NCBI GenBank assembly: GCA_017499595.2
Contig: CM039003.1
Location: 1,178,001-1,242,000 of the forward strand
From: Psilocybe cubensis
Lineage: Eukaryota
Direction: 5' to 3'
Length of the DNA stretch: 64,000 bases
The position numbers and the translations under genes were made by a program. Every line of letters starts with the position of its first letter. Position 1 is the first letter of the stretch. Below the pieces are notes generated by a model. That model saw nothing but the letters and a program-made list of their open reading frames with translations. It was not told where the DNA came from and made no database searches. This document shows positions 1-64,000 of this stretch, piece by piece.

Positions 1-41
1 ACACTGAAATACTACAAAGTCTTGAAAGCAATTGATAGGTT

Positions 42-1454
42 CTAAGTCCGAAGCCTGGGTCCGAGTTCGGTCGACAAAGCCTCACGGTCCAGTGGAGAAA
101 CGCCCTCGCAACCAGAGATAATCACTTCCGACAGGGTGTAATCTGGATACACCGTGTCTGTCCATTTCACCCTAGCTGCGATAGCCTCGGTGATAGCTTT
201 TCCGCTCAATTGTTGGCAATTAATCAACCTCAGCTTTTGAAGTCTAGGTAACCGCACACGCACACCATTCTCCTCTTTAACAGGACGCAGCATTGCAATC
301 ACCTTGTCGGACATGTCGGATGCGACGATATGGAAATCCTGCAAGAGATGCAACCGGTCGAACACGTAGCGGAAGTCTTTGGTACGCATGTCGCAGAAAT
401 CCATCTCGAGTATTCTAATTGGTGGATGGCACCGCTGAATAAGCTTCCGAAGACCCATACCAGTCGCCTGGTCGCTCCAAGGGGATTGAGAGAAATCTCG
501 GGCTTCGTCTTCGCTATCGCCTTCCTCTGGAGATTCGGTGGGAAGTTGGAAGTCGACATTCAAGTGGGACAAAAGGAGGTTCTGGAGTCGAGGGGTGTTC
601 AATGATGAAAGGAGGGCCCGAGCAAAACATGTGCTTTTCAGATGCAAGCTAACGAGGTTGGGAAGGTTCACGATCGGAAGAGGTCGGATAACTGCGTCGT
701 CGTGCGGCCATCCAGAGAGGTAGAAAGATTCGAGCTCCGGGCATGAAGTTAAGAATTCGAGGATGAATTTTGGCTGGGTGTGGGGACCAATCTGGCCGTC
801 TTCCGCAATGCTGACATGTACGAACCGGAGTGGAGGATTTATGCCGGTGGTAGGAATTCGGGACACCCAGACACTGAGGCTAAAACTGATACTTTGATCA
901 GGACTGGTTGGTGAAATGCTGATTCTGGGTTCGTCCTCATCGAACTCGTCTTGTTCGCTATCATGAAGAAAGACATGGAGGTGAGTAAGGCAATCGGAAG
1001 TGATGTTTAGGTCGTCCACACGAATCTCTTCCTCTCGTTTCCCACGCAATCGAAAGGTTCGCCAGCGGTCAATCGAGGATAAGAGGGGCGACAAAAGTGG
1101 GAGGATGTGATCAGTATCTTGAAGATTAAGTTCAACATCGAACTTTTGAGGTTGACATTTCCGTCTCCACAACAGCGCCTGCGGTTCGGAGACATTGCAG
1201 TCAGGATCCGCGTCCGAAAGAGATACTGTTCTCCACAGGTACGGGGATGTGTCGATGAGCTTTTGCCACAACCAAGACACCTTCCGGAGAGTAAGAGGCG
1301 ATATGGGATGGTTCGCGACGCAATGCCCAAAGATTTCAAGTAGGAGTTCTGCTGGAAGAAAGCCTATCGTCGCAAATGTTGAGTCATTGCGGGTAAACGG
1401 TGCGGAATCCTGAAATCTGTTGACAAGTGCAGCGGTATCAGACATATATGTCAT
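42..1454 (-). CDS. F-box domain protein with C-terminal RNI/LRR-like repeats
   Basis: 470-aa uninterrupted ORF. F-box-like LPAELLLEIF...LRKVSWLWQKLIDTSPYLW, followed by LRR-like segments (CPELESFYL, LPNLVSLHL, LPRLQKLRLINC). Confidence 0.85.
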   Translation of the reverse strand: MTYMSDTAALVNRFQDSAPFTRNDSTFATIGFLPAELLLEIFGHCVANHPISPLTLRKVSWLWQKLIDTSPYLWRTVSLSDADPDCNVSEPQALLWRRKCQPQKFDVELNLQDTDHILPLLSPLLSSIDRWRTFRLRGKREEEIRVDDLNITSDCLTHLHVFLHDSEQDEFDEDEPRISISPTSPDQSISFSLSVWVSRIPTTGINPPLRFVHVSIAEDGQIGPHTQPKFILEFLTSCPELESFYLSGWPHDDAVIRPLPIVNLPNLVSLHLKSTCFARALLSSLNTPRLQNLLLSHLNVDFQLPTESPEEGDSEDEARDFSQSPWSDQATGMGLRKLIQRCHPPIRILEMDFCDMRTKDFRYVFDRLHLLQDFHIVASDMSDKVIAMLRPVKEENGVRVRLPRLQKLRLINCQQLSGKAITEAIAARVKWTDTVYPDYTLSEVIISGCEGVSPLDREALSTELGPRLRT

Positions 1455-2025
1455 AGAAGAGCGGGGAGGTGTGGGGTAACACGGAACCTAGTACCATTAG
1501 CAACCAGTCAAGAGACCGTGGGAAAATGTGCATCCGGAGAATACACGGCACTCAGAAATGAACAAAATGGCGTCCTCCGGTTCCGTCGTCGCACTTTCGG
1601 AAAGTCGACTGCGCAGTCAGGATATAGGACCAGGATTAGTAACTCAAATCAAGGCAATCCAGGATACACAAAATTGCGATACAATAACAAAATGAGAGAC
1701 ATACAGCTGATTCCATTGACGGCATGTCAGTACTTTGAAAACCAGACCACACTGCAAATTCTGGGTGGGACAATAGAATTATAAGGGAAGATTTCAGCAA
1801 CGTCCTCGACGTTCTGTTGAATCTGTTCGGCCTTGCTCATTGTGCAGGAGGAGAACATGTCCAGCTGACTAATCCAAGCAGCTTTTTGATCTGCTGTACA
1901 GTTTTTCGGAGTTTGCCGGTTAAGCCACGGGCTGTTTGTGGACGACCAAAAGAGATACACACAAAGCCCGTCAACGTCGTGCCCGCCCGCCCCCGCGTTC
2001 CTTCCCTCAAGAAAAGCCAGCCAAT

Positions 2026-2625
2026 ATGCCGGGAGTACGAGACGTCAGGTTAGACTATGCGCGTACCCGTCGAACGATCCCAGAACGCTGATTTTACTCG
2101 GTCTTCAGCGCAGAAGAATTTATTGCTGCTTATGCTTCGCATTTGAAGCGCTCAGGCAAGCTGGAAGTCCCAGCTTGGGTTGACATCGTCAAAACTGGCT
2201 CATTCAAGGAGCTCGCCCCCTACGATCCCGATTGGTACTACGTCCGAGCAGGTTCGTAGTTATAAGTTCTTTCTGTGATTTGATCGCAACTCGACTTATT
2301 ATACTTTACAGCTGCTGTTGCTCGCCACATTTACCTCCGCAAGGACGTTGGCATTGGTGCCCTTACTAAACTTCACGGTGGACGCAACCGACGCGGAAAC
2401 CGCCCTTCCCACCATGCCGATTCATCTGCATCTGTCCAGCGTAAAGTTTGCCAGTCCTTGGAGAAGATTGGTGTGCTAGAACAGACAGGCAACGGTGGAC
2501 GAAGAATTTCCCAGGACGGCCAGCGGGATTTGGACCGCATTGCTACCGCCGTCGTCGAGGAGCTCAAGGCCAAGGAAGAGGAGGAGGATGAAGATGAGGA
2601 AGAGGATGAGGAGGATGAGGAGTAA
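2026..2625 (+). CDS. RPS19: 40S ribosomal protein S19 (eS19), 3 exons
   Basis: Spliced translation [66 protein letters not shown]...[17 protein letters not shown] with an acidic tail; two GT-AG introns. Confidence 0.97.
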
Positions 2626-3279
2626 ACTTGCACGGCCATGATGTCCTACACTACCTTCCACGTATGATCTTGCATGTTTTTATCTTTTCACTGTATGCAG
2701 CATGCGCTTGCTAAAAATGCCTTGTCATCGCCCATCTTGTGGATTTCAAGCGTCGCAATACTGGTCTTGGGTCTCCATTTTCTAGCATTAGCACCGTCAT
2801 TGTCAATATCCTCGGGTACCGATGCTTCCAAGTGCTACCACGATTAATTCCATGTTTTGATCGTCCGGTTTGAATGAACATTGTTGTCGCCAGGAGGAAT
2901 TATATCAACGGAGCTATGCCGATTCTTCTCGCTTTCTATGCGACAATTATATTCTGACTATCATTGGTTATGCATAGTTTGGTCCCTGATCAATTCAACC
3001 TATACTTCTCCACGCTCCATATCAACAATCGTTGTTACTTATACATGTTGGTGGTACTTCCCATGGAGTGAAGCATTTCAGCTGTTCAGTATTCTAGATG
3101 TTGCGATGGTGTTCGGTGCTTTTTTGGGAAACATTTCGGCATGAACCTGATGCCTGACATACTTATATAGACCGCACAGTCCAGTCTTTCACTGCCTTCA
3201 CACCCCCATCGATTATTATCTTGAGTTCTTTTGGAGCCATCTCTCCGGGTTTTGCAATTTCTATCGTCGTGATCACATC

Positions 3280-4119
3280 ATGTCATACCAGTCACTCATC
3301 GGGAAACCTGCGCCAGCTATCACTCTGGACAACTACGATGGGCAGTCGTTCACTTTCACGCCTGGCGAGAAGGAGGTCCCTACAGCCTTGTTCTTCTATC
3401 CTGCTTCAGGTATATCTGGAAGCCTTGATTGCTCAGACCTTGTTGGATGACTTGTGTGTTTGTTAGGCTCCTATGGGTGCACAAAGCAAGCATGTCAATT
3501 TCGCGATGCTATTGCTGGTCAGTTTTCTATTGGACCAAGAATTATGCCAATCATGTTCTTGTTTGCAATTGGAATTCCGAAGGGATACACTGACTCTATG
3601 CATGTACAGAGAAAGATACCTTTGGACCTGGAAAAGTCCAGATAATAGGCATCAGTCCGGATCCTGTGGCCAAACAGAAGGCATTCGTAGAGAAGGAAAA
3701 ATTAACGGTATGTTGTGGTGCTCTCTGAAGTCTAAAGAACTTAGTTCATTGAATCTGAACAGTATCCTGTCCTCAGCGATGTAAAGAAAGAAGTTTTCAA
3801 GGCCTATGGAATAGGCAAGGGGATGCTGGGTATGGTCGCTGTTGCCAGGGTCACATTTATCATTGATAAGAAAGGTATTGTGAGGTACGACGTTATCGTA
3901 TGCATACCTTGTACAGAACAGTGGACTCACGTTTTTCTTATTTGTAGAGATGCGCTTGATGCAACAATGAACTATGGCGCACACTCCAAGTTCGTGGAGA
4001 AGTGGCTTAACAGGTTGCAAACGGAGGATGAGGCCAAAGCAGAGACGCCTACGACGCCGGCTACTGAGAATTCTCCTGCTACAGCTACTACAACTGCAGA
4101 AGCACCTAAGCCGCAATAA
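3280..4119 (+). CDS. Peroxiredoxin Q/BCP family (AhpC/TSA), multi-exon
   Basis: MSYQSLIGKPAP...LFFYPASG|SYGCTKQACQFRD (CxxxxC PrxQ motif), IIGISPD, YPVLSD, ARVTFIIDKKGIVR. Confidence 0.92.
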
Positions 4120-4806
4120 GACGATGGCGACGAACTATATCTTATATGGTGGATAGCGGGCAACGAAATCAAACAATTTGAATGTTATTGTTACACATAT
4201 CCATATATGAATCTATGCTGCGTTTCGGGTTTTGTGTACTAATGTATGTCTTCTATATATATATACATACTTACGTGCCTGTGGTCCTTACGGAAAGGCT
4301 GCCTGCTACCTGACATCAATCTTATGAGAGCTTATGCATATGCCTTGAACCAGGCCTGACCAGGCGATCCATGACTGTCATTTCCGCTTCAGATACCGAG
4401 GCGCGTCCTACGGCTACCCCGCATCACGTGATATATCTCCCCCTCAGCCATTATCACGCGCCAAAATGCTCCTTCCTCCATTCGACGACCTCGCTCAGAC
4501 AGGCATTAGGGTATCTGGCACAGTCAAACCACTTGACGGTAGAGACTCACTAGCCTTGCCATCCTAATATCAGTGACGCCTGCTCGATATCATTAACGAA
4601 GCCTCGGTGTCGGACTCGGGACAGACGATTCGTTTCTCACACAAGTCAACTGGCCTGCAAAGCCTACATATTACCGGATCTCTAGTTACCCGGACGGACA
4701 CATAAGTGGCTACTATTTGTGCTACCAAGAGCAGTTTTAGAGTCTTAGACTTCGACCCCTTACAACTCCTCATTTTTCTCCCCTCACATCTTGCTTGCGC
4801 TTTACG

Positions 4807-6435
4807 ATGCCGATTATTACGCCAGTGACGAAGATTCTAGGGATCCGAGTGTATGTTTCCATCTGATGTGCTGCTCAGAGTTTTTGGAGCCTGACATGCG
4901 TGAAATGATAGTCCTATCGTGCAAGGAGGAATGCAATGGTATATGACCATCTCCATCTCGTCTACCGCAAGGATAGGAGATTCGATGATATCTAATCTAT
5001 GTATACATTGTCTAGGGTGGGTGTGCCGAAGTTGGCAGCTGCAGTTTCAGAAGCTGGAGGACTCGGTACGTTCTGCAGCTTTTTTTCTCCAAGATCATCC
5101 GACGGTTGACCTTCATTCGTCATTCTGTGATAGGTATCCTGACTGCACTGACCCAACCTTCCCCCGACGCACTTCGAGAAGCCATCCGAGAGACACGCAA
5201 ACTCACCTCAAAACCTATCGGTGTCAATATCACGTTGCTACCCAGCATTAATCCTCCTGATTACCAGGGATATGCGCGTGCCGCCGTCGAGGAGGGCATT
5301 AGGATTTTTGAGACTGCTGGAAATAATCGTGCGTCGCGACCTTGTTGTGCTTTTATTTCAGCTGAAGTCCTGATTGGCTTGGTATGCTTAAAATAGCCGG
5401 ACCATTGATTAAATACTTCAAGAGCAAGGGATGCGTTGTGGTGCACAAGTGCACCACTATCAGGCACGCGAAGGTGATGTAGCGGACTTGTATGGTGTGG
5501 ATGGCTTTTGTACTGATATCAAAAAACATGCAGAGTGCTGAGAAGCTGGGTGTTGATATTTTGAGCATTGATGGCTTTGAATGTGAGTATCGACTATTTT
5601 GTATCTGCTGAATTCTGTAGACCTAATAAACCATGAAGGTGCTGGACATCCTGGAGAAGATGACATTGGCGGGTTGGTGCTGGTAAGAAAGCATGGTATA
5701 CACAACGGCGTTGTTACTAAAATGCGAATCACCTTCAGCTGGCCCGAGCAGTCAAGGAGCTCAAAGTTCCTTTCATTGCTTCTGGCGGTATTGCCGATGC
5801 CCGAGGTTTCGCTGCTGCATTAGCCCTCGGCGCCAGCGTGAGTTTCATTGTGTTCATGTTGTATTTTTGTATTTGACTTACTTAAACATATTCAGGGAAT
5901 CAATATGGGTACGAATACGTGGTTACTGATTTCCTGAGTAGACTGCTAACAATTATCCATAGGAACTCGCTTCATGTGCACAGTCGAATCGTATGTCTTT
6001 TGGCGTTTTGTCGATGTCTGATGAAGTGTTATTAACGATTGTAATAGTCCTATTCACCAAAATATTAAGGAGAAGATCGTTGCGTCAACTGAGCGTGACA
6101 CGGTCCACATTTTCCGCACTCTGCACAATACTGCCCGCGTGTTCAAAAACAAGGTCTCGATGGAGGTTGTTGCCATTGAGAAACGCGGCAATGCCAAGTT
6201 CGAGGATATCAAGGACCTGGTGTCTGGAGCCCGTGGACGATTAGTATATGAGAAGGGTGATCCTGATATTGGTATCTGGTCCGCGGGTATCACGATTGGA
6301 TTGATCAACGATATACCGACCTGCGAAGAACTGCTAAGAAGGTTTGAAAGGGAGACTGAGGAGATTGTGAGCGGATTGAACAAGGTGGTGTTTACGGGAG
6401 AGTCGTGCCCGGTGTCAGGAAGGGCGAAACTGTAG
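4807..6435 (+). CDS. Nitronate monooxygenase / 2-nitropropane dioxygenase family flavoprotein, many introns
   Basis: Exons give PIVQGGMQW, KPIGVNITLLP, IFETAGNN, VHKCTTIRHA, SIDGFEC/AGHPGEDDIGGL, IASGGIAD, GTRFMCTVES, WSAGITIGLINDIPTC. Confidence 0.93.
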
Positions 6436-6771
6436 TATATTTATGGATGGGAACACTATTAAACATGAATTCGGATTACACCTGGGGCTGTCACTGCGCG
6501 TGCATGTTGAATGTGAAAGCGGAGACGCGAAGGACAGCGTGTAAGTGTCTCGTGATCGTGTTGAAGCCATGAGGCAGGACCCCAAGCGACGCCGAGGGCA
6601 AAATGAGAGGACGGCATGTGCCGGTGGCCATAAATGGGCTGGTGATTGGGGTCCTTACTGCAGCGTGGTGTTGACGGGGGTTGGTCCACTGAACACGGTT
6701 GATATTTGTTTTTCGATTTGCTTTGTCGCTTTCCTCTTTGCTTTCCTTGCTGTCTCTTCTTCTCTACCACA

Positions 6772-9700
6772 ATGTCCATATCTCCTCCCCGCACCCCAGG
6801 TGAGGACCGCCTTTCAGCCCAATTCACCGCCGTAAAGTCGACCACGCCGACCTCCGATACCTCTTCCATCATCGACGATGTCTCTTTTGACTACGTTTGG
6901 GACAAGCAGGGCAATTTCATTCGTAAATCAAAAGACGAAATGTCTCCAAAACCCGACCTCGGTTCAAATCCATCATCGCCGCCCACACCTCCGGAATCAC
7001 CTTCTCAACCCGAACCTGTTCCCAAACCACCGTCTCCAGATATCCTGGACTCCCCATTAACCAAGGGACCGCTTTCTCGGTCAGAAAGCGCGTATCCGAT
7101 TCTCACAGGGTCTGGCGCTGGTGCTGCTTCCACGCAGACTGACATGCCTGTGAGGCTCTTTCAACGGGTCGCGTCTGGCCCCGCAATTGCCATGGCATCT
7201 AATCTGCCTCCAACAACCTCGACTGTACAATCTAAGCCACGCATAGTGGCACGGCGTGTAACAATGGAAGATGGGCGCGATAGACAGGAATCTGTTGCCT
7301 CCTCGCGGTCGCGTCAAACATTAGACTCGAATGCACCAAATTACGCCCTCATAGAAGAGAAGGAAAACATCAGCGATGCCGACGAGATCCCTCATGCGGA
7401 AATCCAGAGAGCATCCATTGCCACGAAGATGCGGAGCTCGCCACCGCTGGTGACACGCTCCATGTCGTCAGCTAGCTCACGCGTCCCTGCTGCCCGCGCA
7501 GCATACCTGGCAAACGGTGCGAGCAGCCTGGGCGGCAAACCACTAGCTGATGTCCCTGTTCCCCAAAGGACACAGTACTCGCGCCCAAATTTGGCCGGAA
7601 CGCGTGCAGGGCGTATAATGAAAACGACTTCCGGTGCTAAATACGTTAGCTCATCGACAGCGGCAAATTTTGACCGGATTTCCGAGCTCGAGGCTAGTGA
7701 TAACGAGAATGCTGGAAGTCGCTACTGTCCGAAGGTTTCCGTGGGGGGAGAAGATACCGAACCAGAGGATGAGCCTGCACGCGTTGCTGTGGACCCTGCC
7801 ATGATCCCCTTACCTGCAGCATCAATTCCTTCCTCGATGGCGCCTGTAGGTATGGTGCGCTCCAGGACACAATTAAACGTCAATACCGGTGCATCTAGCT
7901 CGTCTCTGTCAGTAGCTGGAAGCAACCGTCCTAGGAGATCAGCTAGTTTGAGTGAAGCGGGTTTAAGTAAGTTATAAGAGTTTAACGCTATTGCTTGAGA
8001 GTGTTCATTGGTGATTCAGACAACGATGAATACCAGCTGCAACTACAGCAGCAATATCAAAACCCGCACTCACGACCGGGGACCAGCCTCGGTAAATTCT
8101 TTTTATTCTTAGTTGGTCCTAGTTAGCCTTACTTGCCCTTTAGGCCTAAATGGCGAACCTGCAGTAGGAGCGCGGAGAATTGCTGCGCAACAACGAGAGA
8201 AGCAGGGCGCGGAAGCCCGAGCTATCAATCAGAGTAACAATTAACCTCTTTTCTCTTTAGCATCCAATAGCTAACCTTTTCTCTGTAGAATACCTTGCGG
8301 AAGCCCCGGAACGTGAGTGCAGCAAAGCACTCAATTGGATTGTTTTTATTCATTTCTTTAATAGGTCGTGAACACGAAGTACGCCAGCAGCAGTTATCAC
8401 GTCAGTCACCTTCTCCTACCCACAGCCAACATGCACCGTCCTCGAAACCTGTTCTTGGACACAAGCGACGAGACTCAGACACGTTGCGTATGGCACCACC
8501 ACCTTTGTCCGCTACTATTATGACTGGCTCTCCCACCGTCGTTGAACATCAACGCGCGTCACCGCCACTTTCATCCCGTCTGCAAGTGCGAAATTCGCCT
8601 CCAAATGGCAAAGGTCGTATATCTCCGATAAGCAAAGGTCGTGCATCTCCCCCAGCAGCTACGAAAGGGCGCGTTTCGCCGCCCACGGCAAAAGGTCGTC
8701 TGTCTCCTAATCCTGTTGTGGCAAAGGAGCTGGCGAAACATCGACGAAGTCCAACTGCACCTGAATCCCGGAACCTGGAAGTTGCTCCAGAAAAGTCTCA
8801 GCCTGTGGGCAAGACGTGGGCAGCTGCCGATAGAAGGGATAGTAACGAAGAGTTCGAATTTGCAGTTCCAGCTCTCCCTGCAGGCAGAGAACGCGAAAGG
8901 GAAAGACAACAAGACAGAGAACGAGAAAGAGAGTACCAGCCAGACAATCGAGACAGGGAGCGACGGAGTCACCAACCACAATTGTCGTTGCCGCAATACC
9001 CCCAGTCGGCTCCGTCGATTGCAGGCTCGTCTTCTCAGGCTTCCAATCTTCAAGCTCCAAATTTACCAGGCAGCAGGCATATGGTGGTAAGTTGGCAACG
9101 GCCAACCTGGTTCCTGTCTCGCTTACCATTTCCTTTCGCCCACAGGTGAATAAAAAAGCGTATGCTCGACTGGATATGATTGGAAAAGGAGGTTCCTCAC
9201 GCGTCTATCGCGTCCTGAGTGCTCAAAATGAGCTATACGCTGTCAAACGTGTGTCTCTGGACAAGACCGACGCGGAAACAATGAGCGGTTATATGAATGA
9301 AATTGCGCTGCTCAAACGCCTCGATGGGAACAGAAGGATTATCAGGTTGATTGACAGCGAGTTGAAGCCGGGCATTCACGGGGGCAAAGGGCATCTATTG
9401 CTTGTGATGGAGTGCGGAGAGATTGACCTGGCGAAGCTTTTGGCTGACCAGATGAAGGAAAAAGTCAGCATGATCTGGGTGGCATATTATTGGCAGCAGG
9501 TACGTGATATTTCTTCTACTTTTGCCGATTATCTCAATTATGTTTCTTTCTTAATGATAGATGCTCGAGGCGGTACAAGTAATTCATGAGGAGAAGATTG
9601 TACACTCTGATCTGAAACCTGCTAACTTCGTGTTGGTACGAGGCCAGCTGAAACTCATTGATTTTGGGATTGCCAACGCCATTGCCAATGACACGACTAA

Positions 9701-10489
9701 CATTCAACGAGACCACCAGGTAGGATGTGATTCTCTTCCAAGATTGTTTCATTGCTTACATTCTCTTAGATTGGTACTGTGAATTATATGAGTCCTGAGG
9801 CAATCGAACTGCCCGACGGAATGCGTAGACTTAAAGTGGGCAGAGCTTCGGACGTCTGGTCATTAGGCTGCATCCTGTACCAGATGGTCTATGGTCACCC
9901 GCCGTTCCAACATCTTTCCGTTTACCAGAAGATGAAAGCCATCCCGGATTCATCCTACGATATTGACTATCCAGAATTCACTACACCTACTGTCGCACCT
10001 TCTCGAAACTCCAATGGCGGTGCAAACGATGCAGTGGAACCACCAACGAAGCTAGAGCATTTAAAACAGAAAGTTAGACCGGATGTGATCGAGACGATGA
10101 AAAAGTGTTTGTGTAGGAATCCTAAAGATCGCGCTGACATTACCAATGATTTGCTCAAGGACGGGTGGTTGACGATGCAGAGTGGTACGTCGTGACGTTA
10201 TTGACTCCCGTAAAGTGCTAATTAATCATTCTGCATCACAGTAGAACCCTCACCTCCGAACTTGAAGGAACTCTTGCAAGAGGATGAGACCGTGATTGAC
10301 CCGCATTATATGAGCCAGCTGTTGGTTTACGGAATCAAGTTGGCCGAGTCGTCGCCCGATCCATCTCAAGAATATTTGCTGTCGGAAGCCAAGGTCTGTA
10401 CTGGTTATCGTTGCTGTCTGTTAATCTTGCTGACATCTCCATTTTCACAGCGATTGGTTCAGGAGCTACGAGCAATACGCCATCAGTAA
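6772..10489 (+). CDS. MPS1: Mps1/TTK spindle-checkpoint kinase with long disordered N-terminus
   Basis: Kinase motifs [92 protein letters not shown], typical of the Mps1 family. Confidence 0.93.
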
Positions 10490-12612
10490 CTTCGAACTAC
10501 GAATTGAATGAATCTCTCAAGCAATTAGAATTCCTCGACCCCCTTTCGGAACAACTCATCCCATTCAAAGTCTTTCATTGTTTCTTCATCCATGCCATAT
10601 CTCCACTTCAACTCATTCTCTCTCGCGTTGCTATGTCATATCTCTACAGTCGCCAGTCGGAGAACACTCCAAAGGCAACCAGACTGTTGTGTTTATGTGC
10701 TTTGTATCATCGAAAACTCATGTGTATGATTCTTTTCTTTGCATTCTTTTCGTTCTTTTCTCCGCTTTCTCATAAATCATAAGTTCTTTTCCAATCCACA
10801 GTCGTTGATAATAATGCCCGACGCCCCTACAATATCTCTCCTATTTTCACCTCTTTCCATGGCATCTGTTGGGTATCTTCGTTGCATCTTGTGTCGGAAA
10901 CTACGGACCTGTCTATGTTCATTAGTATGCCTACTTATCATCATGCCACGCCACCTTTCTACGTGCCTACTCGCATACAATCATTCTTTTCTGCTCAACT
11001 GCAGGAACGCCGCACTCTCTTTCCCATCCTTCCTCATCCAACAAAAGCATTTTCCATCATCGTCATCTCTTCTCGCTATTTCTCGCTCTTAATTCCCATT
11101 ACGTGTACAGTGTATTCATTCCACATGCAAATTTCAAAATACGCATTTTTCACTTCTCCCTTTCCCCCACCTCCCCAGGATGTCTACCCCTTCGCGTTTT
11201 ACGATCACTTACTGTCCAGTATTTTTTCGTATCACGCAGGATATTGGTATACTTGCTCACGACTGTTACTTTTATGGAGTATATACAGTGAACAAATAAA
11301 AACTATTTATTACCGTTTATCCCCCCTTCCATCTTTTGGGAGGCGCTGGACGTCAAGCTGAAGAAGACGAACGGTTGTCGTTCCATCCGGGTTGGACGTA
11401 GGACAGATACGATAGGTCAGCTAGCAGGCCATATGGTTTCCTGAAATGTCCGCGACTCGTCGGAGGATTATGTCTGCGAGACGTCGCCACTGGACGTCCA
11501 TCGTCGTCATCGCCCATCCGATGTTGATGAGTAGCGCCAGCCTTCGGTGTGCGGAATCTGACAAGTTTTGATGTTGGTATGACTGGTGCCGGTGAGCCTG
11601 CTGCTATGTGCATCATTTATTGGATGGACTGCTTATTGACCGCGGGCGGACGCTAATCAATCATTGGTTATCCGAGTCTTTCATTTCATTAATTTATCAA
11701 ATTTTATGGTTAGTATGCATTTGCATGCTACTCTGTCTGTGGTTTGTGATGGGAACAGCTTTTGAAAGGGATGGTTGCTGGGGAAAAGGGTGATGGATGA
11801 GGATGATGGCGTCGTTTTTACTGTTTGAATTTCGGCTCTAGGATGAGGACGCTGGTGTGTCATTGATCTCCTGGCTTTGACAAGCTTCCTCGTCCTATTC
11901 AGCGCCCAGTGTTGGTTCTATCTTTAGAAGCGAAAGTGTGGTAGGTCCGTGTTTTCTTCTGAGCTTTGTCCTTGCTGAAATACCATTTTGACCGATTTAT
12001 TCTAGACTACTCTGTATACAGCTCTGTAGGTTAAGCCTTTAACTGTGTGTCTGTTCCATATCGTCTAGTGCTCAAGTGATTAACATCATCTTCGCTACAG
12101 TCAGTGATATAAATAGACTCAAAATGAACGAAGATCAGTGCTGTGCCAAAAGATTAACTACGTAGCTGTGTCCTCCCACTTTGACATTCCGACGTGCCAA
12201 GAACGTATACGAGCGGCGAAATTGGACTTTTGGGCGAGTCATCTCTTCTCTCTCTGTGTGAGGCATTTCGCTGATAGACTGAACCTTAGTTTCCAGCGCG
12301 CACAGTCTGAAATCCGTGGTGATGCTGCTGTCAGATGTCTTCTCGGTGGACTATAAAGGCTGAAGGATGAAGGCGGTTGTTTCGTCAGTCAACTCAACCA
12401 GCCTTCTTTTCTTTCTTTCATTCGTTCTCTTTCAGTTGCGCTTTGGTCGCTTCTTTTTTTTTCGCCTTTCGACAATCTTTTATCCAAGCAATCTCTTTTG
12501 AGCAGGTTTGCTTTTCATGTTCTTTCGATGTTTTAGTATCTAATAGATTTTTTCTATTCATCTAGTTTCAAACCCTCTTTTTACCGGATATCAACCATTT
12601 GCATATAAAAAA

Positions 12613-13293
12613 ATGTTCTCCAAGATTTTCAAAATCGCCGTCGTCGCCTCTGCTCTGGTCGCAAGCGCCGCTGCCCTTCCCACAAGCGTCAACACACTCA
12701 GTACGTTCTCACTTTTCCCAATCCACTCACCCTTGCAAAAGTCTCCATGCTAACACAAATCCCTCCCAGCCGCCCGCGGAGACATCTCCTTCGACAACTG
12801 GGGCGGCATCTCCTCTTTCTCCGGGTTCGACAACTTCTACGGCTCGGACAACTTCATCGGCGCCATCTCCTCGCAGACCGTCGTCGAGCAGTCCTCCGAG
12901 CTCGTCTGCCACTCCGAGTCCATCGAGATCATCCAGCAGCGCCTGCTCGTGCTCCAAGAGATGGCCAAACGCATCATCACGGAGCAAGTATGCGAAGTGG
13001 AGACGCAGACGGTTGTATTCGAGCAGTTCCACGCGAGCCTCGGCTTGTTCAGCCATGATCTCCGAAGGACGTCGGGACACCATGTAGGGTTCGATGAGAG
13101 CATCACGAGCCACTTTAGCGATATTGTCGCGGAGGATGATAGTCTTACGACGGACGACTTTGGGTTCACTGGCCATGATCTCGGTGCGCACACTGTGGTT
13201 GTTGGCGGGAGCAACTGGGTGGATGCGACGTCGCCTGCCTCGGTCGGTGCGGCGTACAGTGCTGCTAGGGGCGCTTTCTACTCCTCTTTCTAA
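12613..13293 (+). CDS. Secreted protein of an Agaricomycete-type family (signal peptide + propeptide), 2 exons
   Basis: MFSKIFKIAVVASALVASAAALPTSVNTLTAR-GDISFDNWGGISSFSGFDNFYG...CHSESIEIIQQRLLVLQEMAKRIITEQVCEVETQ; one GT-AG intron at ~12702-12768; strong C-ending codon bias in the first two-thirds. Confidence 0.85.
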
Positions 13294-14084
13294 GTGAGTG
13301 TTTTTAAGGATTGAAGTGTCTATGCTGCTATTTGGTTGCTGATAATTGATGATAGAGGGATTTGGTCTCTTTTTTGCGATACCCTCAGGATAGAAACGTA
13401 GACTCTATAGTACATTAGCGCACCCTTTATATCTTCGGTTCTTCCCTCCATGCTCACACTTATGGTTGTATATATGTCCAACAACGGTTTGAAGCATGCT
13501 CTTACTTTCCCCTTTTTTTCTCTTTTTTCAAAAACATCGATCAAACCTTTTATGTTCTTCGTGGTTTGGCCTTTGTCAAGCTGTTCTTTATCCTTGGTAG
13601 TAGGCTATACTGCTTCGCGGTTTAGAGAACACCTTTTTTTTGGTTGGTTGGTTATTTAATTGTTTGACTTCAATAGTGTAATGAGTAAAGTGTCAATATA
13701 CGATATGGTTTACTTATTCATGCTGTGTTTTCTGGTGGAGTCTTCGCGGTGGTCCGATGGGTGGTGAATGAAATAGGGGCTGGAAGTCTATAAAAGGATG
13801 TGTGTTTGCCAAAAAAAGGCAGTTGCAGTCGCGGCTGCGGCGTCGCGCCGCAGCATACATTTGCAAGAACAGGCGATGGAAATTTTTGGAGAAAAAGTTT
13901 GAAAAAAAAAAAACCACTCGGAATAATCGATATTTTGTGTATATCTGCGACGTAAGTAGCACAGTAGTACAATTCCCGGTTCAACATTCAACATTCAAAT
14001 ATTCAACCTTTACTCCTTAACTTCTCCAATGCCACATTTCGTCCGGCGCCGTGACTTTACCACAAGACATTAAGCAATCCACAC

Positions 14085-14288
14085 TCAATTCTTGCAGCAA
14101 TACGCCTTGTGCCCCGTCCAGCAGCACGACCCAGTGCCGCACGCGTTCTCGTTCGTCTGCTTGTACCCCGACGGGCAGGCGCCGTGGCAGAACGGCGCCG
14201 TACCGGTCCAGTAGCAGTCGTCGGCTAGGACGGTGCGCGCGGAGAGTAGCAGGGGGAGGACGAGTGTCAGGAGGGTGAGAGGGTGCAT
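14085..14288 (-). CDS. Small secreted cysteine-rich peptide (8 Cys)
   Basis: Hydrophobic signal MHPLTLLTLVLPLLLSARTVLA then 45-aa DDCYWTGTAPFCHGACPSGYKQTNENACGTGSCCWTGHKAYCCKN. Confidence 0.85.
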   Translation of the reverse strand: MHPLTLLTLVLPLLLSARTVLADDCYWTGTAPFCHGACPSGYKQTNENACGTGSCCWTGHKAYCCKN

Positions 14289-14899
14289 TGTGTTGGGTGT
14301 TGGATCTTGGTGGAGGTTGTTGTTTGTTGTTGGTTGGGTCTGTGGGAGGAGGTGAGTGGATGGGTTTGGGTTAGGGAGGTGGAGGGAGGCTTACGAGGAA
14401 GTGGAGGTTGTGTATCGGGATTAGAGGTATGAGACGTAGGACCTTTATAAATTTGATTAGATTGCTAACGGGACGCTGCTGAGCTTGAGAGAATACGGAG
14501 ATGGGCGTAGGATGTGCTCGGTATTTGGCTAGCAGTAGCCCCGTCGTTATTGCGCCCTGTGGAAGATAAAGTGTCCATAGCGGTATGTTGGGCGCTAGTA
14601 AGCGTGATGTGAACGTATATTAGTGTTGGCTGGTATATAGAGTTGTAGATGTAACACCGCAACATACCGTTACAGTTGGATTTAGTGAGCTTGGTTCGGA
14701 TTCATGCAGATTAGCTTGGTTTGAGGGAACCATAGCTTATAAGTGGTAGGATGAACGCTGTTAAATGGGCCGTACATTTACAATCGACCAAGTCGATGCC
14801 AATGGGACTATCCGAAAAAAGATGTGCGATTGCTGGTTGTAGAGAAGGTAAACTCCGCGATATCCCGCGCCTCATTGTAGCTCTTCTCTCATAGCATCG

Positions 14900-15573
14900 A
14901 TGTTCACAACAGCGCGCCTGCGCCTCCGCGGATCGACGCCCAACGACGCCGACAACCTCCTCGCGCTGTACAACGACCCACGGGTCGCACCGTGGATCAC
15001 AGAGGGATACATCGTGCCCAAGCACGCATCGTACCTCGAGACGATCAACGCGTTTATCGCCTCGTGTGTGCTCTCATGCGTCGTCGAGGAGCTGGAGAGT
15101 GGAGAGTTTGTCGGGCTGTGCAGCTTTGTCGGGCAGGGCGAGGCGAAGAACCGGAATGCGATCATGTGCATTGCTCTGCTGCCTAGGCATTGGAGCAAGG
15201 GGTACGGGGCGGAGGTGATGGGTTTTTTGATTGACTATGCGTTCCATGATATGGGGATGCATCGGGTGTCGCTGACGGTGTTTGAGGGCAATGAGCGGGC
15301 TATGGCGCTGTACCGGCGGTTGTGAGTTGTTCTAATACAAATTGTATCGCTTGCTGATAGGAGTACAGAGGGTTCGTAGAAGAGGGGAGACACAGGAAGA
15401 TTGTGTGGATGAATGGCGGGTGGAAAGATACGTACTACATGGGCATCTTGGAAGACGAGTGGAGAGAACGCAAACAGCGCCAAGCCGAAGCGGAACAGAC
15501 TTTGTCTCTTACCACCACCACCACCACCAACGCTAATAACACTACTGATACTGAAGTCTTTCACGATGGATAA
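14900..15573 (+). CDS. GNAT (RimJ/RimL-like) N-acetyltransferase, 2 exons
   Basis: MFTTARLRLR..., acetyl-CoA motif HWSKGYG, MHRVSLTVFEGNERAMALYRRL|GFVEEGRHRK...YYMGILEDEW; intron 15322-15368; stop TAA at 15571-15573. Confidence 0.9.
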
Positions 15574-17471
15574 TGTCGTCCCTTCCCACCCACATCCAGA
15601 TCCCATACGAACCGCCCTTTCTCCCAGTGCTGCTCTCCCTCGCCGCCTATCTCTATCTCCTCTCTACCACAAATGCCCTGTCTGAATCCATCACCAACGC
15701 CCCTCTCCTTGGACCCCTCCTCACAGGCATCCTCCTAGGACCCAGTGTCGCCGGTCTCATCACTCCCGCACTCCAAGAGTCCCTCATCGCCCTCGGCTAC
15801 ATCGGCCTCCTCCTCATCGTCTTCGAAGCCGGGCTCTCCACTCACCTGCCTCTGCTCTTCGCAAACGCCGGCCTCAGCTGCGCAGCCGCCCTCACCGGCA
15901 TCCTCGTCCCCATCGCCCTGAGCATGGCACTCCTTAAGAGCGCGTATGGCTACACATCGCTGCAGTCCTTCGCCGCAGGTGCCGCGCTCTGCTCGACGTC
16001 CCTCGGTACGACGCTCGCGCTGCTGACGCCGCCGCTGCGCCGTACGCGGGTGGGCAGTGTACTCATGGCTGCCGCGTTACTGGACGATATCGTTGGTCTG
16101 GTCATTGCGGGGATTATACCTGGGCTGGCCGGGGCGGAGGCGGGCGGGGAGGGTGTGAAATGGGAAACGATCGTGCGCCCCATATTGGTCTCGATTGCGT
16201 TTGGAGCAGGCACGCCTGCGCTGGCGTGGATCGTGAGGAAGAGCGTCTTGTATCTGATGTCAAGCGCCGAACGAGCACATGGACAACTGGGGGCGCATCT
16301 ATCCACGTCTGCGCGCATCGGGAGAAGGGTGCTGGACCTGATACAAGACACCCGAACCCAGCTCTTTTTGACTGTGCTGGCACTTTCTGCGTTCGTCGCG
16401 GGGACCAAGTATGCAGGGACGAGCGAACTGTTCGGGGCATACCTCGCTGGCGCGTTGCTGGCGTACATATTCACTTTCGAATCTCTTGGTGACGCTACAA
16501 CCACGCGCGTTGAGGTTAACGATGCGGAATCTCCGAAGTCACCGTCGGTGTCACCAGTGTCTGATCTGTCTGAAACGACTGCAGCACACGCGCCCTCCTC
16601 ATCACCACCACCCTCCGACATACACGAACCAGAATCCAACCACTACATCAGCCATGAACCAATCAACCTCCCCTTCGCCGCATTCACCGCACACCTCCAG
16701 CCGATTCTCGCGCCGCTCCTGGGGCCCATCTTCTTTGCATCCATTGGAGCGGCGATACCCGTCGGGTCGCTGTTCACTATTCATATCGCAGGAGGAGGAG
16801 TGTCGCACGCGGTGGTGTGGAAGGGGCTGGTATATGCGCTGCTTATGGTGCTCGCGAAGATGGTGGTGGGAGTATGGATGCTTGTGTGGCCCGCCCCCCG
16901 CGGTCGGGCTGGGCACGGGCGAAAGCGCGAACGAGCCAGAAGCAGTTGGCTTACTTCGATCCGTGCGGTATGGGATAAGATGAAGAAGTTGAGGAGTAAG
17001 TGCAGCGAGAGTGAAAATGGACTTGGGTATGGGTGTGCGCGAGAGGCGAGCACCGTCGAGGAGGGGGGTGTATGTGAGCACTCGCCTGATACCGCTAAAC
17101 GTGGGCGCGCCTCGACGGCGTTGGAAACGAGGCGTACCGCCGGTTCCGAACATCACGACGAACACGATCTGGGTGACGGCGGCCATGTGCACGAGCCCTC
17201 GCCTCGCCGTGCGGCTGCGCTCCTTGGTCTCGCGATGGTCGCGCGCGGGGAGATCGCGCTCATTGTTGCGCAGCTTGCTAGGCCTTTGCTTGTTGATGGC
17301 AGACTTGGACTTGGACTTGGAGGGGACGAGGAACCGTATGCGGTGGTGATTTGGGCGATTGTGGTCAGCACGTTTGGGGGTGCGGTGGGTGTTGGGATGT
17401 TGTTGGGGAGCTGGAGGAGGCGGAGGCGGGATGGCGGGGAGGAAGTAAGTGGAGTGGGATTTGGGATTTGA
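15573..17471 (+). CDS. Cation/H+ antiporter (Na+/H+ exchanger family), intronless
   Basis: 632-aa multi-TM ORF with GYIGLLLIVFEAGL, LCSTSLGTT, AAALLDDIVGLV, PIFFASIG, AMVARGEIALIV. Confidence 0.92.
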   Translation: MSSLPTHIQIPYEPPFLPVLLSLAAYLYLLSTTNALSESITNAPLLGPLLTGILLGPSVAGLITPALQESLIALGYIGLLLIVFEAGLSTHLPLLFANAGLSCAAALTGILVPIALSMALLKSAYGYTSLQSFAAGAALCSTSLGTTLALLTPPLRRTRVGSVLMAAALLDDIVGLVIAGIIPGLAGAEAGGEGVKWETIVRPILVSIAFGAGTPALAWIVRKSVLYLMSSAERAHGQLGAHLSTSARIGRRVLDLIQDTRTQLFLTVLALSAFVAGTKYAGTSELFGAYLAGALLAYIFTFESLGDATTTRVEVNDAESPKSPSVSPVSDLSETTAAHAPSSSPPPSDIHEPESNHYISHEPINLPFAAFTAHLQPILAPLLGPIFFASIGAAIPVGSLFTIHIAGGGVSHAVVWKGLVYALLMVLAKMVVGVWMLVWPAPRGRAGHGRKRERARSSWLTSIRAVWDKMKKLRSKCSESENGLGYGCAREASTVEEGGVCEHSPDTAKRGRASTALETRRTAGSEHHDEHDLGDGGHVHEPSPRRAAALLGLAMVARGEIALIVAQLARPLLVDGRLGLGLGGDEEPYAVVIWAIVVSTFGGAVGVGMLLGSWRRRRRDGGEEVSGVGFGI

Positions 17472-18533
17472 TATATAGACTGAGCAAGGGTTGAACGTTG
17501 AAAGTTTGAAACGTTGAGTTTTGTATATGAACACGAACAACCCTGCAGGCAACCGTCAGGTCAATTCGAATTTTCAAATTACCCCAGACTTCTTTTCTGC
17601 GGCGTCGATGACATATGTTACCCGCTCGCCCGCTCGCTCGCGTGTAAATAACGTTATTCCTCTCTCTCAAGTTTTTGTTATGTAAAGGCACCACATTTCT
17701 AGTCTAGAGAGGCAGCGCTAGCTTGTTGGACTTACATTTTGATGGAGGTGGAGCGCGTCGCGTTGTTGTCGCGTGTCGCGTGATCTTGGCATTCCAGTCA
17801 AATATATATACGCGTGGTGGCGGTGGTCGTGGTGAGGTTGGTAGGGGGGTTTGCATTATCATTATGTCAAAGTGGAGCGCTAGGACAGTGCTAGAATTTT
17901 ACGTTGTTGAAGACGTGTACATACGTATATCCGGGGCGGTATAACCTGAGTGTGGTGTTGGTACCTCAGGCTATGCGTACCGCATTTGAGATTTGAGATA
18001 TTCAGACTTTTTGAGGTGAGTGTGTCAAGGCCTTGGGTACTAACGGGTGTGGATGCAGTCGTTTTCTTTGATAGTCTAGTTTATATAGTACCCAAACTAC
18101 ACGTTTTTAAGGTACTGGACGACATCGGACACGGTGCACTTTACCACACCACAAAGTGAAAACCAAAAAAAACAAACCGACGAGATCAGTGGCGGCGGCG
18201 GCGGCGTTGATGACGAGGATTATATCATGACATGGCTTTTTGACATACTCTGTCTTGGTCGGGACTCGGATTCGGAGGTCGGGTGCTAACAGTGCTAACA
18301 GTGGCAGTGGGAACCGACAAAAAAAGGTCTCCCCGCCTCTCCCCCGCCCCCATCCCAAGGCCAATCTCGCGCGGCACTCCACGCTACTTACTATGAGTAT
18401 GACGGCGGACGCCACGGGGTGACTGCGGCGCTTTTTCGATCATGATCGTTTGTTTTTTGATCATGATGAGGCGCATCTGGTATGGGCGCTTGTCGAGATG
18501 AGATGAAATGAAATGGGTGATCGATCGGCTGTA

Positions 18534-18551
18534 TGTGTGTGTGTGTGTGTG
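18534..18551. repeat. (TG)9 microsatellite
   Basis: Directly visible dinucleotide run. Confidence 0.85.
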
Positions 18552-21000
18552 GTGTATGGGAGGTTCTAGACTTTTGTATGGGTGCTTGGGTGCGCGTCGC
18601 GTGTTGCGTGTTGTGAGCGTGCGCTGTGGTGTTGCTTAGTACTTACGGCTCTTTGGTTGCATAGAGAAGACATTGGAATCATCGGTTCAGTGAAGGAGCC
18701 TTCAGGCTCTGGAAACTCAAGGAGGTTTGTGGACTCTGATTGAAGGGAAGGATGTGGGTAAGTTTGTTTTCTTTCATCTTCTATTCTATTCAAAGTGCAG
18801 CCCTCAAACAATAAACTCGCATTGGCCAGCGGATACTGGCACTGGCAGTAGGTAGATTTGCGTGTCTGGGCTGGCACACCTCCACAATAATATTCGACGT
18901 CAAGGTCGACCAGCCTGTGACAGCGGTGCTCCGTGAGCTTGTCCTATCTATTCACATTCACTAGTTATTTATTGAATAGTTGTACTCCGAATCGAGACCT
19001 CCTAGGTGCACCTAGGTGCAAAACTGTCGTCTTCAAGACGAATTAAGTTAAAGTCTTCGTGTCATCCCACCCACTCCATATCCGACTCCGTTGATCAGAA
19101 TCTGATGGACGACGGGGACGGGGCGTGTTTTATTTTAAACATTCAACCTCTTTCTGTATGTGTAACGTTGATAGCGCTTTAAGTACCGTGACTCTGGAAT
19201 CGAATATAAAGTGTGGGTGGCGAATAGTATCAACCTTAACGCGGCAGGTTATGTCGGCGTTGCCTGCGGATAAACTCAAGAAATGTGATATCTTATCATT
19301 CCGTCTCCGTTTCTGTTAACGTTTTTTCCACACTGTAACGATGATTATACAGCTTCCTTTTGGACGCGGCATCCGGTGTGGGTGGATGTTTTTAAAGGGA
19401 AGCGATTAGGGACTCGATGCATTAAACTTGATTTGATCTCTGTTCAGCCTCCGTTGAGACATCCCAATAATCCCTGGGTGGGATAATATTTCCCGGAAAT
19501 CTATCTGGGCAAGCAACACGTTTTTTTTCTCTTCGAGATTGTAAACCGAAGGTTTGGTAATTGATAAACGACAAGACAATCGAAGGGATGATATGGCATG
19601 GCACACGCAAAAAAAATATACATGGCTGGAAATACGCGGATTCGGAGTCGACGCTTGACATACACTCCCGTTGATTCAATTGAATATTCATCTTCCCTGT
19701 TCCCAGTGGCCAGGTGCCCCAGGCCTCGATCGATGACACTGACAGTGAGGTCAAAGACGCGCCGAGCACAGCACATCCTGCGGTTTTACGACGGCCACTG
19801 GCTGGCAAAACGCCAATACCTGCCACCGTCTCAAATGTATATCTTTTTCTTTGGAAGCTAAAGATGGTTATCAGATAAATTGCAGCGGTCATACATACAC
19901 CAATCACGGCTCGCGAGCTTCTTCAATGATGGCGTAGTGGCTGGGCCGTGTGTCCGGACCAAAACATACAATTAGTAATTTTAGCAGTGCCATATAGCTT
20001 CTTTGCTCCGAATCTCTGCTCTGACCTTGTGTTCTGACCTGACCTGAATCCTGCCAGGGGGGCGGGTTTTTCTTCCATGGTGTCTATCATCATAATCATG
20101 CTCATGCTCATGCCCACCATTCCGCATGTCATTTCTCAATTTATATGTTCCCCCAGATATCAACGGACACTGGTCAGAATAGATATTCCCTTTTGCGGTC
20201 GTGCTGACCAATGAGAAGCTGTCGTTTCTACAGAGACTATTTATGGAAATAACTAACACACGCCTCGATTTGGCCAGGTTTTGAAAATTCAAATGTTGAC
20301 GGTGAACGGCGAACGTTGAACGTTGGACGTATGACTTTCGATCTTCCTTGGATTTAAAATTAACGGAACGTGAAATCGAAGGAGAAGAGGTGTAAATAGG
20401 TTATATATGCTCCAAACCACCTCATTGGCTCGTTATGATCCAAGGCCTGAACAGTTGACAACACTGAAAGACACGGGAATAATTTCTCTTTTTTTCGAAT
20501 TTGGTGAGTGCCGTTGTCGTTATTGTTTACAATTACATACATAGAAGGTCATTAACATTCTCGATGTCCGAGCCAGTCGAGCGGGGAGCAGTCTGACTCG
20601 GAGGCCCGCAGTCGCACTGGCAGTGCTGGTGAGAGACGGAAGACTGTCGGGGCCTTGGCACGACCTCATGTTTGAGCGGGATCCCACTGAGGCTGTGGCT
20701 GTTAAATGGATGTAATAGAGATATAGTTAATTAAACTCGTCAATTTGTGAGTATTTTTCAGACGTGCAGGAGACCCTTTTGAATTCACGGATGTTTTATT
20801 TTGGTTTTTGTTTTTGTTTGGTGCTCGGATTGAATGGGAATTTGGGAAAAGGAAGATCATTTTGTATTTGTTGTTGCTGTGACTCGGCGGCAGGGAGATT
20901 GTGTCAGTCGTTTGTCGTATTGCGTCTCCTACTGCTTATTCGCATGATATAGATAACATTAACACAAGGCTATCAGTATGCATTAGAACTTGAGTTGAGG

Positions 21001-21030
21001 GCCGTTGCTTCGCACGGCGATACGAGTCCT
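21001..21030 (-). repeat. 3' subterminal hairpin plus 3' asymmetric terminal inverted repeat of the Helitron
   Basis: Minus strand reads AGGACTCGTA-TC-GCCGTGC-GAA-GCAACGGC-CCTCAACTCAAG|TT. Confidence 0.88.
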
Positions 21031-21152
21031 TGATTTCCCTCACCCTATGATAAGATTAGATACTGATATCATCATATTGTATAATATAAATAAGAACATC
21101 ATAAACATTACGTAAATATTTATGTTAAGTTGCGTGTACTGTAAACGCCAGT

Positions 21153-21834
21153 TCAATCGTCGAATCTAGGCTGCTTCAAATTACTCCAATCCCATCTTTC
21201 GCGATCCCATGAAGGAGGCCTGGTGATAACGTCAGGATGACATCGTACAGTATACTGATCCATCAAATTCTGAAAATCTGTATTTGCATTATAATTAGAC
21301 AGTGTAGAGTACGAATTCGTGTTTGGGAAACCTACAGTTGCCTTTGCTAGTTACTATCAGCCTCGTTGACGGTAGTTGAAATGGCTCTTTCATCGATAGT
21401 GAAGTTGATGAGGCTGTCTCTTGAATTGAGTTGCTTGAGGTTATTGGCCGTGGAGGCACTGATTCTGTCATCGACCTCGCTGACGACTTTGCCCGACCGT
21501 TGCAGTTACTCTTTTTCCGTCTGTTGATTTGAATTTTTGAACGGCTCTACACAATGTATGTTAACGAAAATTAAAAGTGTCCTTAATGATGGTTCGCACT
21601 CACCTTGTGGTTATTCGAATGTCTCGTAAAATCGCATCTCTTGAGATGCTTTGTCCAATGTTGAGGGTCGAAGGGCCATTTCTTCGACAGTAATATGCTC
21701 TTCCCGCAACTTTTACACTCCACTGAGTTCTCAGTGACCGATGCTGCCAAGGGGTCACTCAGTAGGGCGTTACGCCTTGCGATAGCTCTTTTGTAGGAAC
21801 TACTTTCCGTAGCGTTGTCGTGCAAGACGTCCAT
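21153..21834 (-). CDS. Helitron cargo: small C2HC Zn-finger-like protein, 3 exons
   Basis: MDVLHDN...RRNALLSDPLAASVTENSVECKSCGKSILLSKKWPFDPQHWTKHLKRC. Two GT-AG introns join an open frame ending ...RERWDWSNLKQPRFDD*. Confidence 0.7.
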
Positions 21835-22399
21835 GTAGAAGTAGAACTTCGCTAACCAGATGTTTGGTCGTTGACATATGCAAGCACGTGCTACGTAGGC
21901 TTTTGAAGTCCGACGCGATGATATCGTTGCCTGCACCGATGGGGCGTGCATACAATCGATGTTATGGAGCGGTCGTTAGTTTGCGCGGTCGTGTTTTGGT
22001 ATACCGTTGATGTAAGGCAGTGACAGTTCTCCTGAATTTTTTTTTTTCAAGGTTAACGTGGAGGCGTTTCAATCAACAAGACAGCGAGGAGCAATTCACC
22101 TCGCCACGATATTTTCCCCATATCTGTTAAACTGGGTGGATGTTCGAAAGCATGATTTTGTCAGACCTGTGTCAACAGATGTTGAGATAAGCTGTATATT
22201 ATATGGGCCGAGGTTAGCACGTAGAACAAACTTCGTTTTGACGCCTTCAGTGAATGCAAACGCACATTCCGTTCAGGCGTGCAACAATCCTCCCGTTGCC
22301 CGTTCAACTCATTAACTTTCTGTTAATTCGTAGTACAGTATATGTTCTGAAGGATAGACAGCCAACGTGCTGTCAACCGGCTTCGGTGAGGGTCCGTTT

Positions 22400-24875
22400 A
22401 TTTTCGTTCGTTCGATCTCAGTCCAAGCTCGTCTACAGTCAGGAGTGTGAGTATACATCGACTTTCACCGTGCAATCGGTCTCTCACCTGAATCAATGTA
22501 TTCCAGACAACTAATATCGATTATACCCGTTGTACCGTATTCTCTCAGTAGTGCATCGAGGGGATTCGGTCATGTTATAGTGTCTCATACCACTCGATAC
22601 AAGTTTGACCGCAGTAGACCGTTGACGGAAATGAAGAAAAGTGACTGGTATCGCATGGTTTCCACCCTAAAAGTTGCTTGAGGTTATCAGTGGCGCAACA
22701 ATCTAAGAGGGGGAAAGTTGTTTGGGTGCTACTTACTGTCAGGATTCTTTTGTATTGATAGAGAGGCGTACCGCCCAGACCGTCGAGGGCACTTTGAAAA
22801 TTGTTGATCACACTGCATTTATAAGTCAGTTGACTCTCAAATACTTTGGCATAAAACTAAACGACTTCATGTTGCATTGCGTCAGAAACCACGGAGTGTA
22901 CGGAAGAAGATCATAGCAGGATGTGAATGGAATATAGGAGACATAGAGGAGTGTACGCAATGCACACAACAGAACCCCGGAAGCGGACTGAACAGGCATG
23001 TGATCTACCAAAATACCTACTGTCCACTTCCGTTACTCAGAACTGCTTACAGGTGTTACCTTTGTTTCACATTTGCTAATGGCCGTACAATTGTGTGCAC
23101 TAGAGGAATGTGCGTCTTCAACAGGCAACAGTGCCCTCATCAGCACGCAGTCCTTCTACCTCGCACCTTCAGTACACTCCATCCAATGATACTCTTCACC
23201 ACAAAAGATTCGCCCGCTCCCTCATCCTCCAACTTCTCCAACCATAGTTGATCAACAGCTCGTAACCGTATGAAGAGGATGGAAGAATGTACCGTGATGC
23301 CTGTGTTACCGTGAGTGTCAATGTATCCTCTGAAATATACTTTCATTTGAGTGCTCGTGTCTCTTTGCACCATCCATCCACCTTGGTCAACGTCTTTACG
23401 ACAAACGAACGGATAGGTGCGAGACTGTGAGATTAATTGCCGTCTGCTAGGCGCTCGTGAGTTTCACCCTATATTGTCAACATAGCATGGCACTCACATA
23501 CAAATAGAGATCCGGGTTCGATCAACCAGTCCGCAACACACTTACTCATACATTGTCGGTGCACACCTAACTGGGACAACGTCAATAGACGCACCGACAT
23601 ATAGCATAGAAAATGCGGTCCGACGGACGTTAGCGCGTGTATTGGTTTGGAATTCAGCAACCGTGCAACCTCAAATCACCCAAACAGAGATGGATCAAAG
23701 TTTCTTTGTACACCGCCTACTCTTCAACCCATCCAGTTTCCGTAAAAAACTGCTTAAACGGGAGTCGGTGTTTGCAATGTGGCACGTCGAGCGTACTGTC
23801 GTGAGTTTCAATGTGTTCATAGACCTTCGTCCGAGACATGCTGAAAATGGATGGGTCGTCTAACTTCAGCAAAAAAACACAAGACATTTACAACGCATGG
23901 GACGCGAGATACGGATTAAGACGGCGTCTGGCCAACTGTTAAACGCTAAAGTCTGTATGACTTGCTGTGTATCCACCGTATAGTTTCGCACTCACAATAA
24001 TAGGTAGTTCCAATAAGAGGTGTATACAACACGATACGACCCGGCATGTTGGAGAAGTTGAAATTCCTAGATCAAAGTTGTATTCCATGGTACGTACCCA
24101 TATTTGAAATGTCTAAATGCGGTGGCTTAATGCAAAATCTGCAGATGTTATTAGTTGGCTTCGTACGTTGTCAGTTTTTTTTTTTTTACGTGTTCGTGAA
24201 GGAATCCCAAGTAAGTCTAGAGAGGGTGATACAAATAACGTGAAAAGACTTACCTCTGTGTCAGTACTTCAACATGATAGTCCGCCTCTTGACTATGGAC
24301 ATTTATTGGGGTCTTTGTATCTGCGGTGTAACGTCAGGCAATACAATTGCGCGCAACAGGGCACTTCAATGGACCAAAATCATTATGCCACACCTATGAA
24401 CCATACACCAGCATATAAATGCGCTTAAGAATAAACCATACCTACGTCGTAGGTTTGTTTCGAACAGGCTATCCGAGCTGAACGAGTATTCAAGATGACC
24501 TATATCAAACAAAGCGTTTCCGTAGCACCTGCACCGCATCGAGTGTGACTGATATGGCTTGTAGTGGTTCGTTCGGATAAATATTCGTTTGGAGGTCGAT
24601 GCAGAGTCTGAGTCTGTTCATGTCGGTATCAAGATGGCCTTCGTATCGATGACCTGGGCGATTCGGGTGAGTCTTCGACACCTGGCGATACTCTCGATTA
24701 TGACACTTATCTCAACTCCTAGCAACGGACACCATATACCAGAATGCCGTTGTATATTGGACAACATCTCAGGTAGGTCGCCTGGTGTAAAGTTAAAGTT
24801 TATCATGTCCAGAGTCATGCGCGTATGACATCGTAAGCTTTTATATCCTGATTATGTTTGAAATTTACTCACCAT
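22400..24875 (-). other. Possible micro-exon-rich cargo gene or gene remnant, unresolved
   Basis: Many minus-strand GT(A/G)AGT donors and YAG acceptors, plus ATG|GTGAGT at 24875. I could not assemble a convincing protein, and the boundaries are approximate. Confidence 0.3.
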
Positions 24876-25172
24876 CGCCTACAAGAGGGCGTGATATCTG
24901 TCTCGGCTTTCATTCAATCATGGCTTCTCATGGTCTACAGCGTCTGAGTCGCTGATTCGATGTTGTAGTAGCCCGTAAACAGCATTATCAGCCAATGTTC
25001 GCTTGTCCGATTTCCGTTTGGAGCCCGCGCTCTGAATGCCGAACAATCCGTGACCAGCGACGAAAGTCCATATATGGTGGCCTTCCCATTTTCCATTTGC
25101 CACGTAATTTGTATCCCGCCAACTTCTTACCATCACCTGCATCTGCGGCCCCTCAAAACCAGCGAACAAAGA

Positions 25173-26513
25173 ATGGACGTAAATATAGGTAAGGCAGCAT
25201 TCTTCGTAAACCTTTTCTAACAACAAACTAACGAACTTATTTGTTTCCTCTTTATTTTACAGTCGCAGCATACGGATTGGCTTTCAGCCATGCCTTGGCC
25301 ATTTTTTTGGTCGTCTTCAGGCTCATTATCAGGCGGTGCGACAAACGGTGTTGGTACGACGATGGGCTGGCGGCTGTGGCTGTGGTTGCAGACTTTGTCA
25401 TTGCCCTCACATTGTTTAAATTGGGTGCGTTGTGATACTTTTTTTTTTTTTTTTTTTCTTTTTGTAGCCAGTCTTTTTTTATTTTACATTGATTGACATA
25501 TATCATGGGGTTGCTATGTATAGCCATCGACACACCTACCGCCCTTCCTGTTTCCTACCGAGTCGAACTATTTGCGTTCTTTATAGTTTTGTGGTGCGTA
25601 GTCACTTTCCACAACAAGCATGGCCACTTATTACTACGAATGCGCTGTCCAGGGTCTCCCGCGCCAGTATAGTGCTATCACCGAATCGACTGCACAAGGC
25701 CAAACAACTCCGTGTATTATGGGGCTGGCTGTACGCTGTCATATTCATCGCAATCGGCATTATCTTCTCCACTTTCGCCATATTTGTGTGCAAGGTCAAC
25801 ACCGATTGCAAGTCGGATACTGTGTGTCCATGCCAACCACCTTACATTCTGCTGTTGTTTTCTCTTATAGGTAAGTCACACTTCATCTAATCGACTGCCC
25901 ATTGCTGACTGCTATATAGCTGAACTCATTGCTGATATCTTGATTATTCGACGAAGCTGGACTATACTAATAGTAGAAACCCGCGTGTCCTTTTTCAGAC
26001 TGACGCACCGTTGGCGTGCCGTCGCGTTAGGTTACAACAGCAGCGTTTTCATAATGCTGTCCAGCGCCGTGTGGTTCGGGATTTACGTCAAGTTAGCTCA
26101 ACAATATCCAATGTTAGTTGTGTATGCATTAAGCGCTACTGTGAGTTCTTTATCTACACCATCATCTACAACATTGCTTCATTCTGCCTCAGGCCCTCGT
26201 GTCCTTATTGGCCATCAATGTGCCCGTCATCACGGGACCTCCAAGCAACAAAGGTCGTCGCACCCGCCTTCCAGTTGCGGGGCAAGACGTCATTCAACTA
26301 AATCGTCTCCAACCAACCACCGCTGCAGGACATGATGTTATTCAACACAATCGTCTCCAACCGATGACCGATGCGGTAAATCACGAAACATTGGCAAATA
26401 TAGCAGAGGCAGTGGATCGCAACGCTTCCAAGATATACAGTGACAAAGATTCAGGCAAGGACATACAGTTTAGGGCGCCCAATAATTCTGTGGAAAGTTT
26501 GTTCGACGACTAG
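25173..26513 (+). CDS. Helitron cargo: PTH11-like / fungal rhodopsin-domain integral membrane protein, 6 exons
   Basis: Spliced MDVNIVAAYGLAFSHALAIFLVVFRLIIRRCDKRCWYDDGLAAVAVVAD...IVLWVSRASIVLSPNR...AELIADILII...ALVSLLAINVPVIT. The RL..R...W.DD and W..R.SI..S..R motifs are present, and all 5 introns are GT-AG and keep frame. Confidence 0.75.
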
Positions 26514-26687
26514 TAAACCGTATGCCAGTGCATGGTATCAATCCACACAATTAGCGCAGTCGATACATGAATGTTCAGTGTTATATAGATAGTTGCATGC
26601 TATATATATATTTTATAACTCGTTGATGAGGATGTCTGTATTGGTTACATTGTAGAGCATACAACACATATGACATACAGTAAACAA

Positions 26688-29391
26688 TTATGGCAAATGA
26701 GTACTAATGTAAATATCGTGTTCGTGTCTCATCTGATTCCGATTAGCATTCTTTCTCTTTTGAGTTTCATAGGCCACACAACAATTTTCGGTTGGCGTCA
26801 ATAGCTCGCCATCCACTATTTGATCAGCTCCTCGATCAGTGGGCAGTACTTGTTTGACCACCAATACCACGCCATTGGTATCCTTCCTAGAATGCACACG
26901 TCTGACGCATTTACCCGCGTGTTCTCCTTCAATGATGGCTAATAACCCAAAGTCGTGCTTGATGGTAGGATGTTTGGGCTTTATATGGGTCGATTCAATC
27001 CGTAACGTCCGCTTCGAATTGGGTGTAAATCGCATCATGCACAGCTGCCCATCCACGTCCTCCTGAACGATTACAAACAACGGAGAAACGTGTCCATCGA
27101 CGGTTGCCTCTTCCACCGTCAAAGGAACTCCAATCAGCTCTCGTTTCAACAAAAGATTACAAGGAGTGGTTAAAGATGCAACGTTGGTACCGTCGCTTGA
27201 ATTTACGACGACGGTTCCTATGCTAATGCTTGTTAAATCTTCTGAATGGTCAGATGGATCCCACGCAGGCGAGGTGTCCTCAATAGTATCAGGCAATGGT
27301 GTATGTCTGCCACTGTCAGCGCTTTCAGTTCCTGTGGTTATTATGATCGATGGGTTGGCGAAGTTACGAGACTGGTGGACAGCGTTCGAATCATACGTCT
27401 TCGACAGGCTTAGAGGCTCAAAGGTACTACAAGCCGTGAGCGCGAGTACAAATCGGTAAATGAAATACGCTTACCTGTATTCCAGTACGTCGTCTCTGTT
27501 CAAAACAATTTTCTTGAAGGGATTCGACGGATCATATCGAGTCGGCTCTACAACTAAACGCAACTCAGGTTGACCTGTTCTTGGGCTTACGGACTGTAGT
27601 ACCTCGGCGACAATGCCGATTAAGCCTTTGAACGTATGATGTACCTTGCTCACTATCACAGTTACACCTTTCCAACGATGATATCGGGTCGTGTGTGATG
27701 TTGGGATAAGCGCGAGGAGCGATGAAGGCTGACATGTCGTCGCATCTCCCAGAGAAACGAAATTCCTGTGCATATATATAATCTGAGATGTATGCATGAG
27801 CCAGAGTATATATACGGTTAAATGACAAATACTTGCCTCCAACATCGAGTCGGCTGTATTGATTTGCTGGTCTTTTGTAGTGCCTTGCTTATCGATTAGT
27901 TGTATTTCATCTCCCTTGATGTCCACGACCCAACCCGATCGTCCAGCATTAACGCCAGCGTCAACCCCTACGTAATCCCCTATTTCGAAATGTTTTAAGA
28001 TGTCACTCCATACGGTGCGTATTGTTGTCAACAGCTGGGTCGTAGTTGTATCAACTCTGTGGATTTCAGTTTCGTTGTAATGTTGACCAGTTTCGTCATG
28101 GTCGCAGCCTTTGTTGTATATATCGACATCGACCATATTATCGTCGTCGGCTTGCGCAATGACTCCGAGCCAACCTGTAGATCTCATTACCACCCATTCC
28201 ATGGTTCGCATGATCCATTCCTTTGGCTTTGGTATCGGCGCGTGATGGAGTGCGGGATGCCCACTCATACAAAATGATGTATACGTCACGTAACTCAGAC
28301 CTTCACGACATGAGGCAACGTGTCTGGGATCGTAGTCCACCCGGGCCAAACCATGCTCAAAGATCAGATCACCTACGCGATAGACAGATGCTCTGCCTGA
28401 TTCTATGTATAAATGAGAGTTACGAAGGCCTGTCGGATCGAATAGCTTAGGCGCGGGCACCGCAGTGTATGTCTTCCGTTTACGAGATGACTTCGTTTTG
28501 GTGGACACGTACTCGTAACGGGGGATCATAAGCATTGACACCCCCCACGATCCTTTCGAAACGACAAAGCCTACATCGCCTTTGTATACACCTCGTTTAA
28601 CCTTGAGCCATTTTCCGACCGATAGGTTCGTAATGTCCCCTCCCATGTACAACAGTTGCTGAGCCTCATTCTTATCGATCGGACTCAGGAGCACGTCCGT
28701 AGTTTTTACGATGATGCCGGGCGATCTTTTGATAAGGTCAATCATAGGCTGATCCATCAAACATTCCAAGTATATGTATCCATGTACAGAACTGCGTGAA
28801 AACGCGGACCGAATATGATGTTCTCGGCGCGAGTTTTTGAGTAAAGAAGCGACCGCGATTTCTTCGTATCCGACCTTACGTATTGTTCATCGATATGGTT
28901 GGCAACACACAAATTTAATTCGATGGTATTAAACTTACTTTACATCCAATCCTCCATGTAGGATAGTCCGTGGGCAGATTTTCGAAGCCCGAATCAGTGT
29001 TTCCGTGCGGTGACAAAACAGTAGGATTGTCAGCGTTTGAATACAATGGTTCCACACCCCGGTACATATCAGAGGCGGGCAGTGAGTGAGATCTACCACG
29101 TGTTCTCTCTTCAATTTGTTGAATTACGAGGGCCAGTCGGTCTCTCTTTGTAACAGGAATGGGTTTGTCCATTGCCACAGATGATGAACCGTCACAATCT
29201 TCATGGGATTGAGTTCCGTCGTCGATGAAGCATTCTGCGAGTAAATTTGGTTTATCTCGTATGTTGGAATGACATGAGACTGAGTAAAACGAAATATTAT
29301 GCGCACCAAATTCGTCAGATTCGGCTGAACCATCCTCTGAATCTCCGTGATCGACATTCGCTTCTAAGTCCAAGAATGGGTTGGGAGCCAT
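26688..29391 (-). CDS. Helitron cargo: Spt5-like transcription elongation factor paralogue (acidic N-term, NGN, KOW repeats)
   Basis: NPFLDLEANVD...FIDD (Spt5 N-term); PTWRIGCK|VGYEEIAVASLL...IRSAFSRSSVHGYIYLE (NGN); VGKWLKVKRGVYKGDVGFV...MIPRYEY...PKLFDP (KOW1); KHFEIGDYVGVDAGVNAGRSGWVV (KOW); HTFKGLIGIV (KOW); HIKPKHP...IIEGEHAGK (C-terminal KOW-like). Confidence 0.85.
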
Positions 29392-29993
29392 AGGTAGTCT
29401 AAAAAGAAGCAGAAAAAAAATTAAAAATTTGCCGTTTATATGTATAGCATTGCGTGAGTAGATATAGACATACTAAAGCAACGACTCTGCAAAGCAGTCG
29501 CTGACAGGTTTAAGGTGTTCTTCAAAATGAACTATCGATTTGAACACATTTAGAATACCATCAATATTTCTATCATATATCGTAATATAACCTACAGCCT
29601 AACAAATATTGTATATTAGCCTTGAAGATACGAATACTGGTACGATGTGGCAGCAAATGACAACGTCGAAAAAGGTGTTCAAGTCGGATAGGCACAGTTC
29701 TTAAACAGAGCGGTGAACGAAATTTCGGCAAGTTCCGATATCCCTTTGATGCGAAGGTATTAAAGGAACATGTACGACATTCTCCCACGCTTTTGGATCG
29801 TCCTTTCAACCACACGATGCTCGATGCAATGTAGTCTATGGGTTCAGATTATACAGCTGAGTCTAATAGACTGATACGCTGCGACACTATCGAACGATAA
29901 ATACCATACTGATATGAATATAAACAGTTGTTATCTGAGCATGTATCAACTGAGGCCTCCATAACCATAAAACACTTTGGATAAATTTTCATC

Positions 29994-32900
29994 TTATTCC
30001 CTCGCGTAAATAGCATACAATGCATGTTTCAAGTTTCCCCCATTTACGGAAATGCGTAGCCATTGAGATACATCATTAACAAGGTCATGAACATTACCCT
30101 CCTTTACGCATCTATTTCCAGTAGTAATGCCGTCGTGGAACCACACGTCCCCTTGCAGGTCAACATACCGAGAAACAAAATGATGTTGCCCGCCGTAGAC
30201 AACCCCAGTAAGCTTATACTCTACGTTGAAACTATCCGATTTGAACATAATATCAGGGTTTATAGCAAACCGTGGCGAGCATATATCCACTGTCATAATG
30301 TAAGGTAATCGTTCAACCTTATGGCATAGCGACATATATACGATATGCTGATTTTGTGCACACGAAGGGCAATTCTTCGAACTCAATCGTTGAGCATCGC
30401 TCAGGTTAAAACCTAAACTGTCTGAAATAGAAGACACCTCCTGGGAGTCGTCGTGGAAAACGCCAGTGCGTGCCACACTTATATATTCGCCTAGTCGCAT
30501 TACGGGTCTTTGGTCATTGTAGCCGCATTTACTGCACACGAGAACAGACATTCCAGAAGATCGCTGGCCCATCACAGCGGTCATAACTCTGTCAATGTAT
30601 GTCATATTTGGACCCATAGGAAAATCAAGCGGGCTGCGTGAGTGCATATCGTTTCTGACGTCGTTTCGTGCGCTCTCTAGAGAAATTGATCCATTCTGCA
30701 CAAGTGCGAATTGTCCGCTGAGTCTGTCTAATAACGGTGTCAAATCACTGAATCTATTGGTCCACATCTCAGGTGCACTTATCCATAGGTTATATAACAC
30801 GGTAAAGATGGAGTCGTAACTGCAACTGTAGTTGTCCGCGTCCCACTTTGTACCTACAGGTAGGACCGCAAACTCGGAGGGTGTGCTTAGCAACATTCGT
30901 TTCCTCGGTCCTATACAGTCTGAGCGAATTGGTTGGCGCTTATTGCGCTTATCTTTTGCCCTGTCGGTGACAATTGCCTTAACACTGTTGAGAGACCAGG
31001 TGCCGTCCTTTTCCGGAGTTCTGATAAGCTGCTTTGATGAAGAGACTGCCAAGGTAGGATGCCAGTCTGTACCAATGGATTGCGATACGTCGAGAAGCAT
31101 GAAAGACCGAATTGTCGGATTCCTTAATCCATGCAACACGCCGTCTGGAAGCTGTCCATTGTATTTCATGGTGGTGATATGATCTAATATATTGAGTTCA
31201 CGGAATTCCTGGCGCAGGTGCCCACTAATACCCTTTGTAATCTTAGACGCATCGAATCTACCGAGTAAGATGGTACCACTGGCGTTCGAACTTCTAGATA
31301 CACAGGTGTAATAAGACGAATGATCCTTACAATGATCTAAATGTATCAAGTTATAATCTCGCGTCTTACCTTGAGACGAATAATCGGTCATGGCAAAATT
31401 GGGCAGCACTAATACCTGCTGGCGGTTTACATTGATTTTTGTGCCAGACTTGAGAGTACATGTTACTCGAGACGACGTTCGCGTAAGTGGAACAACATTA
31501 ACAGGCAAGTCAGCTAATGATACAGGGTTCGGCGGTCTGATTAATTCCACGAACAGCGTATCAAGTACAGGTCTACCAAACGCACCAACAGAAGATTCCC
31601 ATCCTACGACGACAGCCTCCTGTCCTTTAGTGATACACAACTCTGTGGCGTCGTTATGCCGTATCATAACTGGCAGACCTACGCACAGAGAAAGTTTTGC
31701 TGGCACTTGTTCGCTAGAACAGGCGCTGCGACCCCATAGGGCTTCCTGAAGACGCTGGGACATCTTTGTCTGTTTGGTTGCTTTAGACGATCCTGATGGT
31801 CGTCCGCGAGGCCTGCGAGTTTCTCCTTCTTGTGTACCCAGACTATCGACAGAGAAAAAATGATGCAATGTACGTCCGCTCTCTTTAGCGTATCTTGCGA
31901 TGCCCTGCTCATTGAACCTATCCTTTTGATTATTCCACGCAGTGATAACAGATACGTTGCGAAAAGCAGGGTCAGTCAATATAGGTTTACCTTCAATAGT
32001 CGTCAGTTTAGAAGCTAACCTTGACTTGAGGAACGATATATCAGCGTCTGTACAGGCGGCATACCGCATGTTTTCAAGTGCAGTGCGCAACTTTGCGTCT
32101 TCCTCAGTCTGCGTTTTTTGTCTCATGTTTTGTTTTAGAATAACGACAGTCGTGAATTGGTGCCAGAATATCTTGCCTAGAGTAGCTTCTTGCTCGGACA
32201 CCTTCATGCGAGCGTCTTGCGTATGTTTAATGGAAGGACTATAAAAGGGGAGATTACCTACCGGCGGTAGCTGAGCGAAGTCACCAGCTAAGATCATTGA
32301 TATACCTCCGAACAGTGTATCGTCGTTAAACACTTGTGACAGACGTCTACTAATGGCATATAAATCCCTCGACGACAGCATAGATATTTCATCAATAAAG
32401 ATATACTTGACACCCTTTAATCGAGCTCGTACGTCATTTATTACTGCGACTTCGTTTTTTGAAAAGTCTTGACCACGATCCGACTTGGACCGTATTCCTA
32501 ATACACTGTGATAAGTAGATCCGTTGAGGAGTGCAGCAGCGGTACCTGTGGGTGCGAGAACCACAAATCGGTGAGATTCGCCTCTCGACTCAAACATATG
32601 AATGATAGATTTGATCACTTGACTTTTGCCAGTACCGCCCATGCCACCGAGATGCATCCTCAGCTGACCAGGCGACAGCAAACTAGCGTGATTGGCAACA
32701 ATACGGAAAGCCCTTTCCTGTTCCGTATTCAAGGTGAAATCGGCGACTGTAGAATCTACTAACACATTATGTTCCATTTGCTTTGCCTTGTACGACCTGA
32801 GCAGATAATCCGAAGAAACTACTTTGACGTCATTAGTAGACTCTTCGTTGGAAATATGAATGTTTGTTATATCATCTGAGGGATCTGAAGGCACGTAACC

Positions 32901-35900
32901 GGACAACTTCTGTTTAAACAGTCTAATTTTTTCAGCTTTTATTAGAGATGCCCAGCTCGTATGCGTCTTGTATTCAGCAGGCCTGAACATGCTGACTTCT
33001 TGACATGTAACATCGCTAGAGGCGTTAGAAAACAATCCTGCAGATTGTATGATGCCATCTACTTCTCGCTTTAACAACACCTCTCTGCGGTATGCCTCAC
33101 CAATCTCTTCATAATCTAAATGATCTTCACCGAATTCAAGGCCGACAAAGTCGTTGTATTGATCGTCGAGACCGCAACCATCAGGATAGAGTTCATCCGT
33201 GTAAACATCTTGTTGTTCTCCGTCTTTCCTTCTTAACTGTGCGTGAAAATCGTCTCTGTCGTCTAAACATTCATATCGCAGATTAAAGTTATCCATTAGT
33301 TTCAACTGTCGGTCGGAAAAAGCGTAAATGGTGAATGCATGTTCCCAAGTCTGATGCAATGATTTCAAATCTAACCCAGACCTCCAAGGTTTGAACAAGG
33401 TCAGCATACTGCAACAATAATACTCTCTGTCGCCTTTGTCGCGCCGTGGAAGGGGACCGCCTAGAAAATTGGGGACAATATTGTGCGCTCGGGATGAGTC
33501 ACATTTGACTACGTGAGTGGAATAAAGAGGGTGCTCCTCAGTGAAACGTTCAAAACTTCTTTTGTTTATTTTAATATTTTTTCGCACACCGTCATATTTA
33601 ACACGTTGATCAGAATCATCATCTGCAGGTATACCAAGACATGCATCAATGAAATCTTCCATCCCCCCGCCTTCACGTATGTCGGACGCATGATCATCTT
33701 CGAAGGTGAGTGTTTCACTACGCAAACGCTCCATTTCATTTTTAGTGAGCTTACGGCGCTCATAAGATCTAATCCAGTCGAATAGAGACATGTCTTCTTG
33801 AGTGACTGGGCGGTATTTATAATCATCTACATTACTAGAACCTACATAATGACCGTCATGTCGAGCTAATATAACTTTCTGTTCTTCATCTTCAGCATTT
33901 TCTAGATCCTCTACGGTAGGTAGGTGGGCGGCTTGGTCATCAGTGATACCGGATTTATGACTGCTCCTTGCGTCACTTACAAAACTTCTCCACCAAAAAG
34001 GTACAAAGGTATGATCAGTGTAATGATCAGGGTTGCCCAATAAATACAAGGAGGCCATCGGAGAACCTATCTCCATCTTAGAAGACAGAGAGTTGACAAT
34101 TTTAAGCATCAACCTTCTGCCTGCGTCTTTACCTTCAATCTTGACATCGTCTTTAACTTTTTTTTCTTCACGTTCAAACACGTCATACATAGAGGTAAAT
34201 ATCTGATACGTTTTCAATGCGGGTTTGCTAATATAGTCTGATATATAATATATTATTGCTTTTATCGAAGTACCCGACAACAGACATGTCACGTCGGTAT
34301 TACTTCTTGTGAGGTACGACAGCGGAAGAGTAAAGGTATTTAACATCGCTTCCAACTTTTTCAAAAATATGTGACCGTCGACGTGATCGACTTGAGACTG
34401 TTCGTACAGCCTTCGCGGAAATCGTGCTTTACAATTTCCATTCCAATCCAGGCAACCTTTCGGGCCCTTAGGCATATTTTTTATACCTTTTGATCCGTCA
34501 GGGTCATCAATTTGCTGACCGTATGAAACAGTGCATCTGTGCACATTGGACTTCAATATGATATCATCGACTGTAGTTTCGTAATTGTCCCACCATTCAG
34601 CATTAGAAATGCATGATGTGCAGTGGTCCGGACCATTGGAATCTTGACAAGCATGTTCTACCGGTATAGGGAGTGTTAGAGTCGGATCTGCGTAACTGGA
34701 ATTTACAGCCTCGTCATCCTCTTGTATAATTGAATGAAGTCCATCAATTTCTTTGTCGTAAATATGTGGCACGCGGTCTTTAACAGTCTGCATGTTTCCT
34801 GTAAGAAATTCGCCTTGATGACAGCCTTCCAAATATGATAGAAGGCTCGCCTGAAATGCAGAGTCGTTGTTCATAATACGGTCACGGATTTGCTGTGGAG
34901 ACAAGCAATTCTCAATCCATAGTAACATATGCAAATGTAAGGTGAGTCTTCCCTGCTGTTCTACCGTACCATAGTACGCTGAAGTTTTACCATACAAACC
35001 TCGATGAATATTGGATCCGACGCCTAGCACGTGTTTAATAAACAATTCAATTATGAGATGAAAAAAACGGGCAGCCGATACGGGATTCTGTGCAACCAGT
35101 CTATTCCTTTCAGAAGAAGGTAATATGTCTGGTGTAAAGGTCAGCTGTTCTTTGGCATAATATATTGATATAGGATGTCTGTTATCGGCAGGTGACAAGG
35201 TTATAAACCATATTGGGCAACCTTTGAAAGAAAGCAAAGACCATATCTCATTGCGCATATACTTTTTAGACGTGATTGACCCTTTAACATATCCTCCAAC
35301 GTGGTCAAGATCATCTAAAAGTTTGTAACAGTCTTTCTCACTGTCTGTTTCAGGTGATACATGGTCCCCATTTACAAGACGAGAGGAAATGTCTTGAAGA
35401 ACCGTTTTGTCTATAGAGAGCAATCTTTTAGATATCGCATCAAAATTACGGCGTTTTGCAACAAGAAAGCTACCAGTAACGCCACCTTTCAGTTGCTCGT
35501 GATTGAATGCAATAATAGGAAAATAAAGGTCGCGCTGGAAACGCTTATCATGGTGCATAAGCAGTATTCGCTTATGTTCTGACTCTGAAAGTTTACGCTT
35601 ATGACAATGCTGACCTATTCCACCATAACCGTAAGGAAATAGCCAAGGGAACATCTGCGGATAGGCCTGAGGATTATCGTACATAGACTGCGGTTTTGGA
35701 TCATGCCCAATAGCTAGCATTTTGCCTTCATTTTCTATGTGTTGCAAGGCTTTTGCCTTCAAAGCTTGTATGGACATATTGCCATAGTCTGTTCCACTCA
35801 AGCCATGGACAGTAAACGGACAAGGTCCGTCTACAGTTCCTTCATCTTCGCCTTCGTCGTGTAGACTCATTGTAGACTCCATACGATTAGTACCGTTGCG

Positions 35901-38510
35901 CTGTCTGTAGTCTACAGCTACGGGGACACCTATCAGCGGGTAAGACTGGAGATTTTTCTTGGATATTTCAAGATCAATATAATCCTTATGGTTAAGTTTC
36001 AACCATTCCAGAGCATCTGCGACCTTATTGCGACGCACTAGCATTGGACTACGCTTGAACTCTTCTTCCGTGGGTTGGGTTGGTCCTGTAAATATAAAGG
36101 CAAGTACCTCGTCAAGTTCTGGCTTTGAAGGAGGTAATTCATGATACACTTTCAGCGTTGGATTAGAGTACATGATGACATTTGCTGTCATTTTAGCCCG
36201 CCCAGAGGAAACTCTGACCAGACAGCGATTATGCCGAATGCGAGCAATCATCATGCGCTCTGCAAACGAAAGATCTTGCAGCTGAGAAGGTATTTTACCT
36301 AACCACAAATGATTTGCAAGCGAATGTCTCGGCACATGACCTTTTTTCAACGCAGCAGAGCAAGTATCGCATACATGGTTACATGCAGGATCGATCACAG
36401 GGCCCGGGATGTCCTTCACCGGGTCGTCAGGATGTAATCTCTCTACACGGGTAGCTCCCTCAACTGCGAGTATGTCAAGGGGATGATCAAACATAGACAA
36501 GTGAGTTAAATTATGCAAAGGCTGCAGCAGACCGCAGACCATGCAGCCTGCTTCCTCCAGTAGAGATGCAGATGAATCAGCGCAAAATCCATTGATGATT
36601 TCCTCTATCAGAAGCTTTGACGGTGGTTGTGGCGGAAACACATGGTCGTTTGAAGTGTGGTCAGAGTCTGATGTGGATACAAAAGCATCACCGTTGAGCA
36701 TGTCAACATCGGAATTAGCAGATTCTGCGCCTGCCTGCCTCTGACGTTCTCGAGATGCTCGTTTATGTAGAACATTTTGGTTACGATTATGCATGATTGA
36801 CTCTTCTGAATTGACTGTACTAGGTATTGCCTCAAAGATATATAAATGAGTGGAACATATACCACATTCATGACCATCTGTTAATTTTATCAGAGCAGAT
36901 TTTTTGGTCTTGGAATTAAATGATGTAATACCGTGTTCTTTCAGTACATCCCGAAGCTCGCTTGAAGTGAGCCATTTGGTTGCACTTTGTATAGAAAATC
37001 GACAAAGAACTAGACGGCGTTTGTGGGGTGCGGACGCTTCGGCAGAGAGAAATGACTCTAAATCACGTATGTACGGCATATACCTAACGAACTTGTATGT
37101 ATCACTATAATTAAACGATGCTGTGCCACTATAGGGTACAATATGACTTTCTATTAAAGCAGATGAAACGAAGCGAGAAAAATTTACAGCACTGTCTGTA
37201 AGTTCAAACTGCCGATCTGGATTACAAGAAGATGAATTGCTCTTAATTTTTCTATCTGACACTGATACCACACGTTCAAAAATACAGACATTACGAAGGC
37301 AAGTTCCGCACACATGATCACGCAAAAGTTCAATGGCATTGCCTCTATTTGTGGTTGAATTGATGCCGTACACTCCATGTAAACTTGCAATAGACCTAAT
37401 TTCAGAAACAGACAGCCAACTAGCAGTGTCAAAGAGAGAGAACCTAGCAACTATTAAATCAGATATATTGTCAATGGAAGTTGAAATGTGAGCGTCTGTA
37501 GCAAGGTACTTCACAAATCTGTATTTAGTTTTAGCTTGAACGGAGGCACATCCCGTATCTTGTACCACACGGTATCGCAAAATCTCTGAGCTGACAACCT
37601 TTGAAACACCGCCACCTCCGCCTTGCAAGACATCGGAAGGATGATAGTATGAGCATTCAGAAACATTAGCAGTAAATGAGATGTAGTGGAAATAGTTGAG
37701 ACCGAATAACCAGGAACACTGAAACGGATACATTAGAACGCCCTTCGATACTATATTAATGAAGGGATATTTCTCTGACCAAAGACGAGGTTGCGTGTAA
37801 TGTCTGTCGAGCGTGAATTGATGCAAGGCGCATCTTGGCAAAATGGCTACCAGGCACCTATTATATTCCCACTTCCTGAGATGATTACGTTGGAGCAACA
37901 GAGATACTAAAATAGAAACTCTACGTGTATACGTTGCAGGCGTGAATCTTAACCACAAATAAGCCGACATTGAATGACAATCAATATATATGAAGCGGCG
38001 AAATTGCGAGTGCAACAAACGCACATTTCCATACGAGTGGGACTGTTTGACGGGTATCTCAGAAGCGGACGTAGTAGTACGATTCAAGCAATGCATAACA
38101 TGAACTAATACTACAGTAAGACGCACTCTACAAACTTTGTGCCCACTTGATACGCTGCTAGATCTAGTACATGTACGACTACGCAATAGATTATTGCCAG
38201 GAAATCGAACATCGTAGGTTGGAAATTCCCCACAGGGTAAGCAAAAGTCTATTGACCAATTATTTGTTTTAAACAACTGTTGATTGACAGCTATACAACT
38301 ACTAAGCATCGATATTGTTCGAGAATCACCAGCATAATTGGATGCGTTCAAGGAGTGTACATTAATGCAACATTGTATGTGGCCACATAGGATTCCTACA
38401 AAATAGCGACAAATGTCAGATCATACACAGTACACATAAGGAGAAGATAACTCACCCCAACCAGAAACTAAAATAAAAAGAGCGTAGAAATGAAGTGATG
38501 CGGCGAGCAT
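29994..38510 (-). CDS. Helitron RepHel transposase: HUH-Y2 Rep + PIF1 helicase + C-terminal USP-like Cys peptidase
   Basis: Open frame of 2785 codons plus an in-frame first exon (38510-38456; intron 38455-38396). DUF6570-like SLANHLWLGKIPSQLQDLSFAERMMIA; Rep motifs WFITLS, YGTVEQQGRLTLHLHMLLW, YISDYISK; helicase GMGGTGKS, APTGTAA, IDEISM, GDFAQLPPV, MTDYSSQGKT, YTCVSR. Confidence 0.95.
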
Positions 38511-39043
38511 ATATAAAAGAGTAATGTAAGTTTCAAGGTAAATAGATATGTTCACTAGTCTGATGGATATGAGTGTGAGATCGATCAAGGGGGGGGGGGG
38601 AGGAATGTGTAGGAATAATTAAAGGAATCGCATCGAGGACCCTCGATTTATATAAGTAGACACTGACAACAGGTAACACCGGGTAACTCTGTGTAGCGTA
38701 CGATTATTGACAACGGGCGCTTAAATTTTGGCAGAGGGGACACGCAAAGGAAAAGCATATGTCCAACTGTAATGCCATGATAATATGTATGTATTATTAT
38801 ATCGGGAGAAATTTGTACGGAAGACAAGTAGAATATGATACGAAGCAGTTGATAAGACAGAATACTAACTGGATATTCAAAGATACAGGAAGCAGAGTAC
38901 AAATGACACGAAGAAAGAACAAAAACATTGAAGTAATAGACTACGCGACGTATATGATACCAAAAAATAACAACAGATAGCAAGGAGAATGTAAATAATA
39001 CCATAACTATGTGTATTAAAAGACATTAGGTTTAATGAAATAT

Positions 39044-42000
39044 TCAGTCTTCATCAAAACCTGCAAAGGACTCCTGTTCTGCCTCTATGTCGCTGGTATC
39101 GTGTTCCGTACCGAACACAACGGCATACTGTATGTTGGTACACAGATGAAATGACCGTTCCTTCTCGTATTGAGTCATAGTGTACGCCACCATAACAAAG
39201 GAGTTAGGTGGAATCTCTCCGCGACGCCATCTAGGTAGCAATTCGTCTAACCGGTCGAGGTCAGTGTTGAAATTGAAGGCATGGTTACGTGAATCATATA
39301 TGGGAACTAATATATGACATTGTCAGTGGTTTGAAGCACATACAATGTTGATAACTTACTAGTGTCGGTTGAATCCATCATGGTCTTGAACCTGGTGCTT
39401 GATTTAAGTGCTTTTCGGCTTCCTCCTTGGAGTTTGGCATCTTTCTGTCCAGAAAGTATGCCGGGTGTCCTAGGAGGTTTTGAAGGAGAGATTGATTCCC
39501 GCTCCGCTATTTGAGTGAGTGTCTGAGTGAGTACAAAAAGAAAAAAAAAAAAAAGTAAGCATATGTGCCCACTGACATTTAACTCCCATAGTGCCAAAGG
39601 TGATTGCCTTATCACGGATAGAGGCTACCATAACCTGATGTCCGAACGCCATGCAAGCAAATCCAGCGAAGCGTTCCCACTCCTGGTGCATCATGTGACC
39701 AGACAAAAATTTGTTACACAGTCCTTTGGATATCGGCTCCAATAGATACGAATCGCGGGTGAGAATTGCACTCAGGCAGATAGCAGGCACCGAGTTGCAC
39801 TGCAAAGTGGCACGCTTACGATCGTTTCCCATATACAGGATGCTGACGTCCAGAGGCGAAACCCGCGAAGGATTGATAAAGTTCTTGTTCCTTACAAAAG
39901 TCACAGCGTCATAAGCGTTTCTATATAACATAGTAGAGAGAGTAAGCAATACGCATCATTAAGTAAAGTATAGCAAAGGCTTTACGAAACTCACTCAAAA
40001 TTCATCTCAGGGAAATTCTCACCGCAGAGAGAAAAAGAAACACAGTCGACTGGTGCCATGACATTAGGCGAGTTCCATTGCTTGAGAATACCATGCCTTG
40101 AAATAGTCAAAACAAAACATCGATTATCTTAGAAGGTAAAAACTTACTGAAGATTGGGAAGGTCAACGTAAGTGCTTTCTAAAAGACTATCTTGTAAATC
40201 TGTCTTCGTAACTTCGCATTTCTTCGGCAGATGTCTTAAGGTCAGACACAAATCAAGTCAGACAACAGATTGAAGATGACATATGGGTACGTTAACTTAC
40301 TTGACCGAGAAGCGCATGGTATCCTCCATCAGAGCCGGCCCGTTCAATCCAAGACTGGGAGTTTTGTTCACAGGACCGGCAGGCACAACATCCTTGAACT
40401 TGCGGGGAACTCGAACTGGAGTGACAGGTGTAGGGGGAGCTTCAACAGCGGCATTGATTGGAACAGCTGTCAAAGAAGATTGAAACTGCACTTGTCGAGT
40501 TTTTGGCTGTTCAGAAAGACTGGCCATAACCACATCAGAATGCGCGTCGATAGATTTGGCACTGTTGAATAAAGGTAGATAAAGACGATCACATATATTG
40601 GCATGACGGATATTTACCTTATTACAGACGCCTTAAATTGAACAGGGGGGTCCAAAGTCGAATGTTCGGTTTTAAGAGCATCTGCTTCACTGTACTTTTC
40701 ATACGCATCATCGAGCGCTTTGAGCAACTTGCTAGAGGAAGGACCGCTGGGGAGAGCATTGGAAGATGGATAAGTGGTCTGATGCATTCGACTCTCTCTG
40801 ACCGCGTGCCTGATCAAACCCGATTAAGAAGTGATAAAAGAAAAACACCACAAATGAACATTACTGACGCAAACATCATAGCTTCATCTTCGTGAAGATC
40901 GATTGGACCGCTGGGAAGAACAATGCGAATGGATTTGCCTTTTCCTGGAATTCTGTAAATCAAGTTAAGTGATGCTCACGTAGACTTTTAGAGCATACAC
41001 ATACTTGGTGCCCAAAATGACTTCAGGTGACGGCAAGAAGGGGTTGATATCAGAATCAGCATCACCCTGCAAAGTAATGGGTGGAGACAAAACAGCAGAT
41101 CCAGAAATTTCAGACCCAATCTTCAGCGGAGACACCGACAGACTAAGAGCAGGACGTCAGTCAATCGCAATGTGGAATAAAAGAGAACGGTACTCGCTCG
41201 ATCGCAGCTTCCGAACGCCGAGCGGATCTACGAATCCCAACAGAGCCCTTCTTTGAAACGGATGATTTTCCTTTGTCTTTCTTTGTGGGGGTGGACGCAA
41301 CGTTATCCGGTGCAAGAGGGATATGAACATCGACAGACTCTTTCTTAACCATAACTTCAGAGGGCAATACGGACGTGGGACGAGCAGATGCTTCTTGCTT
41401 TATGACAATGCCAGGCTCTTGTTTGATACGGACCGTTTGGGGCATTGTCTTCTGTGGCTTCTTGCCTTTCTGTTTATTCGGTTTTGCTCTGACAGGAGCA
41501 CGAATTGTAATACGCGGATGTGAGAACGTATGACATAATAACATAAAAGATGTAAATGATAAACATACCCGCTGGTAGGATGAACAGAGACCATTTCATC
41601 CGCGGATGAATCATCGACTAATATGGCATCACTAATACCCTTCTGATATCGGGCGTTGGCTCTGTTCAGAGTATCCAACGGTATTAAGCAGAACGAAATA
41701 ATGGCGAGATTTGATACAAGCAGTAAAACTTACGAATTATCGACGACTCGAATGACTTCGACCGAAGAATCACTCGAGTAAGATACGTGATTGACAGTCG
41801 CATCAACGTTCGCGCTGACGGATGTACGACTCTTCTTCGGAGGGGAAATTCGGGCTCTGAGGTAAATATATAACAAAACCAAAATATCAGCATAACATAA
41901 GGGTTATCAGATTGCAATTTCACTAACGGCAACTCCTCATCGGAACAAACGAGCGCAGCATCTTCGATATCGCGTTTCCTATAACGACAATAAAGTAGTC

Positions 42001-42511
42001 AAAACAAAAGAAAAAAAGTGCGGAATGTGCAGCTAAAATCATACAAGCCACTTGTTGACCTGGTCTTCCTAACAAAATTGTCCAACGCATCTGATCCGCT
42101 GCAATACAGAGATAAGAAAACGGAAGGAACGCATGTAAACGACGTGCGTGATTGAAGACACAGGGTAAGATAGTATGGGATACACGTACGCAACAGTCTT
42201 GTTCCCCGGTTTGACGACCTTTGCGGCAGCAATGCGAGAGGCGACGCTGTCTAACGGTCCGTCATCAGAGTCAGTGGCAACAGAAAAAGAATCTTCTTTG
42301 TTGTCGGGTTTGACGTGGATTATGACGTTGCGAATGCCTTTTGCAGGACGATGTCTGTTACAACGCACAACGTTTAAAATCATAAACTGTACATAGAATA
42401 ACATGGAACGGCTTACTTGTATTCAGCAGAGGGCGAGCAATCACCAGCAACCACATCGGCATATGTAGGCTTGGGAGAAGCAGGAGCATAAGCAGAGTTG
42501 ATGGAAACCAT
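39044..42511 (-). CDS. Helitron cargo: many-exon protein with disordered N-terminus and a conserved C-terminal beta-rich (putative OB-fold/SSB-like) domain
   Basis: Starts MVSINSAYAPASPKPTYADVV; more than 10 short introns; NFINPSRVSP, LCNKFLSGHMMHQEWERFAGF, IPIYDSRNHAFNF...LP...EIPPNSFVMVAYTMTQY...LCTNIQYAVVFG, then an acidic tail. Confidence 0.7.
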
Positions 42512-43529
42512 AATGTGATTGAAACGATAAAGAGACTTAGGAATACTGTAGATGATAGAGCTCGAGGCAGGTAGAGCGTCGAAGATGGAAAGCACTAAAC
42601 AAAAAAAAACCAAGGTTTTATAGAAAAGGTTATGAGACAGCATCACAAGAATTCAACATGATAAATACTACTTGGAGAAACATGAAAAACAGAGAAAAAG
42701 GATAATAAAATCCATGAGTTGATACGGAGTAGAAAAATGCAAAGACTAACGCTCGGTACGATAGAAAGCGATGAGTGGAAACGCCTTTAGCGAATACCAT
42801 ACACACTCCCGAAGCCACTGAGACAAGCAAGTCAGCACGAATAAGATATTACGCGTGATGAGCGTACCAAGAGCAAACACCATTGTACAGGAGCGATTGC
42901 CTTAAGGGATTAAAGACGCCAAAAAAAATGATGGACCAAAATTTGATGTAAAAAAAAAGCCGACAGATGATGGTCGCACTACGCATAAAAACACGAAAAA
43001 GGTGAACTAGGCGAAGCGACACGTTGATGAGCAAAGGCAAAGAGCAAGCAAAGCAAGAGGAGCTCCATGAAACGAGAAAAGTAGGCACTCGGTACACCAA
43101 ATCAAGTTAAAGAACAAATGCAATTTAATGAAGCGCGTCATATGAGGAGACGACAACACCATAGATGAACAACCGACCTAATGCCGCGGTCGAGAACAGG
43201 AACACCAGGGAAGAGGAACATATGAGAGCGAAGTAGACAGGGTCAAAACGGCGCCGATAGCGAATAAGCAAGGAGGAAAAATATATGAAAATTTTACAAA
43301 ATGATCGGTGGTAACAACAACCGGAGAGGAGACAAAACATTAACAACCAGTACGAACCAAGCACGACGATGAGAACGGAACAGTAGCAGATTTCGGACAG
43401 AAACGGAAAGATTACACAAGAGGGACACACGAATACGAGTCGGAAAGCGAGAAACATCATAAAACCAAACGGTCAAACAAGGCCAAAAAAAAAAAAAAGT
43501 GAAACAGAATCCCACCCTCAACCAATTGC

Positions 43530-44660
43530 ATGGACCCAAACTATAACCAATACGCTGCGCAGGCCCTCATGGACCAAGGGTACTGCGACGCCCGAAAATC
43601 GATACACGATGCTATGCCGGTGGTAGACTTTCAGGTATTTTACATATTCATATGGATGGACGAACATACTGACGATTCCAAAAACACGATTGACAGCTCG
43701 AAGATCATAGAGTGGTCTACGTAGAACAACCTCGCTCGTGGAGAATTACACGAACGAATTCCACTGAAGAACAAAACTTCTACGTGTACGGCGCAATATG
43801 CAGAAACGAATTGCCGCCTATTAAATTAAGGTAAATGATATAACTATATATACAAAATGCATACCCAACTGACCCAATCGTAGTGACGCAACACCGTCTA
43901 TGAAGAAGAAAGCGATATATCTTCGACAGGGAGTTAGAATTACCGGACTGCGGAGCAACGGATTCAACGACGATGCGGTTAGTATAAAGCATGTACACGA
44001 GATGATGAAGACATACCTCAAAAAGGAAGACATAGAGGTAAAGCCGTGGAACTTAAGCATGTACGAAGGTCATTGGGCGGTCGACGCAAGTACGCGTTAC
44101 TTCACACCTAGAAAGCATGCGCCGACAGAAGCAGGACTGGCGTTCGATATGGGTGTAGATCCAGACGGCGTGTTGGCGCACATGAGAGGAGACGATCTCA
44201 TACACACCATGGACAACAAGGTCGACTATTTGCGAGAAGTCAAAAACGATAACGGTACAAGGTGAGCTTTGTGGTACATCTCATACACAGCGGCATACTA
44301 ACAGTATCCGATCAATGACTCAGCACATCGCGTGTGGTTCCCAGCGTGTTCAAAGTTGGAGACATAGTCCGAGCGACCATAGCATTCATAGGAGTGATGC
44401 ACAAAGACAAAGCTGTCGCGATGACCACAGTTCTGAGAGCGCTTACGCTCATACATGATGTGGTTAGTGAGGCAAGCATGTTCAGGGAAAATGAATAACA
44501 CTGACCTCACAAACAGCAAGACGTACGAAATGGCCCAGCAGAGTTCATAGAGAATGACGCAGAAATCGCGAAGATACCCGTCATGAAGCGCCGTCGAGTG
44601 TATGACGAAGATAGAGAAGTAAGACAAAAGATGGAGGACATGACCATACACAGAGAATAG
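43530..44660 (+). CDS. Helitron cargo: divergently transcribed multi-exon protein of unknown function (possible OB-fold)
   Basis: Spliced MDPNYNQ...FYVYGAICRNELPP|...YLRQGVRITGL...ASTRYFT...VDPDGVL...HTMDNKVDY...|PSVFKVGDIVRATIAFIGV...TVLRALTLIHD|...MKRRRVYDED...HRE*. Confidence 0.75.
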
Positions 44661-45174
44661 AAGAGAAATGAATATCTTATATTAAAAACATTAGTTGTTA
44701 GTATATAACTGCACATTACGCTGACAGAAAGACATAAACAGTTGAAAGACTACATGGCTATCAGGATGGAATCTTCACATCAACATCATTTAGAGCGCGA
44801 TAAAGCAGATAAAGCAGTAGACATATCCACGAGAAATAGACGGCCTAACAGAGACGCATATTGAGGCAGCTTATGCACAATAAGTACAGACAAGTACATA
44901 AAAATATGGTACTGTAGCGAAAACAAAGGAAAGGAATCAAATATAACGACAACGCGCACAGACGGCAACTAACATAGAGGATGAGGAAGAGAGAGAGAAA
45001 AGGGGGAAACAGTCTCACGGTGCGGCATAAACGAGCAGCTCGCGAAAAAATTTCGGCAATAAGCGAATGAACAAAAGATCAGAATACATAAGCAGAACAT
45101 TCATTTTGGGAAATAAATTCCCGCGGAAACGCATACCTGACATTGGCCACCTGAGAAAGGCCTGGGAAAAAAGA

Positions 45175-45203
45175 ACGAGTCTATACTCCGTATAGGACTC
45201 GTA
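45175..45203 (-). repeat. 5' terminal hairpin containing the 5' asymmetric inverted repeat of the Helitron
   Basis: + strand ACGAGTCTATAC-TCC-GTATAGGACTCGT (12-bp stem, 1-nt bulge). It includes AGGACTCGTA, the reverse complement of 21021-21030. Confidence 0.85.
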
Positions 45204-46566
45204 ACAGTTGGATCATTTCAGTGACCGCCCACGAAAGCCCATGAAGTTAGAGTTGGAGTGGGACGTACCATAAACATTTCCCGTCATACAAAACCTCTAG
45301 TGTAAAGAACATCAAGCCATATGGTTTTTTAGTGCTAGTGAAAACGGGGCCAGAGAGACATTTCCTTCCGCAACGGCGGCCGAAAAGGATTCTGTGATCA
45401 CATCACCGCTGAACTATCTGAGACTTTGCCTGCTGGAAAGATCCTCAATTGCGAAATTGCAGAATTCTGCCGAAAGAGAGCACGTATGATTTGGTGGGAT
45501 ATACTTGGCCAACTGCGATGAAGTTGGAATCTTATTGATGACTTTTCTCCGCGCAGGTGTTTCGCTGCTGGACCTACTATAATAAATTTTCAATCGGATT
45601 TCAAATCATGCAGTCATAACTCTTACCATCGTTCGGTAATATTTCCAGGTTCCAGTTGATATCAGTGGTTCAACGTTCAATGTTCGCATACTGATCCAAC
45701 GGTCGTCACCATGGTAAGGTTACAAAACAAAAAGTTATAAAATGCCGTCGCTTTTTTTGCGGCTTTCTAATATTTTTTGGGCGGCGATTTCAAAATCCAT
45801 ACTATCATCAAACACACTGATTCGTTCTTCCGCATCCCGTTTCTCTCCAAATTTTGAATGCAAGCTCTAAAGAGGTGATGTATATATAATGTTATTTTTA
45901 TTGACGGAAAACGGTGCAGAAATGGGAAAAAACGAAATAGTAAGATCGAGTCTGCATCCACTCAATTAGACCCGGATGAAAAATGACAACAGAGTCCTAT
46001 AATAATGGGAATCGGAATTTGTTAAGTAGCTTGCAATGAGAGCTATATTTTCAAAGTATGGTTGATATCAGTGTGTTTAGTACCAGTCAACTTGCTCACA
46101 ATGTAATATATCTGTTTCCACTGCCCTATCTGTGGAGGGAATAGCTCACGGGGGAGGACCGCCGTCCTTCCGCTGGTAATCGGGACGGCTTCATACGCTT
46201 CGTCATCCATCCATTGCCGAATGGGGGTTTTGAGTGACTGGGGGTATGTGTGTCGCCATCCGTTGATTGCATCGGGATGATTGTATAGTCAGTAGGATCA
46301 ACTCGATGCTGGTATGTTTGATACGTTTGTTGGTGAGGTAGAGGAGCTGGAAGATAAGATTAGAAAGTGTACGCATGTTTTAGGTTGTAGTAATGTTGAG
46401 TTATTAGTGATCACCTTCTTGAACATCCGCAATTCCATGGGTGTCCACATCGTAGGAATAGGTACAAAAGCTGATGCTATTATTATTATGTTTGGAGAGT
46501 GTGGGGTCTGGGTCTGGTTGACAGTTATACATACAACACCTAGGCAACTTCCATATATTTTACAAA

Positions 46567-47700
46567 TCAACACGCGTTCAAAGCGTCTCCTGGCAGGATT
46601 TTGCCAAATATTCCGAAGCTCTGTTCTATCGCTCCGCCATTCTTCCACAGCTGATCATCGTATTCGAACGCAAATATCGTCATGCTTGTATCACGAGCGG
46701 GCGCAGTTGATGCTTGAGATTGCATTGTGTTCATCGGGTACAGATGCCACTGCGTTTCGGTTATTTCCACCTCTGGATGGCCAACCAGACCTGAAACGAT
46801 TCAACGTGAGTCAGTGAACTGGGCTTAGATGCGAATCAGATGACATACTCAGTTATATATATCTTCTTCCCGGGGCACGCAGCCTGCAACGCGGGCTTGA
46901 CAGTGTTGTAAAGGAAGCTACCAGCTTGACCCGAGTTGACACCACCATCAAAGAATGCACTACATTTCAACAACGACATATTAGACATGTTCACCCCGTG
47001 AAAAGTAAAATTAGTATCCGTACTGTGCATTTGCCCCAACAAAGTCAGCACCACACAGAGCGGGATTGTTTCGAATGTCAACCCAAGTGTGCACCGTGGA
47101 AACGGGTGTTTGGACGCCCACAGATTTCAGGTACCCTGTGACAGAACAATAAGAAAATGCAAAAAGATTTTCGAAATGATAGAATAGGCTTACCTCTGAC
47201 GCTGTATACTTTTGCCATTATATTACCAACAGAATCTTGAACCTACAGAAATCGGTCGACTTTTTGTATGGCAAAGGGCTTCCAGAAGTGATGGCACCAA
47301 CCTCATTCCCAATGGTTAGGCCGACGTATCGGCCTGCCCCGTATTTGGTATACGCTGCACGGAATCTCTGTACATCATTGCTAGAACCAAACAGCTGTTA
47401 GAGCCAATTTGAATACCATATAAAAATGAGTTCGTACTCAATCTGACTTGAGCTAGCTGCAATAGTTCCCTGCAAAGTAGATGATTAAGGCGAAAGAACA
47501 ATCATTTGAGCAACTATTTACAAATTGTGCAAATATTCCGGCCATAATTTGGAGACCCGCGGTGGCTGCAGCTGAGGAAGCGAGCTCAAGAGCACTGCAA
47601 TCGAATCCGATGATGCGTATTATTTTGAATCCCTGGCTTTTGGCATCATTGACCAGTTTGTTCCACTATACGGGCAGGTTAATATCGGATAGCTATTTAT
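46567..47700 (-). CDS. Glycoside hydrolase family 17 beta-1,3-glucanase/transglucosylase, paralogue A (5' end lost in gap)
   Basis: GFKIIRIIGFDC, YVGLTIGNE (acid/base), VGANAH/AFFDG, KKIYITE|SGWPSRG (nucleophile), FAFEYDDQLWK...EQSFGIF. Confidence 0.85.
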
Positions 47701-47800
47701 NNNNNNNNNNNNNNNNNNNNNNNNNNNNNNNNNNNNNNNNNNNNNNNNNNNNNNNNNNNNNNNNNNNNNNNNNNNNNNNNNNNNNNNNNNNNNNNNNNNN
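47701..47800. other. Assembly gap (100 N placeholder)
   Basis: Run of exactly 100 N. Confidence 1.
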
Positions 47801-48114
47801 TTGCAGTCCAGCCGCCGCCGCCGCAGACGAAGCCATGTCCAGTGCATTGCAATCAAACCCAAGAATACGAAGTGCTTTGAAGCCTTGAGCTTTGGCGTCA
47901 TTAGCTACCTGTTTCCACTGCAATGTTTCAGCATATCATTGTGTGGTCAATGAGGCACTACATTGGTTCTTACCTGAGCCTGACTGCGACATGAATAGGA
48001 GGACGAGCCTCCGATACTATTGGAAACGGCCAGTCCAGCAAAATTGTTGTTCCCAAATGTTGCAGGTGCAAAAGAAAGAAGGATTATGCTGGCTATGGTG
48101 ATTGTAGAATGCAT
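47801..48114 (-). CDS. GH17 paralogue B (5' part only; rest in gap)
   Basis: MHSTITIASIILLSFAPATFGNNNFAGLAVSNSIGGSSSYSCRSQAQ|WKQVANDAKAQGFKALRILGFDCNALDMASSAAAAAGLQ. Confidence 0.85.
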
Positions 48115-48771
48115 TTTTTCGTTGATAGACTGTAAAAAGAGAGTGAGAATAAGTTCTAGCGAAACTCTGCCCTATTATAGCGAGCCAAATTACTGTCTCT
48201 TATGTCATTAGTGGGGAGAAATGAATACTACGGTATAGCTTCAGGACATATCTGTAGTTATTAGTCAGTTCGTTCAGAAACCATGAGATACAAAGCAATA
48301 TTGGTAGATGCTCAACTATTCTTCCTAAGGGCAAACTTAGTGAATGTATCAGACCCAAAATCGTACTAAAATACATTCTTGGAATATCATTCTTCTGCTC
48401 GCAGCTGGCTGACGTTACATAGTCCCTACAGATGCTATAGCACCTCATTTTAGGGCATTAAAATGACATTGATGAAGCTATATATAGAACGCTCTCAACT
48501 TCGTATCCCTCAGTTCGAGAAATAGCGAACCCCAATTGTTATAAATCCTTGCCACTTCTCTAAACTGGCTAGGAGTGCTTTCAGACCAATGATCCCACTG
48601 GGAGATCCCGTGAGGGTATGCAGAGATCGCCTTCGCATTCGTGTCCAGGATTGAAGAAATAGGGTTTAATCATTATGTTATTAATAAAATGTTTTGAGAC
48701 CAGAACTAATATGCAGGTCTTGTTGATAGTATAGAGTTTAGTATCCTGGTAGCCTTTATCGGTTTTACAAA

Positions 48772-50046
48772 TTAGCATGCGTTTAAAGCGTCTCCTGGCA
48801 GGATTTTGCCGAAGATTCCGAAGCTCTGTTCAACGGCACCACCCGTCTTCCACAATTGGTCATCGTATTCGAAAGCAAATATTGTCATGCTTGTGTCACG
48901 AGCGGCACAGTTGATGCTGGAAATTGCGTTGTGCTCATCGGGTACGGATGGGGCTGCATTTCCATTATTGCTGCCTCGAGATGGCCAACCAGTCCTGAAA
49001 AGTAACTCAGTTTATCGAGACTTTGATACAAATGGAATGACGTACTCGGTAATGTATATCTTCTTTCCGGGGCACGCAGCTTGCAACGCGGGTTTGACAG
49101 TGTTGTAAAGGAAGCTACCAGCCTGCCCTGAATTTACACCTCCGTCATAGAATGCACTGGATTAGAGTATTAGATGTGTCGGCTTGAGACAAATCTTATG
49201 CTTACTGTGCATTTGCCCCAACAAAGTCGGCACCACACAGGGCGGGATTGTTTCGAATGTCAACCCAAGTGTGTACAGTGGAAACGGGGGTTGTAACGCC
49301 CACCGATCCGAGGTACCCTATTCCAGAGCATTAATGAACGGCATAAAGGCTTCATAAATTTGTATAGGAGTTACCTCGGACGTCGTATACTTTTGCCATA
49401 ATGTTACCAACAGAATCTTGGACCTATAGAAATGGTTAACTTCTTAGATCGCAAAGAGCTTCTATCAATGGTGGTGCCGACCTCATTTCCAACCGTCAAT
49501 CCGACATATCGGCCTGCTCCATATTTAGTGTATGCTGCACGGAATGTTTGCACATCATTGCTACAATCAATGAACTGTTAGCGCAAATACGCTAAGATAG
49601 AAATGCAACTGTACTTGATTTGGGTCATGCTAGCTGCAATAGTTCCCTAAAGACAAAGAAAGGTTGAGACCAAGGCATAGAACATCGTACAACTCATTTA
49701 CAGATTGTGCATAGATTCCTGCCATGATTTGGAGGCCTGCAGAGGCTGCAGCTGAAGATGCAAGGTCAAGAGCATTGCAATCGAACCCGATGATACGTAT
49801 TATCTTGAATCCCTGGCTTTTGGCATCGTTGGCCAGTTGATTCCACTGAATGACTTGGTTACTAACCGGCATCGAGTTGAGCAAAATACATTTACATACC
49901 TGAGCTTGAGAACGGCAGCCATAGGTCGTCGTTCCTCCTGGACTGTTCGAGACAGCCAGGCCTGACATATGGTTAGTCGCCAGTACAGGCGCCGTGAAGC
50001 TGAGAAGAACGGTAATTGCGATGGCGGTGAAGGTCCTGTGGAACAT
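48772..50046 (-). CDS. GH17 paralogue C, complete, secreted
   Basis: Signal peptide MFHRTFTAIAITVLLSFTAPVLA; CRSQAQ|WNQLANDAKSQGFKIIRIIGFDC; VGLTVGNE; IYITE|TGWPSRG; ends ILPGDALNAC*. Confidence 0.9.
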
Positions 50047-50629
50047 CTCGAAAGCTACAGTACATTTACATTGACTTACCCTGTATTTATAGGGTTCGAG
50101 AGGTCGAGCACAGGCTTGGAGTGATTCTTGCACGGATCGTAAGTCGTAACAGATGTACTGATGTAAAAAACGAGACAGTATGTTCGGACCGAAGCATGTG
50201 GTCAAATTATGAAGACATGTTAGACGAGGGCAAGGCCATTAGTGCATTGTTGCAAAGAATCCATCAAAGCGGAGTCATTGAAAGATCCATCCCATGCGGG
50301 AAACCCGAATAGACGCATCTCATGGCTAAATGGTAGCATCGTTGATGAGCTCGTACTATGCTAGCCGCACTTGTACAGGATCGACGTGAAAGCGTTCGAC
50401 AGGTACGTCGTGTTCGTAGATAGCAAAAGTTTCTTCACAAACTTGGCTTGGAAGAAACAGTCAATGTTTAGAACCCTGCCGATACCAACACTCACCACTT
50501 ACCACGATTGCTACCTTGCTACTCAACAGTTCCTAAAACAGCCCATAGGTTGCCAAAGTTGCAGGTATTGGCGTTGGCCATATTTAGATCTACTCGGGGT
50601 CGTCACACATGATCTAACTTGAGTTGAGG

Positions 50630-50659
50630 GCCGTTGCTTCGCACGGCGATACGAGTCCT
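50630..50659 (-). repeat. 3' hairpin + 3' asymmetric inverted repeat, copy 2
   Basis: Same sequence as 21001-21030. Confidence 0.88.
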
Positions 50660-50781
50660 TGATTTCCCTCACCCTATGATAAGATTAGATACTGATATCA
50701 TCATATTGTATAATATAAATAAGAACATCATAAACATTACGTAAATATTTATGTTAAGTTGCGTGTACTGTAAACGCCAGT

Positions 50782-51463
50782 TCAATCGTCGAATCTAGGC
50801 TGCTTCAAATTACTCCAATCCCATCTTTCGCGATCCCATGAAGGAGGCCTGGTGATAACGTCAGGATGACATCGTACAGTATACTGATCCATCAAATTCT
50901 GAAAATCTGTATTTGCATTATAATTAGACAGTGTAGAGTACGAATTCGTGTTTGGGAAACCTACAGTTGCCTTTGCTAGTTACTATCAGCCTCGTTGACG
51001 GTAGTTGAAATGGCTCTTTCATCGATAGTGAAGTTGATGAGGCTGTCTCTTGAATTGAGTTGCTTGAGGTTATTGGCCGTGGAGGCACTGATTCTGTCAT
51101 CGACCTCGCTGACGACTTTGCCCGACCGTTGCAGTTACTCTTTTTCCGTCTGTTGATTTGAATTTTTGAACGGCTCTACACAATGTATGTTAACGAAAAT
51201 TAAAAGTGTCCTTAATGATGGTTCGCACTCACCTTGTGGTTATTCGAATGTCTCGTAAAATCGCATCTCTTGAGATGCTTTGTCCAATGTTGAGGGTCGA
51301 AGGGCCATTTCTTCGACAGTAATATGCTCTTCCCGCAACTTTTACACTCCACTGAGTTCTCAGTGACCGATGCTGCCAAGGGGTCACTCAGTAGGGCGTT
51401 ACGCCTTGCGATAGCTCTTTTGTAGGAACTACTTTCCGTAGCGTTGTCGTGCAAGACGTCCAT
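50782..51463 (-). CDS. Zn-finger-like cargo protein, copy 2
   Basis: Copy of 21153-21834. Confidence 0.7.
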
Positions 51464-54400
51464 GTAGAAGTAGAACTTCGCTAACCAGATGTTTGGTCGT
51501 TGACATATGCAAGCACGTGCTACGTAGGCTTTTGAAGTCCGACGCGATGATATCGTTGCCTGCACCGATGGGGCGTGCATACAATCGATGTTATGGAGCG
51601 GTCGTTAGTTTGCGCGGTCGTGTTTTGGTATACCGTTGATGTAAGGCAGTGACAGTTCTCCTGAATTTTTTTTTTTCAAGGTTAACGTGGAGGCGTTTCA
51701 ATCAACAAGACAGCGAGGAGCAATTCACCTCGCCACGATATTTTCCCCATATCTGTTAAACTGGGTGGATGTTCGAAAGCATGATTTTGTCAGACCTGTG
51801 TCAACAGATGTTGAGATAAGCTGTATATTATATGGGCCGAGGTTAGCACGTAGAACAAACTTCGTTTTGACGCCTTCAGTGAATGCAAACGCACATTCCG
51901 TTCAGGCGTGCAACAATCCTCCCGTTGCCCGTTCAACTCATTAACTTTCTGTTAATTCGTAGTACAGTATATGTTCTGAAGGATAGACAGCCAACGTGCT
52001 GTCAACCGGCTTCGGTGAGGGTCCGTTTATTTTCGTTCGTTCGATCTCAGTCCAAGCTCGTCTACAGTCAGGAGTGTGAGTATACATCGACTTTCACCGT
52101 GCAATCGGTCTCTCACCTGAATCAATGTATTCCAGACAACTAATATCGATTATACCCGTTGTACCGTATTCTCTCAGTAGTGCATCGAGGGGATTCGGTC
52201 ATGTTATAGTGTCTCATACCACTCGATACAAGTTTGACCGCAGTAGACCGTTGACGGAAATGAAGAAAAGTGACTGGTATCGCATGGTTTCCACCCTAAA
52301 AGTTGCTTGAGGTTATCAGTGGCGCAACAATCTAAGAGGGGGAAAGTTGTTTGGGTGCTACTTACTGTCAGGATTCTTTTGTATTGATAGAGAGGCGTAC
52401 CGCCCAGACCGTCGAGGGCACTTTGAAAATTGTTGATCACACTGCATTTATAAGTCAGTTGACTCTCAAATACTTTGGCATAAAACTAAACGACTTCATG
52501 TTGCATTGCGTCAGAAACCACGGAGTGTACGGAAGAAGATCATAGCAGGATGTGAATGGAATATAGGAGACATAGAGGAGTGTACGCAATGCACACAACA
52601 GAACCCCGGAAGCGGACTGAACAGGCATGTGATCTACCAAAATACCTACTGTCCACTTCCGTTACTCAGAACTGCTTACAGGTGTTACCTTTGTTTCACA
52701 TTTGCTAATGGCCGTACAATTGTGTGCACTAGAGGAATGTGCGTCTTCAACAGGCAACAGTGCCCTCATCAGCACGCAGTCCTTCTACCTCGCACCTTCA
52801 GTACACTCCATCCAATGATACTCTTCACCACAAAAGATTCGCCCGCTCCCTCATCCTCCAACTTCTCCAACCATAGTTGATCAACAGCTCGTAACCGTAT
52901 GAAGAGGATGGAAGAATGTACCGTGATGCCTGTGTTACCGTGAGTGTCAATGTATCCTCTGAAATATACTTTCATTTGAGTGCTCGTGTCTCTTTGCACC
53001 ATCCATCCACCTTGGTCAACGTCTTTACGACAAACGAACGGATAGGTGCGAGACTGTGAGATTAATTGCCGTCTGCTAGGCGCTCGTGAGTTTCACCCTA
53101 TATTGTCAACATAGCATGGCACTCACATACAAATAGAGATCCGGGTTCGATCAACCAGTCCGCAACACACTTACTCATACATTGTCGGTGCACACCTAAC
53201 TGGGACAACGTCAATAGACGCACCGACATATAGCATAGAAAATGCGGTCCGACGGACGTTAGCGCGTGTATTGGTTTGGAATTCAGCAACCGTGCAACCT
53301 CAAATCACCCAAACAGAGATGGATCAAAGTTTCTTTGTACACCGCCTACTCTTCAACCCATCCAGTTTCCGTAAAAAACTGCTTAAACGGGAGTCGGTGT
53401 TTGCAATGTGGCACGTCGAGCGTACTGTCGTGAGTTTCAATGTGTTCATAGACCTTCGTCCGAGACATGCTGAAAATGGATGGGTCGTCTAACTTCAGCA
53501 AAAAAACACAAGACATTTACAACGCATGGGACGCGAGATACGGATTAAGACGGCGTCTGGCCAACTGTTAAACGCTAAAGTCTGTATGACTTGCTGTGTA
53601 TCCACCGTATAGTTTCGCACTCACAATAATAGGTAGTTCCAATAAGAGGTGTATACAACACGATACGACCCGGCATGTTGGAGAAGTTGAAATTCCTAGA
53701 TCAAAGTTGTATTCCATGGTACGTACCCATATTTGAAATGTCTAAATGCGGTGGCTTAATGCAAAATCTGCAGATGTTATTAGTTGGCTTCGTACGTTGT
53801 CAGTTTTTTTTTTTTTACGTGTTCGTGAAGGAATCCCAAGTAAGTCTAGAGAGGGTGATACAAATAACGTGAAAAGACTTACCTCTGTGTCAGTACTTCA
53901 ACATGATAGTCCGCCTCTTGACTATGGACATTTATTGGGGTCTTTGTATCTGCGGTGTAACGTCAGGCAATACAATTGCGCGCAACAGGGCACTTCAATG
54001 GACCAAAATCATTATGCCACACCTATGAACCATACACCAGCATATAAATGCGCTTAAGAATAAACCATACCTACGTCGTAGGTTTGTTTCGAACAGGCTA
54101 TCCGAGCTGAACGAGTATTCAAGATGACCTATATCAAACAAAGCGTTTCCGTAGCACCTGCACCGCATCGAGTGTGACTGATATGGCTTGTAGTGGTTCG
54201 TTCGGATAAATATTCGTTTGGAGGTCGATGCAGAGTCTGAGTCTGTTCATGTCGGTATCAAGATGGCCTTCGTATCGATGACCTGGGCGATTCGGGTGAG
54301 TCTTCGACACCTGGCGATACTCTCGATTATGACACTTATCTCAACTCCTAGCAACGGACACCATATACCAGAATGCCGTTGTATATTGGACAACATCTCA

Positions 54401-54801
54401 GGTAGGTCGCCTGGTGTAAAGTTAAAGTTTATCATGTCCAGAGTCATGCGCGTATGACATCGTAAGCTTTTATATCCTGATTATGTTTGAAATTTACTCA
54501 CCATCGCCTACAAGAGGGCGTGATATCTGTCTCGGCTTTCATTCAATCATGGCTTCTCATGGTCTACAGCGTCTGAGTCGCTGATTCGATGTTGTAGTAG
54601 CCCGTAAACAGCATTATCAGCCAATGTTCGCTTGTCCGATTTCCGTTTGGAGCCCGCGCTCTGAATGCCGAACAATCCGTGACCAGCGACGAAAGTCCAT
54701 ATATGGTGGCCTTCCCATTTTCCATTTGCCACGTAATTTGTATCCCGCCAACTTCTTACCATCACCTGCATCTGCGGCCCCTCAAAACCAGCGAACAAAG
54801 A

Positions 54802-56142
54802 ATGGACGTAAATATAGGTAAGGCAGCATTCTTCGTAAACCTTTTCTAACAACAAACTAACGAACTTATTTGTTTCCTCTTTATTTTACAGTCGCAGCAT
54901 ACGGATTGGCTTTCAGCCATGCCTTGGCCATTTTTTTGGTCGTCTTCAGGCTCATTATCAGGCGGTGCGACAAACGGTGTTGGTACGACGATGGGCTGGC
55001 GGCTGTGGCTGTGGTTGCAGACTTTGTCATTGCCCTCACATTGTTTAAATTGGGTGCGTTGTGATACTTTTTTTTTTTTTTTTTTTCTTTTTGTAGCCAG
55101 TCTTTTTTTATTTTACATTGATTGACATATATCATGGGGTTGCTATGTATAGCCATCGACACACCTACCGCCCTTCCTGTTTCCTACCGAGTCGAACTAT
55201 TTGCGTTCTTTATAGTTTTGTGGTGCGTAGTCACTTTCCACAACAAGCATGGCCACTTATTACTACGAATGCGCTGTCCAGGGTCTCCCGCGCCAGTATA
55301 GTGCTATCACCGAATCGACTGCACAAGGCCAAACAACTCCGTGTATTATGGGGCTGGCTGTACGCTGTCATATTCATCGCAATCGGCATTATCTTCTCCA
55401 CTTTCGCCATATTTGTGTGCAAGGTCAACACCGATTGCAAGTCGGATACTGTGTGTCCATGCCAACCACCTTACATTCTGCTGTTGTTTTCTCTTATAGG
55501 TAAGTCACACTTCATCTAATCGACTGCCCATTGCTGACTGCTATATAGCTGAACTCATTGCTGATATCTTGATTATTCGACGAAGCTGGACTATACTAAT
55601 AGTAGAAACCCGCGTGTCCTTTTTCAGACTGACGCACCGTTGGCGTGCCGTCGCGTTAGGTTACAACAGCAGCGTTTTCATAATGCTGTCCAGCGCCGTG
55701 TGGTTCGGGATTTACGTCAAGTTAGCTCAACAATATCCAATGTTAGTTGTGTATGCATTAAGCGCTACTGTGAGTTCTTTATCTACACCATCATCTACAA
55801 CATTGCTTCATTCTGCCTCAGGCCCTCGTGTCCTTATTGGCCATCAATGTGCCCGTCATCACGGGACCTCCAAGCAACAAAGGTCGTCGCACCCGCCTTC
55901 CAGTTGCGGGGCAAGACGTCATTCAACTAAATCGTCTCCAACCAACCACCGCTGCAGGACATGATGTTATTCAACACAATCGTCTCCAACCGATGACCGA
56001 TGCGGTAAATCACGAAACATTGGCAAATATAGCAGAGGCAGTGGATCGCAACGCTTCCAAGATATACAGTGACAAAGATTCAGGCAAGGACATACAGTTT
56101 AGGGCGCCCAATAATTCTGTGGAAAGTTTGTTCGACGACTAG
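54802..56142 (+). CDS. PTH11-like membrane cargo protein, copy 2
   Basis: Copy of 25173-26513. Confidence 0.75.
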
Positions 56143-56316
56143 TAAACCGTATGCCAGTGCATGGTATCAATCCACACAATTAGCGCAGTCGATACATGAA
56201 TGTTCAGTGTTATATAGATAGTTGCATGCTATATATATATTTTATAACTCGTTGATGAGGATGTCTGTATTGGTTACATTGTAGAGCATACAACACATAT
56301 GACATACAGTAAACAA

Positions 56317-59020
56317 TTATGGCAAATGAGTACTAATGTAAATATCGTGTTCGTGTCTCATCTGATTCCGATTAGCATTCTTTCTCTTTTGAGTTTCATA
56401 GGCCACACAACAATTTTCGGTTGGCGTCAATAGCTCGCCATCCACTATTTGATCAGCTCCTCGATCAGTGGGCAGTACTTGTTTGACCACCAATACCACG
56501 CCATTGGTATCCTTCCTAGAATGCACACGTCTGACGCATTTACCCGCGTGTTCTCCTTCAATGATGGCTAATAACCCAAAGTCGTGCTTGATGGTAGGAT
56601 GTTTGGGCTTTATATGGGTCGATTCAATCCGTAACGTCCGCTTCGAATTGGGTGTAAATCGCATCATGCACAGCTGCCCATCCACGTCCTCCTGAACGAT
56701 TACAAACAACGGAGAAACGTGTCCATCGACGGTTGCCTCTTCCACCGTCAAAGGAACTCCAATCAGCTCTCGTTTCAACAAAAGATTACAAGGAGTGGTT
56801 AAAGATGCAACGTTGGTACCGTCGCTTGAATTTACGACGACGGTTCCTATGCTAATGCTTGTTAAATCTTCTGAATGGTCAGATGGATCCCACGCAGGCG
56901 AGGTGTCCTCAATAGTATCAGGCAATGGTGTATGTCTGCCACTGTCAGCGCTTTCAGTTCCTGTGGTTATTATGATCGATGGGTTGGCGAAGTTACGAGA
57001 CTGGTGGACAGCGTTCGAATCATACGTCTTCGACAGGCTTAGAGGCTCAAAGGTACTACAAGCCGTGAGCGCGAGTACAAATCGGTAAATGAAATACGCT
57101 TACCTGTATTCCAGTACGTCGTCTCTGTTCAAAACAATTTTCTTGAAGGGATTCGACGGATCATATCGAGTCGGCTCTACAACTAAACGCAACTCAGGTT
57201 GACCTGTTCTTGGGCTTACGGACTGTAGTACCTCGGCGACAATGCCGATTAAGCCTTTGAACGTATGATGTACCTTGCTCACTATCACAGTTACACCTTT
57301 CCAACGATGATATCGGGTCGTGTGTGATGTTGGGATAAGCGCGAGGAGCGATGAAGGCTGACATGTCGTCGCATCTCCCAGAGAAACGAAATTCCTGTGC
57401 ATATATATAATCTGAGATGTATGCATGAGCCAGAGTATATATACGGTTAAATGACAAATACTTGCCTCCAACATCGAGTCGGCTGTATTGATTTGCTGGT
57501 CTTTTGTAGTGCCTTGCTTATCGATTAGTTGTATTTCATCTCCCTTGATGTCCACGACCCAACCCGATCGTCCAGCATTAACGCCAGCGTCAACCCCTAC
57601 GTAATCCCCTATTTCGAAATGTTTTAAGATGTCACTCCATACGGTGCGTATTGTTGTCAACAGCTGGGTCGTAGTTGTATCAACTCTGTGGATTTCAGTT
57701 TCGTTGTAATGTTGACCAGTTTCGTCATGGTCGCAGCCTTTGTTGTATATATCGACATCGACCATATTATCGTCGTCGGCTTGCGCAATGACTCCGAGCC
57801 AACCTGTAGATCTCATTACCACCCATTCCATGGTTCGCATGATCCATTCCTTTGGCTTTGGTATCGGCGCGTGATGGAGTGCGGGATGCCCACTCATACA
57901 AAATGATGTATACGTCACGTAACTCAGACCTTCACGACATGAGGCAACGTGTCTGGGATCGTAGTCCACCCGGGCCAAACCATGCTCAAAGATCAGATCA
58001 CCTACGCGATAGACAGATGCTCTGCCTGATTCTATGTATAAATGAGAGTTACGAAGGCCTGTCGGATCGAATAGCTTAGGCGCGGGCACCGCAGTGTATG
58101 TCTTCCGTTTACGAGATGACTTCGTTTTGGTGGACACGTACTCGTAACGGGGGATCATAAGCATTGACACCCCCCACGATCCTTTCGAAACGACAAAGCC
58201 TACATCGCCTTTGTATACACCTCGTTTAACCTTGAGCCATTTTCCGACCGATAGGTTCGTAATGTCCCCTCCCATGTACAACAGTTGCTGAGCCTCATTC
58301 TTATCGATCGGACTCAGGAGCACGTCCGTAGTTTTTACGATGATGCCGGGCGATCTTTTGATAAGGTCAATCATAGGCTGATCCATCAAACATTCCAAGT
58401 ATATGTATCCATGTACAGAACTGCGTGAAAACGCGGACCGAATATGATGTTCTCGGCGCGAGTTTTTGAGTAAAGAAGCGACCGCGATTTCTTCGTATCC
58501 GACCTTACGTATTGTTCATCGATATGGTTGGCAACACACAAATTTAATTCGATGGTATTAAACTTACTTTACATCCAATCCTCCATGTAGGATAGTCCGT
58601 GGGCAGATTTTCGAAGCCCGAATCAGTGTTTCCGTGCGGTGACAAAACAGTAGGATTGTCAGCGTTTGAATACAATGGTTCCACACCCCGGTACATATCA
58701 GAGGCGGGCAGTGAGTGAGATCTACCACGTGTTCTCTCTTCAATTTGTTGAATTACGAGGGCCAGTCGGTCTCTCTTTGTAACAGGAATGGGTTTGTCCA
58801 TTGCCACAGATGATGAACCGTCACAATCTTCATGGGATTGAGTTCCGTCGTCGATGAAGCATTCTGCGAGTAAATTTGGTTTATCTCGTATGTTGGAATG
58901 ACATGAGACTGAGTAAAACGAAATATTATGCGCACCAAATTCGTCAGATTCGGCTGAACCATCCTCTGAATCTCCGTGATCGACATTCGCTTCTAAGTCC
59001 AAGAATGGGTTGGGAGCCAT
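56317..59020 (-). CDS. Spt5-like cargo protein, copy 2
   Basis: Copy of 26688-29391. Confidence 0.85.
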
Positions 59021-59622
59021 AGGTAGTCTAAAAAGAAGCAGAAAAAAAATTAAAAATTTGCCGTTTATATGTATAGCATTGCGTGAGTAGATATAGACAT
59101 ACTAAAGCAACGACTCTGCAAAGCAGTCGCTGACAGGTTTAAGGTGTTCTTCAAAATGAACTATCGATTTGAACACATTTAGAATACCATCAATATTTCT
59201 ATCATATATCGTAATATAACCTACAGCCTAACAAATATTGTATATTAGCCTTGAAGATACGAATACTGGTACGATGTGGCAGCAAATGACAACGTCGAAA
59301 AAGGTGTTCAAGTCGGATAGGCACAGTTCTTAAACAGAGCGGTGAACGAAATTTCGGCAAGTTCCGATATCCCTTTGATGCGAAGGTATTAAAGGAACAT
59401 GTACGACATTCTCCCACGCTTTTGGATCGTCCTTTCAACCACACGATGCTCGATGCAATGTAGTCTATGGGTTCAGATTATACAGCTGAGTCTAATAGAC
59501 TGATACGCTGCGACACTATCGAACGATAAATACCATACTGATATGAATATAAACAGTTGTTATCTGAGCATGTATCAACTGAGGCCTCCATAACCATAAA
59601 ACACTTTGGATAAATTTTCATC

Positions 59623-62600
59623 TTATTCCCTCGCGTAAATAGCATACAATGCATGTTTCAAGTTTCCCCCATTTACGGAAATGCGTAGCCATTGAGATAC
59701 ATCATTAACAAGGTCATGAACATTACCCTCCTTTACGCATCTATTTCCAGTAGTAATGCCGTCGTGGAACCACACGTCCCCTTGCAGGTCAACATACCGA
59801 GAAACAAAATGATGTTGCCCGCCGTAGACAACCCCAGTAAGCTTATACTCTACGTTGAAACTATCCGATTTGAACATAATATCAGGGTTTATAGCAAACC
59901 GTGGCGAGCATATATCCACTGTCATAATGTAAGGTAATCGTTCAACCTTATGGCATAGCGACATATATACGATATGCTGATTTTGTGCACACGAAGGGCA
60001 ATTCTTCGAACTCAATCGTTGAGCATCGCTCAGGTTAAAACCTAAACTGTCTGAAATAGAAGACACCTCCTGGGAGTCGTCGTGGAAAACGCCAGTGCGT
60101 GCCACACTTATATATTCGCCTAGTCGCATTACGGGTCTTTGGTCATTGTAGCCGCATTTACTGCACACGAGAACAGACATTCCAGAAGATCGCTGGCCCA
60201 TCACAGCGGTCATAACTCTGTCAATGTATGTCATATTTGGACCCATAGGAAAATCAAGCGGGCTGCGTGAGTGCATATCGTTTCTGACGTCGTTTCGTGC
60301 GCTCTCTAGAGAAATTGATCCATTCTGCACAAGTGCGAATTGTCCGCTGAGTCTGTCTAATAACGGTGTCAAATCACTGAATCTATTGGTCCACATCTCA
60401 GGTGCACTTATCCATAGGTTATATAACACGGTAAAGATGGAGTCGTAACTGCAACTGTAGTTGTCCGCGTCCCACTTTGTACCTACAGGTAGGACCGCAA
60501 ACTCGGAGGGTGTGCTTAGCAACATTCGTTTCCTCGGTCCTATACAGTCTGAGCGAATTGGTTGGCGCTTATTGCGCTTATCTTTTGCCCTGTCGGTGAC
60601 AATTGCCTTAACACTGTTGAGAGACCAGGTGCCGTCCTTTTCCGGAGTTCTGATAAGCTGCTTTGATGAAGAGACTGCCAAGGTAGGATGCCAGTCTGTA
60701 CCAATGGATTGCGATACGTCGAGAAGCATGAAAGACCGAATTGTCGGATTCCTTAATCCATGCAACACGCCGTCTGGAAGCTGTCCATTGTATTTCATGG
60801 TGGTGATATGATCTAATATATTGAGTTCACGGAATTCCTGGCGCAGGTGCCCACTAATACCCTTTGTAATCTTAGACGCATCGAATCTACCGAGTAAGAT
60901 GGTACCACTGGCGTTCGAACTTCTAGATACACAGGTGTAATAAGACGAATGATCCTTACAATGATCTAAATGTATCAAGTTATAATCTCGCGTCTTACCT
61001 TGAGACGAATAATCGGTCATGGCAAAATTGGGCAGCACTAATACCTGCTGGCGGTTTACATTGATTTTTGTGCCAGACTTGAGAGTACATGTTACTCGAG
61101 ACGACGTTCGCGTAAGTGGAACAACATTAACAGGCAAGTCAGCTAATGATACAGGGTTCGGCGGTCTGATTAATTCCACGAACAGCGTATCAAGTACAGG
61201 TCTACCAAACGCACCAACAGAAGATTCCCATCCTACGACGACAGCCTCCTGTCCTTTAGTGATACACAACTCTGTGGCGTCGTTATGCCGTATCATAACT
61301 GGCAGACCTACGCACAGAGAAAGTTTTGCTGGCACTTGTTCGCTAGAACAGGCGCTGCGACCCCATAGGGCTTCCTGAAGACGCTGGGACATCTTTGTCT
61401 GTTTGGTTGCTTTAGACGATCCTGATGGTCGTCCGCGAGGCCTGCGAGTTTCTCCTTCTTGTGTACCCAGACTATCGACAGAGAAAAAATGATGCAATGT
61501 ACGTCCGCTCTCTTTAGCGTATCTTGCGATGCCCTGCTCATTGAACCTATCCTTTTGATTATTCCACGCAGTGATAACAGATACGTTGCGAAAAGCAGGG
61601 TCAGTCAATATAGGTTTACCTTCAATAGTCGTCAGTTTAGAAGCTAACCTTGACTTGAGGAACGATATATCAGCGTCTGTACAGGCGGCATACCGCATGT
61701 TTTCAAGTGCAGTGCGCAACTTTGCGTCTTCCTCAGTCTGCGTTTTTTGTCTCATGTTTTGTTTTAGAATAACGACAGTCGTGAATTGGTGCCAGAATAT
61801 CTTGCCTAGAGTAGCTTCTTGCTCGGACACCTTCATGCGAGCGTCTTGCGTATGTTTAATGGAAGGACTATAAAAGGGGAGATTACCTACCGGCGGTAGC
61901 TGAGCGAAGTCACCAGCTAAGATCATTGATATACCTCCGAACAGTGTATCGTCGTTAAACACTTGTGACAGACGTCTACTAATGGCATATAAATCCCTCG
62001 ACGACAGCATAGATATTTCATCAATAAAGATATACTTGACACCCTTTAATCGAGCTCGTACGTCATTTATTACTGCGACTTCGTTTTTTGAAAAGTCTTG
62101 ACCACGATCCGACTTGGACCGTATTCCTAATACACTGTGATAAGTAGATCCGTTGAGGAGTGCAGCAGCGGTACCTGTGGGTGCGAGAACCACAAATCGG
62201 TGAGATTCGCCTCTCGACTCAAACATATGAATGATAGATTTGATCACTTGACTTTTGCCAGTACCGCCCATGCCACCGAGATGCATCCTCAGCTGACCAG
62301 GCGACAGCAAACTAGCGTGATTGGCAACAATACGGAAAGCCCTTTCCTGTTCCGTATTCAAGGTGAAATCGGCGACTGTAGAATCTACTAACACATTATG
62401 TTCCATTTGCTTTGCCTTGTACGACCTGAGCAGATAATCCGAAGAAACTACTTTGACGTCATTAGTAGACTCTTCGTTGGAAATATGAATGTTTGTTATA
62501 TCATCTGAGGGATCTGAAGGCACGTAACCGGACAACTTCTGTTTAAACAGTCTAATTTTTTCAGCTTTTATTAGAGATGCCCAGCTCGTATGCGTCTTGT

Positions 62601-64000
62601 ATTCAGCAGGCCTGAACATGCTGACTTCTTGACATGTAACATCGCTAGAGGCGTTAGAAAACAATCCTGCAGATTGTATGATGCCATCTACTTCTCGCTT
62701 TAACAACACCTCTCTGCGGTATGCCTCACCAATCTCTTCATAATCTAAATGATCTTCACCGAATTCAAGGCCGACAAAGTCGTTGTATTGATCGTCGAGA
62801 CCGCAACCATCAGGATAGAGTTCATCCGTGTAAACATCTTGTTGTTCTCCGTCTTTCCTTCTTAACTGTGCGTGAAAATCGTCTCTGTCGTCTAAACATT
62901 CATATCGCAGATTAAAGTTATCCATTAGTTTCAACTGTCGGTCGGAAAAAGCGTAAATGGTGAATGCATGTTCCCAAGTCTGATGCAATGATTTCAAATC
63001 TAACCCAGACCTCCAAGGTTTGAACAAGGTCAGCATACTGCAACAATAATACTCTCTGTCGCCTTTGTCGCGCCGTGGAAGGGGACCGCCTAGAAAATTG
63101 GGGACAATATTGTGCGCTCGGGATGAGTCACATTTGACTACGTGAGTGGAATAAAGAGGGTGCTCCTCAGTGAAACGTTCAAAACTTCTTTTGTTTATTT
63201 TAATATTTTTTCGCACACCGTCATATTTAACACGTTGATCAGAATCATCATCTGCAGGTATACCAAGACATGCATCAATGAAATCTTCCATCCCCCCGCC
63301 TTCACGTATGTCGGACGCATGATCATCTTCGAAGGTGAGTGTTTCACTACGCAAACGCTCCATTTCATTTTTAGTGAGCTTACGGCGCTCATAAGATCTA
63401 ATCCAGTCGAATAGAGACATGTCTTCTTGAGTGACTGGGCGGTATTTATAATCATCTACATTACTAGAACCTACATAATGACCGTCATGTCGAGCTAATA
63501 TAACTTTCTGTTCTTCATCTTCAGCATTTTCTAGATCCTCTACGGTAGGTAGGTGGGCGGCTTGGTCATCAGTGATACCGGATTTATGACTGCTCCTTGC
63601 GTCACTTACAAAACTTCTCCACCAAAAAGGTACAAAGGTATGATCAGTGTAATGATCAGGGTTGCCCAATAAATACAAGGAGGCCATCGGAGAACCTATC
63701 TCCATCTTAGAAGACAGAGAGTTGACAATTTTAAGCATCAACCTTCTGCCTGCGTCTTTACCTTCAATCTTGACATCGTCTTTAACTTTTTTTTCTTCAC
63801 GTTCAAACACGTCATACATAGAGGTAAATATCTGATACGTTTTCAATGCGGGTTTGCTAATATAGTCTGATATATAATATATTATTGCTTTTATCGAAGT
63901 ACCCGACAACAGACATGTCACGTCGGTATTACTTCTTGTGAGGTACGACAGCGGAAGAGTAAAGGTATTTAACATCGCTTCCAACTTTTTCAAAAATATG
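59623..64000 (-). CDS. RepHel transposase, copy 2 (C-terminal half; truncated by window edge)
   Basis: Translation matches the C-terminal ~1455 aa of the copy-1 RepHel. Confidence 0.93.
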   Translation of the reverse strand, partial: IFLKKLEAMLNTFTLPLSYLTRSNTDVTCLLSGTSIKAIIYYISDYISKPALKTYQIFTSMYDVFEREEKKVKDDVKIEGKDAGRRLMLKIVNSLSSKMEIGSPMASLYLLGNPDHYTDHTFVPFWWRSFVSDARSSHKSGITDDQAAHLPTVEDLENAEDEEQKVILARHDGHYVGSSNVDDYKYRPVTQEDMSLFDWIRSYERRKLTKNEMERLRSETLTFEDDHASDIREGGGMEDFIDACLGIPADDDSDQRVKYDGVRKNIKINKRSFERFTEEHPLYSTHVVKCDSSRAHNIVPNFLGGPLPRRDKGDREYYCCSMLTLFKPWRSGLDLKSLHQTWEHAFTIYAFSDRQLKLMDNFNLRYECLDDRDDFHAQLRRKDGEQQDVYTDELYPDGCGLDDQYNDFVGLEFGEDHLDYEEIGEAYRREVLLKREVDGIIQSAGLFSNASSDVTCQEVSMFRPAEYKTHTSWASLIKAEKIRLFKQKLSGYVPSDPSDDITNIHISNEESTNDVKVVSSDYLLRSYKAKQMEHNVLVDSTVADFTLNTEQERAFRIVANHASLLSPGQLRMHLGGMGGTGKSQVIKSIIHMFESRGESHRFVVLAPTGTAAALLNGSTYHSVLGIRSKSDRGQDFSKNEVAVINDVRARLKGVKYIFIDEISMLSSRDLYAISRRLSQVFNDDTLFGGISMILAGDFAQLPPVGNLPFYSPSIKHTQDARMKVSEQEATLGKIFWHQFTTVVILKQNMRQKTQTEEDAKLRTALENMRYAACTDADISFLKSRLASKLTTIEGKPILTDPAFRNVSVITAWNNQKDRFNEQGIARYAKESGRTLHHFFSVDSLGTQEGETRRPRGRPSGSSKATKQTKMSQRLQEALWGRSACSSEQVPAKLSLCVGLPVMIRHNDATELCITKGQEAVVVGWESSVGAFGRPVLDTLFVELIRPPNPVSLADLPVNVVPLTRTSSRVTCTLKSGTKINVNRQQVLVLPNFAMTDYSSQGKTRDYNLIHLDHCKDHSSYYTCVSRSSNASGTILLGRFDASKITKGISGHLRQEFRELNILDHITTMKYNGQLPDGVLHGLRNPTIRSFMLLDVSQSIGTDWHPTLAVSSSKQLIRTPEKDGTWSLNSVKAIVTDRAKDKRNKRQPIRSDCIGPRKRMLLSTPSEFAVLPVGTKWDADNYSCSYDSIFTVLYNLWISAPEMWTNRFSDLTPLLDRLSGQFALVQNGSISLESARNDVRNDMHSRSPLDFPMGPNMTYIDRVMTAVMGQRSSGMSVLVCSKCGYNDQRPVMRLGEYISVARTGVFHDDSQEVSSISDSLGFNLSDAQRLSSKNCPSCAQNQHIVYMSLCHKVERLPYIMTVDICSPRFAINPDIMFKSDSFNVEYKLTGVVYGGQHHFVSRYVDLQGDVWFHDGITTGNRCVKEGNVHDLVNDVSQWLRISVNGGNLKHALYAIYARE

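What the first reader, a model, noticed from the sequence alone, without database searches (positions are those of the whole stretch)
14900..17471. Prokaryote/virus-style TAATG stop-start overlap between two nuclear genes (GNAT acetyltransferase and cation/H+ antiporter)
Seen: after splicing intron 15322-15368, the GNAT frame runs ...TTTTTTNANNTTDTEVFHDG to TAA at 15571-15573. The last A is the first base of the ATG (15573-15575) opening the 632-aa intronless antiporter, whose N-terminus (IPYEPP.L..LL....YLYLL) looks like the genuine start. There is no intergenic DNA. Established: UAAUG termination-reinitiation is used by the fungal hypovirus CHV1 and by influenza B, and polycistronic transcripts have been reported in mushroom-forming fungi. 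Inference: a bicistronic mRNA with translational coupling (or -1 frameshift fusion); the (ACC)n/AC-rich tract just upstream may be an unstructured reinitiation element.
Basis: partly seen in the sequence, partly recalled or inferred. Interest (0 to 1): 0.75.

Follow-up and report, generated by a model that had tools for sequence, protein, structure and literature searches.

The report
Two mushroom genes abutting at TAATG
In the mushroom Psilocybe cubensis an acetyltransferase gene ends on the very base where an ion-antiporter gene begins, a real and unusually tight arrangement that public annotation wrongly merges into one protein, but nothing yet shows that the second gene is translated by virus-style restarting.

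Summary
A two-exon GNAT acetyltransferase (ATG 14900, intron 15322-15368, TAA 15571-15573) shares one base with the ATG (15573) of an intronless 632-codon Na+/H+-exchanger ORF. An RNA-derived contig splices the 47-nt intron and runs unbroken across TAATG.

The antiporter ORF is 100% identical to part of an NCBI Psilocybe cubensis protein. That model fuses both genes through a predicted 53-nt intron (15504-15556), which neither of the two contigs from runs X1 and X2 that cross it removes. P. cyanescens has a second fused model. Its residues W-M-M imply TGATG at the same place.

The pairing looks Psilocybe-specific. In 6 of 6 other Agaricales species listed for both genes, they lie on different contigs.

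Known reinitiation signals are missing. There is no UGGGA motif and no folding beyond shuffles. UAAUG alone failed in a fungal reporter.

The likeliest reading (about 0.45) is two separate cistrons with overlapping transcripts. Under it, GNAT reads through the antiporter's leader to the first in-frame stop. True termination-reinitiation (about 0.2) is not excluded, because the leader is full of AUGs. Long-read RNA and mapping of transcription start sites (TSS) would decide.

The parts
14900..15321 (+). GNAT acetyltransferase exon 1 (140 codons plus 2 bases)
   Evidence: Pfam Acetyltransf_3 E 7.5e-18 and Acetyltransf_1 E 2.3e-16. 76% identical to a Hebeloma protein and 90% to the P. cyanescens model.
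15322..15368 (+). 47-nt intron (GTGAGT...ACAG)
   Evidence: Skipped exactly in a contig of run X2 (table 5). Retained in the contig of run X1.
15369..15573 (+). GNAT exon 2, including stop TAA at 15571-15573
   Evidence: The first 31 codons match the conserved end of the domain in 10 of 11 orthologues fetched; the eleventh is an unspliced ORF call. 4 of 4 strain variants fall at third codon positions.
15496..15570 (+). Low-complexity C-terminal extension of GNAT with no counterpart in orthologues; holds (ACC)6 at 15511-15528
   Evidence: 36 residues follow the conserved ...DEW motif here, against 6-22 in the 10 full-length orthologues.
15504..15556 (+). 53-nt intron of the public fused gene model (GTCTCT...GAAG); not supported
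   Evidence: Deduced from P0001 against the window. Kept unspliced in the contigs of both X1 and X2.
15566..15685 (+). Out-of-frame upstream AUG (A at -3, G at +4) opening a 39-codon ORF that overlaps the antiporter start
15571..15575 (+). TAATG stop-start overlap
   Evidence: No variant is listed between 15537 and 15581 in the runs laid (40 of 200 rows shown).
15573..17471 (+). Intronless cation/H+ antiporter CDS (632 codons plus TGA)
   Evidence: Pfam PF00999 E 2.5e-28. 341 relatives found, closest 54-56% identical. RNA contig has no joint from 15369 to 17417.

Best explanation
These are two independent cistrons brought head to tail in the Psilocybe lineage. They are neither one gene nor a proven operon.

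The GNAT gene lost its ancestral stop, which in orthologues lies about 11 codons after the domain. It now reads on through roughly 75 nt of A/C-rich sequence, probably the antiporter's own leader, until the first in-frame stop. That stop happens to use the A of the antiporter's ATG.

The transcripts of the two genes necessarily overlap. By analogy with other Agaricomycetes, read-through RNAs covering both ORFs probably coexist with an antiporter mRNA that starts inside the GNAT gene. The antiporter is translated mainly from that shorter mRNA by ordinary, partly leaky, scanning.

Shown: the anatomy, the reality of both genes, the real 47-nt intron, RNA continuity across the junction, the unspliced state of the annotated 53-nt intron, and the lineage-restricted pairing.

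Inferred: the internal transcription start, the route of translation, and the history of the tail.
For: Anatomy and domains.

Orthologue comparisons: the GNAT tail is 36 residues against 6-22 in 10 orthologues. Antiporter orthologues start at the same place.

Lineage restriction:
- Only 2 of the 120 listed antiporter relatives carry GNAT domains, both from Psilocybe.
- The search for longer GNAT forms found only those same two fusions (4 hits among 311 candidates, the other two unrelated GNAT-only proteins).
- In 6 of 6 other species listed for both genes, the contigs differ in length. The species are Crassisporium funariophilum, Tephrocybe rancida, Tricholomella constricta, Cyathus striatus, Agrocybe chaxingu and Gymnopus androsaceus.
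- A Hebeloma-like contig, L001, has no antiporter in the 1.1 kb after its GNAT.

RNA: the X2 contig splices 15322-15368 and runs on through TAATG.

Precedent: in Agaricomycetes co-transcribed genes are also transcribed independently (abstract and passages, passages). In G. lingzhi 1165 gene pairs have overlapping transcripts, 1074 of them in opposite orientation, which leaves 91 on the same strand. Gene predictors there never output overlapping genes.

Reinitiation signals are absent, and UAAUG alone is insufficient in a fungus.
Against: No transcription start inside GNAT has been seen.

A strong-context AUG at 15566 lies 7 nt before the antiporter AUG and opens an overlapping 39-codon ORF. 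Scanning from any start upstream of 15566 would be diverted.

Only about 75 nt separate the presumed ancestral GNAT end from the antiporter ATG. That is very little room for a promoter outside coding sequence.

The stop-start geometry seems to be retained in P. cyanescens, although the antiporters are only 56% identical. This could reflect selection for coupling.

The contig-length argument assumes the best hits are orthologues.
Confidence: 0.45

Rival explanations
1. Genuine translational coupling. Ribosomes that translate the GNAT frame, from the full ORF or from an internal GNAT-frame AUG on a shorter RNA, terminate at UAA and a fraction reinitiate at the overlapping AUG. This would be the main route to antiporter protein.
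For: TAATG geometry, and inferred TGATG at the same site in P. cyanescens.

The antiporter is the only copy seen for either Psilocybe among the 120 relatives listed, and it is under purifying selection (23 of 36 shown variants synonymous). So it must be translated.

14 AUGs lie between the GNAT AUG and the antiporter AUG, which makes leaky scanning from the cap implausible. Seven of them (15164-15439) are in the GNAT frame, and all of those ORFs end on the antiporter AUG.

Coupled UAAUG translation does work in a fungal cell for hypovirus CHV1.
Against: No UGGGA motif and no structure beyond shuffles.

Known cases after long ORFs need an upstream element (passages).

An EGFP-UAAUG-luciferase construct gave no luciferase in Cryphonectria. 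CHV1 itself reaches only 2.5-4.4%.

Reinitiation falls with upstream ORF length (passages); here that length is 208 codons.

The pairing is not ancestral, so no old dedicated signal is expected.
Confidence: 0.2
2. A real fusion protein. Splicing of 15504-15556 removes the stop and shifts into the antiporter frame, as in the public 823-residue model, giving an antiporter with an N-terminal acetyltransferase domain.
For: Public models fuse the two in both Psilocybe species. The 53-nt span has GT..AG ends, a CTAAT branch-like motif and a typical length.
Against: The contigs of X1 and X2 both keep the 53 nt, although contigs can drop rare isoforms.

The donor GTCTCT lacks the G at +5 and the purine at +3 of the confirmed intron's GTGAGT. 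The general fungal consensus is recalled, not tested.

The P. cyanescens model reaches the same acceptor from a different donor and deletes the conserved exon 2 found in 10 of 10 full-length orthologues. This looks like a predictor forcing one ORF.

Strain variants in the tail region follow the GNAT frame.
Confidence: 0.07
3. Other non-canonical entry on a shared RNA: cap-dependent leaky scanning past GNAT, whose own AUG has a weak context (T at -3, T at +4), or internal landing on the unstructured A/C-rich tract.
For: Weak GNAT start context and a 124-nt AUG-free stretch at 15442-15565. The region is unstructured. Leaky scanning explains algal bicistronic loci, some of which have overlapping stop and start.
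Against: 14 intervening AUGs, several in strong context. In algae a single restored AUG in ORF 1 abolished ORF 2 expression. No internal-entry element is established for fungal cellular mRNAs (abstract listed for PMC5874917; text not read).
Confidence: 0.06
4. A programmed -1 frameshift fusion of GNAT and antiporter.
For: The antiporter frame is -1 relative to GNAT and is open from 15555.
Against: No X_XXY_YYZ heptamer in 15555-15570, and no stimulatory structure downstream.
Confidence: 0.01

Closest known systems
Polycistronic or read-through transcription units and same-strand overlapping genes of Agaricomycetes (Gordon et al. 2015, PMC4503453; Ganoderma lingzhi annotation 2024, PMC11590231)
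   Same: A mushroom-forming fungus with two complete same-strand ORFs of unrelated function, very closely spaced, and RNA that is continuous across both at contig level. Gene predictors mis-handle such loci.
   Different: Reported pairs average 434 bp apart in G. lingzhi; here the spacing is -1 nt. A single molecule spanning both ORFs has not been shown here. The pairing is seen only in two Psilocybe species.
UAAUG coupled termination-reinitiation of hypovirus CHV1 (PMC2699510) and TURBS-dependent reinitiation of caliciviruses and influenza B (review PMC10275272)
   Same: The same pentanucleotide geometry, a long upstream ORF, and (for CHV1) a fungal host cell.
   Different: The viral cases need an upstream element: a structured RNA complementary to 18S rRNA, or the p40 region. 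None was found here. This is a nuclear, spliced gene pair, and no dependence of ORF 2 on ORF 1 translation has been shown.
Nuclear bicistronic loci of green algae (PMC7896298; PMC11291117)
   Same: Cellular mRNAs with two ORFs and very short spacers. Some Auxenochlorella loci have overlapping stop and start.
   Different: Algal ORF 1 is short and AUG-poor, and ORF 2 is reached by leaky scanning. Here ORF 1 is 208 codons, with 14 AUGs before ORF 2.
Public gene models P0001 (P. cubensis, 823 aa) and P0002 (P. cyanescens, 756 aa)
   Same: The same DNA. P0001 is 100% identical to the antiporter ORF and to GNAT exon 1.
   Different: The models join the two genes with introns that the RNA contigs do not support (P0001) or that delete a conserved part of the GNAT fold (P0002).

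Membership tests
TURBS-type termination-reinitiation | Stop and start codons overlap or lie within a few nt (UAAUG / AUGA) | tested here: met
   TAATG at 15571-15575.
TURBS-type termination-reinitiation | Conserved motif complementary to 18S rRNA upstream of the stop (UGGGA; the letters are recalled, the principle is) | tested here: not met
   No TGGGA in 15369-15600.
TURBS-type termination-reinitiation | [quoted passage not shown] | tested here: not met
   z +0.49 for 15470-15590 and z -0.73 for 15369-15640. Pseudoknots were not searched.
TURBS-type termination-reinitiation | Downstream ORF translation depends on translation of the upstream ORF to its stop | not testable with these tools
   Needs reporter or Ribo-seq data.
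Agaricomycete polycistronic transcription unit | A single RNA molecule contains two or more complete same-strand ORFs | tested here: inconclusive
   The X2 contig runs from 15223 across the junction to beyond 18000. But it lacks the GNAT 5' part, and a contig is not a molecule.
Agaricomycete polycistronic transcription unit | Member genes are also transcribed on their own | not testable with these tools
   No raw reads, long reads or 5' end data. No holder run is on record as RNA.
Agaricomycete polycistronic transcription unit | Gene configuration conserved in related species | tested here: inconclusive
   Kept in P. cyanescens. Not kept in 6 of 6 other Agaricales with both genes listed nor in L001.
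GNAT (Acetyltransf_3 / RimJ-RimL-like) acetyltransferase | Match to the family profile above the curated cut-off, and a complete domain | tested here: met
   66 bits against a cut-off of 25.4. Exon 2 supplies the conserved C-terminal strands seen in 10 orthologues.
Cation/H+ exchanger (PF00999) | Match to the family profile above the curated cut-off | tested here: met
   99.5 bits against a cut-off of 26.2. 341 relatives.
Single fused GNAT-antiporter gene | Mature RNA with one continuous reading frame across both domains | tested here: not met
   The 53-nt span 15504-15556 is retained in the contigs of X1 and X2. Rare isoforms cannot be excluded.
Programmed -1 ribosomal frameshift | Slippery heptamer X_XXY_YYZ in the overlap window | tested here: not met
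   None in 15555-15570 (read).

The most novel reading that the evidence does not exclude
A cellular, virus-independent case of termination-reinitiation in a fungus. After a Psilocybe-specific rearrangement removed its promoter and leader, the only cation/H+ antiporter of this type in the genome would be translated by ribosomes that finish a GNAT-frame ORF at UAA (UGA in P. cyanescens) and restart on the overlapping AUG. It would do so without a TURBS-like element. This would be a eukaryotic operon-style coupling caught soon after its origin.
Probability: 0.17. Interest if true: 0.8.

Novelty: new member of a known kind. Interest (0 to 1): 0.4.

Why it matters
If the ordinary reading is right, the value is practical. 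Two public Psilocybe annotations carry a chimeric acetyltransferase-antiporter protein that probably does not exist as the main product. The locus is also a clean example of why fungal gene finders that forbid overlaps create false fusions.

If coupling is real, it would be a rare cellular example of reinitiation after a long ORF. It arose recently enough that species with and without the junction can be compared. That makes it a tractable system for asking what a eukaryotic ribosome minimally needs in order to restart.

Tried and rejected
- **RNA runs.** No RNA holder is listed for the stretch. X1 and X2 are only guessed to be RNA. X2 is shown to be RNA-derived by the spliced joint.
- **Parts without cover.** X2 has no contig upstream of 15223. 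X1 has separate contigs 14816-15064 (depth 9.7) and 15042-17417 (depth 64.8). I first read this as a hint of an internal start. Contig depth and contig ends cannot show that, so it is not used as evidence.
- **Whole genome of the window.** Not held. I could not measure how often such overlaps occur genome-wide.
- **Cluster members of P0001 and P0002.** The database was switched off, so other annotations of the same locus were not seen.
- **Metagenome scan with the GNAT alignment**. 597 stretches matched, 531 were relatives and 80 were kept. Only L001-L004 matched all 140 residues at 41% identity or more; the rest look bacterial. tblastn with the antiporter found 0 hits in the 80 loci. P. cyanescens DNA could not be obtained, so the TGATG junction remains an inference.
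- **Pfam on 10 neighbouring ORFs.** Nothing found.
- **Earlier-findings look-ups.** Nothing found.
- **Literature.** A search on how P. cubensis was annotated gave nothing usable. Searches for a fungal nuclear stop-start overlap found viral, bacterial, algal or review papers only. One search found 49 papers, of which 15 were listed; one search found 40, of which 12 were listed. The unlisted papers were not examined. Supplements were not opened.
- **Stop-codon read-through.** Rejected. Past TAA the GNAT frame runs 54 more codons out of the antiporter frame.
Full report
**What is in the sequence.** On the + strand an ORF starts at ATG 14900 and runs to 15321. It is interrupted by a 47-nt intron (15322-15368, GTGAGT...ACAG) and resumes at 15369. 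It ends with TAA at 15571-15573, which makes 208 codons after splicing. The last A of that stop is the first base of ATG 15573-15575. This ATG opens an uninterrupted 632-codon ORF that ends in TGA at 17469-17471. Exon 1 matches the GNAT families Acetyltransf_3 (E 7.5e-18) and Acetyltransf_1. The downstream ORF matches Na_H_Exchanger PF00999 (E 2.5e-28).

**Both genes are real and are read as described.** Ten full-length GNAT orthologues of 178-198 residues carry the equivalent of exon 2. An eleventh sequence fetched is an unspliced ORF call.

Seven antiporter orthologues begin within about 17 residues of the conserved N-terminal motif that sits at residues 4-11 here. The antiporter frame is closed by TGA at 15552-15554. 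ATG 15573 is therefore the orthologous start.

Four public runs of the same organism label were laid on 14300-18000. A 3463-nt contig of run X2 skips exactly 15322-15368 with GT..AG ends, so it derives from spliced RNA. It then continues without any further joint through exon 2, TAATG and the antiporter to 17417, and on past 18000. This confirms the intron and shows the antiporter is intronless at least to 17417.

The laid strains differ from the window by a few per cent. Of the 200 variant rows, 40 were shown. Of those, 4 of 4 in GNAT exon 2 lie at third codon positions (3 synonymous). In the antiporter 26 of 36 lie at third positions (23 synonymous). No variant is listed between 15537 and 15581.

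**What the databases call it.** The antiporter ORF is 100% identical to part of an 823-residue NCBI protein from Psilocybe cubensis, named as an N-acetyltransferase. That protein carries both GNAT and PF00999 domains. Comparing it with the window shows that the model removes 15504-15556 as a 53-nt intron (GTCTCT...GAAG). Removing it deletes the stop and shifts into the antiporter frame.

Neither the X1 contig nor the X2 contig removes those 53 nt. The donor also lacks the +3 purine and +5 G of the confirmed intron.

A 756-residue P. cyanescens model is also fused. It joins the exon-1 donor directly to the same acceptor region, and so deletes the conserved exon 2.

A manual re-annotation of Ganoderma lingzhi states that the prediction tools used never output overlapping genes. 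I therefore read both fusions as products of the gene finder, not as evidence of a fusion protein. A rare spliced isoform is not excluded, because contigs drop rare variants.

**How old and how widespread the pairing is.** Among the 120 antiporter relatives listed (341 found), only the two Psilocybe models carry a GNAT domain. A search for longer forms of the GNAT found those same two fusions, plus two unrelated GNAT-only proteins (4 hits among 311 candidates).

Six other Agaricales species were listed for both genes: Crassisporium funariophilum, Tephrocybe rancida, Tricholomella constricta, Cyathus striatus, Agrocybe chaxingu and Gymnopus androsaceus. In all six the two proteins lie on contigs of different length. 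This assumes the best hits are orthologues.

A metagenome contig, L001, has a Hebeloma-like GNAT (80% identity). It holds no antiporter in the 1.1 kb after the gene. None of the 80 loci fetched holds one.

The juxtaposition therefore looks derived in the Psilocybe lineage.

In P. cyanescens the residues just before the conserved N-terminus are W-M-M. Their codons are unambiguous. Read in the GNAT frame of P. cubensis they give G-stop with TGA sharing its A with the second ATG. So the overlap seems to be retained as TGATG, although the antiporters are only 56% identical. This is an inference from a protein model. I could not obtain the DNA.

**Where the overlap probably came from.** After the conserved ...DEW motif the orthologues run on for 6-22 residues. 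P. cubensis runs on for 36, through a low-complexity stretch that includes (ACC)6 at 15511-15528. TAA at 15571 is the first in-frame stop after the domain, and the next lies 54 codons further on.

The simplest history is that the rearrangement, or a later mutation, removed the GNAT stop. The frame then extended through A/C-rich sequence that may be the antiporter's leader, as far as the first stop available.

**Tests of translational coupling.** According to the review passages read, known reinitiation after long ORFs needs more than the pentanucleotide: a structured element with complementarity to 18S rRNA, a pseudoknot, or upstream coding sequence.

- There is no TGGGA in 15369-15600 (the motif letters are recalled).
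- The 121 nt before and around the junction fold no better than shuffles (z +0.49). Nor do the 272 nt from the exon-2 start (z -0.73).
- In Cryphonectria, EGFP and luciferase separated by UAAUG gave no luciferase. The natural CHV1 junction, with its p40 region, reached 2.5-4.4%.
- There is no X_XXY_YYZ heptamer in 15555-15570, the only place where a -1 shift would join the frames.
- Read-through of TAA stays in the GNAT frame.

None of the known mechanisms of coupling or fusion has its signature here.

**Why the question is still open.** The spliced RNA holds 14 AUGs between the GNAT AUG and the antiporter AUG. Seven of them (15164-15439) are in the GNAT frame, so their ORFs all end on the antiporter AUG. 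One, at 15566 with A at -3 and G at +4, lies 7 nt before the antiporter AUG and opens a 39-codon ORF that overlaps it.

Leaky scanning from the GNAT cap is therefore implausible. In green algae a single restored AUG in ORF 1 abolished ORF 2 expression. Even a short private leader would carry the 15566 AUG.

The antiporter is the only copy seen for either Psilocybe among the relatives listed, and it is under purifying selection, so it must be made somehow.

The RNA contigs cannot tell one molecule from overlapping molecules. The same X2 contig also runs more than 1.2 kb past the antiporter stop, into a region whose longer ORFs are all on the other strand.

**Verdict.** For comparison, polycistronic pairs in G. 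lingzhi average 434 bp apart and other neighbours 1356 bp.

I put about 0.45 on two cistrons with overlapping transcripts and an antiporter mRNA that starts inside GNAT. This follows Agaricomycete precedent, where co-transcribed genes are also transcribed on their own and 91 same-strand transcript overlaps follow from the counts reported for one genome (1165 pairs, 1074 of them opposite).

The remaining weight is about 0.2 on real termination-reinitiation, about 0.07 on a fusion isoform of importance, and small amounts on other routes.

It is a new instance of closely packed fungal genes with an extreme spacing, plus a likely annotation error in two public genomes. It would become much more interesting if start-site mapping finds no internal promoter.

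Noticed in passing
window 26691-38420 and 56320-63999 (minus strand): Two copies, about 29.6 kb apart, of a giant Helitron-like element. One has an uninterrupted 2808-codon ORF (DUF6570, Helitron_like_N, PIF1 helicase) at 29997-38420, with three companion ORFs at 26691-27470, 27474-28886 and 28918-29472. The same set recurs at 56320-59101, and the second helicase ORF (59626-63999) runs off the window.
   Followed up: partly
window 17417-17513: In X2 (RNA-derived) and X4 (DNA) these 95 nt are replaced by 59 other letters. The stretch covers the last 18 codons and the stop of the antiporter, so the antiporter's C-terminal end differs between strains.
   Followed up: no
window 16522, 16599, 16789: In-frame insertions or deletions (+9, -3, +3 nt) in the antiporter's low-complexity loop region in other strains. 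They fit fast-evolving loops between conserved membrane segments.
   Followed up: no
window 17472 to about 18700: The X2 RNA-derived contig continues more than 1.2 kb beyond the antiporter stop. ORFs of 90 codons or more in that region are all on the minus strand and have no Pfam match. This is either a long 3' UTR or a merged convergent transcript.
   Followed up: no
window 14085-14390 (minus strand): A small cysteine-rich ORF (101 codons stop to stop), divergent from the GNAT gene about 500 nt upstream. It has no Pfam match and may be a small secreted protein.
   Followed up: no
L001 1700-1830: The Hebeloma-like GNAT on this metagenome contig has a frameshift inside exon 2 relative to all orthologues: a stop after ...WRDTLF, with the conserved ...LEDEW motif continuing in another frame. 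This is either a pseudogene or an assembly error.
   Followed up: partly
window 15537: All four laid runs have C where the window has T. The change is synonymous in the GNAT frame. In the antiporter frame it changes an upstream TAA to CAA, while the closer TGA at 15552-15554 still closes that frame.
   Followed up: yes
window 14822-14842: A 6-codon upstream ORF lies in the likely GNAT leader; X1 cover begins at 14816. The GNAT AUG itself has a weak context, T at -3 and T at +4.
   Followed up: no

Follow-up and report, generated by a model that had tools for sequence, protein, structure and literature searches.

An Spt5-like gene carried next to RepHel in a Helitron of Psilocybe cubensis

RESULTS

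Two identical copies of an Spt5-like gene follow RepHel

The window analyzed here is the whole stretch of 64,000 nucleotides from Psilocybe cubensis. On its minus strand lie two copies of a Helitron replication-helicase (RepHel) open reading frame (ORF), each followed in the same orientation by an Spt5-like gene. The features of the element are listed below.

29994..38420, minus strand: RepHel ORF (8427 nt, 2808 codons from stop to stop), with the HLH motif in GRLTLHLHMLLW
59623..64000, minus strand: RepHel ORF of the second copy, truncated at the end of the window
26688..29391, minus strand: Spt5-like gene, copy 1 (ATG 29391-29389, stop 26690-26688)
29391-29307, 29234-28939, 28874-27833, 27745-27475, 27426-26688, minus strand: predicted exons of copy 1 (Model C)
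56317..59020, minus strand: Spt5-like gene, second copy, with the sequence of copy 1 at an offset of 29629
20988..26687, no strand assigned: remaining 5.7 kb of the mobile unit, past the 3' end of the Spt5-like gene
20988..21036, minus strand: Helitron 3' terminus, copy 1, ending ...CTCAAGT, with the hairpin GCCGT..ACGGC at 21001-21018
50617..50665, minus strand: Helitron 3' terminus, copy 2

The first Spt5-like gene starts 602 bp past the stop of the RepHel ORF. Since window positions 20987-34371 and 50616-64000 are 100% identical, a second Spt5-like gene is present in the other half of the window. The initial annotation had placed a gene at 26688-29391, downstream of and co-oriented with RepHel in both copies, and the coordinates, the spacing, and the perfect duplicate all agree with this placement.

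Our best gene model (Model C) has five exons and four GT-AG introns, predicted from sequence, and encodes 810 amino acids. Scored with a family HMM from which the protein of the window was left out, it reaches 569 bits, as compared with 509 bits for P0151, the NCBI model, and it forms a single unbroken match to HMM positions 72-817 of 831. No Model C exon contains an in-frame stop. The frame, which had been described as intact, is borne out by a continuous family match across predicted introns. The public gene models differ at exon 4, the KOW5 exon, which relatives keep; it is skipped in P0151 and frameshifted in a second public model, P0414. Because KOW5 is missing from both, the Spt5-like mRNA may encode less than the full protein. 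The NCBI annotation already calls this protein “SPT5”, and a protein identical to P0151 occurs under four accessions on three contigs, together with one partial copy. Two of these accessions are six apart, which fits the two copies in the window.

The encoded protein follows the domain order of Spt5

The regions of copy 1 that encode recognizable domains are given below, with residue numbers where assigned.

28641..28968, minus strand: NGN coding region (P0151 residues about 118-205), interrupted after WRIGCK by the intron 28938-28875
28221..28640, minus strand: KOW1 and linker (residues about 206-345), WLKVKRGVYKGDVG ... KRK ... PKLFDP
27876..28220, minus strand: KOW2-KOW3 region (residues about 346-460), in which an insert at 386-405 is poorly conserved
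27475..27745, minus strand: exon 4, KOW5-like domain, HRWKGVTVIVSKVHHTFKGLIGIV ... YDPSNPF, open in frame
27252..27311, minus strand: single CTR-like remnant, GRHTPLPDTIEDTSPAWDPS
26763..27152, minus strand: C-terminal tandem beta domains, KOW6/7-like, followed by a terminal helix (P0151 residues 591-720)

The family profile matches Spt5 chains in the PDB with E values from 1.8e-61 to 3.8e-49, in an alignment that runs from FLDIEAEVD through to the TPAW repeats. The same profile matches the plant paralogue KTF1 (8hyj_W) at E 1.5e-31, and P0151 alone matches yeast Spt5 at E 7e-13. Searching the PDB with the AlphaFold model by Foldseek returned Spt5 chains at all of ranks 1-24, and the folded domains are modeled with pLDDT above 90.

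This agreement extends to the individual domains. At the N-terminus, NPFLDLEANVD pairs with the N(R/Q)FLDIEAEV of yeast and Schizosaccharomyces pombe Spt5. The NGN domain (AF2 pLDDT about 95) scores 25.7 bits on Pfam Spt5-NGN for P0151, over the gathering threshold (GA) of 22.4, and the exon-3 ORF by itself scores 21.3 bits, under that threshold. For the KOW1-linker region, Foldseek returned 4ytk (Spt5 KOW1-Linker1) with a TM score of 0.78, and the family profile aligns through this region to Spt5 chains. The KOW2-3 strands are predicted with pLDDT above 90 and align to the same region of S. pombe and Komagataella pastoris Spt5. KOW2, KOW3, and KOW5 all align, but the family profile lacks an equivalent of the about 100 residues that separate KOW3 from KOW5 in S. 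pombe Spt5. The C-terminal tandem (pLDDT 85-96) matches human Spt5 KOW6 (6er0) with a TM score of 0.65, and its conservation within the family equals that of the NGN domain.

A CTR array was not found in the Spt5-like protein, which holds one remnant, GRHTP...SPAWDPS. Relatives have one to three units of (S/T)PAWDPSSRTP, and in the family profile alignment the remnant pairs with the TPAWNSGS repeats of chain 8qsz_Y. The disordered part also lacks a WG/GW array and shows a single PAWDP motif.

Compared with canonical fungal Spt5 (8qsz_Y, 7wbv_W, and 7nky_Z), the Helitron protein has the same order of an FLDxEAEVD acidic N-terminus, NGN, KOW1-linker, KOW2-3, KOW5, and a TPAW-type CTR motif. However, it is shorter (about 810 amino acids), very diverged, and its CTR is cut to the one remnant. 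Furthermore, canonical Spt5 is a single essential host gene, whereas the Helitron version is multi-copy and transposon-borne. Residue E164, which is invariant in alignment A2, pairs with E338 of yeast Spt5, a residue that we take to contact Spt4. The yeast allele spt5-194 is described as E338K (PMC4978902).

Altogether, these results uphold the earlier reading of a highly diverged Spt5 paralogue, through the NGN score, the profile E value, and the 24 top-ranking structures, which place the resemblance to Spt5 well beyond chance. The motifs it had named in Spt5 order (NPFLDLEA, FIDD, WRIGCK|VGYEE...GYIYLE, WLKVKRGVYKGD...IPR...PKLFDP, and GRHTP...SPAWDP) were all found, in that sequence. By Pfam HMMs the outcome was mixed: NGN passes its threshold, but for P0151 neither KOW1_SPT5 (17.8-19 bits, GA 22) nor Spt5_N does, the latter being exceeded by the relative P0106 (25.4 bits, GA 24.2).

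The Spt5-like gene sits within the mobile unit of a recently active Helitron

The RepHel ORF contains DUF6570 (1e-39), Helitron_like_N (5e-33), and PIF1 helicase (5e-27) domains, and none of the element's 10 other ORFs has a Pfam match. Both copies of the element lose identity at the same 3' terminus (20988), beyond which the flanking DNA differs. This end reads CTCAAGT, not CTRR, with a hairpin of 5-bp stem 12 nt inside; the energy of the hairpin is not above that of shuffled sequences (z -1.0).

Sequencing reads place a boundary at the same point. In read set X12, loose ends at 20987/20988 are seen in 175 + 32 reads. Depth reaches about 244 over the terminal 49 bp, compared with about 50 in the interior of the element and about 22 in the flanking DNA. 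The element therefore stands at about twice the flank depth (about two copies) and its terminal 49 bp at about 11 times. The two-copy depth runs on to 40.6 kb, with the 5' end of the element beyond that point and the 5' part of copy 2 outside the window, and a head-to-tail array of units of about 29.6 kb is possible. In a read set with the same species label (X11), depth was seen in 1 of 30 bins and the contig departs into other DNA at 20989, a hole in a contig being no proof of absence. The loose-end sequences of both read sets, including the far side of the empty site in X11, do not occur in the window. The reference has at least four copies of the Helitron versus about two in X12.

The mobility of the Helitron follows from its RepHel domains, the identical copies with a common 3' end and unlike flanks, the differences between strains, and the four accessions on three contigs. 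As such, the Spt5-like gene sits within the mobile unit of a recently active Helitron.

Spt5-like genes form a multi-copy family in Agaricales

At E<=1e-3, the family comprises 546 clusters, with members in Psilocybe, Panaeolus, Pholiota, Flammula, Cyclocybe, Armillaria, Hymenopellis, Amanita, and Dendrothele, many of them on contigs of 3.6-15 kb. P. cubensis itself holds further Spt5-like subfamilies with at least five copies. A search of viral contigs with a four-sequence family alignment gave no match. All 10 full-length relatives that were scanned lie above the NGN threshold, and the 10 and 7 relatives scanned, drawn from the best 150 of 546, look non-canonical by Pfam. The family tree is a quick tree from which canonical Spt5 was left out.

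Dozens of clusters at 25-38% identity keep full-length open frames, and conservation is similar among all folded domains (0.41-0.47) and lower in the linkers (0.30-0.39). Within the species, all four variants in the Spt5-like gene are non-synonymous, and RepHel has eight non-synonymous and four synonymous variants, both sets being too few to test selection. The four Spt5-like variants give no sign of recent purifying selection, within the limits of so small a number.

The gene adjoins RepHel in two further lineages

In Psilocybe cyanescens, the best RepHel match (CVT25_014753/PPQ87198, 60% identity) and the sister Spt5-like gene (CVT25_014756/PPQ87201) are each recorded on a contig of 14,624 bp. 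Between the two species, identity is 32% for the Spt5-like gene as compared with 60% for RepHel, so that the former evolves much faster.

A metagenome locus (L077), whose best-segment identity to the RepHel query is the highest among the loci listed (53%), carries exons with FLDLEA / DFID...WRIQCR / IGLEEIAV about 830 bp downstream of RepHel. Two intron positions are common to this locus and the P. cubensis gene, including the NGN intron after WRIGCK. In the metagenome scan with the RepHel query as a whole, an Spt5-like match was present at 1 of 80 related loci, or at 1 of the 26 with at least 1 kb of downstream sequence, and at none of 12 more distant RepHel loci whose downstream sequence extends for 3 kb or more.

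Given linkage in two further lineages and absence at all 12 distant loci, the Spt5-like gene is an accessory of a Helitron sublineage and not a core Helitron gene. The expectation of co-occurrence with RepHel elsewhere thus holds for P. cyanescens and L077, but not for RepHel loci in general. The low identity (32-38%) at which relatives keep full length, the two intron positions in L077, and the sister gene beside a sister RepHel indicate that the gene is old, in line with the initial annotation's view of a long-maintained element gene as opposed to a recent capture. Judged from these comparisons, at least one Helitron sublineage has kept an Spt5-like gene directly after RepHel since before the split of P. 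cubensis and P. cyanescens. A literature search found no paper reporting linkage of Spt5 and RepHel.

DISCUSSION

Our analysis identifies, with high confidence, an intact and highly diverged Spt5 paralogue that is cargo of a recently active autonomous Helitron, belongs to a multi-copy Agaricales family, and has been kept by at least one Helitron sublineage. Adding to this a Pol II function that serves the element gives an account which we put forward tentatively, at somewhat less than an even chance. Since NGN and KOW1 are conserved and the glutamate matching yeast E338 is kept, the protein would presumably still dock at the clamp of Pol II and serve as an alternative large subunit of a DSIF-type factor, having lost most of the CTR platform. 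By analogy with known paralogues, it would most likely act for the element, either by supporting processive transcription across the 8.4-kb RepHel gene or by sustaining that transcription in silenced chromatin.

Helitrons are known to pick up passenger genes. The strongest competing explanation is that a duplicate of host Spt5 was captured once by 3' read-through and multiplied only by riding Helitrons, being useless to the element and either tolerated or slowly decaying. We consider this unlikely, although several observations fit it: the gene is missing at 12 of 12 distant RepHel loci that have 3 kb or more of downstream sequence, it has diverged fast (32% versus 60% for RepHel), and its within-species variants are non-synonymous in four of four cases. 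Capture downstream of RepHel is also described as typical of fungal Helitrons (PMC4289320). On the other hand, an idle passenger would not be expected to keep full-length frames at 25-38% identity across dozens of clusters, with every folded domain conserved and the linkers less so. The intron positions in common with L077, the sister Spt5-like genes adjoining sister RepHels, and the retained glutamate likewise argue against it.

A similar arrangement is described for the HELPO1 Helitrons of Pleurotus ostreatus, which carry the cap genes capA, capA2, and capB (Castanera et al. 2014, PMC4289320). As with the Spt5-like gene, one co-oriented gene lies directly downstream of RepHel. Matches to capB beside RepHel are described in Armillaria and Dendrothele (PMC4289320), two genera that also hold members of the Spt5-like family, the link to capB being this overlap of host genera alone. 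For capA and capB, no conserved domain is reported (PMC4289320).

Returning to the proposed function in Pol II transcription, the closest functional analogue is probably bacterial. NusG paralogues of the RfaH type are found on mobile elements, as in plasmid ActX or the PrfaH of IncX plasmids (PMC11880322, PMC7819879), and plasmid-borne members of this type are described as supporting long conjugation operons. In both cases, a member of the NusG/Spt5 family is carried by a mobile element beside long genes that the element needs. However, RfaH and ActX are bacterial two-domain proteins recruited by the ops DNA signal, and the likeness of the Helitron protein to them is an analogy.

Among eukaryotes, a specialized Spt5 paralogue is described in Paramecium (Spt5m, PMC5416832). 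Together with plant SPT5L/KTF1 (8hyj_W), it resembles the Helitron protein in being a second Spt5 beside the housekeeping one with a diverged C-terminus. These are host genes for genome defense, though, and the Helitron gene is transposon-encoded. If the likeness extended to function, the Spt5-like protein could play a part in non-coding transcription and small-RNA pathways, which for the element would make it a decoy, drawing host silencing away or blocking it. The service of known eukaryotic paralogues in small-RNA-directed genome defense, as far as the sources cited here describe it, and the match of the family profile to KTF1 are consistent with this idea. We nevertheless regard it as improbable: KTF1 has a long WG/GW array, the Helitron protein has no such AGO-hook array and only one PAWDP motif, and canonical fungal Spt5 chains match the profile far better than KTF1 does.

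Less probable still is a role in transposition itself, in which the paralogue would link RepHel to Pol II during transcription or pausing and thereby give the HUH nuclease of RepHel access to single-stranded DNA in the transcription bubble, at the ends of the element or at targets. The circumstantial evidence for such coupling is the position of the gene directly after RepHel in three lineages and the strongly conserved C-terminal tandem domain and helix, which have no assigned partner, yet most RepHel relatives do without the Spt5-like gene. We can hardly credit a decaying pseudogene mistaken for an intact gene, since, despite conflicting public models around KOW5, the GT-AG model matches HMM positions 72-817 of 831 without a break, its exons are free of in-frame stops, and the copies are identical.

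The preferred account, a Helitron-borne Spt5 paralogue acting on Pol II, can be extended to a bolder and rather doubtful proposal. Here, a Helitron lineage would have made a copy of a Pol II elongation factor its own accessory, which would load on Pol II at the element and either support RepHel transcription against silencing or hand single-stranded bubble DNA to RepHel; the cap genes of other mushroom Helitrons might be of the same kind.

To our knowledge, Spt5/NusG is the only transcription factor conserved across all domains of life. Its specialized paralogues are a recurrent route to privileged transcription of small sets of genes. Bacterial plasmids encode such paralogues, but a literature search turned up no eukaryotic transposon reported to do so. 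If the bolder proposal is true, no eukaryotic transposon known before this Helitron would have carried its own general factor for transcription elongation, and the Helitron protein would parallel plasmid RfaH/ActX in eukaryotes. Should the family serve its Helitrons, this would represent a new route by which a transposon secures its own expression or couples transposition to transcription, and it would give a function to the “captured genes” of Helitrons, unknowns since 2014. In that case, these natural, highly diverged variants could also reveal which surfaces of Spt5 are indispensable. The result also bears on genome annotation, since dozens of the genes entered as “SPT5” in mushroom genomes are transposon genes and not the host factor.

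An Spt5 paralogue lies downstream of the RepHel gene

By its domain content, the long minus-strand ORF described below is a Helitron RepHel, and it is followed by a co-oriented, multi-exon gene. The features of both are as follows, with the exons taken from our own gene model (model C).

38420..29994, minus: RepHel ORF, 2808 codons, with DUF6570, Helitron_like_N and PIF1 helicase domains
29391 (ATG)..26688 (end), minus: Spt5-like gene, starting 602 bp downstream of RepHel
29391-29307, minus: model C exon 1, predicted
29234-28939, minus: model C exon 2, predicted
28874-27833, minus: model C exon 3, predicted
27745-27475, minus: model C exon 4, predicted
27426-26688, minus: model C exon 5, predicted

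Model C was the best of the models assembled from listed candidate GT-AG introns, and its predicted product is 810 aa long. Scored against a family HMM (a profile of the protein's relatives, built without the window's own protein), it gives a single unbroken match at 569 bits, covering positions 72-817 of 831. The NCBI model P0151 (744 aa) reaches 509 bits in two pieces, because the KOW5 exon is spliced out in it, and a second public model, P0414 (789 aa), translates the KOW5 stretch in a different frame. The continuous match of the predicted model C establishes, at the level of the sequence, that the gene is intact, as the initial annotation had suggested; all the Spt5-like motifs quoted there were also found, in the order stated.

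With Pfam, the exon-3 ORF alone gives a weak Spt5-NGN match of 21.3 bits (gathering threshold, GA, 22.4) and a likewise weak KOW1_SPT5 match; full-length P0151 scores 25.7 bits for Spt5-NGN, above GA. Among 1.84 billion representative sequences, relatives numbered 546 at E<=1e-3, falling to 181 at 1e-10 and to 45 at 1e-30; the top ones are only 35-38% identical, and the Spt5-NGN threshold was passed by 10/10 full-length relatives. A profile of 31 family members, compared with PDB chains, matched the Spt5 chain 8qsz_Y at E 1.8e-61, K. pastoris and S. cerevisiae Spt5 chains at 1e-57 to 1e-61, human SPT5 at 3.8e-49 and Arabidopsis KTF1 at 1.5e-31 (P0151 alone matches yeast Spt5 at 7e-13). The 8qsz_Y alignment runs from the acidic N-terminal FLDIEAEVD through NGN, KOW1-3 and KOW5 to the TPAW repeats of the C-terminal repeat region (CTR), leaving ~100 residues of the target unmatched between KOW3 and KOW5. 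An AlphaFold2 model from 149 sequences has a mean pLDDT of 74, with folded domains above 90, and a Foldseek search of the PDB with it ranks Spt5 chains from Pol II elongation complexes in all of the first 24 places; single domains match 4ytk (Spt5 KOW1-Linker1) at TM 0.78 and 6er0 (human KOW6) at TM 0.65. The proposed NGN/KOW fold is thus borne out by both HMM and predicted structure, and we conclude that the gene product is an Spt5 paralogue.

At the residue level, E164 (the Glu of GYIYLE), which is invariant in the family alignment, pairs with yeast E338, which we take to be an Spt4-contacting residue. The CTR of the window protein is a single GRHTP...SPAWDPS unit, and relatives carry 1-3 (S/T)PAWDPSSRTP units. 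According to PMC4978902, yeast E338 is the residue altered in the classic spt5-194 allele.

The gene is carried by a mobile Helitron unit

The window self-comparison shows that 20987-34371 and 50616-64000 are 100% identical, and therefore the Spt5-like gene is present again at 56317-59020, in agreement with its reported presence in both copies. Identity ends at 20987/20988, beyond which the flanks differ. The minus-strand sequence of this shared end is ...GCCGTGCGAAGCAACGGCCCTCAACTCAAGT. It comprises a small subterminal hairpin and then the terminus, CTCAAGT, which is not the textbook CTRR; the folding energy of the hairpin was not above that of shuffled sequences.

In raw reads of another strain (X12), depth is ~22 in the flank, ~50 in the element through at least 40.6 kb (~2x flank) and ~244 in the terminal 49 bp, 20988-21036 (~11x), and 175+32 reads break exactly at 20987/20988. 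These depths and breaks indicate that the terminus is common to ~10 elements and that the autonomous element has ~2 copies. Contigs of a further run under the same species label (X11) include a 64-nt contig of the terminus, at depth 48.9 vs 19.3 in the flank, but no element body. Other elements, perhaps non-autonomous, form a family with this 3' end.

The X11 contigs cover the flank and depart from the window sequence at 20989, with depth in only 1/30 bins; this looks like an empty site, missing contigs being no proof of absence. The X11 continuation past the left flank matched nowhere in the window, and the element's 5' end was not found within the window. Consequently, the insert relative to X11 is at least 43 kb. 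Compared with that strain, over 43 kb from 20989 on has been inserted or rearranged. Two RepHel and Spt5-like units, 29,629 bp apart, lie between 20989 and beyond 64000, possibly a head-to-tail Helitron array of 29.6-kb units. NCBI lists the identical Spt5-like protein four times, under separate accessions that fall on three contigs, plus one partial copy; two of the four accessions are six apart, consistent with the two window copies. Altogether, these results place the Spt5-like gene in a mobile Helitron unit.

Several further observations concern this region. In X12, 27 reads on one side and 19 on the other have loose ends at 22979-23012 (agreement ~1.0), a sign that one copy in that strain is structurally different. 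Run X8, labelled as a different organism, has low-depth element contigs across 25692-38911 (27/29 pieces >=99%; identity 99-100%); possible causes are mislabelling, sample mixing and recent exchange between taxa. The stretch from the Spt5-like gene to the 3' end includes a run of plus-strand ORFs (25210-26513) with hydrophobic, membrane-protein-like segments and no Pfam matches. A 100-N assembly gap (47701-47800) is flanked by two 1.1-kb segments, 46558-47667 and 48763-49847, that are 78% identical.

Linkage to RepHel is seen in one sub-clade

A metagenome scan queried with RepHel yielded 80 loci with RepHel relatives 40-53% identical. When these were tested with the family HMM on all six-frame ORFs and by tblastn with 168 proteins (P0001-P0169; family matches and a few unrelated cluster co-members), an Spt5-like match was found in 1/80 overall, in 1/26 with at least 1 kb downstream and in 0/12 with at least 3 kb. 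The sole locus, L077, was matched by both methods and has the highest best-segment identity to the query among the loci listed (53%). About 830 bp past its RepHel lie exons RRFLDLEAGVDD, DFIDNG...PIWRIQCR and IGLEEIAVFSLF, with two intron positions matching those of the window gene, after which the contig ends.

As a separate line of evidence, when named proteins are compared with the C-terminal half of the window's RepHel, P. cyanescens CVT25_014753 (PPQ87198; 60% identity) matches best, and the closest Spt5-like relative is CVT25_014756 (PPQ87201); both records give a 14,624-bp contig. The window's Spt5-like protein and CVT25_014756 group as sisters in a quick ML tree (SH-aLRT 99), at only 32% identity. 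The expected co-occurrence with RepHel therefore holds for three lineages of one sub-clade and fails in the 12 more distant loci with at least 3 kb downstream, and we conclude that a Helitron sublineage carries it as an accessory gene, which evolves more rapidly than the transposase does.

A full-text literature search found no publication that connects Spt5-family genes with Helitrons or with eukaryotic transposons of any kind; in the Paramecium Helitron paper, Spt5 is named as a host factor only. According to Castanera et al. 2014, Pleurotus HELPO1 "cap" genes of unknown function lie directly downstream of RepHel, and capB relatives adjoin RepHel in Armillaria and Dendrothele (PMC4289320). 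Both genera also contain Spt5-like family members, an overlap in host genera alone.

Judging by the names attached to search matches, the family occurs in Psilocybe cubensis (at least three further subfamilies, one with at least five near-identical copies on five contigs), P. cyanescens, Panaeolus cyanescens (at least seven clusters, contigs 3.6-15.7 kb), Panaeolus papilionaceus, Pholiota, Flammula, Cyclocybe, Armillaria, Hymenopellis, Amanita and Dendrothele. Many members are already tagged "SPT5" or "NGN domain-containing" by NCBI/UniProt pipelines, and the long members scanned lack a housekeeping-type strong multi-domain Pfam signature. Folded domains are conserved to a like degree (top-residue fraction 0.41-0.47), linkers less so (0.30-0.39). 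Within ~460 consecutive P. cubensis accessions, KAH9476157, 6183, 6358, 6447 and 6619 are Spt5-like proteins of three subfamilies; four lie on a 3.05-Mb contig, and KAH9476619, seen only as a shared record, presumably does too, in which case these elements would be clustered locally.

Possible function of the Spt5-like protein

By sequence comparison, the protein retains NGN, KOW1 and the counterpart of E338 and has nearly lost the CTR platform. It is therefore probably still able to occupy the Pol II clamp, together with Spt4, and it would recruit fewer CTR-dependent partners. Ranked first, and the most economical of its possible uses, would be to help the very long RepHel gene to be transcribed or to resist silencing. 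This would parallel plasmid-encoded NusG paralogues, described as required for conjugation operons (PMC11880322, PMC7819879). Ranked second, the gene may be a functionless passenger; the within-species variants in it are 4/4 non-synonymous, too few to weigh. A silencing decoy is a possibility we place third, and a tether joining RepHel to the transcription bubble comes last.

Further features of the RepHel protein

The C-terminal ~420 residues of RepHel (29997-31300, minus) contain Cys/His boxes, WD..NYSC.YDS ... GG.HF(V/I)SR ... W(F/Y)HDG, that are kept in 12/12 aligned RepHels and have no Pfam match at E<=0.01; on our reading of the motifs, they look like those of a USP/UCH-type cysteine protease. 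At residues ~310-520 (~36900-37500, minus) lie two similar modules, KYRFVKYL...WLSVSEIRSIASLHGV...C.TC...IFE and TYKFVRYM...WLTSSELRDVLKEHGI...C.IC...IFE. One of them has a weak HeH/LEM match (E 1e-4, below GA), and the pair could represent a duplicated DNA-binding unit of SAP/HeH-like type.
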